NCBI GenBank assembly: GCA_008369845.1 | Contig: MRSU01000035.1 | Coordinates: 1 to 56,309 of the forward strand | Direction of reading: 5' to 3' | Origin: Trichomonas gallinae | Taxonomy: Eukaryota | DNA: 56,309 bases | Shown: positions 1-56,309 of the stretch, piece after piece | Position numbering within the stretch: the first letter of the stretch is position 1 | Layout of the letters: each line of letters opens with the position of its first letter | The notes under the pieces: model-generated | The model's database searches: none | What the model saw: only the letters and a program-made list of their open reading frames with translations | Told to the model about the DNA's origin: nothing | Translations under genes and position numbers: made by a program

Positions 1-95
1 CGCTGGACGTAGTCAGTCTTAGCCTCACGCCGCCTGCGGAACTTTGTTTGGAAGCGGGAGAAGTAACCTGTGTTCTTAACGACCTTAGCAGACAT
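1..95 (-). CDS. RPL5: 60S ribosomal protein L5 (uL18), 5' part only; runs off the window start
   Basis: Reverse strand from ATG at 95 reads [32 protein letters not shown], matching the conserved eukaryotic L5 N-terminus (VKN..YF.R.Q.KFRRRREGKTDY). Not in the ORF track. Confidence 0.93.
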
Positions 96-102
96 CGAAA
101 GA

Positions 103-122
103 AAAGGTCAACCAAAACCGTT
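103..122 (-). promoter_or_regulatory. M3 + M5 core promoter of RPL5
   Basis: Minus strand AACGGTTT (M3-type DRCSGYTD, 115-122) followed by CCTTT (M5, 103-107) just before the ATG, the arrangement known for Trichomonas ribosomal-protein genes. Confidence 0.7.
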
Positions 123-180
123 CTTTGTAAACTTCAGGAAATTAACAAAATAGGGTCTGACATATTTAATCAGGGGCTGA

Positions 181-585
181 AGCAAAAAGTAAAAAAGCTC
201 AAACCTCAAATATATAGATCCTATTGGTATAGTATATTAGAAATATAAGCTTAAAATGTTTTTTCATTTCAGATAATTTACAAAGAAATAAAGAAAAGTA
301 AAAGAGCGAAATTCTCATATATATAGGTCATTTTCGTGCAGTATATTATAGAAATAAATCTAAAAATGATTATGCTTTTAAGATAATTTTCCAAAAAATT
401 AGAAAAGTGAAAATGCGAAATTCTCAAATATATAGATCCTACTCGTGCAGTGTATTATAGAAATAAGCATAAAAATGATTATGCTTTTAAGATAATTTTC
501 CAAAAAATTAGAAAAGTAAAAATGCGAAATTCTCATATAAATAGGTCCTACTGGTGCAGTATATTATAGAAATAAGTCTAAAATC
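181..585. repeat. ~109-bp tandem repeat, about 3.6 copies, in the divergent RPL5/623 intergenic region
   Basis: Units begin aaacctc/aaattctc at 201, 309, 418 and 527. The copies at 309 and 418 share the block taaaaatgattatgcttttaagataattttccaaaaaattagaaaagt. Confidence 0.9.
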
Positions 586-622
586 CATCAATAGAAAGGA
601 TGAAAATTTTTAAACGTCTGCA

Positions 623-3600
623 ATGAACGTTCGAGGCTTTAACCAGGATGGCGAAGAGTCCGAACTGAGGATGTCAAGCCAGAACGAGAGCTTCCTGGAG
701 ATATCGAAGAGATTTAACAGAGCCATCGAAAAAAGTCCTTCAGAAGAGACTGAAATCGAATTAGAAAAAATAGTCAACGAAGTCATTCCGAAGACAAGAA
801 CGGACTACGAAAAGATGCTTATTTTCCAATGTCAAAGAGAAATTGCAAGAAGCAAGATAAAAAGACAACAATACGAAGAAGCAATTCCATATCTTATCGA
901 AACCCTCAAAATTGATCAATCTCGTACAAACCTTTGGGCAGATCTAGCGATGTGTGCAAAGGAAACACAAAAAACAGACTTATACAGAGCTGCACAAGGA
1001 AAAGTTCAGTTAATTCGTCCAGAATTAAACTTTTACCTCCCGAAACCAGGTCTACCACCAATTAAAACAGTAAATATCGAGCCAGAATTCATCCAATACA
1101 CGTTAAAACAAGAATGTTTTAGACATTTCCTTACAGCCTTGGAATTAGGAAACAAGTCTACTCCATACTCAATCCTTGTTGTCGGATTCGATCACGAAAT
1201 GCTTGATATCAATCAAAATGAAAGAAAATTCGCTTTACCAGAACATTACTCGCAAGCATCAATGCCAGAGGTTGTAGGCAAGTCCTGCATGAAGCTTGGT
1301 GGTATTGGAATAATAGACTTTCTCAAAAGACTCGGTGCTGAACAAATTTCGAAATCTGCCTTTGTTTTTGATCAATCTATTCATATGATTACGGCAAACG
1401 CAATAAATCTCATGCCAGAACTTAAATTCCGTGAAGCAATTCTCTCAGAAGTCTCAGTTCAAATTATCAATCTTTCATCTAAATACGTTCTCGATCTTCT
1501 CAATCCAAACGCGCGTCTTTTCATTGCAGAGCTCGCGTCAGTGCATTATCCAGAAATGGTTTCGACTTTCTTGACAGATGTGATGCATGCTTATATCCAC
1601 AGGCCAACAGCCATTCTAAGGATCACATTCGCCACATTAGAAGGTGCTATCAGAGAGAATAAGTCATTTGGAGAGCTCAAACGCCTTTATGAAGCATGTA
1701 AATGTCACTTAAATTCTCCGCAAGTCGCAATTCCTCATGCAGCGCGCGTAATCAATCAGGCACTGCTCGAAGAGAAGCGTGAGCAGATAGAGATCATGGA
1801 GTCAATCGACAACAACAGAATAGAAAGAACAGACGAACTCGCAGCAAAATATTTCTCCCAAAAATGCCCACTGCAGTTTTTGTCACTCAAAAATGTCGTC
1901 AAACTGTTCTGCCAGTTCAAAGATGAACAGGTTAGACCACATCTCATTCATTTCCTGAAGCTCCTGCAGAACCTCATCAAGACGAATCCCAAAGATATAG
2001 GAATACTCACGACATTGTTCCAGCGCTTCAGATACGATATGGAAGAAGAATGCGTTGTCCAACTAAGGCAAATTTTCCAGCACCTTGTTGATAGAAATGT
2101 CGACAAAAACATCAAGTTCGCCGCTGCTCTAGCCATTGCTTATGCTTCTGCTAAATATCCAGGCAGATCAAAGCTTCTGTCGTCGATACACGCGAAACTT
2201 GGCGACTGCTGCTACTTGCATGGCGGCGAATTCCTCGAAAAGCTTCTTGAGAGTTTGCTCGCTGAACAAACGAATGAATTCGTGTCTGAAACAACCAAAG
2301 CGTTCGGGTGCTTTTTCTCAAACTGCTCTTTCACGAATCCTCATGGCTCCAATCTCGAATTGCGCTGCTCGCCTTTCATGCAGCCATTTTATAATCACAT
2401 AAGGAAACTCGAAGAAAAAGGCTCAGCGACACAAAACCAATTATCTACTCCTTACCTGCTCCTTTGGATGCATCATAGGTCTGAGATGAGAGATGAGCAC
2501 AAGAAGCATAGACCGTGCTTAACAGAAATCGATGGATGGTCAGTATATAGAGTTGTCAAGCGATTGAAAGAAAGCACAATTGCAAAAACTGCTCAGTTAC
2601 CAAAAGACGTTTCAACAGCAACACTTCTTGAAGAGATGCTAAGAGAAGGCGTCCAGACTAATCCTGTCGCTGAGATTGCTCTCACGAAGATTGTCATCAA
2701 GCAGTTTGTCACTAAACGTCAACAGGAAGTAAATCAACGCATTACATCTGTTACTGCACCAGTTATAGATGACACAGCAAGTAAGCCGATTATTTTGGAT
2801 GCAATTAAGACACTCAGCAAAGTCGATGATTCTGCTCCAGACTGGCAGAAGCTTATCAAGGCAGTCGCATTGTATTACGCTGACAATACTAATATGGAAT
2901 CACTTTCAATCATTAGAACAATCCAGCCATTCACAGACAGTCCGAAGAAAGAAGCGAGACGCTTGTATTGGACAATGCGCTTGCACAATGAAGCTGGCAA
3001 GTCTAAAGACCCTGTTGCAGTTAAAGCAGCTTCGGATGCAATAAGTCATTTAGAAAAACTACCACAAAACATAGCATCTGGATCAGAATATTGCGTGATG
3101 TTACTTTGCGCTGCTGGATCTGTTAGAAATGATTCATCATTATTCAAGCGCGCAATTGACTCGTATTGTAAGAGCAGAATTGTCCTTCCACAGCCATACG
3201 TTGAGCTCGCAAAGTCCCTTGAGCCAAATGATGCGTTCAAGATCATCTCAAAGATCACTAGAAGCAAGTCAATGAACATCAACAACTTCTTCCACTTCGA
3301 CTTCAAGGTTCCTTTCTTGATGGGAAGCCCAGACGATTTAGAAACAATCAGACACGATTTACTTCAAGTTTATATTGACTCCGCTGTTAAATCAGGAAAC
3401 TTCACGCAGATATTCGCCCTCATAAATCCAAACAACAAGCCAGATAGGAAGCTTTCAAGAGTCTTCAAGGAGAACAGATTCGTTTTCGGCATCGATAGAA
3501 CAGAAATTCTCATCAAATACATTGACGCTTTAGCAGTATTTTATCAGACATCCAAGAAGAAAGATATAGAAGAGAGAGCGTTAGATGCACTCTGGAAGTC

Positions 3601-4012
3601 TGTGCTTGTCCTTGAGTTGAAGCAGCAAGGCAAACCAGCTGTTCCAGAGAAACTGGCTAAAGAAGTCTTAAGAGCACAGGATGGATTACTCGAAATTACA
3701 TGGAAGAAAGTTCTCAACGAAACACTACCTGAAAATGCGACAGTCGATGATTTATTCGTCAAACTCAATGATGTTGTTGAAGAAGAAGAGGATGACGAAG
3801 AGGAAGATGGTGATTTCGTTGATGATGGAGATGGAGAAGGAGAAGAAGAAGACGGTGAAGGAGAAAATGGTGAAGCTCAAGAAGGAGAAGAAGATGGCGA
3901 GGAAGATAATGAAGAAGGTGAAGGTGATGGCGAAGAAGATAATAATGAAGAAGAAGGTGAAGATGATGAAGGTGAAAAAGATGAAGAAAAATCTGAATCA
4001 ACAGATGAATAA
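623..4012 (+). CDS. TPR/helical-repeat protein with very acidic C-terminal tail; Cabin1/Hir3-like candidate
   Basis: 1129-aa ORF. TPR-like segment QYEEAIPYLIETLKIDQSRTNLWADLA; E/D/G-rich tail; stop lies within TAAA. Confidence 0.85.
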   Translation: MNVRGFNQDGEESELRMSSQNESFLEISKRFNRAIEKSPSEETEIELEKIVNEVIPKTRTDYEKMLIFQCQREIARSKIKRQQYEEAIPYLIETLKIDQSRTNLWADLAMCAKETQKTDLYRAAQGKVQLIRPELNFYLPKPGLPPIKTVNIEPEFIQYTLKQECFRHFLTALELGNKSTPYSILVVGFDHEMLDINQNERKFALPEHYSQASMPEVVGKSCMKLGGIGIIDFLKRLGAEQISKSAFVFDQSIHMITANAINLMPELKFREAILSEVSVQIINLSSKYVLDLLNPNARLFIAELASVHYPEMVSTFLTDVMHAYIHRPTAILRITFATLEGAIRENKSFGELKRLYEACKCHLNSPQVAIPHAARVINQALLEEKREQIEIMESIDNNRIERTDELAAKYFSQKCPLQFLSLKNVVKLFCQFKDEQVRPHLIHFLKLLQNLIKTNPKDIGILTTLFQRFRYDMEEECVVQLRQIFQHLVDRNVDKNIKFAAALAIAYASAKYPGRSKLLSSIHAKLGDCCYLHGGEFLEKLLESLLAEQTNEFVSETTKAFGCFFSNCSFTNPHGSNLELRCSPFMQPFYNHIRKLEEKGSATQNQLSTPYLLLWMHHRSEMRDEHKKHRPCLTEIDGWSVYRVVKRLKESTIAKTAQLPKDVSTATLLEEMLREGVQTNPVAEIALTKIVIKQFVTKRQQEVNQRITSVTAPVIDDTASKPIILDAIKTLSKVDDSAPDWQKLIKAVALYYADNTNMESLSIIRTIQPFTDSPKKEARRLYWTMRLHNEAGKSKDPVAVKAASDAISHLEKLPQNIASGSEYCVMLLCAAGSVRNDSSLFKRAIDSYCKSRIVLPQPYVELAKSLEPNDAFKIISKITRSKSMNINNFFHFDFKVPFLMGSPDDLETIRHDLLQVYIDSAVKSGNFTQIFALINPNNKPDRKLSRVFKENRFVFGIDRTEILIKYIDALAVFYQTSKKKDIEERALDALWKSVLVLELKQQGKPAVPEKLAKEVLRAQDGLLEITWKKVLNETLPENATVDDLFVKLNDVVEEEEDDEEEDGDFVDDGDGEGEEEDGEGENGEAQEGEEDGEEDNEEGEGDGEEDNNEEEGEDDEGEKDEEKSESTDE

Positions 4013-4110
4013 AAGTTATATATTATTTGTGCAGATATAAAATGATTGATTTTTTGTATAAGAAAAAAGCAGTTTTGGTTTGATACATCAAAAAAAGGTA
4101 TAATTTTTTT

Positions 4111-4449
4111 TTATTCTTCCTTCTGCTTGATCATCTTCAGGATTTCGGACTCACCAGCATCAATGATGGAGATAACAGATGAGCGGAAGTACTTACCGCA
4201 AGCTGTACCAAGATCAACATTATCGCCATCGAATGGGAGAATATCGCAGCCGGAAAGCATAGCGTAGTACTCGATAAGGGAACGGTGAGCTGGGGCGATG
4301 TTTGAAGCGAAGATGACTAACTTGGCTTCACCATTGCGGAGTGATTGGAGGGTCTTGTCGATACCGAGCTGGTACTTGCCGGACTTTGTAACGAGGGAGA
4401 GAGAGTTGATGATTGACTCGCGTGCGCGGCTTAATTTCTTACGGCCCAT
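4111..4449 (-). CDS. RPL30: 60S ribosomal protein L30 (eL30)
   Basis: KSGKYQLG...IEYYAML...LGTACGKYFR...IIDAGESEI signature; first ATG at 4449. Confidence 0.97.
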   Translation of the reverse strand: MGRKKLSRARESIINSLSLVTKSGKYQLGIDKTLQSLRNGEAKLVIFASNIAPAHRSLIEYYAMLSGCDILPFDGDNVDLGTACGKYFRSSVISIIDAGESEILKMIKQKEE

Positions 4450-4455
4450 AATCAA

Positions 4456-4475
4456 AAAGGAAGGGCCAAGCCGTC
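4456..4475 (-). promoter_or_regulatory. M3 + M5 core promoter of RPL30
   Basis: Minus strand GACGGCTT (4468-4475) then CCTTT (4456-4460) upstream of the ATG. Confidence 0.7.
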
Positions 4476-4697
4476 GCTTATCGTCTCGCTCTCGAAAATA
4501 TTTTTTTGTTTCCTTTTTTTCTATTGTTTTTGCTATCTATTACATATAACAAATAATTCTATCGCCTTTTTGATCCAAAATAACGTGGGCGAATTTTTAT
4601 CAATCTTCAAATAATTGATTAATAAGCATTTTATCCTTATGAAGCAACTATGGTTCAAATATTGGGGTAGTGGGGGGTTGGAAAAAAAAAAAAAAAA

Positions 4698-4790
4698 TCG
4701 AGTCTCCGGCGGTGATAGTGCCGCTGCGCCTTCTGCCCGGAAGCGCGTCATCATCGCCTCCGACCTGGGGTCACACTATCAACAATGCCC
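4698..4790. ncRNA. candidate structured non-coding RNA (GC-rich island)
   Basis: GC-rich ~90 nt within AT-rich intergenic DNA, with several complementary segments (4713-4720/4774-4781; 4708-4716/4750-4758; gcgc(c)ttc/gaagcgc; gacc/ggtc). Flanked by A16. Confidence 0.4.
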
Positions 4791-5467
4791 ATTATGATAA
4801 TTAGAATTGATTTTTTTAAAATAAAACTTAAAAATATGAAAATCCAATTGAAGCAGAATGATATAGTATTAAAGTAGTAGTAAAAAAAAAAAAATACAGA
4901 ATAATTCGTCAAAAATTTTTTAATAAAAAAATAGATGTTGAATCTAGTAAGTAATACTGTAAGTACATCGCCAAAAACAAACTCATGTGCTCAATGTCGT
5001 CGGAAATGCGAAATTCTTCGATCAAGTTCGAAGAATTTATTCAGTCTCGAAGCTGCAGAGTCACGGCGTCGCATCTTTATGAGGATGTAGCGCAAAGAAT
5101 GGGGTTTCTGAGCTGCAACAGTAATACTGTTTATATTATTGCATGGCAATGCAACATCATAAACAATATGTCACTTTTCTAACCTTATTATCACTTTTAT
5201 AACTTTACTGACACTTTTTGGTGTCAGTTTTTTCCAAAATCATGTGCTCGCTTAGCATAGTGCTTTTGTTGCATTAGCAAGCCAGTTCACGTCAAACATT
5301 TTTACTATAACAAAAATACAGAAACAAACAAATTCCACGTGTTCAACAAAAATTACAATGAATCGATTATAATATTTTTGATCTAATATCAAATATTGCC
5401 AGAATTAATCATGGCGGTCTAAAAGGAATATCTTATTATAGCAAAATATTTTTGTTGATTTGATTTC

Positions 5468-6379
5468 CTATTTGCATGCGAATAATCTGATACTGTCTTT
5501 TGGATGATCAATGTTTCCGTTTTCATAGCAGTAGCTGATTGCAGCTATTAACATGTCTCCACTTGGAGAAAAGTCTAGAGATGATATTGAAGTGTTGAAA
5601 GGCCCAATTTCGAGTCTTTCTTTCTTCTTCTCCAAATCCCAAATGATTATCTTTCCATCTCCTCCACCTGTAGCTAAGTCTTGTGTCTTAGGGTTGAAGC
5701 ACATTGCGTTTGTTGAGTAAATTAGCTTGGCATCGTCTTCAACTTTAAAATGAGCTTTAAATGAGAATGTGTTGTCTCTTGAATCGCATATTCCCACTCT
5801 TCCTTCGAAGGATCCAATGGCATACATATCATACGTAGCGCAAACACAGCTGATGTTGTATTGAAGAGGAGATTTCGTGAGTTTTCCTTTTTCTGGTCTT
5901 CTAGTATCGAAAGTGAAGATTGTCTGATTTCCACACCCACATATAACTGAATATGGGCCCATTGTGCATAGAGAATAGATTTTGTTCTGTACTTTTAGAT
6001 CCGCAATAAGATTTGGTGTCCTTAAATCCCATGTTTTCACTGTAGAATCAAATGATCCTGATATAATTTGCGATGTACCTGCAGAATATGCTAAAGAAGA
6101 AACAGCATCTTCATGCGCGCCAATCTGTTTTCCATTTGCCGAAATTGCACCATCAGCACCGCCGCAGATGAATGTATGTTCAGCCCATTCGCATGATAAT
6201 AGCGGACATTCGAAGCTAAATGATTTTAATATTCGTTTTTCGCGAGTATCATAAGTGTGAAGCTTTCCATCCCATGTAGAGAACGCTATATAATCGTTAT
6301 TTTGTCTCCAAAACCTAATGCATGAAATTCCATCAGATTCTGGTATCCTTATTTCGCCTATATCCTCCAAATCATTCAT
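5468..6379 (-). CDS. WD40 protein of the Bub3/Rae1 family (Bub3-like)
   Basis: STWDG, GSFEGRV, FSFKAH, YSTNAMCFNP...ATGGGDG and AISYCYENG motifs typical of Bub3/Rae1. Confidence 0.85.
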   Translation of the reverse strand: MNDLEDIGEIRIPESDGISCIRFWRQNNDYIAFSTWDGKLHTYDTREKRILKSFSFECPLLSCEWAEHTFICGGADGAISANGKQIGAHEDAVSSLAYSAGTSQIISGSFDSTVKTWDLRTPNLIADLKVQNKIYSLCTMGPYSVICGCGNQTIFTFDTRRPEKGKLTKSPLQYNISCVCATYDMYAIGSFEGRVGICDSRDNTFSFKAHFKVEDDAKLIYSTNAMCFNPKTQDLATGGGDGKIIIWDLEKKKERLEIGPFNTSISSLDFSPSGDMLIAAISYCYENGNIDHPKDSIRLFACK

Positions 6380-6609
6380 TTTTCTGATTTTTTGATTTTT
6401 AAACGTTCACTTTTTGATTTACCTGACATTAAACAATTTTTATATGACAAAATAATTGAATTTTTAAATGTTACATGTCAAAAATCTAAAGTTACATGTC
6501 AATAATCAAAATTTTATATGACAAAATAATTGGATTTTACACAGCAGAAATTCGATTTTACATGTCAAAAGTTTGAATTGGTGTACGTTAAAAATTTTTA
6601 AAATCGAAA

Positions 6610-7644
6610 ATGTCTGAATTCACAAACTATGATCCCATGCAAGGACTAAACCAATATCAAAGAGATAGTGGGATTAATCCAAACATGCAATATAATCAAG
6701 GATATCAACAATATCCGAACCAAGGATATGGACAGCAACAGCAAGGATATCAAAATCAGCAATATCCATATCAAATGGGAGATCCTATGCAAATGGGGTC
6801 AAATGGTATGGGAATGCCTTACGAATTTAGGAGAAGGATTAATAAAATGAACTGGGAAATGATTGGAAATGTTGATGTTGCAACGATAGCGAGAACAAAT
6901 GATATACAGTCGATTGAATTTCTAATGGGACCAGTCGCTTTTGCGAATATCACTCCTGATGATAGTGATAACTTCGGAAGCAGAGCTGGTCTTCACGCTT
7001 TTCTAATTTTACAACTCGCAGTTGAATATTTGATCTACAAAATTAGTACAATTCCGCCACCACAACCGCAATTTCAGCCGCAACAGCAACAGCCACAAAT
7101 TTCGCCACAATCAGCAGCAACTTACGAAGCAAGAATCGATATACTTATGAAAGATATTAAATCTCGTGATTTAATTATAAATTCGTTATCTGATAAACTT
7201 AGAGATGCAGAAAAGATGATAAACACATTGAAATCTAAACTGAATTCAGATGATAGACCAGTAAAACAATCTAAAACGCGTGATAAATCATTATCACAAA
7301 TTTCAATAGATTCTATAGATTTCCCAGATACATCAGCGATAAATAATAAGAAAGTTAAACGAGGTTTAACGAAGGAATTATCACAAATAGGTAATGAAGA
7401 ATCAGGTTTAGTTCATCCAGATACAGAATATGTCGATTATAACCAAAACAAGATGAAAATCAAGTCAAAGCCACCACCAAAGAAGAAATCAAAGTCTAGA
7501 AGGAATAAATCGGACTCTATAGACTATGATTATTCGGAATCTGAAATAATAGCTCCATCTAAGCCTAAAAAGAAGAAGAAAGAATCTAAGCCACCAAGAG
7601 GAATGTTTGAAGCTGATTGGGGCGACTCTTCCGGTTGGAATTAA
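6610..7644 (+). CDS. DZIP1/Iguana N-terminal-domain protein with Q/Y-rich N-terminus and coiled coil
   Basis: FRRRINKMNWEMIGNVDVATIARTNDIQSI...VAFANI...LQLAVEYL resembles the Dzip-like_N pattern (FR.R...DW......DVD.......D...LQ......F.....AQL.IEYL). Confidence 0.7.
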   Translation: MSEFTNYDPMQGLNQYQRDSGINPNMQYNQGYQQYPNQGYGQQQQGYQNQQYPYQMGDPMQMGSNGMGMPYEFRRRINKMNWEMIGNVDVATIARTNDIQSIEFLMGPVAFANITPDDSDNFGSRAGLHAFLILQLAVEYLIYKISTIPPPQPQFQPQQQQPQISPQSAATYEARIDILMKDIKSRDLIINSLSDKLRDAEKMINTLKSKLNSDDRPVKQSKTRDKSLSQISIDSIDFPDTSAINNKKVKRGLTKELSQIGNEESGLVHPDTEYVDYNQNKMKIKSKPPPKKKSKSRRNKSDSIDYDYSESEIIAPSKPKKKKKESKPPRGMFEADWGDSSGWN

Positions 7645-8381
7645 ATGTTTATAAAAAATTGTGTTTTAGTTCAATTGTCTTATCCATTCAATTTAGTTGA
7701 CTCTTCTAGATATTAACTACAGACTATAATAGGTAATAATTAATTTTATCTCAAATAATCATCTATAATACCTATAACTGGTTCAGTATTGTTATGGATT
7801 TATATATTATATCAAAATTTGCAATATATTGCAACGCTTACAGGAAAGTGTTATAATGAATCCACTCATGGTATTTCGTCGATGATGAATATGTCAAGCC
7901 CAAATAATAATAATATCATCAATTGTAATTACAGGCACCAATAGAATTTGCTCAAAAAGGAGAGTTGAAGACAGGGCTATCAAACTTTAAAGTTCGTTAA
8001 AGACCCTCATCTTATGCATATTATCATTCCAAATACTGAAGAATCATTTATTATGATTTCATAAATTACATATAATTGAAAAAGACCGGAAATCAATTGA
8101 ATATCCTCATAGAATTATTCAATGTGTTCTTTCAAAAAATTGATGTAAAAGAATTGAAATGACTTTTGAAACGATGTTTAGATTATCGATAATTTAGTGC
8201 TCGTCTACTGTAGGTCAGCCCTCAACAAGGATTGCAAAAGATGAGCTCCCCTAAATCTTCTAAAGCTCTTGGTGACGACTACAACTGTTTGAGAAAACAT
8301 TATATTTGAAGCATAAAATTTGACACTTGTCACCGAAGAAATTTGTCACTTTTCACCGAGGAAGTTCACTTTAATTTATAT

Positions 8382-10913
8382 ATGACTCAAGCAGAATATC
8401 TTGAATCTGCTTTGAGAAATTTAAATTCAAATGATAACAATGAACGAGATGCAGCTAATCGGTATCTTAATGAACGAATTCAAGGCGAGTTGATGCCTTT
8501 ATTAGAATCAATTATTGGACTTTTGGATTTACATAAGGAAGATATAAATTTCGTTAGAACATGCATAGTTATGGTTGGAAGAATACTAAAAATTCGGTTT
8601 GGAAGATTCGTTATTCGACCAAAGATTTGGAATCAAAGTATTAATTTAGAAGCAATACATAATATTGTATCATCATTACTAACATACGATGATGTAATTA
8701 TAAGACAATATGCTTCGCATTGTTTAGCAAGATTTGCAGAAAAAGAAATCCCATTTGGAGGATGGCAAGAGTTTTATCCAATGGTGTTTGATCAAATACA
8801 AAACAAGTCAAATAATGAATACATTATCATCGGCTATATGAATGTTCTCAAAGAATTATTATCATGCAATACATATATTAATGGAACAGGTGTAGTTCCA
8901 TTCATTTCAGAGTTCAATCCACAGCTTCCACAAATACTTGAGAATGTTTTTAATGTATCTACTCAATACTTCGGAGATAATTCTTCTCCAAAAGCAATAA
9001 TATTAATTTCACTTGAATTATTCGACGAATTTTTCAAGTTCTTTGAGTCTTATGTGAACAACAATGGCACAATTCGTGAAAATTGTATTTCATCAATTAT
9101 GAACTGCTTACAATACAATGATGACGAGATACATAAGAAAGCAATGTGGTTACTTGCTAAAGTCATTAAAAAATGCTATGTTGCCCTTAATCAATATATG
9201 CCAATAATATTTAATATGACAATTACTGATATTAATAGTGAAGATCGTAGAAGAATCATAGATGCACTCGATCTATGGATAGAAATCGGCAGTGCTGAGC
9301 TTTCAAGTTCCGAATGCATGAATTACATGCAAAATTCAAGCGTTGATCTATTACCTTTAACATTAATGATGCTAAGAAGGTTTGATGACAGTGATGATCA
9401 ACCAGAGGCAGTCGAAGGCGAAGCAATTCACAAATCAGCATCTTTGCTTTTAGAAAAATTCATGGCAACAATTCCTGAAACAGCAGGACCAATGATAGCT
9501 GAAGTATTCACGCAACAAATAGTTTCGGAAAATCCTGGAGACAGATTCGCAGCTTGTTTGTGTTTGAGCTGTCTATTAACATCCCGCGACAGCCAGAATG
9601 TTTTAGATACAATAACAAGCAATCTAGGCATATTAATCCAGCAATGCTTAGATCCAGTCCTTCTTGTTGCCGAAAACGCTCTTTGGGTATTATCTAGAGT
9701 CATTGATTATTGCAACACAGTTTTATCGATGGACCAAGTCTTGGAAATTGTTTTCAAGTCATTACAAAGGGAGTGCACTGAAATTAGAGAAAGAGCTTTG
9801 CAATTGTTGAATGAAAAACTGAGGAAAGATAACGAATACGATGCTTACGCTGATTCATTGATACAAACATTCTTCGATTGTCTTGGAAATGATTCAATGC
9901 GCGATGATATGATATTAAATGCATTATTTGAGTGCATCTGCAGTTTTATCGACAACTTATCCCCTGAATTCAATTTTGGAGCATTTTTCAAGCAGTGCAG
10001 GGAATATCTTGCTGAAGAAATCTCAGATGTCACAAGAAAAAACAGAGAAGTTGTGATTGCTAACTTTATGGTGGTTTATTACACATTCTGCATAAGGGCA
10101 GCTACGCCATCAGCTTTCAATTGGGGTTTCTTCATTCCAGATATGATAGAAGTTGTTACTTCTGCAATGATAGCTGCCAAAGATTCTAACGTTGACATTG
10201 AAGCCCTCAAAACGCTATCACTGATAACATACCTCATCATTGGCACAGAGAATATCCTTAGTTTCGCACAAAGCATGCTTCAAATTATTCCTGATATGAT
10301 TCAAAATGAAAACACAGCTATTTCTTCGCGTGCAGCAATTCTATTATCAGACTTAATAACAGCAGCAAATGCTCAACCGCCAGATATAAGAGAAATGTTC
10401 CAAACAGTTTCATCGATTTACAATTCTGACACAGCTACAATTGATGACAAAATTAGAATCTTGACTTGTTTGTCTTCAATGATTTCTATCAATGATGTTT
10501 TCGCGCACGATGTTTCATCTGATTTCCTTTTGAGATGCTTAGACCTCAGCAAAATGAAAATCGATGATTGCGATGCACTGACTATGTTAAGGGTGTTTAT
10601 AACATTATCGGATTCATATAAGAAATTTATAGAAATTATGGCTGAAGATATTCAGTTTTTGCTGTTGAATATTAATCAATTTGTCAAGCTCATTGGTTTC
10701 TTTGAGAGTTTGATGCCAGTTGATGATGAAAATGCAGTCTGGAAGCTTATTATGTATATCAACACTTTAATGAATTATTTTGGAATTTCTGTCGGCGAAA
10801 AACTGCAAAACACTGCGGCACCGCAAATTCTTATGTTTTATACACAAAATCCATTATCTGAAAGAATACATAACACTTCTAAAACATGTTACCAATTATT
10901 AATGAGATCTTAA
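8382..10913 (+). CDS. importin-beta/karyopherin-like HEAT-repeat protein
   Basis: ATG at 8382 follows Inr ttcacttt. ERDAANRYLNE, AEKEIPFGGWQEF and DALDLWIEIG segments are typical of importin-beta; 843 aa. Confidence 0.75.
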   Translation: MTQAEYLESALRNLNSNDNNERDAANRYLNERIQGELMPLLESIIGLLDLHKEDINFVRTCIVMVGRILKIRFGRFVIRPKIWNQSINLEAIHNIVSSLLTYDDVIIRQYASHCLARFAEKEIPFGGWQEFYPMVFDQIQNKSNNEYIIIGYMNVLKELLSCNTYINGTGVVPFISEFNPQLPQILENVFNVSTQYFGDNSSPKAIILISLELFDEFFKFFESYVNNNGTIRENCISSIMNCLQYNDDEIHKKAMWLLAKVIKKCYVALNQYMPIIFNMTITDINSEDRRRIIDALDLWIEIGSAELSSSECMNYMQNSSVDLLPLTLMMLRRFDDSDDQPEAVEGEAIHKSASLLLEKFMATIPETAGPMIAEVFTQQIVSENPGDRFAACLCLSCLLTSRDSQNVLDTITSNLGILIQQCLDPVLLVAENALWVLSRVIDYCNTVLSMDQVLEIVFKSLQRECTEIRERALQLLNEKLRKDNEYDAYADSLIQTFFDCLGNDSMRDDMILNALFECICSFIDNLSPEFNFGAFFKQCREYLAEEISDVTRKNREVVIANFMVVYYTFCIRAATPSAFNWGFFIPDMIEVVTSAMIAAKDSNVDIEALKTLSLITYLIIGTENILSFAQSMLQIIPDMIQNENTAISSRAAILLSDLITAANAQPPDIREMFQTVSSIYNSDTATIDDKIRILTCLSSMISINDVFAHDVSSDFLLRCLDLSKMKIDDCDALTMLRVFITLSDSYKKFIEIMAEDIQFLLLNINQFVKLIGFFESLMPVDDENAVWKLIMYINTLMNYFGISVGEKLQNTAAPQILMFYTQNPLSERIHNTSKTCYQLLMRS

Positions 10914-11313
10914 TCAAAAGAAGCGCAAAGCAAAAACAAAACAACAACAACAACGAGCTTTTTGAAGTGCATTGAAGCAATATATTGGGATGTAATTTAC
11001 AAATTTTGAAATCAATATTTTCTATATAATCGTATCTACTTTTAACATGTATTAGGCTGTCACATTGGTAATAATTCATCGATTTTCGATGAATTAAAAA
11101 AAATTTTATTCGAGTATCAATCTATGTTTTGCTGTGTTCGGCATTCTTAGCTGCAGGCTTAGAATATTATACATATATAGACGTTATCTTCTCTTTCTTT
11201 TTGTTTCATATATTAATTTTCATATTATTCATTAAATTATTGTATTTATCGTGTATATGTTCGTTTTATTTAGATATTTAAGCATTTATAAGGTGTAATA
11301 TAGATAAAACATT

Positions 11314-12426
11314 TTATTCGAGCTTCATCGAGATTAATAATCTTCGCACTTCAATAAATAATGCACATAGCGCTGCAGTTCCAATCATGCCCAAAAGGCA
11401 GAACATTATCATGTTTGGATCACGTTTCTTAATATATCCTTCTCTGAAACTATTACATGTTTGATTTTGTATTAGATGATCATAGTATCTAAGTCTACCA
11501 CCATCCATAATATGCTTTTTATAGTATAAATCACAGTTATGCGTGTGAGAATGCAATAACATAAATGGAATATCTGCCTCTGTTAGTCCTGCAGGGTTAA
11601 ATATGTCCTTATCAAGATCTGTAGCAAGGCCAAATTCTATTTTTCCGCAGTAATCTTGCGTAATATTGAGGAATGAGTTAAATTGTGTTTGAACAATTTG
11701 TCTATCAACGAAATACAAAGCTCTTGGCTTTGATGTATTTATTTGGGATAATTCTGATCCCTTGTAATAGTGTACATATGAATTTCTATTTGTTTCGATA
11801 AACCAATCGAAATTTCCAATGTCTCCTTTGATCTTATACATACAATATGGAGACCTGTAGACTCTAAGAGACACTTTTGTCCTTGGTTTGTATCTAACTG
11901 TGAATCTATTTCCGAATGGTCTGAATTTCGTTGCAAGTTTAGTGTATTTTTCGAGAATATCTTTATGGTCACGCTGTATAACTAGATGGAAGTATGATGA
12001 TCCATGAATTGTGTTCACAATCCTTGATCCGTGGGCTCCACCTTCGATCTCAATAACTGGACCGTAAGTAGCTTCATCAACTAGTTTCTGCCATTCTCTT
12101 GGATCTGGACTGTTTGTATTTTCCCACTTAAATGGGTCTGGACCGCTCATAACAAACCAATATGGAATCGAAAATGCTCCTTTCGATGCGCACCAGGCTC
12201 TATCCAAGCAATTTATCATCATAAATGATATGTTGGCGTCTTTCTTCTGTTTGTTGTAGAAATCCATGAATGCTTCCTTCTTTCCTTTGCACATCGGGCA
12301 CCAGTCCGCGTACATCAGGGCAAAAACTGGTTTCTCAATACTGTTGAGGGCCAATAAATCGAACTCGTCTTGCTTGAACTGAATCAAGTCCAAAGGATAA
12401 CAATGAAAAGAAAACAAGAAAAGCAT
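11314..12426 (-). CDS. membrane-anchored thioredoxin/PDI-family protein
   Basis: Short hydrophobic leader MLFLFSF, YADWCPMC active site, C-terminal TM helix. Start moved to the first ATG. Confidence 0.8.
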   Translation of the reverse strand: MLFLFSFHCYPLDLIQFKQDEFDLLALNSIEKPVFALMYADWCPMCKGKKEAFMDFYNKQKKDANISFMMINCLDRAWCASKGAFSIPYWFVMSGPDPFKWENTNSPDPREWQKLVDEATYGPVIEIEGGAHGSRIVNTIHGSSYFHLVIQRDHKDILEKYTKLATKFRPFGNRFTVRYKPRTKVSLRVYRSPYCMYKIKGDIGNFDWFIETNRNSYVHYYKGSELSQINTSKPRALYFVDRQIVQTQFNSFLNITQDYCGKIEFGLATDLDKDIFNPAGLTEADIPFMLLHSHTHNCDLYYKKHIMDGGRLRYYDHLIQNQTCNSFREGYIKKRDPNMIMFCLLGMIGTAALCALFIEVRRLLISMKLE

Positions 12427-13789
12427 TTGTGATTTCCGAAAATTATTTTCGCTATTTAACACTAAATATAGATAGTACACATTATAAAACACCTAAATTA
12501 TAAAAATTATAGCTCATTTTCAAATTTTCAATCTGATTGAATTACAAAACAATATTGGCACTTGTCTCAATGAAAAACAGATTAATATGGAGCACATCTT
12601 TCATATTGTCAAAGTGAAACTAGTCAGAAATTGATTACATTTGAATTTAGAAATATCTTTTGTAAGAAACATATTTATTAAATATCGCAGTTTATAATAT
12701 GACATAGTCACTTATCTCCTTTGATATCAAATGAAAGTTTTAAAGGATTTTTATTATTTTAATATTCAATAACAATTCATATAGCAGCTAATTTATGTTG
12801 TCCTGATGCAACTGATTTATAATTGAATGAACAATGACTTCTTGTTTAAAATCGAAAATTTGAATATTTTAGAAAAACTCTTTATTATTTCTAAGCTCTC
12901 ATACCAAAACATGATTGAGACAAATATCATGTATACATCAACCAAATTAGAGATTAATCGATTTAAGTTATCTTAAAATTATTTGCTACAAACTTTGATC
13001 GGCAACATATGCAAACAAATCCAAATTCTTGTAGCCCTTGGTATAATTTATACGATTTATGGCCTACATTTCCAGTTTATACGTACTCCCAAATCGACAT
13101 CAATTTTATTAGCAAAAATGAGGATTTTTATTGAATGGTCCATGTAATGTTGTCCAGATGCCTCCAATGCATACAATTTCTGCCTTATATATATTCACGC
13201 AGAATCAATCCAATGAATAAAAAAAAAAATTCCTAAATAAAGAAATAAAAAATATTGACGATGAATTTTTTTCCCCAATGCATTAAATTTTGGTTATATT
13301 GTCTATAAATGATTCCGATTATCCAAGAAAAATTCAATTCCGATAAATGTTACAAAATTCGTAAATATTTGATCTATATTAAATATACCGATTAATATTT
13401 TGTCTAAATTTTCATTCAAAAAAATATTTTTACGTAATTTTATCATCGAAATGGAATGTATATATTATCTATATGTTATTTTTCAACAAATTATTGAGAA
13501 ATTTTGAGTTAATGTTTATAAAACTTTTAAAATGACAAATCTATAATGAACATATGGTGAAACAGCATATTTTGCTAAAAAATTTAAAATGACCCGTCCA
13601 AAATTTAAAATGATAAATTTTCATGCCACATATGATATAACAATATATCAGAATAAAAAACGATACGATTATTTCCAACTCAAAATCGAAAATTTTAGAA
13701 ATGAAAATTATTACATATGGAATAATTTAGCATTTACAAACATTTTAAACATCCTTTCGCGCCCGTATCACGCTTAGAAAAATTTAAAA

Positions 13790-14050
13790 TTGAAATGACC
13801 CATTCAACTTTTCAAATAATAAATTCCATATTTCATATATAATAAAACAATATATTATAATGAAAAAATTTTAAAAGACCCATTTTTTCAAATAATAAAT
13901 CCATATATAACATAAAATATAGTATTATATTATGATAATGAAAAATTTGACAGGAATATTCATTTTTTTAAAAAAAAAGATAAATATATATATTAAATAT
14001 AGTATAGTCACAATTGATGGTAAAAAAATTGAAATGACCCATTCAAACGA
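13790..14050. repeat. degenerate ~80-bp tandem repeat upstream of the USP gene
   Basis: (a)aatgacccattc...ttcaaataataaat...ataatgaaaaa recurs at ~13792, ~13873 and ~14031, with a related copy at ~13586. Confidence 0.6.
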
Positions 14051-14171
14051 TTTAAACGATGAAGAAATGCATGATCAACCCAAAAACGAGTGATAAAAAA
14101 ATATCGAAAATTGACGATAAAAAAATTTACATATCGGTTATTTTTATAAAAAAAAATATCCTTGAGGAATA

Positions 14172-16580
14172 ATGGAGAATGGGCCCACTCTACAGGCTCA
14201 TGATGAGAAGGAGATCATCAAGGCCTTCGAGGAGAAATACAAACTGGTGCCGGAGAACCGCGGATACATCATTTCAGCGACTTTTGTCCGCGAATGGAAA
14301 AAGTATGTTGACTTTAATGACAAGAAAACCACTGGTCCTCGTCCACAAGCTATAGATAACCGCAAATTATTGAACGAAAATAACGAATTAAGGAAAAACG
14401 CAATTATTAATTTAGAATTTGAAGTTATTTCTCAACAAGTTTGGGAAACATTCATATCTTGGTACAGCGGTGGTCCAGAGATCACGGTCGAAATCGCACA
14501 CGATCCAATTCGTAATAAGAATGTTCCTGTTTTGAAATATTCCACATACAAACTTTGCTACGGATCTCAACTGAAAACGATCGTAATATCAAAGTATTCG
14601 CGTGTGTCTGACCTCGCTTCGCGCGCTTTACAGCTATTTGAATTTTCGCCTGATGAATACCACCTTAGAAACTACGAAGGTCGTATTCCGGGCGAAGTTC
14701 TCGACCCGGCCAAGATTATTTGTGAGTATATGCTCAAAGATAATCAGGAAATTTTGATCGAACAAAATGCAGTAGATCAAACAAAATCGGAATTCTACTC
14801 AACGAAGGCATGCTCCGTCGCCGATATTCAAGAAGAGGTTCACCCAGAAACGAAAGAGCTACACACACTGCAACCATTGAATAAGCGCGCAGTTTCTCTT
14901 GTCGCTATTGACGAAATTGACAAGCCGCAGCCAGGCACAGCTGGATTTCTTAACCTTGGTAACACTTGCTACATGAATTCTTCACTTCAGTGCTTATTCC
15001 ACACGCCGCCGCTTTTGCACATGCTCGAGGGCACTGAATGGACAAACTACCCGAACAATGGCCAAATACTCAGCCCGTTCGTCGAATTATGCAAGATTTT
15101 ATGGAGCGGCACGCAATCTGTTATTAATCCTCACGGATTCAAAGACATTATCGATAGAATAGCGCCAGAGTTTCGTGGCAGGGATCCGCACGACGCGCAT
15201 GAATTCCTTAGCACTCTTCTGAGAAATATTCATGACGATATGAACATTGCTAAAGGCCGTCCGCAATCTATCAAAATGACACGTGACCCCATGCAGGCAT
15301 GGAATGCAATGAAAGCTACCGATGATTCTCCGATTATCGACATTTTCTTCGGAATGTGCCGCCACACGCTTACTTGCCCTAAATGCAACCAGAAACAGTC
15401 ATCATTTGAGCCATTCATGACATTAAACTTGCCACTTCCGCCTCGCAAGGTTATCACGATTCAAATTATCTTTGTTCCGGCCAATCCAGTCGAACCGATG
15501 AGGACAATGAAGCTCAAGGTGTTCGAAGATGCCACTCTCGAGGAATACGAAGAAAGTATTTCTCTTGAAGTCAAACACAAGTGCTACATCTCGTTCGCTG
15601 ATGTACAGGAGAGCACACATCGGGCTGTGTTTATCCCCAATTATAAAGCTCCAGCTCCAGGACATGAAGTTTACGCTTTTGAAATTACATCTCATTATTC
15701 TCTTCACGTCGTTGTCTGGCTCTGCGTCAGGATCAAGAAACCATACCAGCGCAACATGATGAAGATGGGCATGCCATACATTCTCTCTATTTCCAATGAA
15801 AATGCGACTACAATGGAAATCTTAAGAATTTGCGACCAATTCTTCTCATATCTGTGGGAAGGCAAAAGCGAGAAGCTTCCACCTGATCTCCAGGACCTCA
15901 AGGAGAAGCTCATCGACTTCGGAAAGCCATGCAACACGAGATTCAAGATCAAACTTGAAAAGAAACTTTTCTCTAAGTCGACGACATTCAAGCCGTTCGA
16001 TGGAGTCCCGTGGGTCTCCAAGCGCAATGTCTACGCCATCCTCAACACGCAGTTCTTGCTGGAAGGACAATTCAACTGGGGAATGATCCGCAGGCAGCTT
16101 AGACAGACGGCTACAATGCCATCGAACAGGACGTGCAGCCCAATCAACCGCTGCTTCGACACATTCGAGATGGAGGAGACACTTGACGCGAAGAACCTTT
16201 GGTACTGCAGTGAATGCAAGACAAATGTTGCCGCCAAGTCTCAGACACTCATCTGGAGGCTCCCCAAAGTATTGATCATCCAGCTCAAGAGGTTCTACCA
16301 GGAAGGCATGAGGCTGCTTAAGAATGATACTTTCGTAAAGTACCCGATCATGCTGGACATGAACGAGCACTTCGGCGGTCCTGGCGTCGGCGGCAAGTAC
16401 AGACTCTTCGCCGTCATGGAGCACCAGGGCTCTTTAACTGGCGGCCACTACGAGGCTGACTGCTTCGTCGAAGGCATCAACCAGTGGTACCACTACTCGG
16501 ATGCGACGGCAAGGGAGTGCACAGATGCGCAGGCGGTCAACGCAAACGCTTACCTTCTCTTCTATCAGCGCATAGACTGA
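14172..16580 (+). CDS. ubiquitin-specific protease (peptidase C19, DUSP-UBL type, USP4/11/15-like)
   Basis: DUSP region (W..Y...P..IDN, W.....WYSGGP), Cys box GFLNLGNTCYMNSSLQCL, His box HQGSLTGGHY, AYLLFYQR. Confidence 0.96.
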   Translation: MENGPTLQAHDEKEIIKAFEEKYKLVPENRGYIISATFVREWKKYVDFNDKKTTGPRPQAIDNRKLLNENNELRKNAIINLEFEVISQQVWETFISWYSGGPEITVEIAHDPIRNKNVPVLKYSTYKLCYGSQLKTIVISKYSRVSDLASRALQLFEFSPDEYHLRNYEGRIPGEVLDPAKIICEYMLKDNQEILIEQNAVDQTKSEFYSTKACSVADIQEEVHPETKELHTLQPLNKRAVSLVAIDEIDKPQPGTAGFLNLGNTCYMNSSLQCLFHTPPLLHMLEGTEWTNYPNNGQILSPFVELCKILWSGTQSVINPHGFKDIIDRIAPEFRGRDPHDAHEFLSTLLRNIHDDMNIAKGRPQSIKMTRDPMQAWNAMKATDDSPIIDIFFGMCRHTLTCPKCNQKQSSFEPFMTLNLPLPPRKVITIQIIFVPANPVEPMRTMKLKVFEDATLEEYEESISLEVKHKCYISFADVQESTHRAVFIPNYKAPAPGHEVYAFEITSHYSLHVVVWLCVRIKKPYQRNMMKMGMPYILSISNENATTMEILRICDQFFSYLWEGKSEKLPPDLQDLKEKLIDFGKPCNTRFKIKLEKKLFSKSTTFKPFDGVPWVSKRNVYAILNTQFLLEGQFNWGMIRRQLRQTATMPSNRTCSPINRCFDTFEMEETLDAKNLWYCSECKTNVAAKSQTLIWRLPKVLIIQLKRFYQEGMRLLKNDTFVKYPIMLDMNEHFGGPGVGGKYRLFAVMEHQGSLTGGHYEADCFVEGINQWYHYSDATARECTDAQAVNANAYLLFYQRID

Positions 16581-16942
16581 TCGCCAAATATTAGTTTTTT
16601 TTATTTTTAACTTTCTTACTATTAAAAAATATTTTGTTTGTTTTAACGGCATCATCAAAGTTTTTTCTCTATATGATAAAAAATCTCAACATATCTTAAG
16701 ATGTTGATGATATGATAGATTAATCAATAGTTATGATGGTATTTAAGAAGTGTTTGCATCTATAAATCTAATACATTCTTAACTATATATGTTAATGTTG
16801 GGTCAAATTTCATATCATAAGAAAACAATTTTTATTGATAAAAGATTCTTTGTTGTATGTGATATAAAAGGATCCATTAGTTTGTTCATGAATTAAAAAA
16901 GTAAAAATAACAAATTTTATTCACAAAAAAACTTAAAAAAAA

Positions 16943-19900
16943 TTAAGTGAAAATTTCATCGGATGAATCTGATGATAAGACTAAGTCACTTGAAGATTCA
17001 TCATCTTGTGGAGTTTCTTCTGGCTGTGAAGAAATGTATTGAGGTGGATTTGGTGGCACAATAACGCTCTGTTGTCGTTCTTCTGTCGCAAGCGTCGGCT
17101 GCATCGGTGGAGTAATGTATAGTTGCTGGTTCGAAGGCTGCATGCGCTCAGTTGTAGATACTGAAGAACCTTGCTGGAATGCAACATCAGTAGAAAGAGG
17201 CGGGTTTTGATATGGTAATGTTGTAGCAATGTTCGACTCGTTGTTTGGCATTGGTTGCGCGTGAACAGCAGGTTGAGTATTTAATGGGTTTCCAGTCATT
17301 TCTGATGGCGGGAAAATGTTGTATATCTTGAGGGAGTCGAAAGAAGAACTTGACAGCTCAGAGTCCTTCGACAAACTCTCGTAAATGTTGCCTGAATAAG
17401 GTGGAGGTGCATCAAAGATGAAATTGTGTCCGTCAACTTTCAAGCTGTTGTAGTCATCTTCTTCAGACAAATCTTTCGGTGGCGGAGGCGGCTGATTAAA
17501 CGTGATGTCTTCAGCTGTCTCGTACATCTCTTGTCTCATCTTGTTGAATATGTTCGAAGAAGAAACTTCGCTGAATGATCTTGAATAAAATGTTTCTTCC
17601 ATTGGACCTTCACCAGACTTGTAATTTGATGAATGACTGTTAACTTCTTTGTCGACTTTGTTGAAATCTGGTTCCCAAGTCTTCAAATCATCTTCGCTCA
17701 GTTCTTTGAGCTGCGCTGATGCCAAAGCAGAGGAAAGAATGTCAACGATGTCTTGGACTGATTCTATGTTCATGAATTCGACAACAGGAAGTTTTTCTCT
17801 GTCAATCACTCGTGTGTCAACTCTCTTCCAGCCGTTTATTGGTTTTCTCGTGACAACAGTGAACTTAGGACTGAAATCGAGGATGTCAATGCATATGTGG
17901 TTGTCAGGATAAAGACTGACTAAGTTAAACATAGCTTTTGAAGCCGCAGGAATAAGTTTCGCGTCGCCATTCATAGGAAGCATGAAAGCGAGCAAAGATA
18001 TGTCTTGGACTCTTGATTCTGAAAGCTCTGGTTTTCCATTCTTCAAAGCAGAAGCGAGAAAATCGAATGCTAACGTGTCTATATATAAGTCGTTGCATGA
18101 AAAAGTCGTCAAAAGTGCCAAACAAAAATCAATAATATTTCCTATCATATCTGGAACATCATTGACTAGATTACAAATGAATTTCTCTGCGGTATTTTCA
18201 TCATTTTCTTCTTCTTTTCCATCAGCATATTTGTCTAAGAACATTCTTGTGTTTTCGATGAGTTTTCCGAATAATCCGCAGTAAGATTTTTCTCCCAATA
18301 GATAAGAAAGACAAATAAGTGCTTTTGAAGCTGCAACAACAGCATCATCGGCGAAAGATGAAGACTCTTGAACGTGAGGAACAAAAATTGACGCAACGAA
18401 TTCATCGCCGTTAATAGAATCGATGAATTTCTTCATTCTATCTGCTATAATTTCAACGACGTTTCTTGAAATCGATTTTACAACTAAATCTGTTATTAAT
18501 TTCATAGCAACCATTGGCAAGCCTCTCACAGTGTCAGTGGAAATGATTGTAATCAAAGAACACAATGTTGGAGGAACTTCGTCTTTGAAACTCTCCATAT
18601 CTAAATCACCTGACAATAATCTGTCATGTAAAACGTCGATTATTGGGTCCAACAGTTCATCCCTGTGCGAACCTAAACACTCCAAAATGAAAATATTAAG
18701 CAGGTAAACAGTCCTTGTTGTCAATTCATCCGAGAAAGCCATCAGCATGACCATTGGCTCCATGGAGCGCTCGTTTTTAGAGGCGCGAACAGAATTGGCG
18801 AAAACTATTTCGAAATATTTGGAAACGAAATGTTCGTCGACTTGTTTCATCAACTGACAAATTGTTGTTACAGCGGCATGATCATAGCAAAGAACCTGTT
18901 TGACGTTTTGTTCCAAAATCACTGAGTTTTGTGGCAACAAAGATGCAGCGCGTTTAATTAAATTCGCTTGTTGAAGTTTTTCCAAATTCGCGGTGAAATT
19001 TTCTTTAGGAGCAACTAATCTCAGCAAACACGCATCAATTATCGCATCAAGCAAAGGATGAAAACCAGGAACTTCCATGTTTTCAGCGTGATACTCAATA
19101 ACAGCGAAAAACACCAAAGGAGCCAAATAAGGCAAAATCAACTCTTTGAACAAATCAATAGATTCCAGCTGGAATAATATATCACTTAATGCACAAGCGG
19201 CGACGATTTCTTTTGTTGTTACAGCAAAATCAACATCATCTTTCTTCGCGTATTTCTTGAACTCTTCCAAATCTTTCGGACACCTTCTGTCGAATTTGGA
19301 TAATACAGGAATCAAAACTCCCGCGACTTCTTTAGGCTTTATTGTAAATACACTCGCTAACACGTGCGCTGACGCTGAAACTTCTGGAGATTTCGGTGAA
19401 AAAATCGTCGCGTATTGGAAAACTTGTCTCGCAAGGAAATATTCGTTTGAGATCTCGAAGTAATCATACCAGAGCTTCTTCATTGCTGTTGCTATGCTCG
19501 TTGAGTCTTGTCTGACCCTCGTTGTCATGTTGAGAAGCTGTGTGAGTGTTCCACTGTCGTGTGCCATTCTTCTGACTAAAGGCGCGACATTGGGTATAAC
19601 CCTTTCTTGAGAATCTTCGAAGAAAGCGAAGTCTTCAGCGATCAACATTATACAGCCTTTTAAGTCTACATCTGACGCGCTATTACACATGTATTCTATG
19701 AAGTGCTTGGCTTGGTGAACGTATCCGTATGATTCTAGGCTTGATACAACGATTTCTGTTTCATGAATGTCACCTTTGAAGAAATTTTTCCTTCCGCAGA
19801 GAAAAATCAACTTAAATGTTGCTTGTCTTGAGATTTCGTCAGGATTATCTATGTGTGCGATTATAGATGCAAGTATAATTGATCTGCCGCAGTTGTAGAG

Positions 19901-22759
19901 CTCGTCGAATCTTGGATTGAGCAAAACATTTCCAATCGGGACGACGTAATTTGACGAATTTTCACGCGAAAGAGAAGCTCGAAAAACTTCTCTCAGCATT
20001 TTCGGATCCCTTATAACTGTTGACGTGAGCAAAGATATGATCCTGCTCTGTATTAAATTGGAGAATTTATTTTCTGTCGATAAGTCGTTCAGCCACTTAC
20101 TGAAACTAAGAAAAGAATCCGTCCTTTCTAGTGTTGATTTCGATAATAATGTTTTGAGGCAATCTAGGATGGCAACAATTGTCGTCTCGCTGGCTCCTTG
20201 CGATTTCTTTAGCAAATATCCTATGAAACTGTCTAAATGGCCTTCGTGTAAAGTATTTAATGCTCGAGATCCGCCTAAAGAGTAAGAATTCAAGAAATAA
20301 AAGGCCATTTCGTCTAGTATTGAGTTATTCTTCTTTTTCTTCGCCCATTTATGCAGGATTGGCGTTAAAGCTTTCACGAGATTTATATCTTCTTGCAATT
20401 TTTGAGGAAATATTGGCTGCGTTGATATCCTGTATAATACATTGATGAAACTCTCCCAGTGGATGCTTGTTTGCAGCAGAGATTTGTCGGAAATAACAAA
20501 TAACCATTGTTGATAGGGTAATGCTGAGAATGCTATCGCGTAAGACATGTCATCAGCAACTAATTTCATCACTGATGTGATATATGCCCTAGAATAGTCG
20601 TTTGTTTGTGTTGCTAAGGCTAATTTAAATTCGAGACATTTCGGTCCGCCTTCGTCAGGAAGTTGATGTGAAATCTTTTGATCGAAGAGTCTGTTCGTAT
20701 ATTTCTGGCTTCCTTGTGCGATTTTGATGCCTTCTTTAGAAATTTCAATTGAATTGTCATGTTGAAGGACAACTTGCGATAAAGTTATGATGTTATCATC
20801 ATTTATAGCCTCTTTGTCGAGTTTATGAATGACTTCGTGCGCGAATTTGATTACACAGTCGATTGCATCTTGATTTCCATTAATTACATGCTTCAAAAGA
20901 GTTCCATCGAACTTAATCCTGAAGTTTATCCACGATTCAGCTTCAGGCGAGCTCGTTTGGATGATTCTTGTGTTTGGTGATTTATATGGAAGCAAAGCTT
21001 GAATTAGCGAGTCTCCAAACTCCATTAATAGCTTTGTGTTGTTAATATTTGCGTCCAAATACGAAATTGCGAGGTTCAAATATTGAGCTGGAGTCACTAA
21101 AAATGCAATAAACCTTGCTATTGCGTTTTGGGCTTCTTCTAGTTGTATATTTGTTAAGCATATTTGTAGGAACTCTTTGACAGCTTCTGGTTCCTTTTGC
21201 TGAATCATTGGGAAAAGATTCATAATATAAGGAACTTCTGGGCCATTTTCTTGTAGTATTGGAATCATGTACTCCGATATTGTATGAATTGGCGTCGAAA
21301 ATGTCTTAAATGTGTTCATATTCGAAAGTGCTTTTAATATGATGAATCTGACGTATTTGTGATCATCTGCTGGCTTTTCTACAGCCATGACACTGGATGC
21401 GAAGTCGAGCAAAATGTTTGGCGAACGATCTCCAACTGCTCTAAAGAATTCGATAATAATCGACTCATCTTGGAATTCGAAGCGAAATGCGCGGCGTTTT
21501 TCGTTTGTTCCTAGTATATTAGGAAGGAATACTTCGTTAAAAAGATCTCTTATCGATGATTCGGCGATTTCTTTTGGAATTGATTCGAAAAATAAAGGTA
21601 AAAGTTCAAGAATATCTTTTTCTGCTTTTTTGATGAGTTTTGTAAGTGAAATAGCGAAATTATATGAGTATTCTTCTATTAAAAATGGACAAAATGAAAT
21701 TAATTTGCATAAAAATGAATAACAGAAGACTGTGTGTTTTCCTTTCATAGACCATTTCATAACTACACCCCAAATTTCGATAATCAAAGCCTTGAAATCA
21801 TCGCGAACGTGATTTTTCGAATCTACCATTAATTTCTGAATAATTGCAATTAAAGCATCCAGGAATTTCATTCTCAGCACACCACGATCGATTTTCTTTG
21901 ACATATTTATGAATGTTCGCAGAAATTGAAGAGATAAATCTCCTAATTCCGGAGGATGAAAAGAAAAGCTGATATTCACAATGCCATCAACCCATGTAGC
22001 GAAATTCCTGTAATCTATTTCTCTTTTACAAGTTCCAAACTGTTTCCAGAAAACATCGCAAATAATTTGGCATAGTCGTAAATTTGCAGACATCGCGGCG
22101 AGGATTTCACCTGCTGACCTCCTGACCGTATTAGGCTCGTTGTGGTTCATGAATTTGAAGACACTTGAAATAACATTTTCTTCAATTTGATCAAAATTGA
22201 CTTGATTGCTTTTTATTGCCATCAGGAAAAACTTTGACAGGAAAATGAAGACTGAGCATTCGAAAATTTCAAGATCTGTCAGGTTTTCTTGTGCAACAAC
22301 CGCATCTGTATGTAAAGCTTTTGGTTTCTTTTCGTTCGGGTCGTCTATTTCAAATATCGAGAAAATCGCGTGAGTTGTAACTATCATATTAATGAAAACC
22401 CTTGGAAAAATTTGATTTTGATAACATTGAAAGATAATCGATTGAATAGCTTCAATTTCAATTTTCGCCCGCTCTTTATCGTATGTTTTGAAGAGCTCCA
22501 GTGCTTCTTCTAGTGGCAAATTCGCATTTTTTGCTTTGGGTGAATTTAAAAATGAAGGCATCTGCGATTGAATCTGTGAGGATGTCAAACCACTATTCAT
22601 CATGACGTTGGTGATCAACAATTTCGACCAATCAGCGACAAAAATTTTGATTGAATTCTCAAATTCCGACATTTCACAAATTTGATTTTTCACTTTGTAT
22701 CCGGAAAAGACTCGTATAATCGGATGCGATTCTTTGATTAAAAACTTGATTTCATTCAT
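16943..22759 (-). CDS. large HEAT/ARM scaffold; Furry/Tao3/Mor2-like candidate
   Basis: 1938-aa ORF (alternative start 22672). N-terminal motifs AGEILAAMS, HPPELGDLSLQFL and KGKHTVFCYSFLCKL resemble MOR2-PAG1_N; P/Q/S-rich tail. Confidence 0.75.
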   Translation of the reverse strand: MNEIKFLIKESHPIIRVFSGYKVKNQICEMSEFENSIKIFVADWSKLLITNVMMNSGLTSSQIQSQMPSFLNSPKAKNANLPLEEALELFKTYDKERAKIEIEAIQSIIFQCYQNQIFPRVFINMIVTTHAIFSIFEIDDPNEKKPKALHTDAVVAQENLTDLEIFECSVFIFLSKFFLMAIKSNQVNFDQIEENVISSVFKFMNHNEPNTVRRSAGEILAAMSANLRLCQIICDVFWKQFGTCKREIDYRNFATWVDGIVNISFSFHPPELGDLSLQFLRTFINMSKKIDRGVLRMKFLDALIAIIQKLMVDSKNHVRDDFKALIIEIWGVVMKWSMKGKHTVFCYSFLCKLISFCPFLIEEYSYNFAISLTKLIKKAEKDILELLPLFFESIPKEIAESSIRDLFNEVFLPNILGTNEKRRAFRFEFQDESIIIEFFRAVGDRSPNILLDFASSVMAVEKPADDHKYVRFIILKALSNMNTFKTFSTPIHTISEYMIPILQENGPEVPYIMNLFPMIQQKEPEAVKEFLQICLTNIQLEEAQNAIARFIAFLVTPAQYLNLAISYLDANINNTKLLMEFGDSLIQALLPYKSPNTRIIQTSSPEAESWINFRIKFDGTLLKHVINGNQDAIDCVIKFAHEVIHKLDKEAINDDNIITLSQVVLQHDNSIEISKEGIKIAQGSQKYTNRLFDQKISHQLPDEGGPKCLEFKLALATQTNDYSRAYITSVMKLVADDMSYAIAFSALPYQQWLFVISDKSLLQTSIHWESFINVLYRISTQPIFPQKLQEDINLVKALTPILHKWAKKKKNNSILDEMAFYFLNSYSLGGSRALNTLHEGHLDSFIGYLLKKSQGASETTIVAILDCLKTLLSKSTLERTDSFLSFSKWLNDLSTENKFSNLIQSRIISLLTSTVIRDPKMLREVFRASLSRENSSNYVVPIGNVLLNPRFDELYNCGRSIILASIIAHIDNPDEISRQATFKLIFLCGRKNFFKGDIHETEIVVSSLESYGYVHQAKHFIEYMCNSASDVDLKGCIMLIAEDFAFFEDSQERVIPNVAPLVRRMAHDSGTLTQLLNMTTRVRQDSTSIATAMKKLWYDYFEISNEYFLARQVFQYATIFSPKSPEVSASAHVLASVFTIKPKEVAGVLIPVLSKFDRRCPKDLEEFKKYAKKDDVDFAVTTKEIVAACALSDILFQLESIDLFKELILPYLAPLVFFAVIEYHAENMEVPGFHPLLDAIIDACLLRLVAPKENFTANLEKLQQANLIKRAASLLPQNSVILEQNVKQVLCYDHAAVTTICQLMKQVDEHFVSKYFEIVFANSVRASKNERSMEPMVMLMAFSDELTTRTVYLLNIFILECLGSHRDELLDPIIDVLHDRLLSGDLDMESFKDEVPPTLCSLITIISTDTVRGLPMVAMKLITDLVVKSISRNVVEIIADRMKKFIDSINGDEFVASIFVPHVQESSSFADDAVVAASKALICLSYLLGEKSYCGLFGKLIENTRMFLDKYADGKEEENDENTAEKFICNLVNDVPDMIGNIIDFCLALLTTFSCNDLYIDTLAFDFLASALKNGKPELSESRVQDISLLAFMLPMNGDAKLIPAASKAMFNLVSLYPDNHICIDILDFSPKFTVVTRKPINGWKRVDTRVIDREKLPVVEFMNIESVQDIVDILSSALASAQLKELSEDDLKTWEPDFNKVDKEVNSHSSNYKSGEGPMEETFYSRSFSEVSSSNIFNKMRQEMYETAEDITFNQPPPPPKDLSEEDDYNSLKVDGHNFIFDAPPPYSGNIYESLSKDSELSSSSFDSLKIYNIFPPSEMTGNPLNTQPAVHAQPMPNNESNIATTLPYQNPPLSTDVAFQQGSSVSTTERMQPSNQQLYITPPMQPTLATEERQQSVIVPPNPPQYISSQPEETPQDDESSSDLVLSSDSSDEIFT

Positions 22760-23739
22760 TAAGAAAATAAAAGTGACAATGAAATATACGGGCGTGAAAT
22801 TTTCCTGAATTTATCGTATAATTGTTTTATTAGCTATTACTGAATATATTTCGCATTCTATTTTTTGAATTGAAAATTATCGTCGACGATAATCTGAAAT
22901 ATTGCAATAAGGATGTGTTTATAATTATAATTACAATGATATTTTAAAATTGAATTTTGTCATGTAAATATAATATTGACATGTAAAATGACATATTCCA
23001 TAATAACGAAAATCGGGTAAATTACTCATAATTGGATATGCATAACATTGGTAAAAGAATATACATTGGGGTTTATAGTAATCATCGTTTTTATTGGAAT
23101 CAACATGACATTATTCGAATAAAGTGAATTTGGAATAATGCTATAATTTGGAATTAGGTCGAGCAAGAATATGTTAATTTAGAATTATGTAGGATCTTCT
23201 AAGCGAGAATTCAAATGACTTTTAAGTTTTGGTTTCATATTTCGATAAGATTGTAATTTTGATTACTTTAAAGTTTGACAAATGCCACATGAATATATGC
23301 CTCATAACCGGTTAATTTTTACAAAATTTAGAGAAAATACCAAAATATATAAAATTTCGTATTTATTATCTTAAAACCATTCTATACCAAATTTTTGTCA
23401 GATTTACAACTAAAACTATTCATATAATTGATAAAAATATATTATTATCGTTGATATCTCCTCAAATTTAATATCAAATTCACGATTTTTTGCATTGAAG
23501 CAACTAAACTTAGAAAAATTTGGGCTAATATTCGATACAATATGAATAATCTCAGATATTATTTCATATTAATGCATAAAGAAAAATTTCAAAAAAATAT
23601 TTTTGACAAAGACTATAGATTGGGCGTAACTTAAGTCGGAGATGATTGTATTCGGTCTTGTTCTAAGAAATCTATGATTAAAAAGTTTTAATGACAATAA
23701 TTTATAGAAACTTTAAAATGAATAAATTATGTATTGTAT

Positions 23740-24069
23740 TTAAGCTTTCTTGACTATAGCCGGAGTATCTTTCTTAAATCCGGTCATATATTTACGCATA
23801 ACTCTATCAAGTGCCAATTGAAAATCAACTACTTCGCTTGGGGAAACAATCGTAGATACTTTAACGCTGTTGCCATCTGTTGCACGAACTAATAACATTG
23901 GGGCGCCTTTTTCTGGAACCTTTGGGAGAGTTTTGATTGGACCTTTTCCGCTCTTCTTGACTGAGTATTTTCCGTTGAAATGCTTGTAGGTTATGTAAAC
24001 AGAGCTTCGTTTGCTCTCGTATAAATCGCTGAGTTGTTTGATAAAGTCTTTAGGAGAAAGCTTGACCAT
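23740..24069 (-). CDS. SRP14: signal recognition particle 14 kDa protein
   Basis: MVKLS..DFIKQL..LYE, SVYITYK, LLVRATDG...KVSTIV, M.GFKK. AAAGTGAC (M2) lies in the leader. Confidence 0.9.
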   Translation of the reverse strand: MVKLSPKDFIKQLSDLYESKRSSVYITYKHFNGKYSVKKSGKGPIKTLPKVPEKGAPMLLVRATDGNSVKVSTIVSPSEVVDFQLALDRVMRKYMTGFKKDTPAIVKKA

Positions 24070-24129
24070 TTTTAATGCTGTCACTTTTAGGTTGAGGAAA
24101 TGTCATTCTGACATATATTAATTTTCATG

Positions 24130-24330
24130 ACATTGTGACATGTAAAGTCAAAAATTGTATTCAAATGGCATGTAAAGTCTAAAAACTTGACGCGTAAAGT
24201 TCGAAAAATTATATAAAAATATCCTTCTGACATGTAATATTTTATTAACTGACGTGTAAAGTCAGAAAATTACCAAAAAGTGCTTTCTGACATGTAATAT
24301 TTTAAAACTGACTTGTAAAGTCGGAATAAT
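24130..24330. repeat. ~60-bp degenerate tandem repeat carrying multiple TGACRYGTAA motifs
   Basis: ctgacatgtaatatttt at ~24227 and ~24287; tgac(gc/gt/tt)gtaaagt at ~24188, ~24250 and ~24309. Confidence 0.75.
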
Positions 24331-24586
24331 TCTAATTCTAAGAAGATCTTTCTTCCTTTACGATATTTAACACAATTATCTCCTGAGTTAATCTTTCTTT
24401 TACTAATTTTAATGATTTGACTTGTGAATCGATATCATTAAATTTTTGAAAGACGACTATAAATTGAAACTTGGAAATTCCATTCGTATTTGTTATCTTT
24501 CTCAATACTCTGTTTACAAAGCAATAATACTATATATGATTGTATTGTTAAAAAAAATAGATTAGTATTAAAACATACATGATTAT

Positions 24587-27500
24587 TTAGTCTTTCATTA
24601 TTAAAGCAAGATAAGAAACACTTGATTCCATTCTGGAATGGATATCGCTGAACTGAATCATTTGGCCAGATGCTGACTGGAAGAAATCAATTATGTGAGA
24701 CTCTCTGACGATGTCTTTGATGTCGAATTGGCCTGTGATTGTATTGATTAGGTTGACCGATTGGACAAGAATCTCTGGGTACTGCAGCTCAGGCACTGAT
24801 AGCTGCTCCAAAAGAGTCAAAATCAGGAACCTGTGGAAGTTCTTAACCAAATTCACTTCAACTCTGTTGAATAATTCCAAGACCAAAAAAACAGTCTTTG
24901 GATCTTCTTTTGCGTTAATCAGTGGCAAAATGTTGTACTGGAGGTCAGCCGTCTGGAATGCTTCTGGAGATGTGTTGCTGATAGCAATCATTGTCTGAAG
25001 AACCAGATGCTTCGAATTCATCGAGTCAACCAAATCCTGCATAAGGCAGGAAATGATTAATGATGCCTGTGGAATCTTTTCTCCGAATTTTGACACATTA
25101 ATTAAGATTGTCATTCCTGTCTGCGTTTCGCTGCAGTTTGGACTCAGGAAGTACTGCACGAAAACAGGCAAAATACCGAAGTCTCGAATAACAGAAAATC
25201 CAGTCCTGTGGAATGAAAGAGTACCAATGATTTTCAATGCATATGTTGCAAGCTTTTGGTCATTCAATGCGCTCATCAAAAGCTTCAGAGCACCGTCGGA
25301 TATTGTCGCCTTCTTCGTGAATTCTTCTGATACAAACAAAGCCGCGAAGATCATTAATCTCTGCCTTTCGTATCCTTGTATCTGTAGTAAGTCATTGAGA
25401 ATCGGATGATTGACAATAAGAAGAGGAACGGATTTGTACGTAATCAGCATGTAGAGGATCATGAGTGCTGACTCTCTAGACGCGTCACGCTTGAGAAGGT
25501 TCTGAAGGTCATCGAAAACGTGTATGTCTTTGATGATTTCTTCGATATCTGATGGTTTGACCATTTGCAGCATCTTAAGAATGACAGAGTGAGTTCTTGT
25601 GCTCTTCAGGAAGGCTCTGAATAATGTTGGAATGCAGCCAGAGCCAACTCTGTCGACAATGAATGTCTGGAAATCAGCTGGAATGTCGAATGTTCCACTG
25701 AGAAGCGATATGAAAAGAGATGAATCTTTCAAGTCGTCTAAAATGAATGGAATTATTTTGACAATTGAGTCTACAGTGTGCTGATCATGAACTTTACTGA
25801 CATTTTGAGCTGTTAAAAAGGATGAAATATCATTATGATATTTTTGGCATGTTTCTGAGCCAAATCGGGCCAAGAGTTGTATTGAATGGCAAGCAGTCTC
25901 AAAATCATCCTTGTGAAGAGCATCGACAACGAATTGTTGGAAAAATTCAAATTGTGGTAAAAGTCTTTCTGGAACCTTGAGCGCGTATTTAATCGAGAAT
26001 ATAAGGTTAGTATCCTTCAAACCCTTAATAGTTTCGATTGCTTGTGGAATAACTTTATCATATTCTTCATCTTCCAATAAAAATGAAGATAAGTAAAGTC
26101 TTCGTTCAGGTGATGGCATTTCTGGTCTGAAGAAGTCGAGAATCTTTTGATTAATCAAAAATTGCCTTGTTTCAATTGACATATCTTTTGTAATGAAGTC
26201 TACGACTGAATTGAAGTTGGGATTCGCAGGTTCATGGAGTACTTGAGCGATATACTTCAAATTGAGCGGGGGCTCGTCAGAATCTGCATATAACATTTTA
26301 ACTTCTGTAATTGGTGGGCAATTCTCGAAATATATGTGGCCTGACTCGAACTGTTTGACAATCTCCTTGAATGAAGGTCTTTCTGCTGGATTTTGCGACC
26401 AAGATTTCACAATCAGTTGTCTTAAGCCATCTGGCATTACTTTAGGCATCTTTAACCTCAGTCCTCTCTTAACGACATGTTCCACGATATCAGTTTGGCA
26501 TTTGTTTTGATATGGAATATTTGTTGTCTGCATTTCCCAAAGAATAACAGCATACGAATATACATCGCAAGATTCGTTATATTTCTTGTGTCCTAAAACT
26601 TCTGGTGCTGTGTAGTGCGGTGTTCCAACACCACCTGTTAATTCCTTTACACCATCTGTCATTAAGCCGCATAGACCGAAATCACAGATAATTGCAGCAT
26701 CATGGTTATCAAGGATAACGTTTAGCGACTTCAAATCTCTGTGAACGACGCCGATTGAGTGTAAGTATTCCATACCTTTCGCAATTTGATAAGCGACTCT
26801 TGTCATTTGTAGTGGCGTCAACACTGTTGTTGGGCGATGGATTCTGTCGAATAACGACTTGCCTGGACAGTATCTCGTAAGAATTCGATACGGTTTTTTG
26901 TTGTAAATACCTGTGAGTTCGATTACATGACGGTGTTTCAGTTTAGACATGACAGATATTTCAGAGAACAGTGTAGAAAGGCCACCCATCGTAATTTTAT
27001 CTTCCTTGATTTCCTTGATCGCCATATATTCGCCTGTCGACAAGATTGTGCCAAGGAAAACGTTGCCAAATCCTCCATTTCCTAATGTTGATTCGACTTT
27101 GATGTTATTAGGCTCAATATTCATGTATCGGAATATGTTAAGTGCTTCTTCTAAACGCGCAGTAATGTAATTAACATCGTTAACGACACTCATTGGGTTC
27201 TTCATTGAGATTGAATGTCTGTGTTTCTTTGGAATATTCATGCGTAAAGAATATAATCTTTCTTCTATAAGTTGCTGCAGATCAACAGCATTTGTTTTAC
27301 TGAGTGTTTCTGCTTTGAAGTCGAGGAGTTTGTCTTTGTAGAAATTGAAATCAGAAATCTTGTTTGCCAAGTTCTGATTTTCATCAAATTGGATTAGTGA
27401 ACTTCCATCTAGATCTAACTGACCGCAAATTTCAGCAAGGTTCTTGCGTGTCATATCTACAGTTTCTGTAATGGATGAAACCTTCATGTTAATCATTTTC

Positions 27501-27769
27501 TCTGTCCAATTTTCTCCAAAATTCGATAATAAGTCTAGTAATGAATTCATCAGTGCCAAATAACGTTCCAATGCACGCTGGTGAACTTTTGTGCATTGCT
27601 GTTTCCTTAGTGGTTGAATTGCATTAGAAAATGCTTTAACTTGAAGCAACAAATATGCAATGGAGGCCCTAAATATCACTATCTTCTGTGCAGTGGCAAA
27701 TAAGGTCGATGTAACTTTATTGCACTGTTGGAATAAACTTTCTTGCTCTGCTTCCTCCATTTTTGACAT
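24587..27769 (-). CDS. TKL-family protein kinase with helical N-terminal domain and ARM-like C-terminus
   Basis: GNGGFGNV, MAIK, HRDLKSLN, DFG and GTPHYTAPE are all intact. Confidence 0.95.
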   Translation of the reverse strand: MSKMEEAEQESLFQQCNKVTSTLFATAQKIVIFRASIAYLLLQVKAFSNAIQPLRKQQCTKVHQRALERYLALMNSLLDLLSNFGENWTEKMINMKVSSITETVDMTRKNLAEICGQLDLDGSSLIQFDENQNLANKISDFNFYKDKLLDFKAETLSKTNAVDLQQLIEERLYSLRMNIPKKHRHSISMKNPMSVVNDVNYITARLEEALNIFRYMNIEPNNIKVESTLGNGGFGNVFLGTILSTGEYMAIKEIKEDKITMGGLSTLFSEISVMSKLKHRHVIELTGIYNKKPYRILTRYCPGKSLFDRIHRPTTVLTPLQMTRVAYQIAKGMEYLHSIGVVHRDLKSLNVILDNHDAAIICDFGLCGLMTDGVKELTGGVGTPHYTAPEVLGHKKYNESCDVYSYAVILWEMQTTNIPYQNKCQTDIVEHVVKRGLRLKMPKVMPDGLRQLIVKSWSQNPAERPSFKEIVKQFESGHIYFENCPPITEVKMLYADSDEPPLNLKYIAQVLHEPANPNFNSVVDFITKDMSIETRQFLINQKILDFFRPEMPSPERRLYLSSFLLEDEEYDKVIPQAIETIKGLKDTNLIFSIKYALKVPERLLPQFEFFQQFVVDALHKDDFETACHSIQLLARFGSETCQKYHNDISSFLTAQNVSKVHDQHTVDSIVKIIPFILDDLKDSSLFISLLSGTFDIPADFQTFIVDRVGSGCIPTLFRAFLKSTRTHSVILKMLQMVKPSDIEEIIKDIHVFDDLQNLLKRDASRESALMILYMLITYKSVPLLIVNHPILNDLLQIQGYERQRLMIFAALFVSEEFTKKATISDGALKLLMSALNDQKLATYALKIIGTLSFHRTGFSVIRDFGILPVFVQYFLSPNCSETQTGMTILINVSKFGEKIPQASLIISCLMQDLVDSMNSKHLVLQTMIAISNTSPEAFQTADLQYNILPLINAKEDPKTVFLVLELFNRVEVNLVKNFHRFLILTLLEQLSVPELQYPEILVQSVNLINTITGQFDIKDIVRESHIIDFFQSASGQMIQFSDIHSRMESSVSYLALIMKD

Positions 27770-29272
27770 GATGTAAATAATTTAAAAATAAAATAAAATT
27801 GTTATGCAAATATGTGTCTAATTATATTTATTATTTTTCAGATTTCCTCCATTCAATTTTATTTTTGATAATTTCTGTTAGTTTATATATTATCTATTAT
27901 TTTATTAATTTCGCTGAACGTTAAAAATACACAAAAATTGTAATTTTTCAAACATAAATTAAATTACTCCTATTAATCTAATTTGCAATATACCAATAGA
28001 ATAATTTTTTCAATTTGAATGAAATAAATCTCAAAAATTTATCATTACATATTATAATACCTTATTTGTAAAAACATTTGAATTGACGATAATTTTTCAT
28101 ATAAAATATAAGTCTTTCAAATTTATTTTTATGATTTTATACTTAATATTATATTATTATTAACATTGATTTAAATCCTAATTGAAAATTTAACGATAAT
28201 TTCCCTCATAAATTTTAGCTATTCAATTTTTTATTTGATATTATCAACACTAATACTGTAGTTTACAATTCATACAATGACGATAAAATTTTTCAATTTT
28301 GTAAACATTTTATCTCTTAATATTTATAATAACCATAGAATATCTACCTAAATTTATTTTATTTATAATCCGCACTTTTATTCTTGATGTAAAGAGTTAT
28401 TTGTCTAATGCTATATTAAAATCTTTTAAATGATGACTGTATGCATTTAACGGAAGCGATAACTCTCAATAATCCTTATTTTTTTGATTTTCATAATTGG
28501 AAAGGAATCAAAACAGCAATGGCGCTATATATTTTATAATTCAATTGGGTGTACGGGAGCATTCAACATGATTATACAGATTCAATCGCGAAATTAGTTT
28601 AATTTTATATCCCCAAATCAACTAAAGCACTTCTTAAGTTATGTGCTTAAGTTATAGCTTAAGTTTTACTACCAATATATTGTTCAAACGAACTTGTAAC
28701 TAAATTTTATAAATTTATAAATCAGATTATTATCCAAACGAATTCAAAGAAAGATACTATTGAAAGTGAAACTTTGTTGACTTAATTTGCAACACTGTCT
28801 TCCAAATCATATTTTCGATTATTTTAAAATATGAAGCGAAAATGATTGAGTTATAATATCAATGAAGATAATTATAGAGACAAAAATCAATGTATCACAA
28901 CAGAATAATAAATTGACAATTTCGTAGAGGAAATCGAATAGAAGAACAATGAAAATTGATGAATTCAAGTTCATTATTATGTAGTTGACGAATATAAAGA
29001 ATATATAGACATAAATAATGAAAATGAACAAAAAAATTATCAAATTGAGCCCAAATCTTCATCCAATAATCTTTCGTACATCAAATGAGAAGGTTATGAT
29101 TAAGTAATCTAAACATATATAGTGTCATATTTATTCTTTTGCATGAGTATATAACATCACACATGTTGTTGGTAGTATTATAGATAATGAATATTTTTGA
29201 CTTGTAATTTATTTTATGACATGTAAAATACAAAAACTTGTTATGTAAACCAAATAAGGTTCTACACTTTTC

Positions 29273-29764
29273 ATGAGTAACAAAAAGCTTCCAGCTTTTC
29301 CTGCGTCAAAAATTAAGGAAATAATCACACAAGATCCCGATTTAAAGGATATACCAAAGAAAGGAATCGAGATGCTTCGCATTGCCGCAGAAGAATTCGC
29401 AAGATATACTTTTAATAAAATTTCAGAAGAAACTAAGAAGAAAGGACAGACAAAAATGCAATCACAGCACTTTCTTGCTGCTATTAATAATGACCCTGCA
29501 TTGAATGCTATACTTGGACAGTTTATTATCAGTGCTGATGAAGAAACTGAACAACTACAACAGAATGCTGATGAAAATGAAGAAACCAACGAAGTAGAAG
29601 AAATTAATCAAGAAGAAAATGAGAATCCAGATAATGAACAAGAAGAACCTGAAAACGATGGAAATGACATACTCAGTAATGATGAGGAAGAGGATTATCA
29701 CAGTAAGAATCCGTCAATGCATGCAAGTGAGCAAGTTTCAGATCTTGAAAATGATGACCTGTGA
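29273..29764 (+). CDS. histone-fold protein (NC2-alpha/DRAP1/NF-YC-like) with acidic tail
   Basis: FPASKIKEIITQDPD...AAEEF...HFLAAINND matches the H2A-like CBFD_NFYB_HMF fold pattern. Confidence 0.8.
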   Translation: MSNKKLPAFPASKIKEIITQDPDLKDIPKKGIEMLRIAAEEFARYTFNKISEETKKKGQTKMQSQHFLAAINNDPALNAILGQFIISADEETEQLQQNADENEETNEVEEINQEENENPDNEQEEPENDGNDILSNDEEEDYHSKNPSMHASEQVSDLENDDL

Positions 29765-30074
29765 AGAAATTCATTGTTTGCGTAATGCATTTACAATATA
29801 TTGTTCAGATTTAGCCACTAATATCCTCAGTATCAGTTTTTTTGCACAAAAAATTTCCACAATAAGTTTTTTTGTTATTAATTTATTCGAGACCATAATC
29901 AATTGTTATATAATAAAGCTTATATTAATTCTGTCGCTTCCAATTTAAGATTTTTATCGCTAATCAATATTTTATTATCGAAATTCACAAATTTTTCATT
30001 ACAATTTCATTTAAAAATGCAAAACAAACTACAATAAGCTATATACTTGTAATATTCCGAGTTTTATATTTTAT

Positions 30075-30443
30075 TTAAAGATTGGATGCAGAGAGATACT
30101 GAGCAACCTTAGCAACATTAGCAGAAAGAGCGGCTGGGACGAAGGCACCATCTGTGAAACCACCGACGATGAGTGTCTTTGTCTTCTGGAGGACGACAGC
30201 CTTTGTTCCCTTCATAGCGAAGACCATTTCGGCGTTAGCCTGGTTGCAGACGTACTTCTCACCACCATAGAAGAAGCCTGCGAGAGCTGGTGATGGTTCA
30301 GCGAAGTATGTGGTGTATTTCATAAGCTCATCTTGAGTAGCTTTCCATTGGCCCTCAGAAGCGCATAATGCACCCTGCTGTGTGAAAATAGCGCAACCAG
30401 AGGACTGTGTCTTAAGTGTAACAAGCTGGTCGTTCCAAGACAT
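30075..30443 (-). CDS. profilin
   Basis: MSWND.LV, CAIF, GFFYGGEKY, QKTKTLIVG, VAQYL; 122 aa with highly biased codon usage. Confidence 0.92.
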   Translation of the reverse strand: MSWNDQLVTLKTQSSGCAIFTQQGALCASEGQWKATQDELMKYTTYFAEPSPALAGFFYGGEKYVCNQANAEMVFAMKGTKAVVLQKTKTLIVGGFTDGAFVPAALSANVAKVAQYLSASNL

Positions 30444-30559
30444 TCACCAAAAATGAACTGACAGATGAAGTGTTCGAATGTATCAAATTTCTTGTTTTGT
30501 CGGATGTTAATCGCTCATAAATAAGAAATCACTTATTATCAATAAAATCCATTTTTATC

Positions 30560-30830
30560 AAACTTTTTATAAATGCAAAAATTTTCACGTAATTATGCAA
30601 TACATGCTATTTTATATTCTTTTTTCGAAATTTAAATTTAACGTATTTTTTCTCAAAGCTTCAGAATTTTTAAGAAATTATGCAATATATGATATTTCAG
30701 ACATATTTTCGATTTAAAAAAATTAACGTATTTTTATAAAATTTCAAAAATTTCTACGAATTTATAAAATATATATGATTTTAAATAGTTTAAATTTAAA
30801 AAATTAACGTATTTCTTCTAAAAGTTTCAA
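30560..30830. repeat. degenerate ~82-bp repeat upstream of profilin
   Basis: ttaacgtattt recurs at ~30637, ~30723 and ~30804 with similar flanks. Confidence 0.55.
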
Positions 30831-31411
30831 AAAATTGAGAGGAAGATAGTAAAGCTTTCTGGACATCATCGTTGGGATGCATGAACCATAATGATAGAAT
30901 ATATCGCGATAAATCGAATGTTTGATCAAAATCATTGCTCGATCATGTTAAAACCAGTAATATTTATGTTCCTGCAATGAGAATTCATGCATATTCGCTA
31001 CTATAACGTTCCAAATAACAAAACTAGCAAGGCTTCTGAAAGGTTTCTTTTTTGACAGTCCATTCTATATGGGAACAATGCATTGTATTATTATAAGTTT
31101 GATATATATGAAAATATATATTAAACATAAAGACTATACAATGATTGGACAACTTTTCATATATTCTCGAACATATTATCTGCGTTATGAGTGTAATACG
31201 AATGTATTTTGACTTTTATCATCATTTTTGTTATATATCTATAATATTGACGTTAATTCACGAAATTTCAAAATTAATTCTTATATTTGGAACAATGTTG
31301 AAAAGTTTCGATATCCATGTCATTATCGACAGATACGATTTCTTTTCTTCTATCGCATTAAATGTCATTATCGACTGATTTGTAAATTATAAAAAATACA
31401 AACAATATTTA

Positions 31412-34400
31412 TTAATGTAAAAGGATAAGTGACACAGCATCAACAATGGACTGTTTTGGTCCGAGTTTCAATAATATTCGAAGCTTTGATTCGACATTCA
31501 ATAACTCAACAAACTTTTTTTGAATGTTTGTGATAAATGTCTCGAAGTTTAATTCATTGAGCGACTGCGAAGGATCAAATAAGAATGAAAACTCTTTGGC
31601 TACAAATCCAATAATTTTTCTCTTTTCTATTTCGAATGTACCTCTTGCTGAATCAATTTGCTTTTGTATTTCGAATTTCTGGCTCATTTTTTCGCATTCA
31701 TTCCGTGTTTCCAGCATATTCCTTGCTTGTAGTTCCTTTGATCGAAGTTCAGCAACCTCTAGCTCTAGCTTTTGATTAGTCAAAGAGAGCTCATTATTCG
31801 TTTTTGTTAGTTCTGAGTTAATACTATTAATCTTAGCCATTTCATCTGACAGAGACTGATTTTGACTTCTAATTCTTGATATTTCTTCATCATATGATTG
31901 AATTATATTCATATTTTGTTCTTTCAATGAATTCATCTGGAATTGATGCTCCATTTGTGCTCCATTGTTAAATACTTCGAATTTATGAATCATTTCATTA
32001 TTTTTATCTTGAAGTTTTTCGACTTTTTGCAATAATTTAGACTTGAGTTGTCTTAAGTCATGGTTTTCTTGCTTCAATTTGTCATTTCTTTCAGTAAGTA
32101 TCTTAAGTTCAGCTTTAACTCCTGCCAATGTGTTTAAAAGTTGTTGATTTGCATTAACGATTTCGTCAACTTTTGTTTGGGAAACTAATTTGATTTCGTC
32201 GATTTTCGAGGAAAATGCTTTCTCTGAGAAATTCAATCTTCTATCAAGCTCCTCTTTTTCATCTGTTATTTGTGACACTTGGCCTTTGAGTTTTGAATTT
32301 TGTGCATAGAGCTGAGAAATTTGATTATTAAGTTCATCAATTACTTCTGAATTTTTGATAAAAGCTTTTTCGTGTCTTGATTCTTTCTTTTTCTGGTCTT
32401 TGAGATTATTCTTTATTGCATTCTGTAATCTATGTGATTCGCTAGTTATCGATTGAAGATTTGCATAAGCTTCGTCATAAGTATTGACATTTAACAAATC
32501 GAGTAATTTTTGATATGCATTTTGAATTGTTAAGAGTTCCTCATTAAGATTATGATTGTCCTGATCCATTTTATTAAACTGCTCTATTAAAATCTGTTTA
32601 TCTCCTGGAGAATTCAAATCAAACTCTCCAAATTTCGAAACATTAATTTTATTGGCTTTTTCAGTTATTCTTGATGACTGTGAATTATACCATTTTGCAA
32701 TTATTGAGAAAAGCTGAGTGAGTTTTGTTGGAGTATTAAGTGTGCAATTTCCTAATTTATCAGCAAGTAATTTTCTTAGTTCTATTGGAAACTCTTCGAC
32801 TGTACTAATTGCTAAATCAATCAAATCAGATCTTATTTCTGGATTTTGTTTCATTTCATTTCTTATCACTCGAACTGAAGCTTGATTCATTTCATTGAAA
32901 GAATTAAATTGATTAGAATATATAGGTTCAAAATTCTTCATTCCATATGCAGAGGATTGATTTTGTATGATTTCATTAATCCTGGCTTCATTTGAAAAAT
33001 GATTTTTCATTATTTGGTTGAAGGAACTTTCATTTGAATATGTTTCACATGTTGAGAAATTATTCTGCTTTATATCATTAATTGTAGCTTCATTTTTGGG
33101 CTGTTCATTAATGAAATTTTGATTTGGATACATTGGATATATAAATGATTGATTTGATTTTGATTCATATGCAGAAGAAATTTGGTTTCTTTTTATTTCA
33201 TTTGTCGATTGATTTCTTTTTAGCTCTGTGATTGAATTTTGCAGGTTTTGCAATTGTGCAGCTAAAAGTTTGTTATCATTTGTCAAATCGTTTATTTTAA
33301 TTTTGTTTTGTTCGTTTTCGAATTTTGTTGAATTTAGCTGTTTCTCAAGATCTTCTATTCTGTTATTTTTAATTTTCAATATCTGCAAGTCAGCATTGAC
33401 GACAATTTGCTTACTTTCTTTTTCATTTTCTTTAATTTGTACTGTACTTACTTGTTTTCTTGTTTCAGCTACAAATTTTTCTGTTTTCATATCATTTAAC
33501 TCTTGAATTTGCTGCTGCACCATCAAATTTAATGATTTTTCTTTTTCTACTGCCGCTTTGAGCTGCTTTTCAATATATTTACGTGATGCAATTTCGTTGT
33601 CAAGTTTATCTCTTAAATCAGAGTTAGCTGACATTAATTCTCTTTTTTCGCCCAAAAACTGGGATTCTAATTCATTGATTTTAACTTTATACTGCATTAT
33701 TTCTCTTGATTGGTCAATGAATGTTGATTCTCTGTTTTTCTTAAGTTTTTCATTTTGATTAGATAAATTTTCAACTGTATTTTGCAATTCAGTGCATTTA
33801 TCAGATAAATTGCGTAATTTAATTTCATATGATTCTTTCAATGATTGTATTTCGCTCTCATGTGCAGACTTTAATACCATTATTCTAGATTTCAAATGAT
33901 CGAACTTATTTTTCCATTTAAGTGCTTGGAATAACTGTGTATCTGTGATATCGCATCCATCTTGAAATAGTTTTGGTTGTTTATTAGAATTAAAAGCATT
34001 ATTTAATTTATCAACGCTTTCAATAGAACAATTAAAGTATTTCGACGCATTTTGTAGTATATTGGAAAAATCATTATTAAACTTTGCAATTTGCTCACTC
34101 TGTTTAAGGATTTGATTTTGTAATTTCGAATTTATATCTGCAATTTGTTGTTTTGGTACTGAATTAATATTTTTATCTTGAATTGAATCACTTTCTGATA
34201 AAGAAAGTAGATCTATATTTAGATTTTGATTCTGATCTTCAATTTTTTGCAGAGCAATTCTTAATCTACGATGTAAATCATCATTTAGTGCCTCAGAAAG
34301 TCGCAGTTTGTTAGCCAAATTCATATTTTCGTGAAAAATTTGATCAATTTGTTGTGATACTGGAATTGCTTGATCTAATTGAACCTTCAACTTATTGATT

Positions 34401-34474
34401 TCTTCTTTTAGTATCGAATTCTCGTCCTTCAGTCGCTCAAAATCATAATCATAACTTTTCATTTCGTCTCCCAT
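31412..34474 (-). CDS. long coiled-coil protein, paralogue of 42592-45726
   Basis: Heptad-rich ORF; first ATG at 34474. N- and C-terminal segments are similar to those of the 42592-45726 protein. Confidence 0.85.
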   Translation of the reverse strand: MGDEMKSYDYDFERLKDENSILKEEINKLKVQLDQAIPVSQQIDQIFHENMNLANKLRLSEALNDDLHRRLRIALQKIEDQNQNLNIDLLSLSESDSIQDKNINSVPKQQIADINSKLQNQILKQSEQIAKFNNDFSNILQNASKYFNCSIESVDKLNNAFNSNKQPKLFQDGCDITDTQLFQALKWKNKFDHLKSRIMVLKSAHESEIQSLKESYEIKLRNLSDKCTELQNTVENLSNQNEKLKKNRESTFIDQSREIMQYKVKINELESQFLGEKRELMSANSDLRDKLDNEIASRKYIEKQLKAAVEKEKSLNLMVQQQIQELNDMKTEKFVAETRKQVSTVQIKENEKESKQIVVNADLQILKIKNNRIEDLEKQLNSTKFENEQNKIKINDLTNDNKLLAAQLQNLQNSITELKRNQSTNEIKRNQISSAYESKSNQSFIYPMYPNQNFINEQPKNEATINDIKQNNFSTCETYSNESSFNQIMKNHFSNEARINEIIQNQSSAYGMKNFEPIYSNQFNSFNEMNQASVRVIRNEMKQNPEIRSDLIDLAISTVEEFPIELRKLLADKLGNCTLNTPTKLTQLFSIIAKWYNSQSSRITEKANKINVSKFGEFDLNSPGDKQILIEQFNKMDQDNHNLNEELLTIQNAYQKLLDLLNVNTYDEAYANLQSITSESHRLQNAIKNNLKDQKKKESRHEKAFIKNSEVIDELNNQISQLYAQNSKLKGQVSQITDEKEELDRRLNFSEKAFSSKIDEIKLVSQTKVDEIVNANQQLLNTLAGVKAELKILTERNDKLKQENHDLRQLKSKLLQKVEKLQDKNNEMIHKFEVFNNGAQMEHQFQMNSLKEQNMNIIQSYDEEISRIRSQNQSLSDEMAKINSINSELTKTNNELSLTNQKLELEVAELRSKELQARNMLETRNECEKMSQKFEIQKQIDSARGTFEIEKRKIIGFVAKEFSFLFDPSQSLNELNFETFITNIQKKFVELLNVESKLRILLKLGPKQSIVDAVSLILLH

Positions 34475-34928
34475 AATTTTGGCGCCAAAAATAAACGGTC
34501 CCAAACTATCCACTAAATTATTTTGGCAGACCCTAAATATTGTATAACCTTATTTTTCAAATATAAAATAATCAAGATTAGTCCATGCTCTTTGCGTAGG
34601 ATTAATGAGCATAATAGTAGTTTCACTTTTTGCTAATATATTTGCTGTCAAAAACGTCTAGAAGAGGCGATTTTTTTAAAAAAAATCTGTTTTCTAAAAT
34701 TTTGACAAAACAAATTGCTGTCTGACATGTAAATTATAGAAAATAATACTGAATGTGACAATTTGCCATGTAAAATTATTCAACCTTTTCAATTTTAATT
34801 CCCTTGTCACCTAAACTATAAACTCAAATATTGTTTATTTTAATATCATCAATGATACGCAGAAAATTTCACCTCAACTATAAACTCAATGAAATACAAA
34901 AATGAAATTTTAAATTTTAGACAGACAA

Positions 34929-35468
34929 TTAATGTTTAATCTTCCAATCTAGTTCATCTCTCGAAACCGGTCTTGGAAGTGGTATCATGAATTTCTTTTC
35001 GGGATCTCGAGACATTGATTTTCTCATATCATAGCCATCTTCATTCAATGTTTCATAATAATTTATGATTGTTCTATATAGAGTGTAACCCATGTTCTTA
35101 TACATAGTTTGAGCAGATGTATTTGTCGGTCTAACGAATAAATCAACAAATTGTGCTTTGTAGTATTCATCGGAGGCCTTTTCTAAGAGGCTCATCAAAT
35201 GAGTAGCCAATCCTGTTCTTCTGTTGTCTTCAGCAATTGTAACTGCTGTAACGTGGCCTTTTTCTTCTCCTGGAGTGTTTTGATCAGCTTGACCAATAAT
35301 ATAGCCAACAATATTTCCATCATTGTTGCGTGTAGTCCATGCAAGCTCAGGCCAAAGAATCGTATAATACATATAGAATGGAACAGAGTATGTTTCTGTC
35401 CATGGATCAATGTTTACGCGGCTGTAATGCCAAATATCATCAAGACTCCAACGATTAACGCTGACCAT
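34929..35468 (-). CDS. NAA20: NatB catalytic subunit (N-alpha-acetyltransferase 20)
   Basis: VNIDPWTETY..PFYMYY..WP, HVTAVTIA, FVDLFVRPTN, EDGYDMRK. Confidence 0.93.
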   Translation of the reverse strand: MVSVNRWSLDDIWHYSRVNIDPWTETYSVPFYMYYTILWPELAWTTRNNDGNIVGYIIGQADQNTPGEEKGHVTAVTIAEDNRRTGLATHLMSLLEKASDEYYKAQFVDLFVRPTNTSAQTMYKNMGYTLYRTIINYYETLNEDGYDMRKSMSRDPEKKFMIPLPRPVSRDELDWKIKH

Positions 35469-35570
35469 ACTATTCTTCTTTTAAATAAATGATTTTGTCA
35501 TGTAAAAATTATTTTGTCGTGTAAACTAATTTCTGTTATATTTTTTTCTGATTGAGAAAAAGCCTTGATT

Positions 35571-35745
35571 ATAATGAGAAAAGTGAAACCATATACGCAA
35601 ACATTACATTGATTTTAACATAAATCAAAATCAAATGAAAATTAAAAATATCGCAGAATTATCCATTTATATAATGAGAAAAGTGAAACTATATAAGCAA
35701 ATGTTGCATTGATACTCAGCATTTTAAAATAAATCAAAATCAGAT
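35571..35745. repeat. 100-bp-period direct duplication
   Basis: ataatgagaaaagtgaaac.atata.gcaaa at 35571 and 35671, each followed by taaatcaaaatca. Confidence 0.75.
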
Positions 35746-35775
35746 AATAATAATACTATATTCTTTATTTGAACA

Positions 35776-37119
35776 TTACACAGTATACATAACTTTGTAA
35801 TCTGGATCTTTCTCCCTTTCTTTGACATCTTTTTGTTTTCTACATGATAAAACAACAACTGTAACAATAATAGCGATGCCAAGGATGGCAAATACTGATC
35901 CAGTGACTGCAAAAATAATTTTCTTCCTCGATTGACCACTTTCTTGATCATCATCTGGTTTTGCAGTTGGAGATGTAATAATACGAGTTGGTTCACGAGT
36001 CGGTTCACGTGTTGGATCATGTGTTGGTTCAGATGGATCAGGACTTGGTGATGGAAATGCACACTGTGGAACAACTGTTACTTTATTTTTATAAAATGGA
36101 GAATTAATTGTACTGTAAACATCTAATTTTGAGTCAAATACTGACGATATTGAGCCATCAATTATAGGATAAACAGTTGTGCATAATAATATATTCGCTG
36201 TTTTTGCAATCTTCGTGAAGACACCCTCAGATAAGGATACTGATGATTTGAATGTGATGTACTTCAAATTTGTGCATTTAGTAAAGGCTTCTGTGTGGAT
36301 AAAATTAATACTGGGTGGAAAAACAACTGATAGCAATGAATTACATGCTGAAAATGCAGTGCCAAGAATATCAACGAGGTTATTTCCAAATGTTGCATGC
36401 TTCAAATTGTTTGAATCACGAAATGCATTTGGATAAATATGTTTTAGATTAGCTGGGAACTTAAACTCGACAAGATTATCGCAGTCGGCAAATGCGTAGT
36501 CACGAATCTGTGTTATAGTACTCGGAAGATCGATTTTTGATAATTTTGAACAATACATAAAGCACCTCATTGGAATGTATGTGTTAACTGCAGGAACGAC
36601 AAAGTTATCTAAACTAGTGCATGATTCGAAACAGCTGTTGTTGAGATAACATTTTTGTGAAAGATTGATTGTTTTTAGTGAACTGCAGGCTTCAAATGCT
36701 CTAAACTGAAGAGTAATGGGAACCTCTGAAGAAGCTGATGCGAAATTAACTGCAGAAAGAGATGTACAATCTCTAAATGCATCAAAGCCAATTTCAACTA
36801 AAGTTGGAGGTAGATTAATTGTAGTGAGCTTTTCGCATTCTCTAAAACAATTGTCTGGGATAGTATCAATATTTTCAAGAATAGTTGCTGATAAAAGTGC
36901 CGGATATTCTCTGAAACAAGCTGGAGGTATTGTAATTTTTCCTGAAACTTTGAGACTTGTCATTGATTTTGAGCTATCTAATCTTTCTAAAACTTCAATA
37001 TCTATTGTTGGACTATATCGCAGCGATGTGATTGTCATTGCGTAGTTTTCGAATACATATCGAATGTTGCCTTGATCAATTGTCTCTGAAATCGACTTTG
37101 CTAAAAAAAGAGAAAACAT
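35776..37119 (-). CDS. BspA-like (TpLRR/LRR_5) surface protein
   Basis: Repeats of type LP..L..I...AF..C..L, Pro/Thr linker (PTREPTREPT), TM helix, cytosolic tail with YKVM (YxxPhi). First ATG at 37119. Confidence 0.93.
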   Translation of the reverse strand: MFSLFLAKSISETIDQGNIRYVFENYAMTITSLRYSPTIDIEVLERLDSSKSMTSLKVSGKITIPPACFREYPALLSATILENIDTIPDNCFRECEKLTTINLPPTLVEIGFDAFRDCTSLSAVNFASASSEVPITLQFRAFEACSSLKTINLSQKCYLNNSCFESCTSLDNFVVPAVNTYIPMRCFMYCSKLSKIDLPSTITQIRDYAFADCDNLVEFKFPANLKHIYPNAFRDSNNLKHATFGNNLVDILGTAFSACNSLLSVVFPPSINFIHTEAFTKCTNLKYITFKSSVSLSEGVFTKIAKTANILLCTTVYPIIDGSISSVFDSKLDVYSTINSPFYKNKVTVVPQCAFPSPSPDPSEPTHDPTREPTREPTRIITSPTAKPDDDQESGQSRKKIIFAVTGSVFAILGIAIIVTVVVLSCRKQKDVKEREKDPDYKVMYTV

Positions 37120-37599
37120 TGAGATTTGGTAAAATTGTAAAATGAAAAACAAAACAAAATTCCATAATAATTACATGTAACAATGTAAACTTTAAATTTA
37201 AAATAGACTTAATAATTTTGTCATGTAAAGACTTTACACTTTTTTGGCCATGAATAAATTTTTCAATTATTGAGTATAATTAATCTAAATATAAATTATT
37301 TCACTTTTTCTCATATAACATTAATGAAATATTGAGTTTTTATTTTTGAAAAATTTATTTTCATCGACAATAGTTATTTTCATTCGAAAAATTGCTTATA
37401 TATTCGATGGTTATTGTATTCTTCATATTAAAAATGGTTAAATACAAACATTTTATCAAGATTTTCATGTAAAGATTAAAATTTTGTTGTATTTAGCTGT
37501 AAAACACTCCGCATATTCTAAAAATTAAGTCAAATCTTCAAAAAAATTGAACAACAAAAATAACGATAACGATAAAAATAAAGAATTCTAAAAAAAATT

Positions 37600-40500
37600 A
37601 TGCAACAACCAACTCTCGAAGAATTACTGCATGATAACCTTATTGATGTTGAGCAGTTCAAGAAGACGCCTGAGATGGTTAAGACTTTGGAGTGTTTTCA
37701 CTATGATTTGCCCGTCCATCCTGATTTTTCACCATTTCCGGGCCTTGTAGAACTCAGGATCATTGAACAAGATGTGGTTGACTTAGAATTCCTCAAAGAC
37801 TGCAAGAATTTACAAACATTGATAATTTTTCACACGCCTTTGAAGGATATATCAGGATTGAAATATTCTCCATATATAAAGCAGCTGATTCTTGAAGGAA
37901 ATAAGATTATGCAGTTTCCAGACATCACAGATTTCGAGGATATTGTTGAATTAAGCGTTGCAGAAAATCCAATTAAAGAAATAAAAGAATTTCCACGCAA
38001 CGAATCATTACAAATCCTCAATCTTTCGAATATTGGACTTTCATACTTATCAGAAACAATCGTTAATTTCCCAAATATCTATAAATTACAAATCGCAAAT
38101 AATAATCTTCACGATTATTCGATATTTAGGATTCTCGCTCAATTACCGAAGCTTACAGAATTGTATTTATATGACCCAATTTACGATGAAAATCCTATTT
38201 GCTCTTTTCCAAATTATGATATTCTTCCTCTTGCTTTATTACCAAATTTGACCATCTTGGATACATATAAAGTCAATGATAAGATGAAACAACAGTCCCA
38301 AAACAGAAGAAAACACGCAGAACTTTATTATTTATTCGAAGCATCATCAAATATGTCATTAATCTACGATCAGCTCGAAGAATTCCACAGCAAAGCCAAC
38401 GAGTGCCTCAATTCTATAACTTACGAGAATCAAATTGATCGAGAATTATTTTCCGATGTTTACAATATTATAAAAGATTTCGACCAGATCGGCATAGCTC
38501 TGCAGGAGTTCTACAGGCAGACGTCAACAACGACATTCATGACCGGCGGATGTATCACGATCGAGCAAATCGACACAGAAAACGAACAATCGAGGAACAT
38601 TGAAGATCTGATCCTCAAGAAGTGCACAACCAAAGAGAATTTCACGCTGTACGGAGTCTGGAAAGTCACTCATACGGCTGCGTTGTCTGAAATTGAAAAA
38701 GACGAGCTCGTTGAGCCTAGTAAATACGAAATTGTTGTCCCTGAGTCACTCAATGATGTAATTAAGTGGCTTTCAGACTGGCATCACGTTCAGCCAAATT
38801 TAGAAGTTCAGTCTTCAATAACAATCAGCTCGCAGACATCAGTAATATTCTGTGATCCACGAGGAAAGAGCGGTGTGCTGATTCCTGAATACATAGCTTT
38901 CTTCTGTGAATCTTTTGATTATGCATCTAACGAAATAAACAGAATCTGCGCACAAATCAAAGACTTAAAAGTTCCACAAGAGTCAATTATCAACGATGAG
39001 TCATTGTTTATCCTCCTAAAGCCTTTTGAATTGAAAGATACTCTTGTTAACATTACTCTAACGAATTGCGGCGTTAAATCACTTTCACAGTTCTCAGGTG
39101 TAACGAATCTGAAGTTTCTAGCCCTTCCTTTCAACGAAATAACAACTGTAAGAGATCTTCCTGAATTTCCGGCTCTTGACGTTTTAGATATCTCATATAA
39201 CAAGGTTTCTACCATTCCCGACCTTCTCCCCGACAGTGACGCAGCTGCTGACTCAGTCAAACTCTTCATTTTCTTTGGAAATCCGATTTGCAATCCAAGA
39301 ACCATTGCTTTATCTATGAATTTCTTCAGGAATTCAGCATCTATTATCAACGAGCCGAGGATTCCACTCTATGTTCCCCTCGAATCTCCAAGCGACGTCT
39401 TTTTAACATCTGTTTTTCCACCTGGAATTCAGTTAGAGTCCATTTCATCATTGGATTTCAGGAACCAGTGCTTGGTTACACTCGCTCCGCTTTCTCAGCT
39501 TCCTGCTCTTAAGATTTTGTATGCATCAGATAATATGTTGGAATCTATCGACTTTACATCAAAGACACTGACATTTGCGGACTTATCTTTGAATAATATA
39601 CAGAATTTCCCAACAGAACAGAATTTTCCAGCAATTGAAACATTATTGTTGAATGGCAACCAAATTTCCAAACTTTCTAGGATAGAAAACCTTCTCGCTT
39701 TGTTTATTTCAGATAATCAAGTCTCAGATCTAATCACAGAAGAATTATTCCCAAATCTTGTTTCTTTGTGTTGCAATGGTAACCCATTCCTCAAGAATTA
39801 CAACGACAACAGAATAATTTTCGGTTTATCCAAGCTGAAAATGCTGAATGGAACAAGAATCACACCAGCTATTGCTCAAAAAGCGAAAAACATGTACACA
39901 GGAGTCTTATTTGCTGAAACCAATTCGCAGCTGTTCAAGACAGGAACAACAACAATGTCGTTGGCTGAGCGTGGCTTGAAAGATGTTAATGCGCTGAAAA
40001 GTGATACGTTAATCGACCTAGATTTGAGCAAGAACAATATATCTACCATTACATGGGAGAGCACAAGTGTTCCACGACTTCAAAAACTCAATCTTTCGAA
40101 TAATTCGATGTTGTTATTCGATTTCGTTCAGTTTATTCCTAGACTAAGATATCTCGATCTATCATTCAACAAGATTACTGATGATATCTTGACTTGTTTG
40201 CAAAACACACCGTTCAATTCTTTGCAAACTTTAATTATCGCAAATAACAACATCAAAGGCATAGATGTCTTTTCAACTAAGACATTCCCCAACCTAGAAA
40301 CACTCAGCTTGTCCCACAACTACATAAACAGGATCGGACCAGGCGCATTTTCTCATCCTAAGCTTTCCATCATCGATTTATCATATAACTCGCTTAAGAA
40401 ACTCGATAACATCGCTTCCCAGCAAATCACAGCACTGGATTTGTCGCACAACAGGATTCCAACTGTCGATGAAGTCGAAAAACTTCGTCCGTGTGCGCAA

Positions 40501-40776
40501 TTGCTTAAATTCGCGTTCAGCGACAACAATCTCACGCAGAGGATCTCGCCGCGCATCAGGATTCTGTCAATACTCCGCTCTGTGAAAGAGATGGATGGGA
40601 AACCTGTCACTGAGTCAGACTTGAACCAGGTGAGAATCATAACTGAGCAGATGACCGGCGGACCGATTGTTTCTGCACGCTCACCGAAAGGACCAGCACC
40701 ATCCGCCACAAACCAGGTCTTGCCGCCCCTCCAGGGTGGAATGAAGAAGAAGACATTGCGTTTTCCAAGACAATAA
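37600..40776 (+). CDS. leucine-rich repeat protein, LRRC9-like
   Basis: SDS22-type LRR blocks with LYLYDPIYDENPICSFPNY...LPNLTILD cap and a central non-LRR region ending LIPEYI. Confidence 0.8.
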   Translation: MQQPTLEELLHDNLIDVEQFKKTPEMVKTLECFHYDLPVHPDFSPFPGLVELRIIEQDVVDLEFLKDCKNLQTLIIFHTPLKDISGLKYSPYIKQLILEGNKIMQFPDITDFEDIVELSVAENPIKEIKEFPRNESLQILNLSNIGLSYLSETIVNFPNIYKLQIANNNLHDYSIFRILAQLPKLTELYLYDPIYDENPICSFPNYDILPLALLPNLTILDTYKVNDKMKQQSQNRRKHAELYYLFEASSNMSLIYDQLEEFHSKANECLNSITYENQIDRELFSDVYNIIKDFDQIGIALQEFYRQTSTTTFMTGGCITIEQIDTENEQSRNIEDLILKKCTTKENFTLYGVWKVTHTAALSEIEKDELVEPSKYEIVVPESLNDVIKWLSDWHHVQPNLEVQSSITISSQTSVIFCDPRGKSGVLIPEYIAFFCESFDYASNEINRICAQIKDLKVPQESIINDESLFILLKPFELKDTLVNITLTNCGVKSLSQFSGVTNLKFLALPFNEITTVRDLPEFPALDVLDISYNKVSTIPDLLPDSDAAADSVKLFIFFGNPICNPRTIALSMNFFRNSASIINEPRIPLYVPLESPSDVFLTSVFPPGIQLESISSLDFRNQCLVTLAPLSQLPALKILYASDNMLESIDFTSKTLTFADLSLNNIQNFPTEQNFPAIETLLLNGNQISKLSRIENLLALFISDNQVSDLITEELFPNLVSLCCNGNPFLKNYNDNRIIFGLSKLKMLNGTRITPAIAQKAKNMYTGVLFAETNSQLFKTGTTTMSLAERGLKDVNALKSDTLIDLDLSKNNISTITWESTSVPRLQKLNLSNNSMLLFDFVQFIPRLRYLDLSFNKITDDILTCLQNTPFNSLQTLIIANNNIKGIDVFSTKTFPNLETLSLSHNYINRIGPGAFSHPKLSIIDLSYNSLKKLDNIASQQITALDLSHNRIPTVDEVEKLRPCAQLLKFAFSDNNLTQRISPRIRILSILRSVKEMDGKPVTESDLNQVRIITEQMTGGPIVSARSPKGPAPSATNQVLPPLQGGMKKKTLRFPRQ

Positions 40777-41529
40777 TTTTGTTTTCATATATATATATAT
40801 AAAATGTTTGTTTTATTACAACTATTTTTCATTTCTCTTTAATACACATAACAACAATCAAATAATAATTGACTTTTTTTTTAGAAGACAGTAAACAAAA
40901 AACTGACAACCAATAGTAATATTTTCTGTCATGTAAACAAAAAGAATATCGTGTAAATATTTTAATCATAATTTCTTAATTCTTTATTAATTTCAAAACT
41001 CGCCTATTTGTCAATATTTTGCATGAAGTGTTGTGTACCGAAATCGGTCACGAAAAAGTATATATTCTTACATGTCAGATTTTGAGCTGTAGATCGGGGG
41101 AAGAATTTAAAAAAATATCATTATTGGGTATGTTCAAGACATGACACAAACATTAGTTATGTCGCATCAAAACCTTAATAGCCCACAAAATAGAAAAGAT
41201 GCAGCCGCAAAAGAACAATAATAAACATAGAGTAGAATTTGTAAATTACAGCGAGCAAAAATTAAATATCACAATAATAAACATAGAGTAGAATTTGTAA
41301 TAGACTGCTATCATTCAGATTTGTAATAAAACGAATCTAAGGCAAATTAATTCTTGAATATCAATACATACTCCATCAAAGCGAAATTCTAAGGCAAATT
41401 AATTCTTTGAATAGACCAAATTTAATATAGGCTCACGTAAAGAACATAAATAGCAGTATTTATGAACATCTAATGGTACAAAATACAGTGAATCTTTGTA
41501 ATTAAATATCATGATTTTTGTCATGTAAA

Positions 41530-42250
41530 ATGGCAATTTCGTTACTCTTCACTCATCTGGTTTTGGTTTATTACAATTATGGAAAGAGTCAATACGTGGA
41601 CTGGATTAAACATAATAATTAATTTCTATTCACAATGTATTTTAATGTTTATAAGTGGAAAATGCGATCCTGTAAATCTTCCTTTGGAAACATTTCGAAT
41701 GGGTGGAAAATACTATTTTGTCAATCAGATTTTAATCTCAGTATGGTTTTATATGACAATTGATAATATTAAGGATGATATTTGTAATTATTCCTAATTC
41801 TGTTAACTTTTATGTAAAACTATACTGAGTTCATGATCAGATTGACAAAATCTAATCAATAATTTATAGGCTTTGTATTTTAAATCAACTGTAGTATTTT
41901 AATCATTATCGGGGACTATCTTTGATATTATTCATTTTGCAATATCTTCTTTAATAAATTTTGAAGCGATTCTCGAATTTAATGGATAAAAATCGAATTT
42001 GGTCGGAAAGATCCTAATACAATTGAAATTCAGACATTTGTACCTAACTTATTCGCAGATTCATGTCCATATTGGTCCAAAGTAACAACCGATGTATTTT
42101 TCCTATTTCCACTAAATGGATACCAAATGTAGTATCTGAAGAATAAATTATGGCATTAATTGACACTATGAACTGAAATCATGGTTATGCCCCATCATGT
42201 ATGGAATATCCATGATGGATATACTCCATATGATTCATGTAGAACCGTGA
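41530..42250 (+). pseudogene. possible decayed protein-coding gene
   Basis: ATG at ~41530 gives MAISLLFTHLVLVYYNYGKSQYVDWIK*, followed by short coding-like fragments in other frames (DPVNLPLETFRMGGKYYF; DPNTIEIQTFVPNLFADSCPYWSKV). Confidence 0.3.
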
Positions 42251-42591
42251 TTTCAGCCAAAATCCATTTTTAAATTTGACGTGTAAAGTGTCAAATTTGA
42301 CGCCTATCAGGAGGTCATGAACTCACAAATATGTGCATGTATATGATCATGTGGCACATATCTCATATGATGTTGAAATCCATCATATGATCACAGACAA
42401 GATTTATTTGAATTTTTTTCTAAAATCAGAAGATAATCTTGTCGTAGGTTCTCAAGACATATTCGCTGAAAGACTATGGTTATTTTATCATTGTTGTAGC
42501 CTATATTATTTAATTACACGATCAACTTTAGCAATTCATAAGATATCTTAATAAATTTCTGTTGTATTAATAAAAAAGCAACAAAAAATAT

Positions 42592-45500
42592 TTAATTGGA
42601 TGTTAAAACAAGCTGTGCAACAGCATCATCTGTAGTTTGTCTTCCAGATGCACCAACCATGCGTCTGATTGCGCTGTCTGAACGTTGAAGACGTGAGATT
42701 TCTTCCTTCGCTTTGCAGATTAGTGACCTGAACGAGTGCTCGTCTATTGCTTCTGATGCGTTGAAGAACTGACGAAGTTCATCTGCTGCGAATGCTAAAA
42801 TGCGGCGCTTCTCCGCTTCCCACTTCATCCTGTGCTCGCTGAGCCTTGCCGTGAACTGAGACTCGGCTGTCATCTGTGCGCCTCTCAATGCTGACTCTGC
42901 AATCTTAGCTTCACGTTCTGCTTCTTCTTCCTTGCATGCAAGCTCCTTTTCCAGTCTAGATATTTCGCGACGGAGCTGTGCGATTTCGTTCTTCGATTCT
43001 TTGAGCTGTTTCTCGCGTTTTGTGCTTTGCTGAGTCAAAGCTGCAACGTCCTGTCTGAATTTGTCGCACTGGGAAGTTATCTCGCGGATTGCACGCTCGT
43101 GCGATTCTTGCGCCTGCCTCTTCTCTATCGCGCTGACTTCAGATGACCTACGCGCAGAAATTTCCGCCTGCTGCTTCAGGGCTGCAAGATCGCGTTCTTT
43201 CTCTGCGAGAGAAGCTTTCTGTGCGTGAATAGTTCTGCATTGTTTCTGGATCTTTGCGTCTGCTTCTGCGATTGTCGAGTTCGCCTTCTGCAGCTCAGCA
43301 GTGAGATGCTCGATTGTGAGTCCAAGCTCGTTCTTTATGGCATTAACAGCTTGAACTGCAGCACGCTTTGATTCTTCGTCGTTCGCTCTAAACTGCTTTG
43401 CTGCGTTTTCAGCTCTTTCTTCTAGGTCAGAAAGCGCGCGCTTTGACGCTGCGTTCTCTGACTTGAGCTTCCTGTTTGCCACAGCCAACTCTTCGCACTG
43501 CTTGTTCATCGTCTCCAGAGTAGATTTCGTCATTGAAAAGTCAGATGACAGTTTTTCGTTTTCAGCTTTGAGCAATGATATTTGGTCATTAAGATCAGTA
43601 TTCATCTCTTTGAGCTTCTTAATCTTGCGGTCCATGACGGCGAGCTTCTCGTCTACTTGAGCGCGTACATTGTTGAGTTTGTTGCTGATGTCAGTGCTGT
43701 CTGTTATTCCGAAAGTTGCAGCGACTCCATCAATATTCGATTGAAGGATTTCTTTCGCTCTCGTCAACTCAGTGATTTGAGCTCTGAGGCCGTTAACACG
43801 CGAGATAAGAGATGCTGAGATGTCCGGGTATTGTATGAACTCATCTATGTTGACAGCTTTGTCGTTCAATGCAATGGAGAGTGAGATGACGAAATCTGAC
43901 AAAAGTGTTAACATCTTCTGACTTTGTGCTGACGATTCTTCGGCTGTGTGCCTCATCTGGTCGATCTGCTTAGTGTAGTATGAAGCAATAGCCTTGAAGC
44001 ACTGCTGCAGTTTGGAAACAGCGTGCAAAGCATTGTTGGAAGCGATTTTTGCAATGCGCTGTGAAAGCGAAGAATCAGCATCAGTCATCTGCCAAGCTGA
44101 CGGCGGGATAATGTCTTCTTCTGTCAATGGAACAGCCTGGCTCGCACGTTGGCGTGCATCTGCTAAGTCGTACTGGAGCTTGGAGATTTGCTCGAGAAGT
44201 GTCTTCTTCTCGTTCGCTGCTTTTTCTGTCTCGTTTCGAGCTTCTTTTTCTGACTGAATAAGTCTTTCCTTTTCAAGCTGAATTTCGAATATTTTCTTTT
44301 CGAGGCATTTGTTGGTGTCTTCTAGCTGTACGATCAAAGCTTGCTGTTTTTTCTCTTCTCTGCGGCGCTTTTTCTCTTCTTTCGCATCGCATTTTGCATC
44401 TCTTGAATGTAAAGCTTCTCTGATCGCCTCGATCTCTTGGAGTGTCTGGTTATGGACGATCTTCAAGGATTGAAGCTCATTGTTCTCTGATTCCTTGGAA
44501 ACTTTTGATGAAATTATTTCTCTCTCTGCTTTGTCAAGAGAACGTTGTAATTCTTCATTCTGTCTTGTAAGAGTGCTGATTCTTGATGTGAGTTCAGCGA
44601 TTTTTGAATTCAATTGATCGCATAAAAATGAATCATCGCAATTCAAGTTTTCTTGCTTTACAACAGGTGGAGCTTGCTTGATAACTTGGATTGATTCTGC
44701 TTTGACTTTAAGATTGTTCTTTTCTTCCTTTAATTTTGCATTTTCTGTTTTAAGTTGCAAATTTTCATCCCTCTGCTTATTTAACTCATCCCTTGTCTTG
44801 TTGTTCTCATCTTTAAGCATCTGAAGCCTTGATTCCAAAACTTGAATCGAATGATTCTTTTCAGCAGAAGCCAAATCATTTTCTTCGCTGATTTGTGAAA
44901 TTTTGGCCTGTAAGTTGCTCATTTCCTTCTGGTGATGATATGTGAGCGAATCTATTTGTTTATCTTTTTGATTTAATATTTCGCAAATTTCTTTTGTTTT
45001 TTGATTAGCAATTCTCAGTTTTGCCTTAACAGTCTTGATTTTGTTTTCGAGGAACTGTATTTGTTGAGTATATGCCGCTTGTGTAAAATCAATTTTTGTA
45101 TTTTCAGAAAATGTTGAAGATTTCTTTGGTTCCGGAGGGTATTCATTCTCTAATATGTCGCATAATTCGTCAAATGATGAAATCTGTCGATTAAAGTAAT
45201 GCTGTGAATGAATAACGGCTTTTTCTATTTTTCCAACTAATGTTTTTTGCATAATTTCGTCTTGATCCTTTTGATTCTGGAGCTTCTGGTTCTCGGCATA
45301 GAGTTTTTCTATCTGTTGCTGATAAGATTTCTTGACTTTCGATAATTCTTTTTGCATTGAATTGTAATCGGACTGTCTTTGCAGCGCATTTCGCTGCTGT
45401 TCGTCCTGTAGTTGCTTAGTAGCCTCATTTTGGGCGCGAATACTGATTTCAAGTCGATTTGCAAAATCTTCTTTCTTTGTTTTTTCTTCAATTAACTGGT

Positions 45501-45726
45501 TTTTGAGTTCTTCGATCTGCTTATATAAGTCTTTAGACTTTGCTGATAGCTGAACTGCTTGCTCAAACTGCGCGCGGAGAACGTTTAATTGTTTGATTAA
45601 CGCAACATTGTCTTCTTGAAGCTGATCTCCCCTGATTTCAGCTAAAAGGTGCTCATCTGTGACTGAATCGTTCGTTGTCATCGTTGAAACAGTGTTGTCA
45701 GGCGAATCAGACGAAGATTCAAACAT
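42592..45726 (-). CDS. long coiled-coil protein, paralogue of 31412-34474
   Basis: 1044-aa heptad-rich ORF; C-terminus EKRRILAF...FF......DE.SF...DDAVAQLVL. Confidence 0.88.
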   Translation of the reverse strand: MFESSSDSPDNTVSTMTTNDSVTDEHLLAEIRGDQLQEDNVALIKQLNVLRAQFEQAVQLSAKSKDLYKQIEELKNQLIEEKTKKEDFANRLEISIRAQNEATKQLQDEQQRNALQRQSDYNSMQKELSKVKKSYQQQIEKLYAENQKLQNQKDQDEIMQKTLVGKIEKAVIHSQHYFNRQISSFDELCDILENEYPPEPKKSSTFSENTKIDFTQAAYTQQIQFLENKIKTVKAKLRIANQKTKEICEILNQKDKQIDSLTYHHQKEMSNLQAKISQISEENDLASAEKNHSIQVLESRLQMLKDENNKTRDELNKQRDENLQLKTENAKLKEEKNNLKVKAESIQVIKQAPPVVKQENLNCDDSFLCDQLNSKIAELTSRISTLTRQNEELQRSLDKAEREIISSKVSKESENNELQSLKIVHNQTLQEIEAIREALHSRDAKCDAKEEKKRRREEKKQQALIVQLEDTNKCLEKKIFEIQLEKERLIQSEKEARNETEKAANEKKTLLEQISKLQYDLADARQRASQAVPLTEEDIIPPSAWQMTDADSSLSQRIAKIASNNALHAVSKLQQCFKAIASYYTKQIDQMRHTAEESSAQSQKMLTLLSDFVISLSIALNDKAVNIDEFIQYPDISASLISRVNGLRAQITELTRAKEILQSNIDGVAATFGITDSTDISNKLNNVRAQVDEKLAVMDRKIKKLKEMNTDLNDQISLLKAENEKLSSDFSMTKSTLETMNKQCEELAVANRKLKSENAASKRALSDLEERAENAAKQFRANDEESKRAAVQAVNAIKNELGLTIEHLTAELQKANSTIAEADAKIQKQCRTIHAQKASLAEKERDLAALKQQAEISARRSSEVSAIEKRQAQESHERAIREITSQCDKFRQDVAALTQQSTKREKQLKESKNEIAQLRREISRLEKELACKEEEAEREAKIAESALRGAQMTAESQFTARLSEHRMKWEAEKRRILAFAADELRQFFNASEAIDEHSFRSLICKAKEEISRLQRSDSAIRRMVGASGRQTTDDAVAQLVLTSN

Positions 45727-46237
45727 TTTAAATTCTTTTTAAATAAACGGTATATTTTTTGAGCAACTCGATTTTTCGTTATTTTTAATGCTTATAGAAT
45801 AATATATCTATATTTCGCCTAAATTGAGATTTTTAAATATTCTGTCATGTAAAGTTTTTTAAAAACATTTGATTATTAATTATTTAAACTGCAAAAATTA
45901 TTTCAAAATTAAATATCAATAAATCATTAGATTTCGTTTTTCTGATATTTACACGTCAAATTTAAAAATATGTCATGTAAAATAATCACTTTACATGACA
46001 TATTTTAATTCTGTTCCAAAAAATATTATATAAGCAGCCATATATTTAATATTTATAATGGTGTTAAGGAAATGTAATAATATTAAGGAGCTATACACAT
46101 GTGTTGACATTGAAAGATTCAAAAAATGAAATTTTGGAACAAATATAGTATTTATTATGATATGTGAACTTATAGTACACATGTTATTAATTTTCAAGTT
46201 CATTTTTTCATAGCGAAGAAACTTCTTCCATCAAAAT

Positions 46238-48388
46238 ATGGAAGATGATTATAAAATTAATGAAGGATCAAAAGAACAAAAGGAAGATGCTCAAATTGTG
46301 GCATTAGATATAATATCAAATCCTGAAATGCAAAATGACGACTTAACATTTATTCGATTATTTAATGAGCAAGTTGACGCTGTTATGTCACAACTAGATC
46401 AAAGAAATACTTCTACTGTACAAAATGTCCTATTGGAAATTACCGATTTATGTAAAAATCATGGAGAAACTTTTTTTCTTCAATTATTACAGAGCGAAAC
46501 CTTCCAAATTTTTACGGATTTACTTCATATTCCAACCTATTCTGCTATATTTAGCTTAACATCAGAGATTGGTGAGTCTTCAAAAGAAGTTGCATTTAAA
46601 TACGCTCAAACACACATGTTTTACTATTTTCGTAAGAAATTTATTGAAAATTCATGCCACACGTATGTTATACCTTATCAGATAACAATGCGAAATATAA
46701 TTTCAAAAAATATTTTTATTGGACTCTATTTATATTCAGTTGGTTTCTTTGAGAACGTATTTAGCTGTATACAGGAATTAAATGATAATAGAATGATTCC
46801 TGTATTGGATATGATTGTTCCTTTCTTCGAAAATTGGCAATATTTTCAAACTAAGTCAGAAAAGACTCAAATTGATATTTTATCATTCAACAGTTCCATA
46901 CAGTATAATAACTTCATGAGAATTAGGCATATTTTGTTAAATTTCTTCACTCAAGATATTTCATTCGTATTATGCGATGAGCCTCCTTTATCTCAACCTT
47001 TATGCAATATAATAGAAAATGACGTTCAAATTACTAGATTTGTTTGCATTTTCGCAATTAAATTTCATATTCACTTGCTTATTACTTTAATTGAGAATCA
47101 TCATGTTTTACCTTATGATATGTTGGTTCAATGCTCAAACGATTTATTGAGTGTTATCAAAGATTTATCAATCGAAAATGCAATTCCACTATGCAATGAG
47201 ATATTAGCAAAGTTAAATCAAGAACCAGCCAATATTGATGCTGTAATTGTAATTTTAGCCCAAGTGAAAGAAATAATAATGAATTTTAATTTAGATTCAA
47301 TTGATCAAAAATTAGCACTGGAAATAGTGCAGCATTTCATCCCATATGCATCCCAGTATGTCCGATTTTTAGGAGAACAATATAATTATGAATCATTCAC
47401 GGAAATGGAACAAATTTTAAATATTTCTAATTTTTTCGAATCTTTACACAATGCAATCAAAGAATTCATTGTTGATGTATTAAATGTCATAAATCAAAGC
47501 CAAAATCCAGAATTGAAGAATTTTGTGAAATTTGCAAATATTTATTTAGATTTCCAAGTTAAATTCAGTTATATTGAACCATTCAATCTTGAAAGATCAT
47601 TACTTCCTTCTATTTACGAAAAAAACATTCTATCAAATATTGTTCAATTTATGATTTCAAAAATCAAGATTTACATGCCTGAAATACAAATGTATGTTTT
47701 TCATCTAGCAACAACTTTAATTGTCGATTTACAAGAAACAAAATCGCTCAAATTCGCAATATTTAATCTTTTTATTCCATTATTTAATCATTTCAACGAA
47801 ATTGGTGCGATTAATGAACAGATGATTGAATTATGCTATAACATTTCAGCTTATGATTTAAGAGGCATCGTTAATGATGATTTTTGGAAAATGTTGATAA
47901 ATTGGCAGCTTACTGTTCAATATGAGACTCTTACACCTGATTTTGACATAGATTATATCTCATTGCTCAATAATATAATAGAAAACTATGATAATATACA
48001 AAAGGAAATTATTCAAAATATAATTCAAATATTAAAAGGACAAATCTTACCTGAAGCAAGATACGAAGTCAAAAAGGAGGCAATAAATGTGATAATGCTT
48101 ATTGTTATCACGCATCATATGTTTGAAGAATTTCCAGATATAATTGAAGACTTATTTGAGTTCATTTCTGATGAAGATAATGACCTGGATTCATTAATAC
48201 TTATGAATCTAAAAGATATAATTAATTTAGTCTTGATAAATATAAATGAACCAAATTGCCAGAAAATAAAAGAATTAGTATTCGAGTTCGATATATATGA
48301 TGCAATAGATGCATTAGAGAGCTCAAATGACGAAGAAATTGCATCATTAGCCAAAGAATTATTGGAAATCATTGATCAATTCCAATAA
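46238..48388 (+). CDS. hypothetical alpha-solenoid (ARM-like) protein
   Basis: 716-aa AT-rich ORF. C-terminus IDALESSNDEEIASLAKELL resembles the end of ARM/importin-alpha-type folds. Confidence 0.7.
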   Translation: MEDDYKINEGSKEQKEDAQIVALDIISNPEMQNDDLTFIRLFNEQVDAVMSQLDQRNTSTVQNVLLEITDLCKNHGETFFLQLLQSETFQIFTDLLHIPTYSAIFSLTSEIGESSKEVAFKYAQTHMFYYFRKKFIENSCHTYVIPYQITMRNIISKNIFIGLYLYSVGFFENVFSCIQELNDNRMIPVLDMIVPFFENWQYFQTKSEKTQIDILSFNSSIQYNNFMRIRHILLNFFTQDISFVLCDEPPLSQPLCNIIENDVQITRFVCIFAIKFHIHLLITLIENHHVLPYDMLVQCSNDLLSVIKDLSIENAIPLCNEILAKLNQEPANIDAVIVILAQVKEIIMNFNLDSIDQKLALEIVQHFIPYASQYVRFLGEQYNYESFTEMEQILNISNFFESLHNAIKEFIVDVLNVINQSQNPELKNFVKFANIYLDFQVKFSYIEPFNLERSLLPSIYEKNILSNIVQFMISKIKIYMPEIQMYVFHLATTLIVDLQETKSLKFAIFNLFIPLFNHFNEIGAINEQMIELCYNISAYDLRGIVNDDFWKMLINWQLTVQYETLTPDFDIDYISLLNNIIENYDNIQKEIIQNIIQILKGQILPEARYEVKKEAINVIMLIVITHHMFEEFPDIIEDLFEFISDEDNDLDSLILMNLKDIINLVLININEPNCQKIKELVFEFDIYDAIDALESSNDEEIASLAKELLEIIDQFQ

Positions 48389-48943
48389 TGATTTAACAAT
48401 CAAATGCTGTTTTTAATTTTGTAAAATACATTGATATAATCTCAGATCAAACGTCTTATTGCATAAATACTGAAATCAATTGAGTTTTATACAGGAAAAA
48501 TTAGATATTCTAGCTCTCAATGAGTAACGTATTTAGATGTTCGAGTGTTATTTCTGCTTGTAACAAAATTGACTATATCTTGTTGTTTCACACGATACTG
48601 TCAACTTGATTACTTGTGGAAACAAGTTTTTCGTAATTTGTGAATCAAATTGATGCTTTTTTACGCTTTTCATCTTTACTGATTGTTCATAACAAATTTG
48701 TAGCACTAAAAACATTCAGTAAACACGGAAAGCGTAAGAAGTTTCCGAAAAACGGAGCCATCAATGACCAGAAATCTACTGTTTGATAACTGTGAAATGG
48801 GTTATATTCGGGTACCACACTTTTTGAGAAATTCTGACATTGTAAAGTGTCAAAAATGCCACAAGTTAAATTGACGTCTGACATTTTACAATTGCAGATT
48901 TCTTAGTAAATTTTTTGAAAATCTGACACGTAAAGTTTATTTC

Positions 48944-50314
48944 ATGTTTTCTCTTTTATTTGCTCTTGCTTCTTCTTTTGTCATCAAAAAAGCTGACTAT
49001 GACGAAGCCATGACATATGTAAATAAGCGTGGAAAACTTTTTATCCTTGCAGTTAACTCGGATAGCTTTAATTATCCATTAATTCTCCATTCTTACACAA
49101 ACGTCGCTCACGAAACAGACATGGATGCCAACTTCCTCATCGTCGATATTTTCGAACAGGATTTAACTCCAAGCCAATTCAATGCAAGCGAATTCCCATG
49201 TTTGTCTTTTTATCAAGATGGAATTTTCTACAAGTGCCACACAGGTCATTTCAGCAAAGAATATATCACTGTGTTCGTAAATTCGAATAATTTCTCTCCG
49301 ATTCCTTATATTGCTACAGAAGACGGCTTAGAAGAGTTCAAGAAGACAGCAGCACTCGGATTCATCGCAGCTTTGGATTTACCAAGCCAGCACATCGTAA
49401 ACTTCATGAATGTCATGCATCGCGAACATTTCAATGAAATCACAGTTGCTTTTGCAAATCCTCAAATTTTCGATGATAATGGATTTTATCTGTTCAGATT
49501 CGAAGACCAGGCAATGTTTGCTCTTGGAGATATTGAACATTTGGGTGCAGACGAAATTCTTCAAATGATTGTTGATAGATCTGTGCCATTAACACACCAT
49601 CTTAACGGAGATATCGCAAACTGGTTCATGAACAATCATGTTCCATTCATTATTCTCAATTATGCTTATGAAGGATTTTACATCAACGAAAAGAGCGCTC
49701 GTGAGGCTGACTACATTTCAACTGAGTGCGAACTTAATGTTACATACTCAAAACAAGGAGTAAACCCAATTCCAGGACAATTCGGAATTTGGCCATCCAA
49801 AGATCCACAAATGTGCATCATTGATAACACAAAGCGCTATGCAAAGCACTACTGTGTTGATGGAGAGCTTAACTCTGCATCTGCAATTGATCTTTGCATG
49901 CAATGGAGACAAGGCAAAGCCAAGAAGCTCTACAAGTCAGAGGTCAGGAAAGGAAAGAAGAGATCGAAGTCGGATCTTGAATCAATCAACGCTTACGAAT
50001 TGCAAGATGAAATCGCAAAGGGTGGAAAGCTTGTCATCGGTGTCTACTATTCGGATGATGAGTGCTTAAAGTCATTGAAGCAGATTGCCAAAGAAATGGA
50101 TGGTCAGCCAGTAAGATTTGTTGAATTTTCTCTTTTCACAAACGACTGGAGTGCCGATGAAGAAGTTGATACCCATCCTCTTCCAAGACTCGTTGTCTAC
50201 AACAAAGGCAAGCTGTTACTTCAGACTCAACTCGCCAATGAAACGCAGGCAGCATATGATCAGATCACTCATGCCTTCTACCAGTCAAAGAAGGACCAAG
50301 AGAACTCAGAGTAA
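48944..50314 (+). CDS. secretory-pathway thioredoxin-fold (PDI-like, no CxxC) protein
   Basis: Leader MFSLLFALASS, FPCLSFYQDG, KKLYKSE (PDI x-linker-like KSE), LPRLVVYNKG; no catalytic CxxC. Confidence 0.6.
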   Translation: MFSLLFALASSFVIKKADYDEAMTYVNKRGKLFILAVNSDSFNYPLILHSYTNVAHETDMDANFLIVDIFEQDLTPSQFNASEFPCLSFYQDGIFYKCHTGHFSKEYITVFVNSNNFSPIPYIATEDGLEEFKKTAALGFIAALDLPSQHIVNFMNVMHREHFNEITVAFANPQIFDDNGFYLFRFEDQAMFALGDIEHLGADEILQMIVDRSVPLTHHLNGDIANWFMNNHVPFIILNYAYEGFYINEKSAREADYISTECELNVTYSKQGVNPIPGQFGIWPSKDPQMCIIDNTKRYAKHYCVDGELNSASAIDLCMQWRQGKAKKLYKSEVRKGKKRSKSDLESINAYELQDEIAKGGKLVIGVYYSDDECLKSLKQIAKEMDGQPVRFVEFSLFTNDWSADEEVDTHPLPRLVVYNKGKLLLQTQLANETQAAYDQITHAFYQSKKDQENSE

Positions 50315-50618
50315 AAGTAAAATTATGAGTAACTAAAATTAACATAATAATATAAATTGAGCTGATAAAAAAAGAATTTATGATTGAAAAAAAAAACATC
50401 GGATTCAAATTATTTGGCCTTAAGACACTAAAACATTATTTTGTTTTGCGTGTCAAAGAATTAGAATGTAAAGTGTCGGATTGGTAGATTTTGGGATGAT
50501 AATTCTGACATTTTACATTTTGACACTTTACCATGACATATTAGTTGTCAAAAAATAATGTAAATAATTTACATGTCAAAATTTTGGAAAAAAAAGTTCG
50601 TTTTTCATTTTAGGAAGA

Positions 50619-51337
50619 ATGAGTAAAAAAATAAAGCCAACGCTTCATTCAGCAGCACGCGAAGGAAACGTTGCTGATTTAGAGTTAATCTTCCAAATAC
50701 CAGAAATAAATCCAAATGAAGTTCATTTTCTTTCTCAAACAGTTCATTATTATTCGTATGATATTCATTTTTTAACTTATAACTTAATTCAACATACCAT
50801 CATGGTATTCATCATTTGTATATTGGACCGCCTTACATTACGCAGCTTTAGAAGGACGTAGAGATACTGTTAATTTCTTAATTAAGAAAGGTGCTGATAT
50901 CAATAAGCTTACTGAAGGCATTCATAATACATTTTCATTGTTCATTATATATCTTACTTAATTCATCATAATTTAATGTAGAGAGTATTCATCTTTTTAA
51001 TATCTAGTTCATTATTTGCTTTTCAAGTACAGTTTTATTTCTAACAAACAGAGTGGACCAGTTTTTCATGTTTTTATGTAATTCATCATTTATTTTTAGT
51101 GTACAAGTACAATTTATGGGAGTAACACCTCTTCATATTGCTACGCGTAAGGGATATAATGCAATTGTTGCTGATCTTCTTCGAGCCGGCGCAAATCCAG
51201 ATGTTCTAGATTTATTAGGACAAAAAGCTATTGTATATGCTAATCCAAAGACAAAAGCTGTCTTCGACTTCGAACTTAAACAGAACACTCCTGAGGAAGA
51301 GGAGAAGGACGAAGAAGAAGAGCAAGATGATGAATAA
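50619..51337 (+). CDS. ankyrin-repeat protein split into three coding blocks (~50619-50723, ~50821-50916, ~51116-51337)
   Basis: Block 1 TLHSAAREGNVADLELIFQIPEINPNEV; block 2 YWTALHYAALEGRRDTVNFLIKKGADINKLTE; block 3 MGVTPLHIATRKGYNAIVADLLRAGANPD...EQDDE*. Inr tcattt at 50605; stop lies in TAAA. Confidence 0.85.
51027..51051 (+). other. 25-nt type-B-like trichomonad spliceosomal intron
   Basis: gtacagttttatttctaacaaacag: GTAC donor and fused TCTAAC-A-AACAG branch/acceptor, 25 nt. Confidence 0.7.
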
Positions 51338-51552
51338 ATATTTTATTTTTCATTATCAAATAGAAAATCATAGATAACTATAAACATACAAATCCAAGCT
51401 ATTTATTATAAAAATTACAATCATAGTATCTTTATATTAGAATTTATAATCGATAAGAAACCATTATGATGGAATTTTGTATTTGGTTAGTTGTATGGAA
51501 AGGATTTCAGCTACTATATAAGAAAAAATACTAACAAAAATTTATAATATTA

Positions 51553-52548
51553 TCAAAATATTCGACAGCCTTCATCTAATGCACTAAGTGTCAAACTATA
51601 GTCATCTTCTTCCTCTGCTTCATCTTCATCCTCAGCATTACCTGTTCCAAACAGATATTCTTCGAATGCGTTCCAGCAGATTTCGTCATTTTTAGTATTA
51701 TACTTATCACCTGCCTCTTTAAGTTGACGTTCAATCCTATCATAGTCAGGTGTATCTTCGTATTTCAATTCTAGAAGATAAATATAGATATTTTTCAATT
51801 GCGAAGGCATGCTTAAGAGAATTTCGGATTGTGTAACTCTCTGTCTGAGCTTGACGACATCACTTCTCTGGCCACCACATGACCAAGGGAGTTTGCCTTG
51901 AACAAACTCAACAATCATGTAAAACCAAGAAATTAAGTCATCGCATCGTCCAAGATCGCAACCTTTAAGTGCATTGTCGGATGCGTACATAGTAGTGCCT
52001 ACAAAACCATTTCCATTGTTAACAGCGAATGGTTTTCCAGTGTTCGGATCGATATGTTTTTTTGCAAAGCCGAAATCTATCAAAACAATAGGTGGAGTGC
52101 TTTTAATTCGACGATATACGAAGTTACTCGGTTTCACATCGCGATGAATGTAGCCTCTCATGTGCAATTTCTTTAATAGTCTAAAAGTTTCATGCGCAAG
52201 AGGGACAACAAACATCATAGGAAACTTTCTTCCAGGTAGAAGACGACGAAGTTGTGACAAAGATTTGCCGTAGAGGTCCATGACAAACCATTTGAATTGT
52301 TCTGTTTCCCCTGTTGCTCTAACTTTCGGATACTCGGGTGAATTTAATCTGCGAAGGATTTTTACTTCGTGTTGAAGTGTTGGGCGCTTTTTCTGTTGAA
52401 TTTCTGCTTTGAACGCAAATAATTTGTTCGATTTTGTATGTGTTACGGTGTATACATCTCCGTATCCACCGTGTCCAATCTGTTTTCCGATAATGAAATT
52501 CCCCACAGTTGTCCCCTCTTGGAGAACAACGCGAGGAGGCTTTTCCAT
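51553..52548 (-). CDS. CK1-group (TTBK-like) protein kinase
   Basis: IGHGGYGDVY, AFKAE, HRDVKPSNF, LIDFGFA, GTTMYAS, LGRCDDLISW. Start placed at ATG 52548 after Inr ttcacttt. Confidence 0.95.
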   Translation of the reverse strand: MEKPPRVVLQEGTTVGNFIIGKQIGHGGYGDVYTVTHTKSNKLFAFKAEIQQKKRPTLQHEVKILRRLNSPEYPKVRATGETEQFKWFVMDLYGKSLSQLRRLLPGRKFPMMFVVPLAHETFRLLKKLHMRGYIHRDVKPSNFVYRRIKSTPPIVLIDFGFAKKHIDPNTGKPFAVNNGNGFVGTTMYASDNALKGCDLGRCDDLISWFYMIVEFVQGKLPWSCGGQRSDVVKLRQRVTQSEILLSMPSQLKNIYIYLLELKYEDTPDYDRIERQLKEAGDKYNTKNDEICWNAFEEYLFGTGNAEDEDEAEEEDDYSLTLSALDEGCRIF

Positions 52549-52763
52549 CGAACTAAAAAAAGTGAAATCTAAAAAATTTCGAATATTTTTATAAATTTTT
52601 GTTTTTAGGCTTTTTTTACATATTGTAAAAAAGATTTTAATCGAAAAACTTAATTTAGAATATAATGGGATGTGTGCTGTCGAATAAAAAGGCATTCGAT
52701 AAAAAAAGGTTAAAATTTTACAATAACCGATAAAATTACAGGGGCTGCCACCAATTAATATAA

Positions 52764-53438
52764 ATGTTTGATTTCAGCTTTACTAGCGATGACATTAATA
52801 ATGATCAGAATGGCTATGTTCAACCACGCAACATTTCATCTTTCCTAGGGGAGCCCAAAGCGAATGAGGCTCCAATCCCAAAGAATTTTCCGAATCAATA
52901 TAAAAAAACTAAATGGACACCGGAGGAAGACCGCGCTCTGATCGAAAGCGTCAGAATTCATGGAACTAAGAACTGGATTGCTGTTGCAACATTAGTACCA
53001 GATCGAAATTCAAAACAATGTCGTGAGCGATGGACTGCTCAGCTTGATCCGAGTTTAAATCACAAGGAATTTACACCGCAAGAGGATGCAATCATTATAT
53101 TGCAACACCAAGCAAATGGGCCTTATTGGGCAAAAATCGCCGCATATCTTCCTGGTAGGTCTGCATGTGCTATTAAGAATCGATTCAACTGGCTCTCTAG
53201 ACGCCATCTGCCGCAGAGAATGAATAAGTTTATCTTGTCAGGTACAACTCCGATGGAAACATCTTCGTCATCTGGACCTGTTTCTCCATTAGGAATCGCT
53301 TCGTTTGCTCTTTCCGACCCACAGACATCAACGGCACCTAAACCAATGGCGCCTCCACCTCCTCCTCAGGAAGAACCCGAAGATCTATTTCAATCGAATT
53401 TTTTCGAGGATGATATGGAAAACGATGCTTTTTTCTGA
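52764..53438 (+). CDS. R2R3 Myb transcription factor
   Basis: KWTPEED...NW..VA...RNSKQCRERW...LDP; FTPQED...WAKIA..LPGRS...IKNRF. Confidence 0.96.
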   Translation: MFDFSFTSDDINNDQNGYVQPRNISSFLGEPKANEAPIPKNFPNQYKKTKWTPEEDRALIESVRIHGTKNWIAVATLVPDRNSKQCRERWTAQLDPSLNHKEFTPQEDAIIILQHQANGPYWAKIAAYLPGRSACAIKNRFNWLSRRHLPQRMNKFILSGTTPMETSSSSGPVSPLGIASFALSDPQTSTAPKPMAPPPPPQEEPEDLFQSNFFEDDMENDAFF

Positions 53439-53868
53439 GATGAATATCGAGCTCATTCATATACTACTTCATTTTCACATGTTTTTGTTTGCTAAATATA
53501 TTTATGTTTGTTTCCCTATGATTATTTTAAACCGTTATGTGCGATGTTATGCTTTTCATGAGAAAATTCATACTTTCCAAATAATTCATCGATTTCGTAA
53601 TTCAAAACAGAAAGTTAAAATCTATTGATTTTCCTAACATCTCTCCCTGATAATAAAACTATACATGCAAAGTTATCCATTTTCGTTTATTATAAAACGA
53701 TATTGCAAAATTCTCTACGACAAATGATAAATTTGTTTTTGGAACATATTTTTGAGCCTATTATAAATATTGGAGTTCATTTGGAAATTATTAAATATAA
53801 AATCATGATTTAAACTAACAAAATAAACGAGTAATATGGAAAATAACAACAATAAACTCTATAATTTT

Positions 53869-55722
53869 CTAACATGTATATATAGCAAGGTCATCGAATG
53901 CTCTTGCATCATCTAAAGTTTCATCAGAAAGAATTCCTTGCGGAAGGTTCTCGAAAAGCTTTCCAAGCTCAGCAACAGTGCCTTGGTCGAGCTCTTCATG
54001 ATCAATGACACGCTTAACACGACTGTTGATCTTTTCTCCAAGAGATTCAATCATCGGATCCTTGGCTGCTGCAGATATGGCCCTAATTGCTAGGAATGAT
54101 AGGTCCATGCGTTCATCGCCGACGAAAGGGAGAACTATCTGCGCGTATTCTAGAGGCATTCCGTTTTCACTGAGATCATAACAAAGAGATAAGGCCAATC
54201 TGATTACTTCTGAATCTCCTGTAGCCAGCCAGTCTTCTAATGGCTTCAGAATTGTCGCCGTATCAACTGGGGTGGCTCTAGCGAGCTGTCTGAGTGTTTC
54301 TATAATTATCATTGCTGATGTGATTGCCATGAAGGGTTTTGACGTTTGTAGCAGAGAGGAAACGTTTTTAATAACAATATGTAAGCATTGCTTGATAGAA
54401 ATCAGGCAAGATATTAATGCTGTGAGCGATTCAACACATTTCGCTGAAGCTGATTGCTTCAAGACATCAAAAACAAGGGAAATAGTGAATGGAGAGCTTA
54501 CTGTAGTTATTGCATTTGCGAAATCGAACTCTTTGTCCATGAAAACTGAGAAAATATAAGCAATCCTAGTAACAATCGTTTCATTAATCTTATGATTGTT
54601 CAGAGCCGTAAGGAAAATTTCTATTAAGTCCTCTGGGGAGTATTCTGTGATCGCAGTTGAACGAAAAACAGCGTCATCGCAACATTTTTCGAGAAAACTT
54701 AAACATTGAAGGACAATGTTCGAGTTTTTCGTGTAATCTCTAAGTATTTTGATGATTAGAACGATAATATTGGCTTTTGGAATTTGAGATTCGCTTGAAT
54801 TGTTATTTGAAATATAATTTAAGAAAGATATCATGTAAAGTAAGAATTGATTAACAGAATCGTTGTTTTCAAGTTCAGTATTGAAGCACTGCGTAACAGC
54901 TTGACTCCAATTTGGCGAATTTATTAAAATTTGAGAAAGCTTCGAATCTTTCGAGATATTTGAGAGTACAGCTGCAGAATATATACGTGTGCTGATGTGA
55001 TTTTGGGGAGGTAAAACATTTATGCAGAAATTTACAATTTGTTCGATAATTCTATTTTCTTTAGCTGAAATCGAGGCCGTATAAAGATAGGATGCTTTGG
55101 CAATGACAAAATTAACAAGATTTAAAATAGATTCGGAATCTTGCGGATGATTTAAATCAGCGAGCGGTGCAAGTGGTTGATGCGTATTCACGGCCTTTGG
55201 CTGGATAATACGCGGCGTAATCAGTTTTGGTCCTTTCTTTTCTTGTCCTTTTACAATAGGAATATTAATTATTGGCTTTGGCGATTTAAGACGTGTAAGT
55301 GAAGGTGCTGACGGCTTTGAGTGCATTGTTGATGTTAAAATTTGAAATCCTGTTATTAGATTTACTAAATCATCTGTAGGAATTGCTTCGATTACTTTTA
55401 AGAGCAGAGTTATCATCCTTGGCAGCGCCTTTGCATCTGATAAAGAGTAGGAGCCTTTATCTGATATTTCAGAACAATCCGAATTAAATTTTGCGAGTAA
55501 TGAATGAAAATCAATCATATCTGAGGGAGACTCTAGTTGTGTTGCAAATTCTTCAAAAACACTTGAATCTGAGCGAGATAATCCTTTAGGCTCCGAAACA
55601 ACAAAAGGAATCTCTGTAATTTCGGGTGCGTGAAGCTTATCCTCTGTGAGTGGTGATGGTGTAACTCTTGGAACAACAGGATCAAGCGGTAAGTATGGAG
55701 ATCCTTCTGTGGTTGTCTTCAT
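53869..55722 (-). CDS. ARM-repeat-like hypothetical protein with Pro-rich N-terminus
   Basis: 617-aa ORF with helical repeats (IVLQCLSFLE, IVTRIAYIFS). M2 motif AAAGTGAC in the leader (~55729-55736). Confidence 0.75.
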   Translation of the reverse strand: MKTTTEGSPYLPLDPVVPRVTPSPLTEDKLHAPEITEIPFVVSEPKGLSRSDSSVFEEFATQLESPSDMIDFHSLLAKFNSDCSEISDKGSYSLSDAKALPRMITLLLKVIEAIPTDDLVNLITGFQILTSTMHSKPSAPSLTRLKSPKPIINIPIVKGQEKKGPKLITPRIIQPKAVNTHQPLAPLADLNHPQDSESILNLVNFVIAKASYLYTASISAKENRIIEQIVNFCINVLPPQNHISTRIYSAAVLSNISKDSKLSQILINSPNWSQAVTQCFNTELENNDSVNQFLLYMISFLNYISNNNSSESQIPKANIIVLIIKILRDYTKNSNIVLQCLSFLEKCCDDAVFRSTAITEYSPEDLIEIFLTALNNHKINETIVTRIAYIFSVFMDKEFDFANAITTVSSPFTISLVFDVLKQSASAKCVESLTALISCLISIKQCLHIVIKNVSSLLQTSKPFMAITSAMIIIETLRQLARATPVDTATILKPLEDWLATGDSEVIRLALSLCYDLSENGMPLEYAQIVLPFVGDERMDLSFLAIRAISAAAKDPMIESLGEKINSRVKRVIDHEELDQGTVAELGKLFENLPQGILSDETLDDARAFDDLAIYTC

Positions 55723-55955
55723 AGAGTTGTCACTTTTTGAAGAAATTAATTTCTGAATTTTCCCGCATTAATAATACGTATTATTAATTTTAAAATATGT
55801 CATGTAATTTTAAATTGTATCATGTAAACGTCAAAACAATATAAACAATATAGGCAATGAAACTTCGATGCTACCGGTAAATTTGACTCAATCTAATATA
55901 TAATAATATAACAGGGCCTCCACCCTGACCATATTCTTTGTGCCATCAATAATTT

Positions 55956-56246
55956 TTGATAGATAATGAATATGACTACGAATATTTCACCGACGACGAA
56001 GCTCTTCATGCGAGTAAAGTCAATATAGACGGTAAGTCAATGATAAGAAGAAGAAAATCAGAAGAAAAGAATGCAGACAATGAATATGACTACGAATATT
56101 TCACAGTTGATGAAGCAATCCACAAAACACACATAGTTAAAGACGGAAATCCACTTAATAGATACAGAAATGGCGAAAAAGATTCAGACGACGAGTACGA
56201 ATATAACTATTCTACTGATGATGAATACAATCAATGTTGTGCATAA
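55956..56246 (+). repeat. threefold acidic/Tyr peptide repeat (NEYDYEYFTxDE) in an ATG-less reading frame; probable gene fragment
   Basis: aatgaatatgactacgaatatttcac at ~55965 and ~56079; third degenerate copy at ~56190. Confidence 0.5.
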
Positions 56247-56309
56247 ACAAACTAGAATTCTCAAAAGAAAGTAAAGATACTTCATTTCTTTTTCTAATAT
56301 TACAAAAAG

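Follow-up and report, generated by a model that had tools for sequence, protein, structure and literature searches.

The analysed stretch of DNA, here called the window, comprises 56,309 nucleotides of Trichomonas gallinae, and the gene coordinates below follow its numbering. At 50619-51337 of the forward strand, in a neighbourhood that includes a BspA-type LRR gene, a Myb gene and kinases, lies an ankyrin gene whose three blocks sit in three different reading frames, separated by two inserts. Blocks 2 and 3 passed the Pfam Ank cut-offs (E values of 8e-9 and 5e-7, respectively), block 1 by itself gave no Pfam match, and the three-frame arrangement reported in a preliminary description of this DNA was borne out. 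An Inr-like TCATT (50605-50609, forward strand) precedes the ATG by 10 nt, and TAAA is found at the stop; both had been called intact, and we confirm their presence; they would presumably serve as the Inr and a signal, respectively. Across both inserts the motif RTTCA[T/A] recurs about every 20 nt, with five copies of TTCA[T/A] in insert 1 and nine in insert 2. The net removal came to 88 nt for insert 1 and 145 nt for insert 2, both of the form 3n+1 as had been calculated, and insert 1 indeed has one internal AG (50741-50742). None of its GT/GC..AG cuts keeps the first motif of block 2 in frame, in agreement with the earlier statement that no canonical acceptor joins blocks 1 and 2. Canonical splicing alone would leave the gene with an 80-aa truncated product.

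We then compared the locus with sequencing runs. One run search gave six runs, two of which, X1 and X2, hold part of the stretch, and these were aligned over 50300-51700. X1 is a bird metagenome, which was read whole, and comes from a different sample than X2; the classes, DNA for X1 and RNA for X2, are guesses and do not come from a record. Over 20 kb, the long contigs of X1 showed a depth of about 27 over genes and gaps alike. The pieces of X2 listed over the same 20 kb varied in depth from 4 to 33, and six of the seven checked lay wholly within ORFs, the seventh reaching 71 nt beyond a stop; with its pieces mostly inside ORFs and its depth uneven, X2 thus behaves as RNA. One X2 contig, of 464 nt and depth 33, matches the window at 50633-50720, 50823-50922 and 51098-51323, and its two joints, 50720 to 50823 and 50922 to 51098, carry 14 and 30 extra letters, respectively. 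As a result of parsing the inserts against this contig, 43 of the 44 joint letters were found to equal window micro-exons in order, and the remaining one is the X1 allele at 50983, which is synonymous. In X1, a single contig of 6,962 nt covers the stretch with the inserts retained, and both joints have a depth of 0. This unbroken contig argues against a window assembly error, and equally against a near-identical intronless copy.

The parse yields 14 exons and 13 introns, all on the forward strand. Exon 1 (50619-50720, 102 nt; X2 piece 50633-50720) holds ankyrin block 1 and is followed by mini-intron 1 (50721-50738, 18 nt, GT..AA), which is 17 nt in X1, where one base is absent at 50733, showing that spacer length modulo 3 is free. 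Insert 1 continues with micro-exon 2 (50739-50741, 3 nt, Thr), mini-intron 2 (50742-50759, 18 nt, GT..AT), micro-exon 3 (50760-50762, 3 nt, Asp), mini-intron 3 (50763-50780, 18 nt, AT..AT), micro-exon 4 (50781-50786, 6 nt, Asn-Leu), mini-intron 4 (50787-50803, 17 nt, AT..AT, no slide possible), micro-exon 5 (50804-50806, 3 nt, Gly) and mini-intron 5 (50807-50823, 17 nt, AT..AT), and ends at exon 6 (50824-50919, 96 nt; X2 piece), which holds block 2. Insert 2 opens with mini-intron 6 (50920-50936, 17 nt, AT..TC), micro-exon 7 (50937-50939, 3 nt, Ile) and mini-intron 7 (50940-50957, 18 nt, GT..AC); because mini-intron 6 slides by -1/+3, up to 3 nt, a single cut of 35 nt could also take the place of introns 6 and 7. 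These are followed by micro-exon 8 (50958-50960, 3 nt, Leu), mini-intron 8 (50961-50977, 17 nt, AT..AT, no slide possible), micro-exon 9 (50978-50986, 9 nt), in which the synonymous allele of X1 and X2 falls, mini-intron 9 (50987-51003, 17 nt, AT..AT), micro-exon 10 (51004-51006, 3 nt, Leu), mini-intron 10 (51007-51023, 17 nt, GT..TT, no slide possible), micro-exon 11 (51024-51026, 3 nt, Gln), the canonical intron 11 (51027-51051, 25 nt, GT..AG), micro-exon 12 (51052-51060, 9 nt, Ser-Gly-Pro), mini-intron 12 (51061-51077, 17 nt, GT..AT), micro-exon 13 (51078-51080, 3 nt, Val) and mini-intron 13 (51081-51097, 17 nt, AT..TT). Exon 14 (51098-51337, 240 nt; X2 piece 51098-51323) carries block 3, the acidic tail and the TAA stop. 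Mini-introns 4, 6, 8 and 10 are placed by the parse, micro-exon 7 by the spacer pattern, micro-exon 9 by the X1 and X2 contigs, intron 11 by its motif and its loss from the X2 contig, and the other internal units by the X2 contig together with the parse.

The eleven micro-exons therefore measure, in order, 3, 3, 6, 3, 3, 3, 9, 3, 3, 9 and 3 nt, and the spacers comprise eight of 17 nt, four of 18 nt and the one 25-nt intron. With all 13 introns out, an open frame of 486 nt results, encoding a small ankyrin protein of 161 aa whose second loop is long and whose tail is acidic, and the loop motif DNLGW is restored in it. Several proposals of the preliminary description gave way at this point: the inserts had been treated as single removable blocks, and we found the eleven kept micro-exons inside them; a joint of TTT to TTT had been drawn, and the contig shows different junctions; insert 2 had been credited with a GC...AG option only, and it holds 18 in-frame GT/GC..AG options, none used in the contig. 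Its general idea, that this may be an undescribed system of gene interruption and processing, mini-intron removal being one option, stood up better than the specifics. Recursive removal would involve nested GT-AG units, and the contig instead indicates a chain of AG-less spacers lying next to one another, with the micro-exons between them retained. Another of its options, in which the ribosome bypasses the inserts or shifts frame on an unspliced mRNA, would suit the phase 0 of all window spacers. As the X2 contig has already lost the spacers, no such step is needed, and we regard it as extremely improbable.

To judge the parse against chance, we used as target the window-derived micro-exon string, with one mismatch allowed, a GT or AT start and spacers of 17-18 or 25 nt. 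Under this rule, shuffled micro-exon strings parsed in 0 of 2000 trials for each insert, and the exact parse was almost unique, with two solutions for insert 1 and one for insert 2. When the gaps were loosened to 10-30 nt with any start, 15 of 200 shuffles parsed for insert 1 and none of 200 for insert 2. The joined form is known from a single contig and the sequence is AT-rich, as might suit an artefact, whether from template switching by the reverse transcriptase, a jumping polymerase or faulty assembly. Such an origin is nevertheless highly unlikely in view of the shuffle result and of the 12-13 ordered skips that restore a motif present in all nine full-length orthologues (see below); junction micro-homology is 0-4 nt, and zero in four of the 12 mini-introns, and its maximum of 4 nt argues against template switching. 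From this single assembled contig of a run taken to be RNA, we conclude that the spacers are very likely removed at the RNA level. In the 20 kb examined, X2 held no further gene with such joints beyond the window gene; two of its three joints belong to the ankyrin gene, and the third, at 51942-52057 (a 24-nt side with loose ends on both sides), was set aside as a likely related kinase and not splicing. Of the remaining runs, X3 and X4 gave no match to the gene and X5 and X6 none in the 20 kb, and X2 shows no cover inside the inserts, in the gap at 40979-42312 or over the ORF at 46238-48388; no weight is given to these blanks.

We next consider the signals of the twelve mini-introns. All of them start with [G/A]T-W-Y-W-D (GTWYWD in five and ATWYWD in seven), all have T at +9, and together they contain 4 G in 196 nt. 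No AG lies inside any of the twelve and no slide yields an end in AG, and the fused branch/acceptor motif TCTAAC-H(1-2)-AACAG is missing from every one. The AG at 51098-51099, immediately after mini-intron 13, is retained in the X2 contig, unused as an acceptor. A at -2 is enriched (9/12, p=0.0006; three lack it), and the last base is a pyrimidine in 11. With the starts anchored, the ends are AT..AT in five, GT..AT in two, and GT..AA, GT..AC, GT..TT, AT..TC and AT..TT in one each. U12-type introns have AT-AC or GT-AG ends together with an extended donor and branch consensus; as none of the anchored ends is AT..AC, a U12-type identity was rejected. Splicing of the IRE1/RtcB or tRNA type uses a hairpin or a bulge-helix-bulge at both cut sites, and this too was rejected, as 13 junction folds, made in short windows and with no shuffle control, ranged from 0 to -4.2 kcal/mol and gave no recurring or common hairpin. 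Tandem Repeats Finder did not detect the spacer chains, and Rfam gave no matches.

Some smaller regularities were seen among these units. C at +14 and A at +17 are common to all four 18-nt units (introns 1, 2, 3 and 7), and A at +16 to all four 19-nt units of the related locus L001 described below; these bases may act as cues that lengthen the cut. Read together, mini-intron 1, micro-exon 2 and the next G (50721-50742) form a GT..AG unit of 22 nt whose branch motif has decayed; it is unused in the contig and may hint at the way in which type B introns gave rise to the units. The RTTCAT with which mini-introns start overlaps the Inr-like TCA(T/C)(T/A) seen upstream of the ATG; this is likely a coincidence, because the L001 units do not share it.

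Type B introns of trichomonads, as given in two recent intron surveys (PMC12316389, PMC13548475), follow GTWYWD-N7-TCTAAC-H(1-2)-AACAG and are 23-26 nt long, and GTTCAG and GTTCAA are among the validated donors (PMC13548475 Table 2). Intron 11 matches this motif at 25 nt and is missing from the X2 contig, so that the earlier description of insert 2 had overlooked a textbook type B intron. The second A of TAAC in the type B motif stands at +18, and intron 11 agrees. By analogy with yeast, this A at +18 would be the branch point. The mini-introns end where this likely branch A falls, and correspond exactly to the donor-to-branch segment. They resemble type B introns in a T-rich body, a fixed short length and a donor-like start, which is GTWYWD itself in five of the twelve, but differ in lacking the TCTAAC..AACAG end, in measuring 17-18 nt, and in their seven AT starts.

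We then searched for relatives of the gene. A metagenome scan yielded a single locus from 133 pattern matches, L001, of 65% identity and with T-rich inserts in the same two loops. Its model is homology-guided, with 3' ends set by protein homology only, and contains 17 units of 17-19 nt, 16 starting with GT and one with AT, none ending in AG. A further unit, of 23 nt and with GT..AG ends, lies close to where the window has its canonical intron. The joined frame is open and aligns end to end. In the first loop, all five window positions recur, plus one extra, around the same five residues TDNLG; in the second loop the positions differ, and three of 18 junctions fall inside codons, in phases 1 and 2. 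A protein-blind parse recovered the starts and not the correct 3' ends, in L001 and the window alike. The donors of L001 match GTWYWD in 3/17, A at -2 is not enriched (5/17, p=0.19), and one unit has no A after +2. Downstream of its ankyrin gene L001 carries CFAP91 (3272-5065 in L001) and Myb (5159-5725 in L001) genes, at a place where the window has a kinase and Myb, with Myb alone common to both.

These junctions bear on a ribosome- or codon-linked removal, in which cleavage and rejoining would take place at codon borders on stalled ribosomes. Anchored on the GT or AT start, all 13 window introns lie between codons and each of the 11 micro-exons has a length divisible by 3, as this would predict, but the phase 1 and 2 units needed by the L001 model do not conform, and symmetric exons can be explained by selection against exon-skipping frameshifts. 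We consider such a process very unlikely.

Of the 34 orthologous proteins in a tree, from which two 54-aa fragments had been omitted, nine are full length (168-170 aa), all nine with DNLGW, and the other 25 are fragmentary (72-106 aa), starting at or just before block 3. Among the fragments are two annotated proteins: Trichomonas vaginalis G3 TVAG_221630, annotated as the last block only, has 73 aa and differs at one residue from the 73-aa block-3 ORF of the window; that of Tritrichomonas musculus has 84 aa. Several fragments bear F/L/I-rich leaders, consistent with T-rich DNA; fragments may also derive from ordinary introns or contig ends. The genes of two full-length orthologues, P0105 and P0107, lie on contigs of 7.4 and 5.0 kb, respectively, and some lineages therefore likely lack the interruptions. 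The tree had only three well-supported branches and gave no order of gain or loss. Genome contigs searched gave no relatives, and viral contigs one ankyrin locus of 25% identity. Orthologues P0010 and P0156 have Pfam Ank matches above the cut-off, and a structure model of P0010 (pLDDT 64.5) matched generic ankyrins only; PDB, fold and representative searches likewise returned generic ankyrins, apart from one further orthologue, and offered no hint of function; a Yar1-like chaperone role found no support in the sequence and fold searches.

Such uninterrupted genes, together with the inferred RNA status of X2 and the different samples behind X1 and X2, could speak for the joined contig being an intronless copy or allele, as DNA or transcript, with the window locus as a decayed copy. 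Against this, the joined form is absent from X1 at its depth of about 27, the X1 allele inside a micro-exon also occurs in X2, and in both the window and L001 the conserved loop is still encoded by the micro-exons. Furthermore, X2 and X1 agree at all five exonic differences of the X2 pieces from the window, five of the seven exonic differences to X1 among those listed are synonymous, and protein searches gave no full-length Trichomonas orthologue. A decayed copy is thus a very improbable account, and removal from RNA remains our reading.

As for the agent of removal, the analysis points, with the chemistry inferred, to the spliceosome as the probable catalyst, and a length-ruler mode is favoured because the spacer length equals the type B donor-to-branch distance. 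Spliceosomal removal in general depends on snRNPs and passes through a 2'-5' lariat. The starts fit type B donors apart from +1. In the window and L001 alike, the chain includes a canonical intron, and that of the window is missing from the same X2 contig as the mini-introns; in Fritillaria, a U2 spliceosome removes non-GT-AG introns (PMC13326754). On the other side stand the missing branch motif, the AT starts and the units without a suitable A. A branch-to-acceptor distance of 0-1 nt does not fit the known geometry of the spliceosome. The mini-introns would then represent type B introns that stop at the branch position. After binding the [G/A]TWYWD donor, the spliceosome would count off 17-18 nt and make the join at that point, A at -2 being preferred and not required, and each 3-nt exon might be held against the preceding exon for the following round. 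Chains could grow and turn over through duplication and loss of spacer-plus-codon units in inter-repeat loops. As retention of a single intron truncates the protein for 8 of the 13 introns, and only 80 of the 8,192 possible patterns of retention allow translation to the C-terminus, the output of the gene would depend steeply on how efficiently it is spliced, a role that is speculative.

The same features could be produced without the spliceosome, if a protein bound the [G/A]T-pyrimidine motif, cut 17-18 nt apart and re-ligated the ends in a manner like IRE1/RtcB or tRNA splicing but without the stem-loop. The lack of AG, of a branch motif and, in some units, of a usable A, the preponderance of AT starts and the ignored AG ahead of exon 14 would all follow naturally, and 3-nt exons among 17-nt introns presumably leave a spliceosome little room. 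Such a nuclease-ligase is nonetheless rather unlikely, since every start fits the type B donor apart from +1, the length matches the type B donor-to-branch span, both species have a canonical unit inside the chain, and the junctions share no hairpin. We therefore lean towards the view that this is an intact 161-aa ankyrin gene, whose mRNA likely lacks twelve AG-less mini-introns and a canonical 25-nt intron, the mini-introns likely being cut by the parasite's own spliceosome via donor and fixed length. More broadly, trichomonads would probably have a second mode of mRNA splicing, with a donor-like start and a 17-19-nt ruler and neither acceptor AG nor branch motif, which stitches single codons together. 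Behind it could stand either a spliceosome whose second step has collapsed or a new enzyme that cuts and ligates. It would be conserved across parabasalids and missed by motif-filtered surveys, and many more genes, at present annotated as fragments, may be interrupted in this way.

We compared the mini-introns with known systems. Stentor introns are 15-16 nt long, mostly GU-AG, with a branch A and a 5-nt tail (PMC9505925); these and the mikrocytid introns of 16-17 nt, compared on size only (PMC10245619), are likewise small, tight in length and AU-rich. In Stentor the branch A stands some 6 nt before the end of a GU..AG intron; the mini-introns have neither this arrangement nor any AG, and they flank exons down to one codon. 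Fritillaria borealis also has non-canonical ends and offers the precedent for removal by the U2 spliceosome, but there such introns exceed 90% of the total, genome-wide, along with a duplicated U2AF (PMC13326754), in contrast to a gene-restricted, fixed-length chain in an intron-poor genome. The micro-exon genes of Schistosoma similarly have very short exons, of 3-81 bp, with introns up to 5 kb (PMC10526429), as opposed to AG-less mini-introns and introns of 17-25 nt in the window gene, whose micro-exons, unlike those of Schistosoma, build a conserved ankyrin loop; genes of the Schistosoma type also skip exons alternatively. The mRNAs of XBP1 and HAC1 are spliced independently of the spliceosome (PMC13149111). 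There, too, a short non-GT-AG intron is lost and the frame shifts. These transcripts have one intron with paired hairpins, as against twelve unstructured units with a donor-like start in the window. AG-less mini-introns of this kind had no description in the literature searched, a scope that lay outside subscription journals and bioRxiv supplements, and TVAG_221630 appeared neither there nor in the examined supplements of the two surveys. Chained AG-less mini-introns are thus apparently undescribed.

Few signals of nuclear pre-mRNA splicing are as constant as the 3' AG and the branch site, and even the tiny introns of Stentor keep them (PMC9505925). Twelve introns without AG or branch motif, likely removed with base precision, probe the needs of the second step and the minimum size of an exon. 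If the spliceosome is the catalyst, they would form a new intron class within spliceosomal splicing and not a new chemistry; the gene likely points to a splicing type, not described before, in a group of human and bird parasites, and a parasite-specific activity might, speculatively, be a drug target. The surveys credit T. vaginalis with 48-63 introns genome-wide, filter on known motifs so that junctions without them are dropped, and report 23 nt as the shortest intron (PMC12316389, PMC13548475). The window gene alone would add 13 to that number, compared with a maximum of two per gene in trichomonads reported by both surveys. With the T. vaginalis orthologue annotated as a 73-aa fragment, the claim is testable on existing long-read data. 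In the S3 Table of PMC12316389, rows 19 and 30 give 25-nt T. vaginalis type B introns marked 'inactive/not assembled', with starts GTTCAT and GTACAG, which are candidates for further hidden chains.

Scans of the rest of the window gave further observations. Chains from a matrix scan at 27826, 6345, 14038 and 7288 were discarded as weak, with 3-4 units and dependent on the matrix, the two checked being AT-rich intergenic or gene-edge sequence; a TTCAT-rich stretch at 32831-33030 proved to be the antisense of a 1,020-aa ORF. Lone 27-nt GT..TAAC..AG motifs outside long ORFs, at 127-153 and 7696-7722 on the forward strand and 41794-41820 on the reverse, are probably due to chance. The BspA-type LRR gene and a second LRR gene lie head to head (35776-37119 and 37600-40776), and intergenic tandem repeats at 185-583, 24182-24321 and 30634-30833 have units of 109, 60 and 84 nt, respectively. 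Many X1 contigs from elsewhere match AT-rich intergenic stretches near 45960, 48820-48860, 50500-50590 and 55850-56300, which suggests that these are dispersed intergenic repeats.

What the first reader, a model, noticed from the sequence alone, without database searches (positions are those of the whole stretch)
50721..51110. Both ankyrin inserts are arrays of ~20-nt units starting with RTTCAT
Seen in sequence: RTTCA(T) starts at 50721, 50742, 50763, 50787 and 50807 (spacings 21, 21, 24, 20). It also starts at 50920, 50940, 50961, 50987 and 51007, followed by GTACAG at 51027 (spacings 20, 21, 26, 20, 20), and again at 51081 with GTACAA at 51101. The rest of each unit is variable and pyrimidine/AT-rich, so motif and spacing are conserved but sequence is not; this is not a recent tandem duplication. 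The motif resembles both a short-intron donor (GTWYA) and the Inr (TCAY). Inference: these could be phased protein/RNP binding sites or stacked mini-intron-like units that mark the segment for removal or bypass.
Basis: partly seen in the sequence, partly recalled or inferred. Interest (0 to 1): 0.75.

Follow-up and report, generated by a model that had tools for sequence, protein, structure and literature searches.

The report
AG-less 17-base introns between single codons
A Trichomonas ankyrin gene is cut into exons as short as one codon by about a dozen 17-18-base spacers that lack the usual intron end; a likely-mRNA contig from a close relative has them all removed and a distant relative has the same layout, so these parasites likely have an undescribed way of splicing.

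Summary
The periodic RTTCA starts are real (0 and 1 of 5000 shuffles match). They mark the 5' ends of stacked introns in a Trichomonas ankyrin gene (orthologue of T. vaginalis TVAG_221630, annotated as a 73-aa fragment). One contig of a close relative's likely-RNA run skips both inserts but keeps the last 3-9 bases of each unit. The best parse gives 12 introns of 17-18 nt (start GT or AT, no AG anywhere, no fixed branch A, no hairpin) plus one textbook 25-nt GT-AG intron. All 13 are phase 0, with 3-9-nt exons, restoring a 161-aa ORF. A distant flagellate orthologue (68% identity) has the same layout. The window's rule applied to its first insert recovers all five residues exactly (0 of 200 shuffles reach the score). 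Known trichomonad introns are GT-AG, at least 23 nt, at most two per gene, and ten literature searches found no such class. Removal at RNA level about 0.9. Mechanism inferred: likely the spliceosome reads the 5' site and joins at a fixed distance (about 0.5); a nuclease plus RtcB ligase is the main rival. Caveats: one contig, not the same strain, no raw reads.

The parts
50605..50609 (+). Inr-like TCAYW element 14 nt upstream of the start codon (inferred promoter element)
   Evidence: the orthologue L001 has one 9 nt before its ATG. Inr consensus recalled.
50619..50720 (+). Exon 1 (102 nt, 34 codons, first ankyrin-like repeat)
   Evidence: contig X1 record 3 covers 50633-50720; also 102 nt in L001
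50721..50738 (+). Intron 1, 18 nt, GT..AA, phase 0 (can slide 2 nt left)
50739..50741 (+). Micro-exon, 3 nt (Thr)
   Evidence: kept in X1 (table 5c); Thr in L001
50742..50759 (+). Intron 2, 18 nt, GT..AT
   Evidence: the RNA letters alone also allow introns 2+3 as one 36-nt gap
50760..50762 (+). Micro-exon, 3 nt (Asp)
50763..50780 (+). Intron 3, 18 nt, AT..AT
50781..50786 (+). Micro-exon, 6 nt (Asn-Leu; split by a further intron in L001)
50787..50803 (+). Intron 4, 17 nt, AT..AT, no sliding possible
50804..50806 (+). Micro-exon, 3 nt (Gly)
50807..50823 (+). Intron 5, 17 nt, AT..AT
50824..50919 (+). Exon 6 (96 nt, second ankyrin repeat)
   Evidence: Pfam Ank E 3e-8; 96 nt in L001 too
50920..50936 (+). 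Intron 6, 17 nt, AT..TC (can slide 3 nt right)
50937..50939 (+). Micro-exon, 3 nt (Ile)
   Evidence: place ambiguous from the RNA letters alone
50940..50957 (+). Intron 7, 18 nt, GT..AC
   Evidence: alternative boundaries exist
50958..50960 (+). Micro-exon, 3 nt (Leu)
50961..50977 (+). Intron 8, 17 nt, AT..AT
50978..50986 (+). Micro-exon, 9 nt (Val-Glu-Ser; one synonymous difference in X1)
   Evidence: table 5c read
50987..51003 (+). Intron 9, 17 nt, AT..AT
51004..51006 (+). Micro-exon, 3 nt (Leu)
51007..51023 (+). Intron 10, 17 nt, GT..TT, no sliding possible
51024..51026 (+). Micro-exon, 3 nt (Gln)
51027..51051 (+). Intron 11: canonical 25-nt type B spliceosomal intron (GT-AG, fused branch/acceptor motif)
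   Evidence: only type B match in the window; fits the consensus in PMC13548475; absent from X1; GT-AG intron at the same position in L001
51052..51060 (+). Micro-exon, 9 nt (Ser-Gly-Pro)
51061..51077 (+).
51078..51080 (+). Micro-exon, 3 nt (Val)
51081..51097 (+). Intron 13, 17 nt, AT..TT
51098..51337 (+). Last exon (240 nt: third ankyrin repeat, acidic tail, stop); its last 73 aa match T. vaginalis TVAG_221630 as annotated at 99%

Best explanation
The units are tiny introns, each followed by a one-to-three-codon exon, and they are likely removed from the pre-mRNA one by one by the spliceosome, which would recognise only the type-B-like 5' end and join the exons a fixed 17-19 bases downstream without an AG or a branch adenosine. 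Shown: the genomic layout; a contig lacking the spacers and keeping the micro-exons; the restored 161-aa ankyrin ORF; the same layout in a distant relative; no AG, no fixed A and no hairpin in the spacers. Inferred: (1) that the contig is mRNA and removal happens on RNA (about 0.9); (2) that the spliceosome does it (about 0.65), because the 5' ends follow the local canonical donor in both species and a true GT-AG intron sits inside the array at the same position in both; (3) that the join is set by distance from the 5' site and falls where the branch A of a 25-nt type B intron lies (+18), so the chemistry is likely not the standard lariat pathway (about 0.5 overall). Speculative function: 9 of 13 single retentions truncate the protein, so full-length output would be a steep read-out of this activity.
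For: Contig joints with 14 and 30 retained letters equal to the unit ends; 44 letters, one synonymous difference. Shuffled inserts allow such a parse in 0 of 300 (gaps 15-26 nt) and 1 or 0 of 300 (gaps 10-200 nt). Without motif priors 21 and 90 parses exist; only 1 and 2 have every gap starting RT; at most one gap in any parse ends in AG; iterated or nested canonical-type excisions cannot reach the message. Out-of-sample: the window's rule on L001 gives 5 of 5 identical residues in insert 1 (27 of 27 points; 0 of 200 shuffles reach it, max 8) and 56 points in insert 2 (0 of 200; max 28). 9 (machine parse) to 11 (hand parse) of 13 intron positions are shared. 5' ends: 12 of 12 window introns fit RTWYWD; two L001 short introns equal the first 17 nt of L001's own canonical intron at 16 of 17. 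Branch A at +18 follows from the consensus and the 7-nt rule. Five unnamed relatives' proteins align to the spliced, not the unspliced, frame further upstream in four cases (to residue 73-74 instead of 83).
Against: The RNA evidence is one assembled contig of one run whose RNA status is a guess by the tool, from a relative and not this strain (most contigs 90-99% alike); no raw reads, no intermediates, no DNA of that organism. The RNA letters alone demand only 4 + 7 gaps, not 5 + 8. Only 3 of 17 L001 short introns fit RTWYWD, and 7 of 12 window introns start AT, which published trichomonad introns never do. A join at the branch position with no 3' tail has no precedent that I know and is hard to fit to standard spliceosome geometry (recalled). 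L001 insert 2 is only partly fixed: machine and hand parses agree on 7 of 12 introns exactly and 10 of 12 starts. The phase-0 bias (13 of 13) is not explained by this model.
Confidence: 0.52

Rival explanations
1. A protein endonuclease cuts at the RT motif and 17-19 nt downstream and an RtcB-type ligase joins the exons (tRNA- or Ire1-like chemistry), possibly on the ribosome, which would explain why nearly every junction falls between codons.
For: No AG and no branch A; strict length rule; 13 of 13 phase 0 in the window and 6 of 6 in L001 insert 1; T. vaginalis has four RtcB orthologues (PMC8718801, passage).
Against: No hairpins: the inserts fold no better than shuffles, whereas Ire1 and tRNA introns need structure (recalled). 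The 5' ends copy the spliceosomal donor in both species. One L001 intron parses best in phase 2.
Confidence: 0.2
2. Ordinary two-step lariat splicing of very short introns, with a non-A or wandering branch nucleotide near +10 and a relaxed 3' dinucleotide, i.e. a Stentor-like geometry with Fritillaria-like tolerance.
For: 15-16-nt introns are spliced as 10-11-nt lariats in Stentor (PMC9505925, passages); the U2 spliceosome likely removes non-canonical introns in Fritillaria (as cited in PMC12621601). 9 of 12 window introns have A at -2, as in YAG.
Against: No position from -8 to -5 has A in more than 4 of 12 window or 4 of 17 L001 introns; one L001 intron has no A at all. Known trichomonad introns keep a strict fused branch/acceptor motif.
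Confidence: 0.17
3. No RNA processing: the X1 organism has an intron-less DNA copy, and the interrupted gene is either dead or read by ribosome hopping.
For: X1 is not this strain and its RNA label is a guess. Unnamed relatives read through part of insert 2 without a break, so positions do come and go.
Against: Micro-exon residues are conserved with synonymous changes between the window and L001, so the interrupted gene is under selection. The same contig lacks the textbook GT-AG intron at its exact borders. T. vaginalis G3 and three Logan records give only the 73-aa tail, and no full-length 161-aa relative was found. An intron-less copy with exactly these letters would most simply come from a processed message.
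Confidence: 0.08
4. One reading: phased protein-binding sites or internal Inr starts, with the inserts dropped as blocks.
For: TCAT resembles the trichomonad Inr (recalled); 10 of 12 starts contain it.
Against: Unit ends are kept as codons; TCAY occurs once in L001's inserts although the layout is kept.
Confidence: 0.03

Closest known systems
Trichomonas type B spliceosomal introns (23-28 nt; GTWYWD N7 TCTAACAAACAG; PMC6260720, PMC12316389, PMC13548475)
   Same: 5' motif, U-rich body, near-fixed length; intron 11 is a true member; the short introns look like type B introns that stop at the branch position.
   Different: 17-18 nt; no branch motif; no AG; 7 of 12 start AT; 13 in one gene, against at most two per gene reported.
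Tiny spliceosomal introns of Stentor (15-16 nt) and Mikrocytos (16-17 nt)
   Same: Length range and AU-richness.
   Different: Stentor introns are mostly GU-AG with a fixed branch A at +10/+11; Mikrocytos introns have highly conserved sequences. Here no AG, no fixed A, and exons of one codon in series.
Non-canonical introns of Fritillaria, diplonemids and euglenids
   Same: Splice sites other than GT-AG; removal machinery debated.
   Different: Diplonemid non-canonical introns have medians of 37-91 nt and paired ends (PMC12621601); these are 17-19 nt, unstructured, confined to one gene in the parts examined, and conserved in position.
Ire1-spliced HAC1/XBP1/bZIP60 introns and tRNA introns
   Same: Very short, no GT-AG rule, removal opens a reading frame.
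   Different: No hairpins at the junctions; a dozen in series rather than one (features of these systems recalled).
U12-type (AT-AC) introns
   Same: GT or AT tolerated at the 5' end, non-AG 3' ends (recalled).
   Different: No RTATCC 5' motif, no branch motif, far shorter.
3-nt micro-exons of plants and animals
   Same: Single-codon exons exist (search listings).
   Different: Those are flanked by ordinary introns (recalled); here they stand in runs between AG-less 17-mers.

Membership tests
Trichomonas type B intron (12 short introns) | 5' GTWYWD | tested here: inconclusive
   5 of 12 match with G, 7 of 12 with A at +1
Trichomonas type B intron (12 short introns) | Fused branch/acceptor motif ending in AG | tested here: not met
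   0 of 12 contain AG or the branch motif
Trichomonas type B intron (12 short introns) | Length 23-28 nt | tested here: not met
   8 x 17 nt, 4 x 18 nt; published range
Trichomonas type B intron (intron 11, 51027-51051) | GTWYWD N7 TCTAACAAACAG, 25 nt, absent from the message | tested here: met
U2 spliceosomal intron (general) | Branch adenosine at a fixed distance from the 3' end | tested here: not met
   position-wise composition
U2 spliceosomal intron (general) | Lariat intermediate; dependence on snRNPs and Prp8 | not testable with these tools
   needs lariat sequencing and knock-downs
Nested or recursive canonical introns (stwintron-like) | Message reachable by successive GT/GC/CT/AT-AG or AT/GT-AC excisions | tested here: not met
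   exhaustive search of 145 and 32180 states
U12-type intron | 5' RTATCC motif and branch motif (recalled) | tested here: not met
   intron sequences
Ire1- or TSEN-type intron | Stem-loops or tRNA-like fold at the cut sites (recalled) | tested here: not met
   intron +/-10 nt fold 0 to -4.4 kcal/mol; inserts no more stable than shuffles; no Rfam match above chance
Ire1- or TSEN-type intron | Dependence on an endonuclease and RtcB or Trl1 | not testable with these tools
   no genome held; needs knock-down
Reverse-transcriptase template-switch artefact | Direct repeats at the two junctions | tested here: not met
   sliding 0-3 nt per side; 5 of 13 introns cannot slide at all
Ankyrin-repeat protein | Pfam Ank above the gathering score | tested here: met
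   exon 6 and last exon; L001 likewise; the joined protein was not scanned

The most novel reading that the evidence does not exclude
Parabasalids have a previously unknown intron class removed by branchless, ruler-type splicing: a GT/AT 5' site plus a fixed 17-19-nt distance, no AG and no branch A, able to stitch single-codon exons in series. It has been kept in one ankyrin gene over deep time, perhaps as a sensor or timer, and more cases are hidden among 'split' genes and '5' UTR introns' because all published searches were motif-guided.
Probability: 0.55. Interest if true: 0.95.

Novelty: categorically new. Interest (0 to 1): 0.9.

Why it matters
The 3' AG and the branch adenosine are treated as near-universal needs of nuclear pre-mRNA splicing, and trichomonads are thought to have few introns with unusually strict motifs, at most two per gene. 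A conserved gene with 13-18 introns, most of them 17 nt, AG-less and separated by single codons, would overturn both views for this lineage. It would give a compact natural substrate, in a culturable and transfectable organism, for asking what the minimal signals and chemistry of intron removal are. It also shows that TVAG_221630 is mis-annotated (73 aa instead of 161) and that motif-guided pipelines cannot see this class. The rating 'categorically new' rests on failing a defining feature of every intron class tested; if ordinary lariat chemistry is found it drops to a new variant.

Tried and rejected
No genome is held for the window, so no genome-wide scan was possible. No listed holder is on record as RNA; runs X2 and X3 laid nothing, which says nothing on expression. 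Control: 52 X1 contigs on window 22600-42599 show no joints; 9 of 30 bins had no cover, which is not evidence. A weak joint at 51942-52057 (side 24 nt, low identity) was set aside as a kinase paralogue. Protein search for longer relatives returned only generic ankyrins; the middle exon found no candidate; the search of cluster representatives never ran, so the orthologue's range is open. Atlas gave generic ankyrin clusters. Prokaryote genomes gave one 19-aa chance hit, L002, dropped; viral contigs none. More DNA of L001's record was not available. A spliced alignment of L001 with no splice prior gave no stable parse, so the window-derived rule was used. A looser unit rule gave chains of 4-5 elsewhere in the window; the one inspected, near 13990, is AT-rich non-coding DNA, so that rule is not specific. 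Rfam: one chance hit, E 0.91. Earlier findings of the scan: nothing. Rejected: whole-insert removal, nested canonical splicing, template switching, Inr arrays. The joined 161-aa protein was not searched or folded, so its family and structure remain open.

Full report
Observation. Chains of five RTTCA at 19-27-nt spacing occur only in these two inserts of the 56-kb window, and dinucleotide shuffles of the inserts reach that in 0 of 5000 and 1 of 5000 trials. The inserts interrupt a + strand ORF that starts at 50619 and whose second and third blocks carry Pfam ankyrin repeats. The last 73 residues are 99% identical to T. vaginalis G3 TVAG_221630, annotated as a 73-aa protein, so the window is T. 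vaginalis or a close relative. No genome is held.

What a transcript shows. One public run, X1, holds the stretch (its RNA status is the tool's guess). A single 464-nt contig bridges both inserts with 88 or more letters on each side of each joint. It does not simply skip them: 14 letters stand in place of insert 1 and 30 in place of insert 2. These letters are the last 3, 6 or 9 bases of each unit, in order, with one synonymous difference in 44 (one search read). The contig also lacks 51027-51051, the window's only match to the type B intron pattern, exactly at its GT and AG borders; this is the best sign that it is mRNA. Contig depths span four orders of magnitude with a profilin gene on top, which fits RNA, but the tool warns that contig depth is a poor measure. 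X1 is a relative, not this strain: of 52 contigs on a 20-kb control stretch 2 were 99% or more alike, 21 were 95-99%, 22 were 90-95% and 7 less; none showed a joint. The three listed differences in the last exon are all at third codon positions.

The parse. Thirteen introns: eight of 17 nt, four of 18 nt and the 25-nt canonical one; internal micro-exons of 3,3,6,3 and 3,3,9,3,3,9,3 nt; all phase 0; a 161-aa ORF results. The short introns start GT (5) or AT (7), are 55% T, end AT (7), TT (2), AA, TC or AC, and none contains AG. How firm is this? With no motif prior, gaps of 10 nt or more and exons of 3 nt or more, 21 parses fit insert 1 and 90 fit insert 2. The fewest gaps are 4 and 7, so the RNA letters alone do not prove introns 2/3 and 6/7/8 as drawn. 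Only 1 and 2 parses have every gap starting RT, and the parse given is the only one of those with all short gaps at 17-18 nt. No parse has more than one gap ending AG, and no series of nested canonical-type excisions reaches the message. Shuffled inserts admit a parse in 0 of 300 trials with gaps of 15-26 nt, and in 1 and 0 of 300 with gaps of 10-200 nt. Junction repeats are 0-3 nt, so template switching is unlikely.

Conservation. The one true orthologue found in JGI metagenomes, L001 (68% identity over the last exon, on a 150-kb contig next to a CFAP91 gene, so a flagellate; parabasalid by inference), has inserts at the same two sites, after exons of the same 102 and 96 nt. I applied the window's rule (RT start, 17-19 nt, or GT-AG of 20-26 nt) as a prediction. 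Insert 1 resolved into six phase-0 introns and five single-codon exons encoding the same five residues, 27 of 27 points, against a maximum of 8 in 200 shuffles. Insert 2 resolved into twelve introns, 56 points against a maximum of 28, with a 23-nt GT-AG intron at the position of the window's canonical one. Insert 2 is less certain: machine and hand parses agree on 7 of 12 introns exactly and 10 of 12 starts. Shared positions are 9 of 13 by the machine parse and 11 of 13 by the hand parse. In L001 16 of 17 short introns start GT, 10 end TT, none contains AG, and one has no adenosine (hand parse). Micro-exon codons differ synonymously at Thr and Gly in insert 1, which points to selection on the joined protein. 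Of five unnamed relatives' proteins compared (about 70% identity), four align to the spliced frame from residue 73-74, nine or ten residues further than to the unspliced frame. They read through the 3' part of insert 2 without a break, so positions vary between lineages; their DNA could not be fetched.

How it most likely works. The 5' end and the length are constrained; the 3' end is not. Exon length varies from 3 to 240 nt while intron length stays 17-19, so the join is measured from the 5' site (inference). Three things point to the spliceosome: all 12 window starts fit the type B donor with G or A at +1; two L001 introns equal the first 17 nt of L001's own canonical intron at 16 of 17; and a true type B intron is embedded in the array in both species. 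In a 25-nt type B intron the branch A is base 18 (from the consensus in PMC13548475 and the 7-nt rule in PMC6260720), which is where the next exon begins in a 17-nt intron. I therefore favour a spliceosome that docks the 5' site as usual and ligates at the branch position, without a tailed lariat (0.52). Against it: only 3 of 17 L001 introns fit the T. vaginalis donor pattern, AT starts are not known in trichomonad introns, the chemistry has no precedent that I recall, and the phase-0 bias is unexplained. Rivals: nuclease plus RtcB, perhaps ribosome-coupled (0.2; four RtcB genes reported; no hairpins); ordinary lariats with a non-A branch (0.17); no RNA processing (0.08); Inr or binding-site arrays (0.03). 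Nine of 13 single retentions truncate the protein to 53-96 aa and four add six residues in frame. A role as a steep sensor of splicing capacity is a guess.

What is known. PMC12316389 (abstract, passages, sections 8, 9, 15; supplement 3 whole; supplement 2 part 1 of 2 plus a search of the whole file): all 63 T. vaginalis introns are GT-AG, the shortest is 23 nt, at most two per gene in a trichomonad; junctions lacking motifs were filtered out; TVAG_221630 is not listed. PMC13548475 (abstract, passages, sections 11, 21): motif-guided search, 48 introns; multi-intron candidates failed PCR; no mention of this gene in the main text; supplements not read. PMC6260720, PMC6679479, PMC10245619, PMC9505925, PMC12621601, PMC8718801 and bioRxiv 10.64898/2026.08.31.748405: passages only; the preprint's supplements are closed and its list of read-through genes could bear on this locus. 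Henriet 2019 is known only through its citation in PMC12621601. Features of Ire1, tRNA and U12 introns and of the Inr are recalled. Ten full-text searches showed no report of this gene or of AG-less 17-nt introns or single-codon exon arrays in parabasalids; the library lacks most subscription journals.

Verdict. The feature is real, conserved and almost certainly processed out of the message (about 0.9). The 12 short introns fail a defining feature of every intron class tested, so I rate them categorically new, with the machinery inferred and open. Interest 0.9. The main weakness is that RNA support is one assembled contig from a relative; existing T. vaginalis long reads could settle it at once.

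Noticed in passing
PMC12316389 supplement 2; compare window 50720: Of 9 T. stableri ankyrin genes with an intron, 8 have it after a first exon of 96-117 nt and 7 of these are 25-nt type B (5 phase 0, 2 called 5' UTR). That is close to the site of insert 1 here. The '5' UTR' cases may hide further AG-less introns downstream.
   Followed up: no
window 50920-51115: The micro-exons of insert 2 encode part of a 17-18-residue insertion between ankyrin repeats 2 and 3 (51 residues between the LH motifs against 34 for repeats 1-2), conserved in length in L001.
   Followed up: partly
P0038-P0040, P0044, P0045: Unnamed relatives read through the 3' half of insert 2 in one frame but begin with F/L/I-rich stretches typical of translated U-rich DNA, suggesting partial intron loss or partly processed RNA.
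   Followed up: partly
L001 1930-1946: One short intron of the orthologue parses best in phase 2, two bases from the position of window intron 13: possible intron sliding.
   Followed up: partly
window about 13590-14050, - strand: AT-rich non-coding stretch with about four degenerate copies of a GGGTCATTT-type motif; possibly a mobile-element remnant.
   Followed up: no
window 55953-56246, + strand: Short ORF with three copies of an acidic, tyrosine-rich peptide repeat near the window's end.
   Followed up: no
window 36066-36070: X1 differs by a compensating one-base insertion and deletion inside the 464-aa ORF on the - strand.
   Followed up: no
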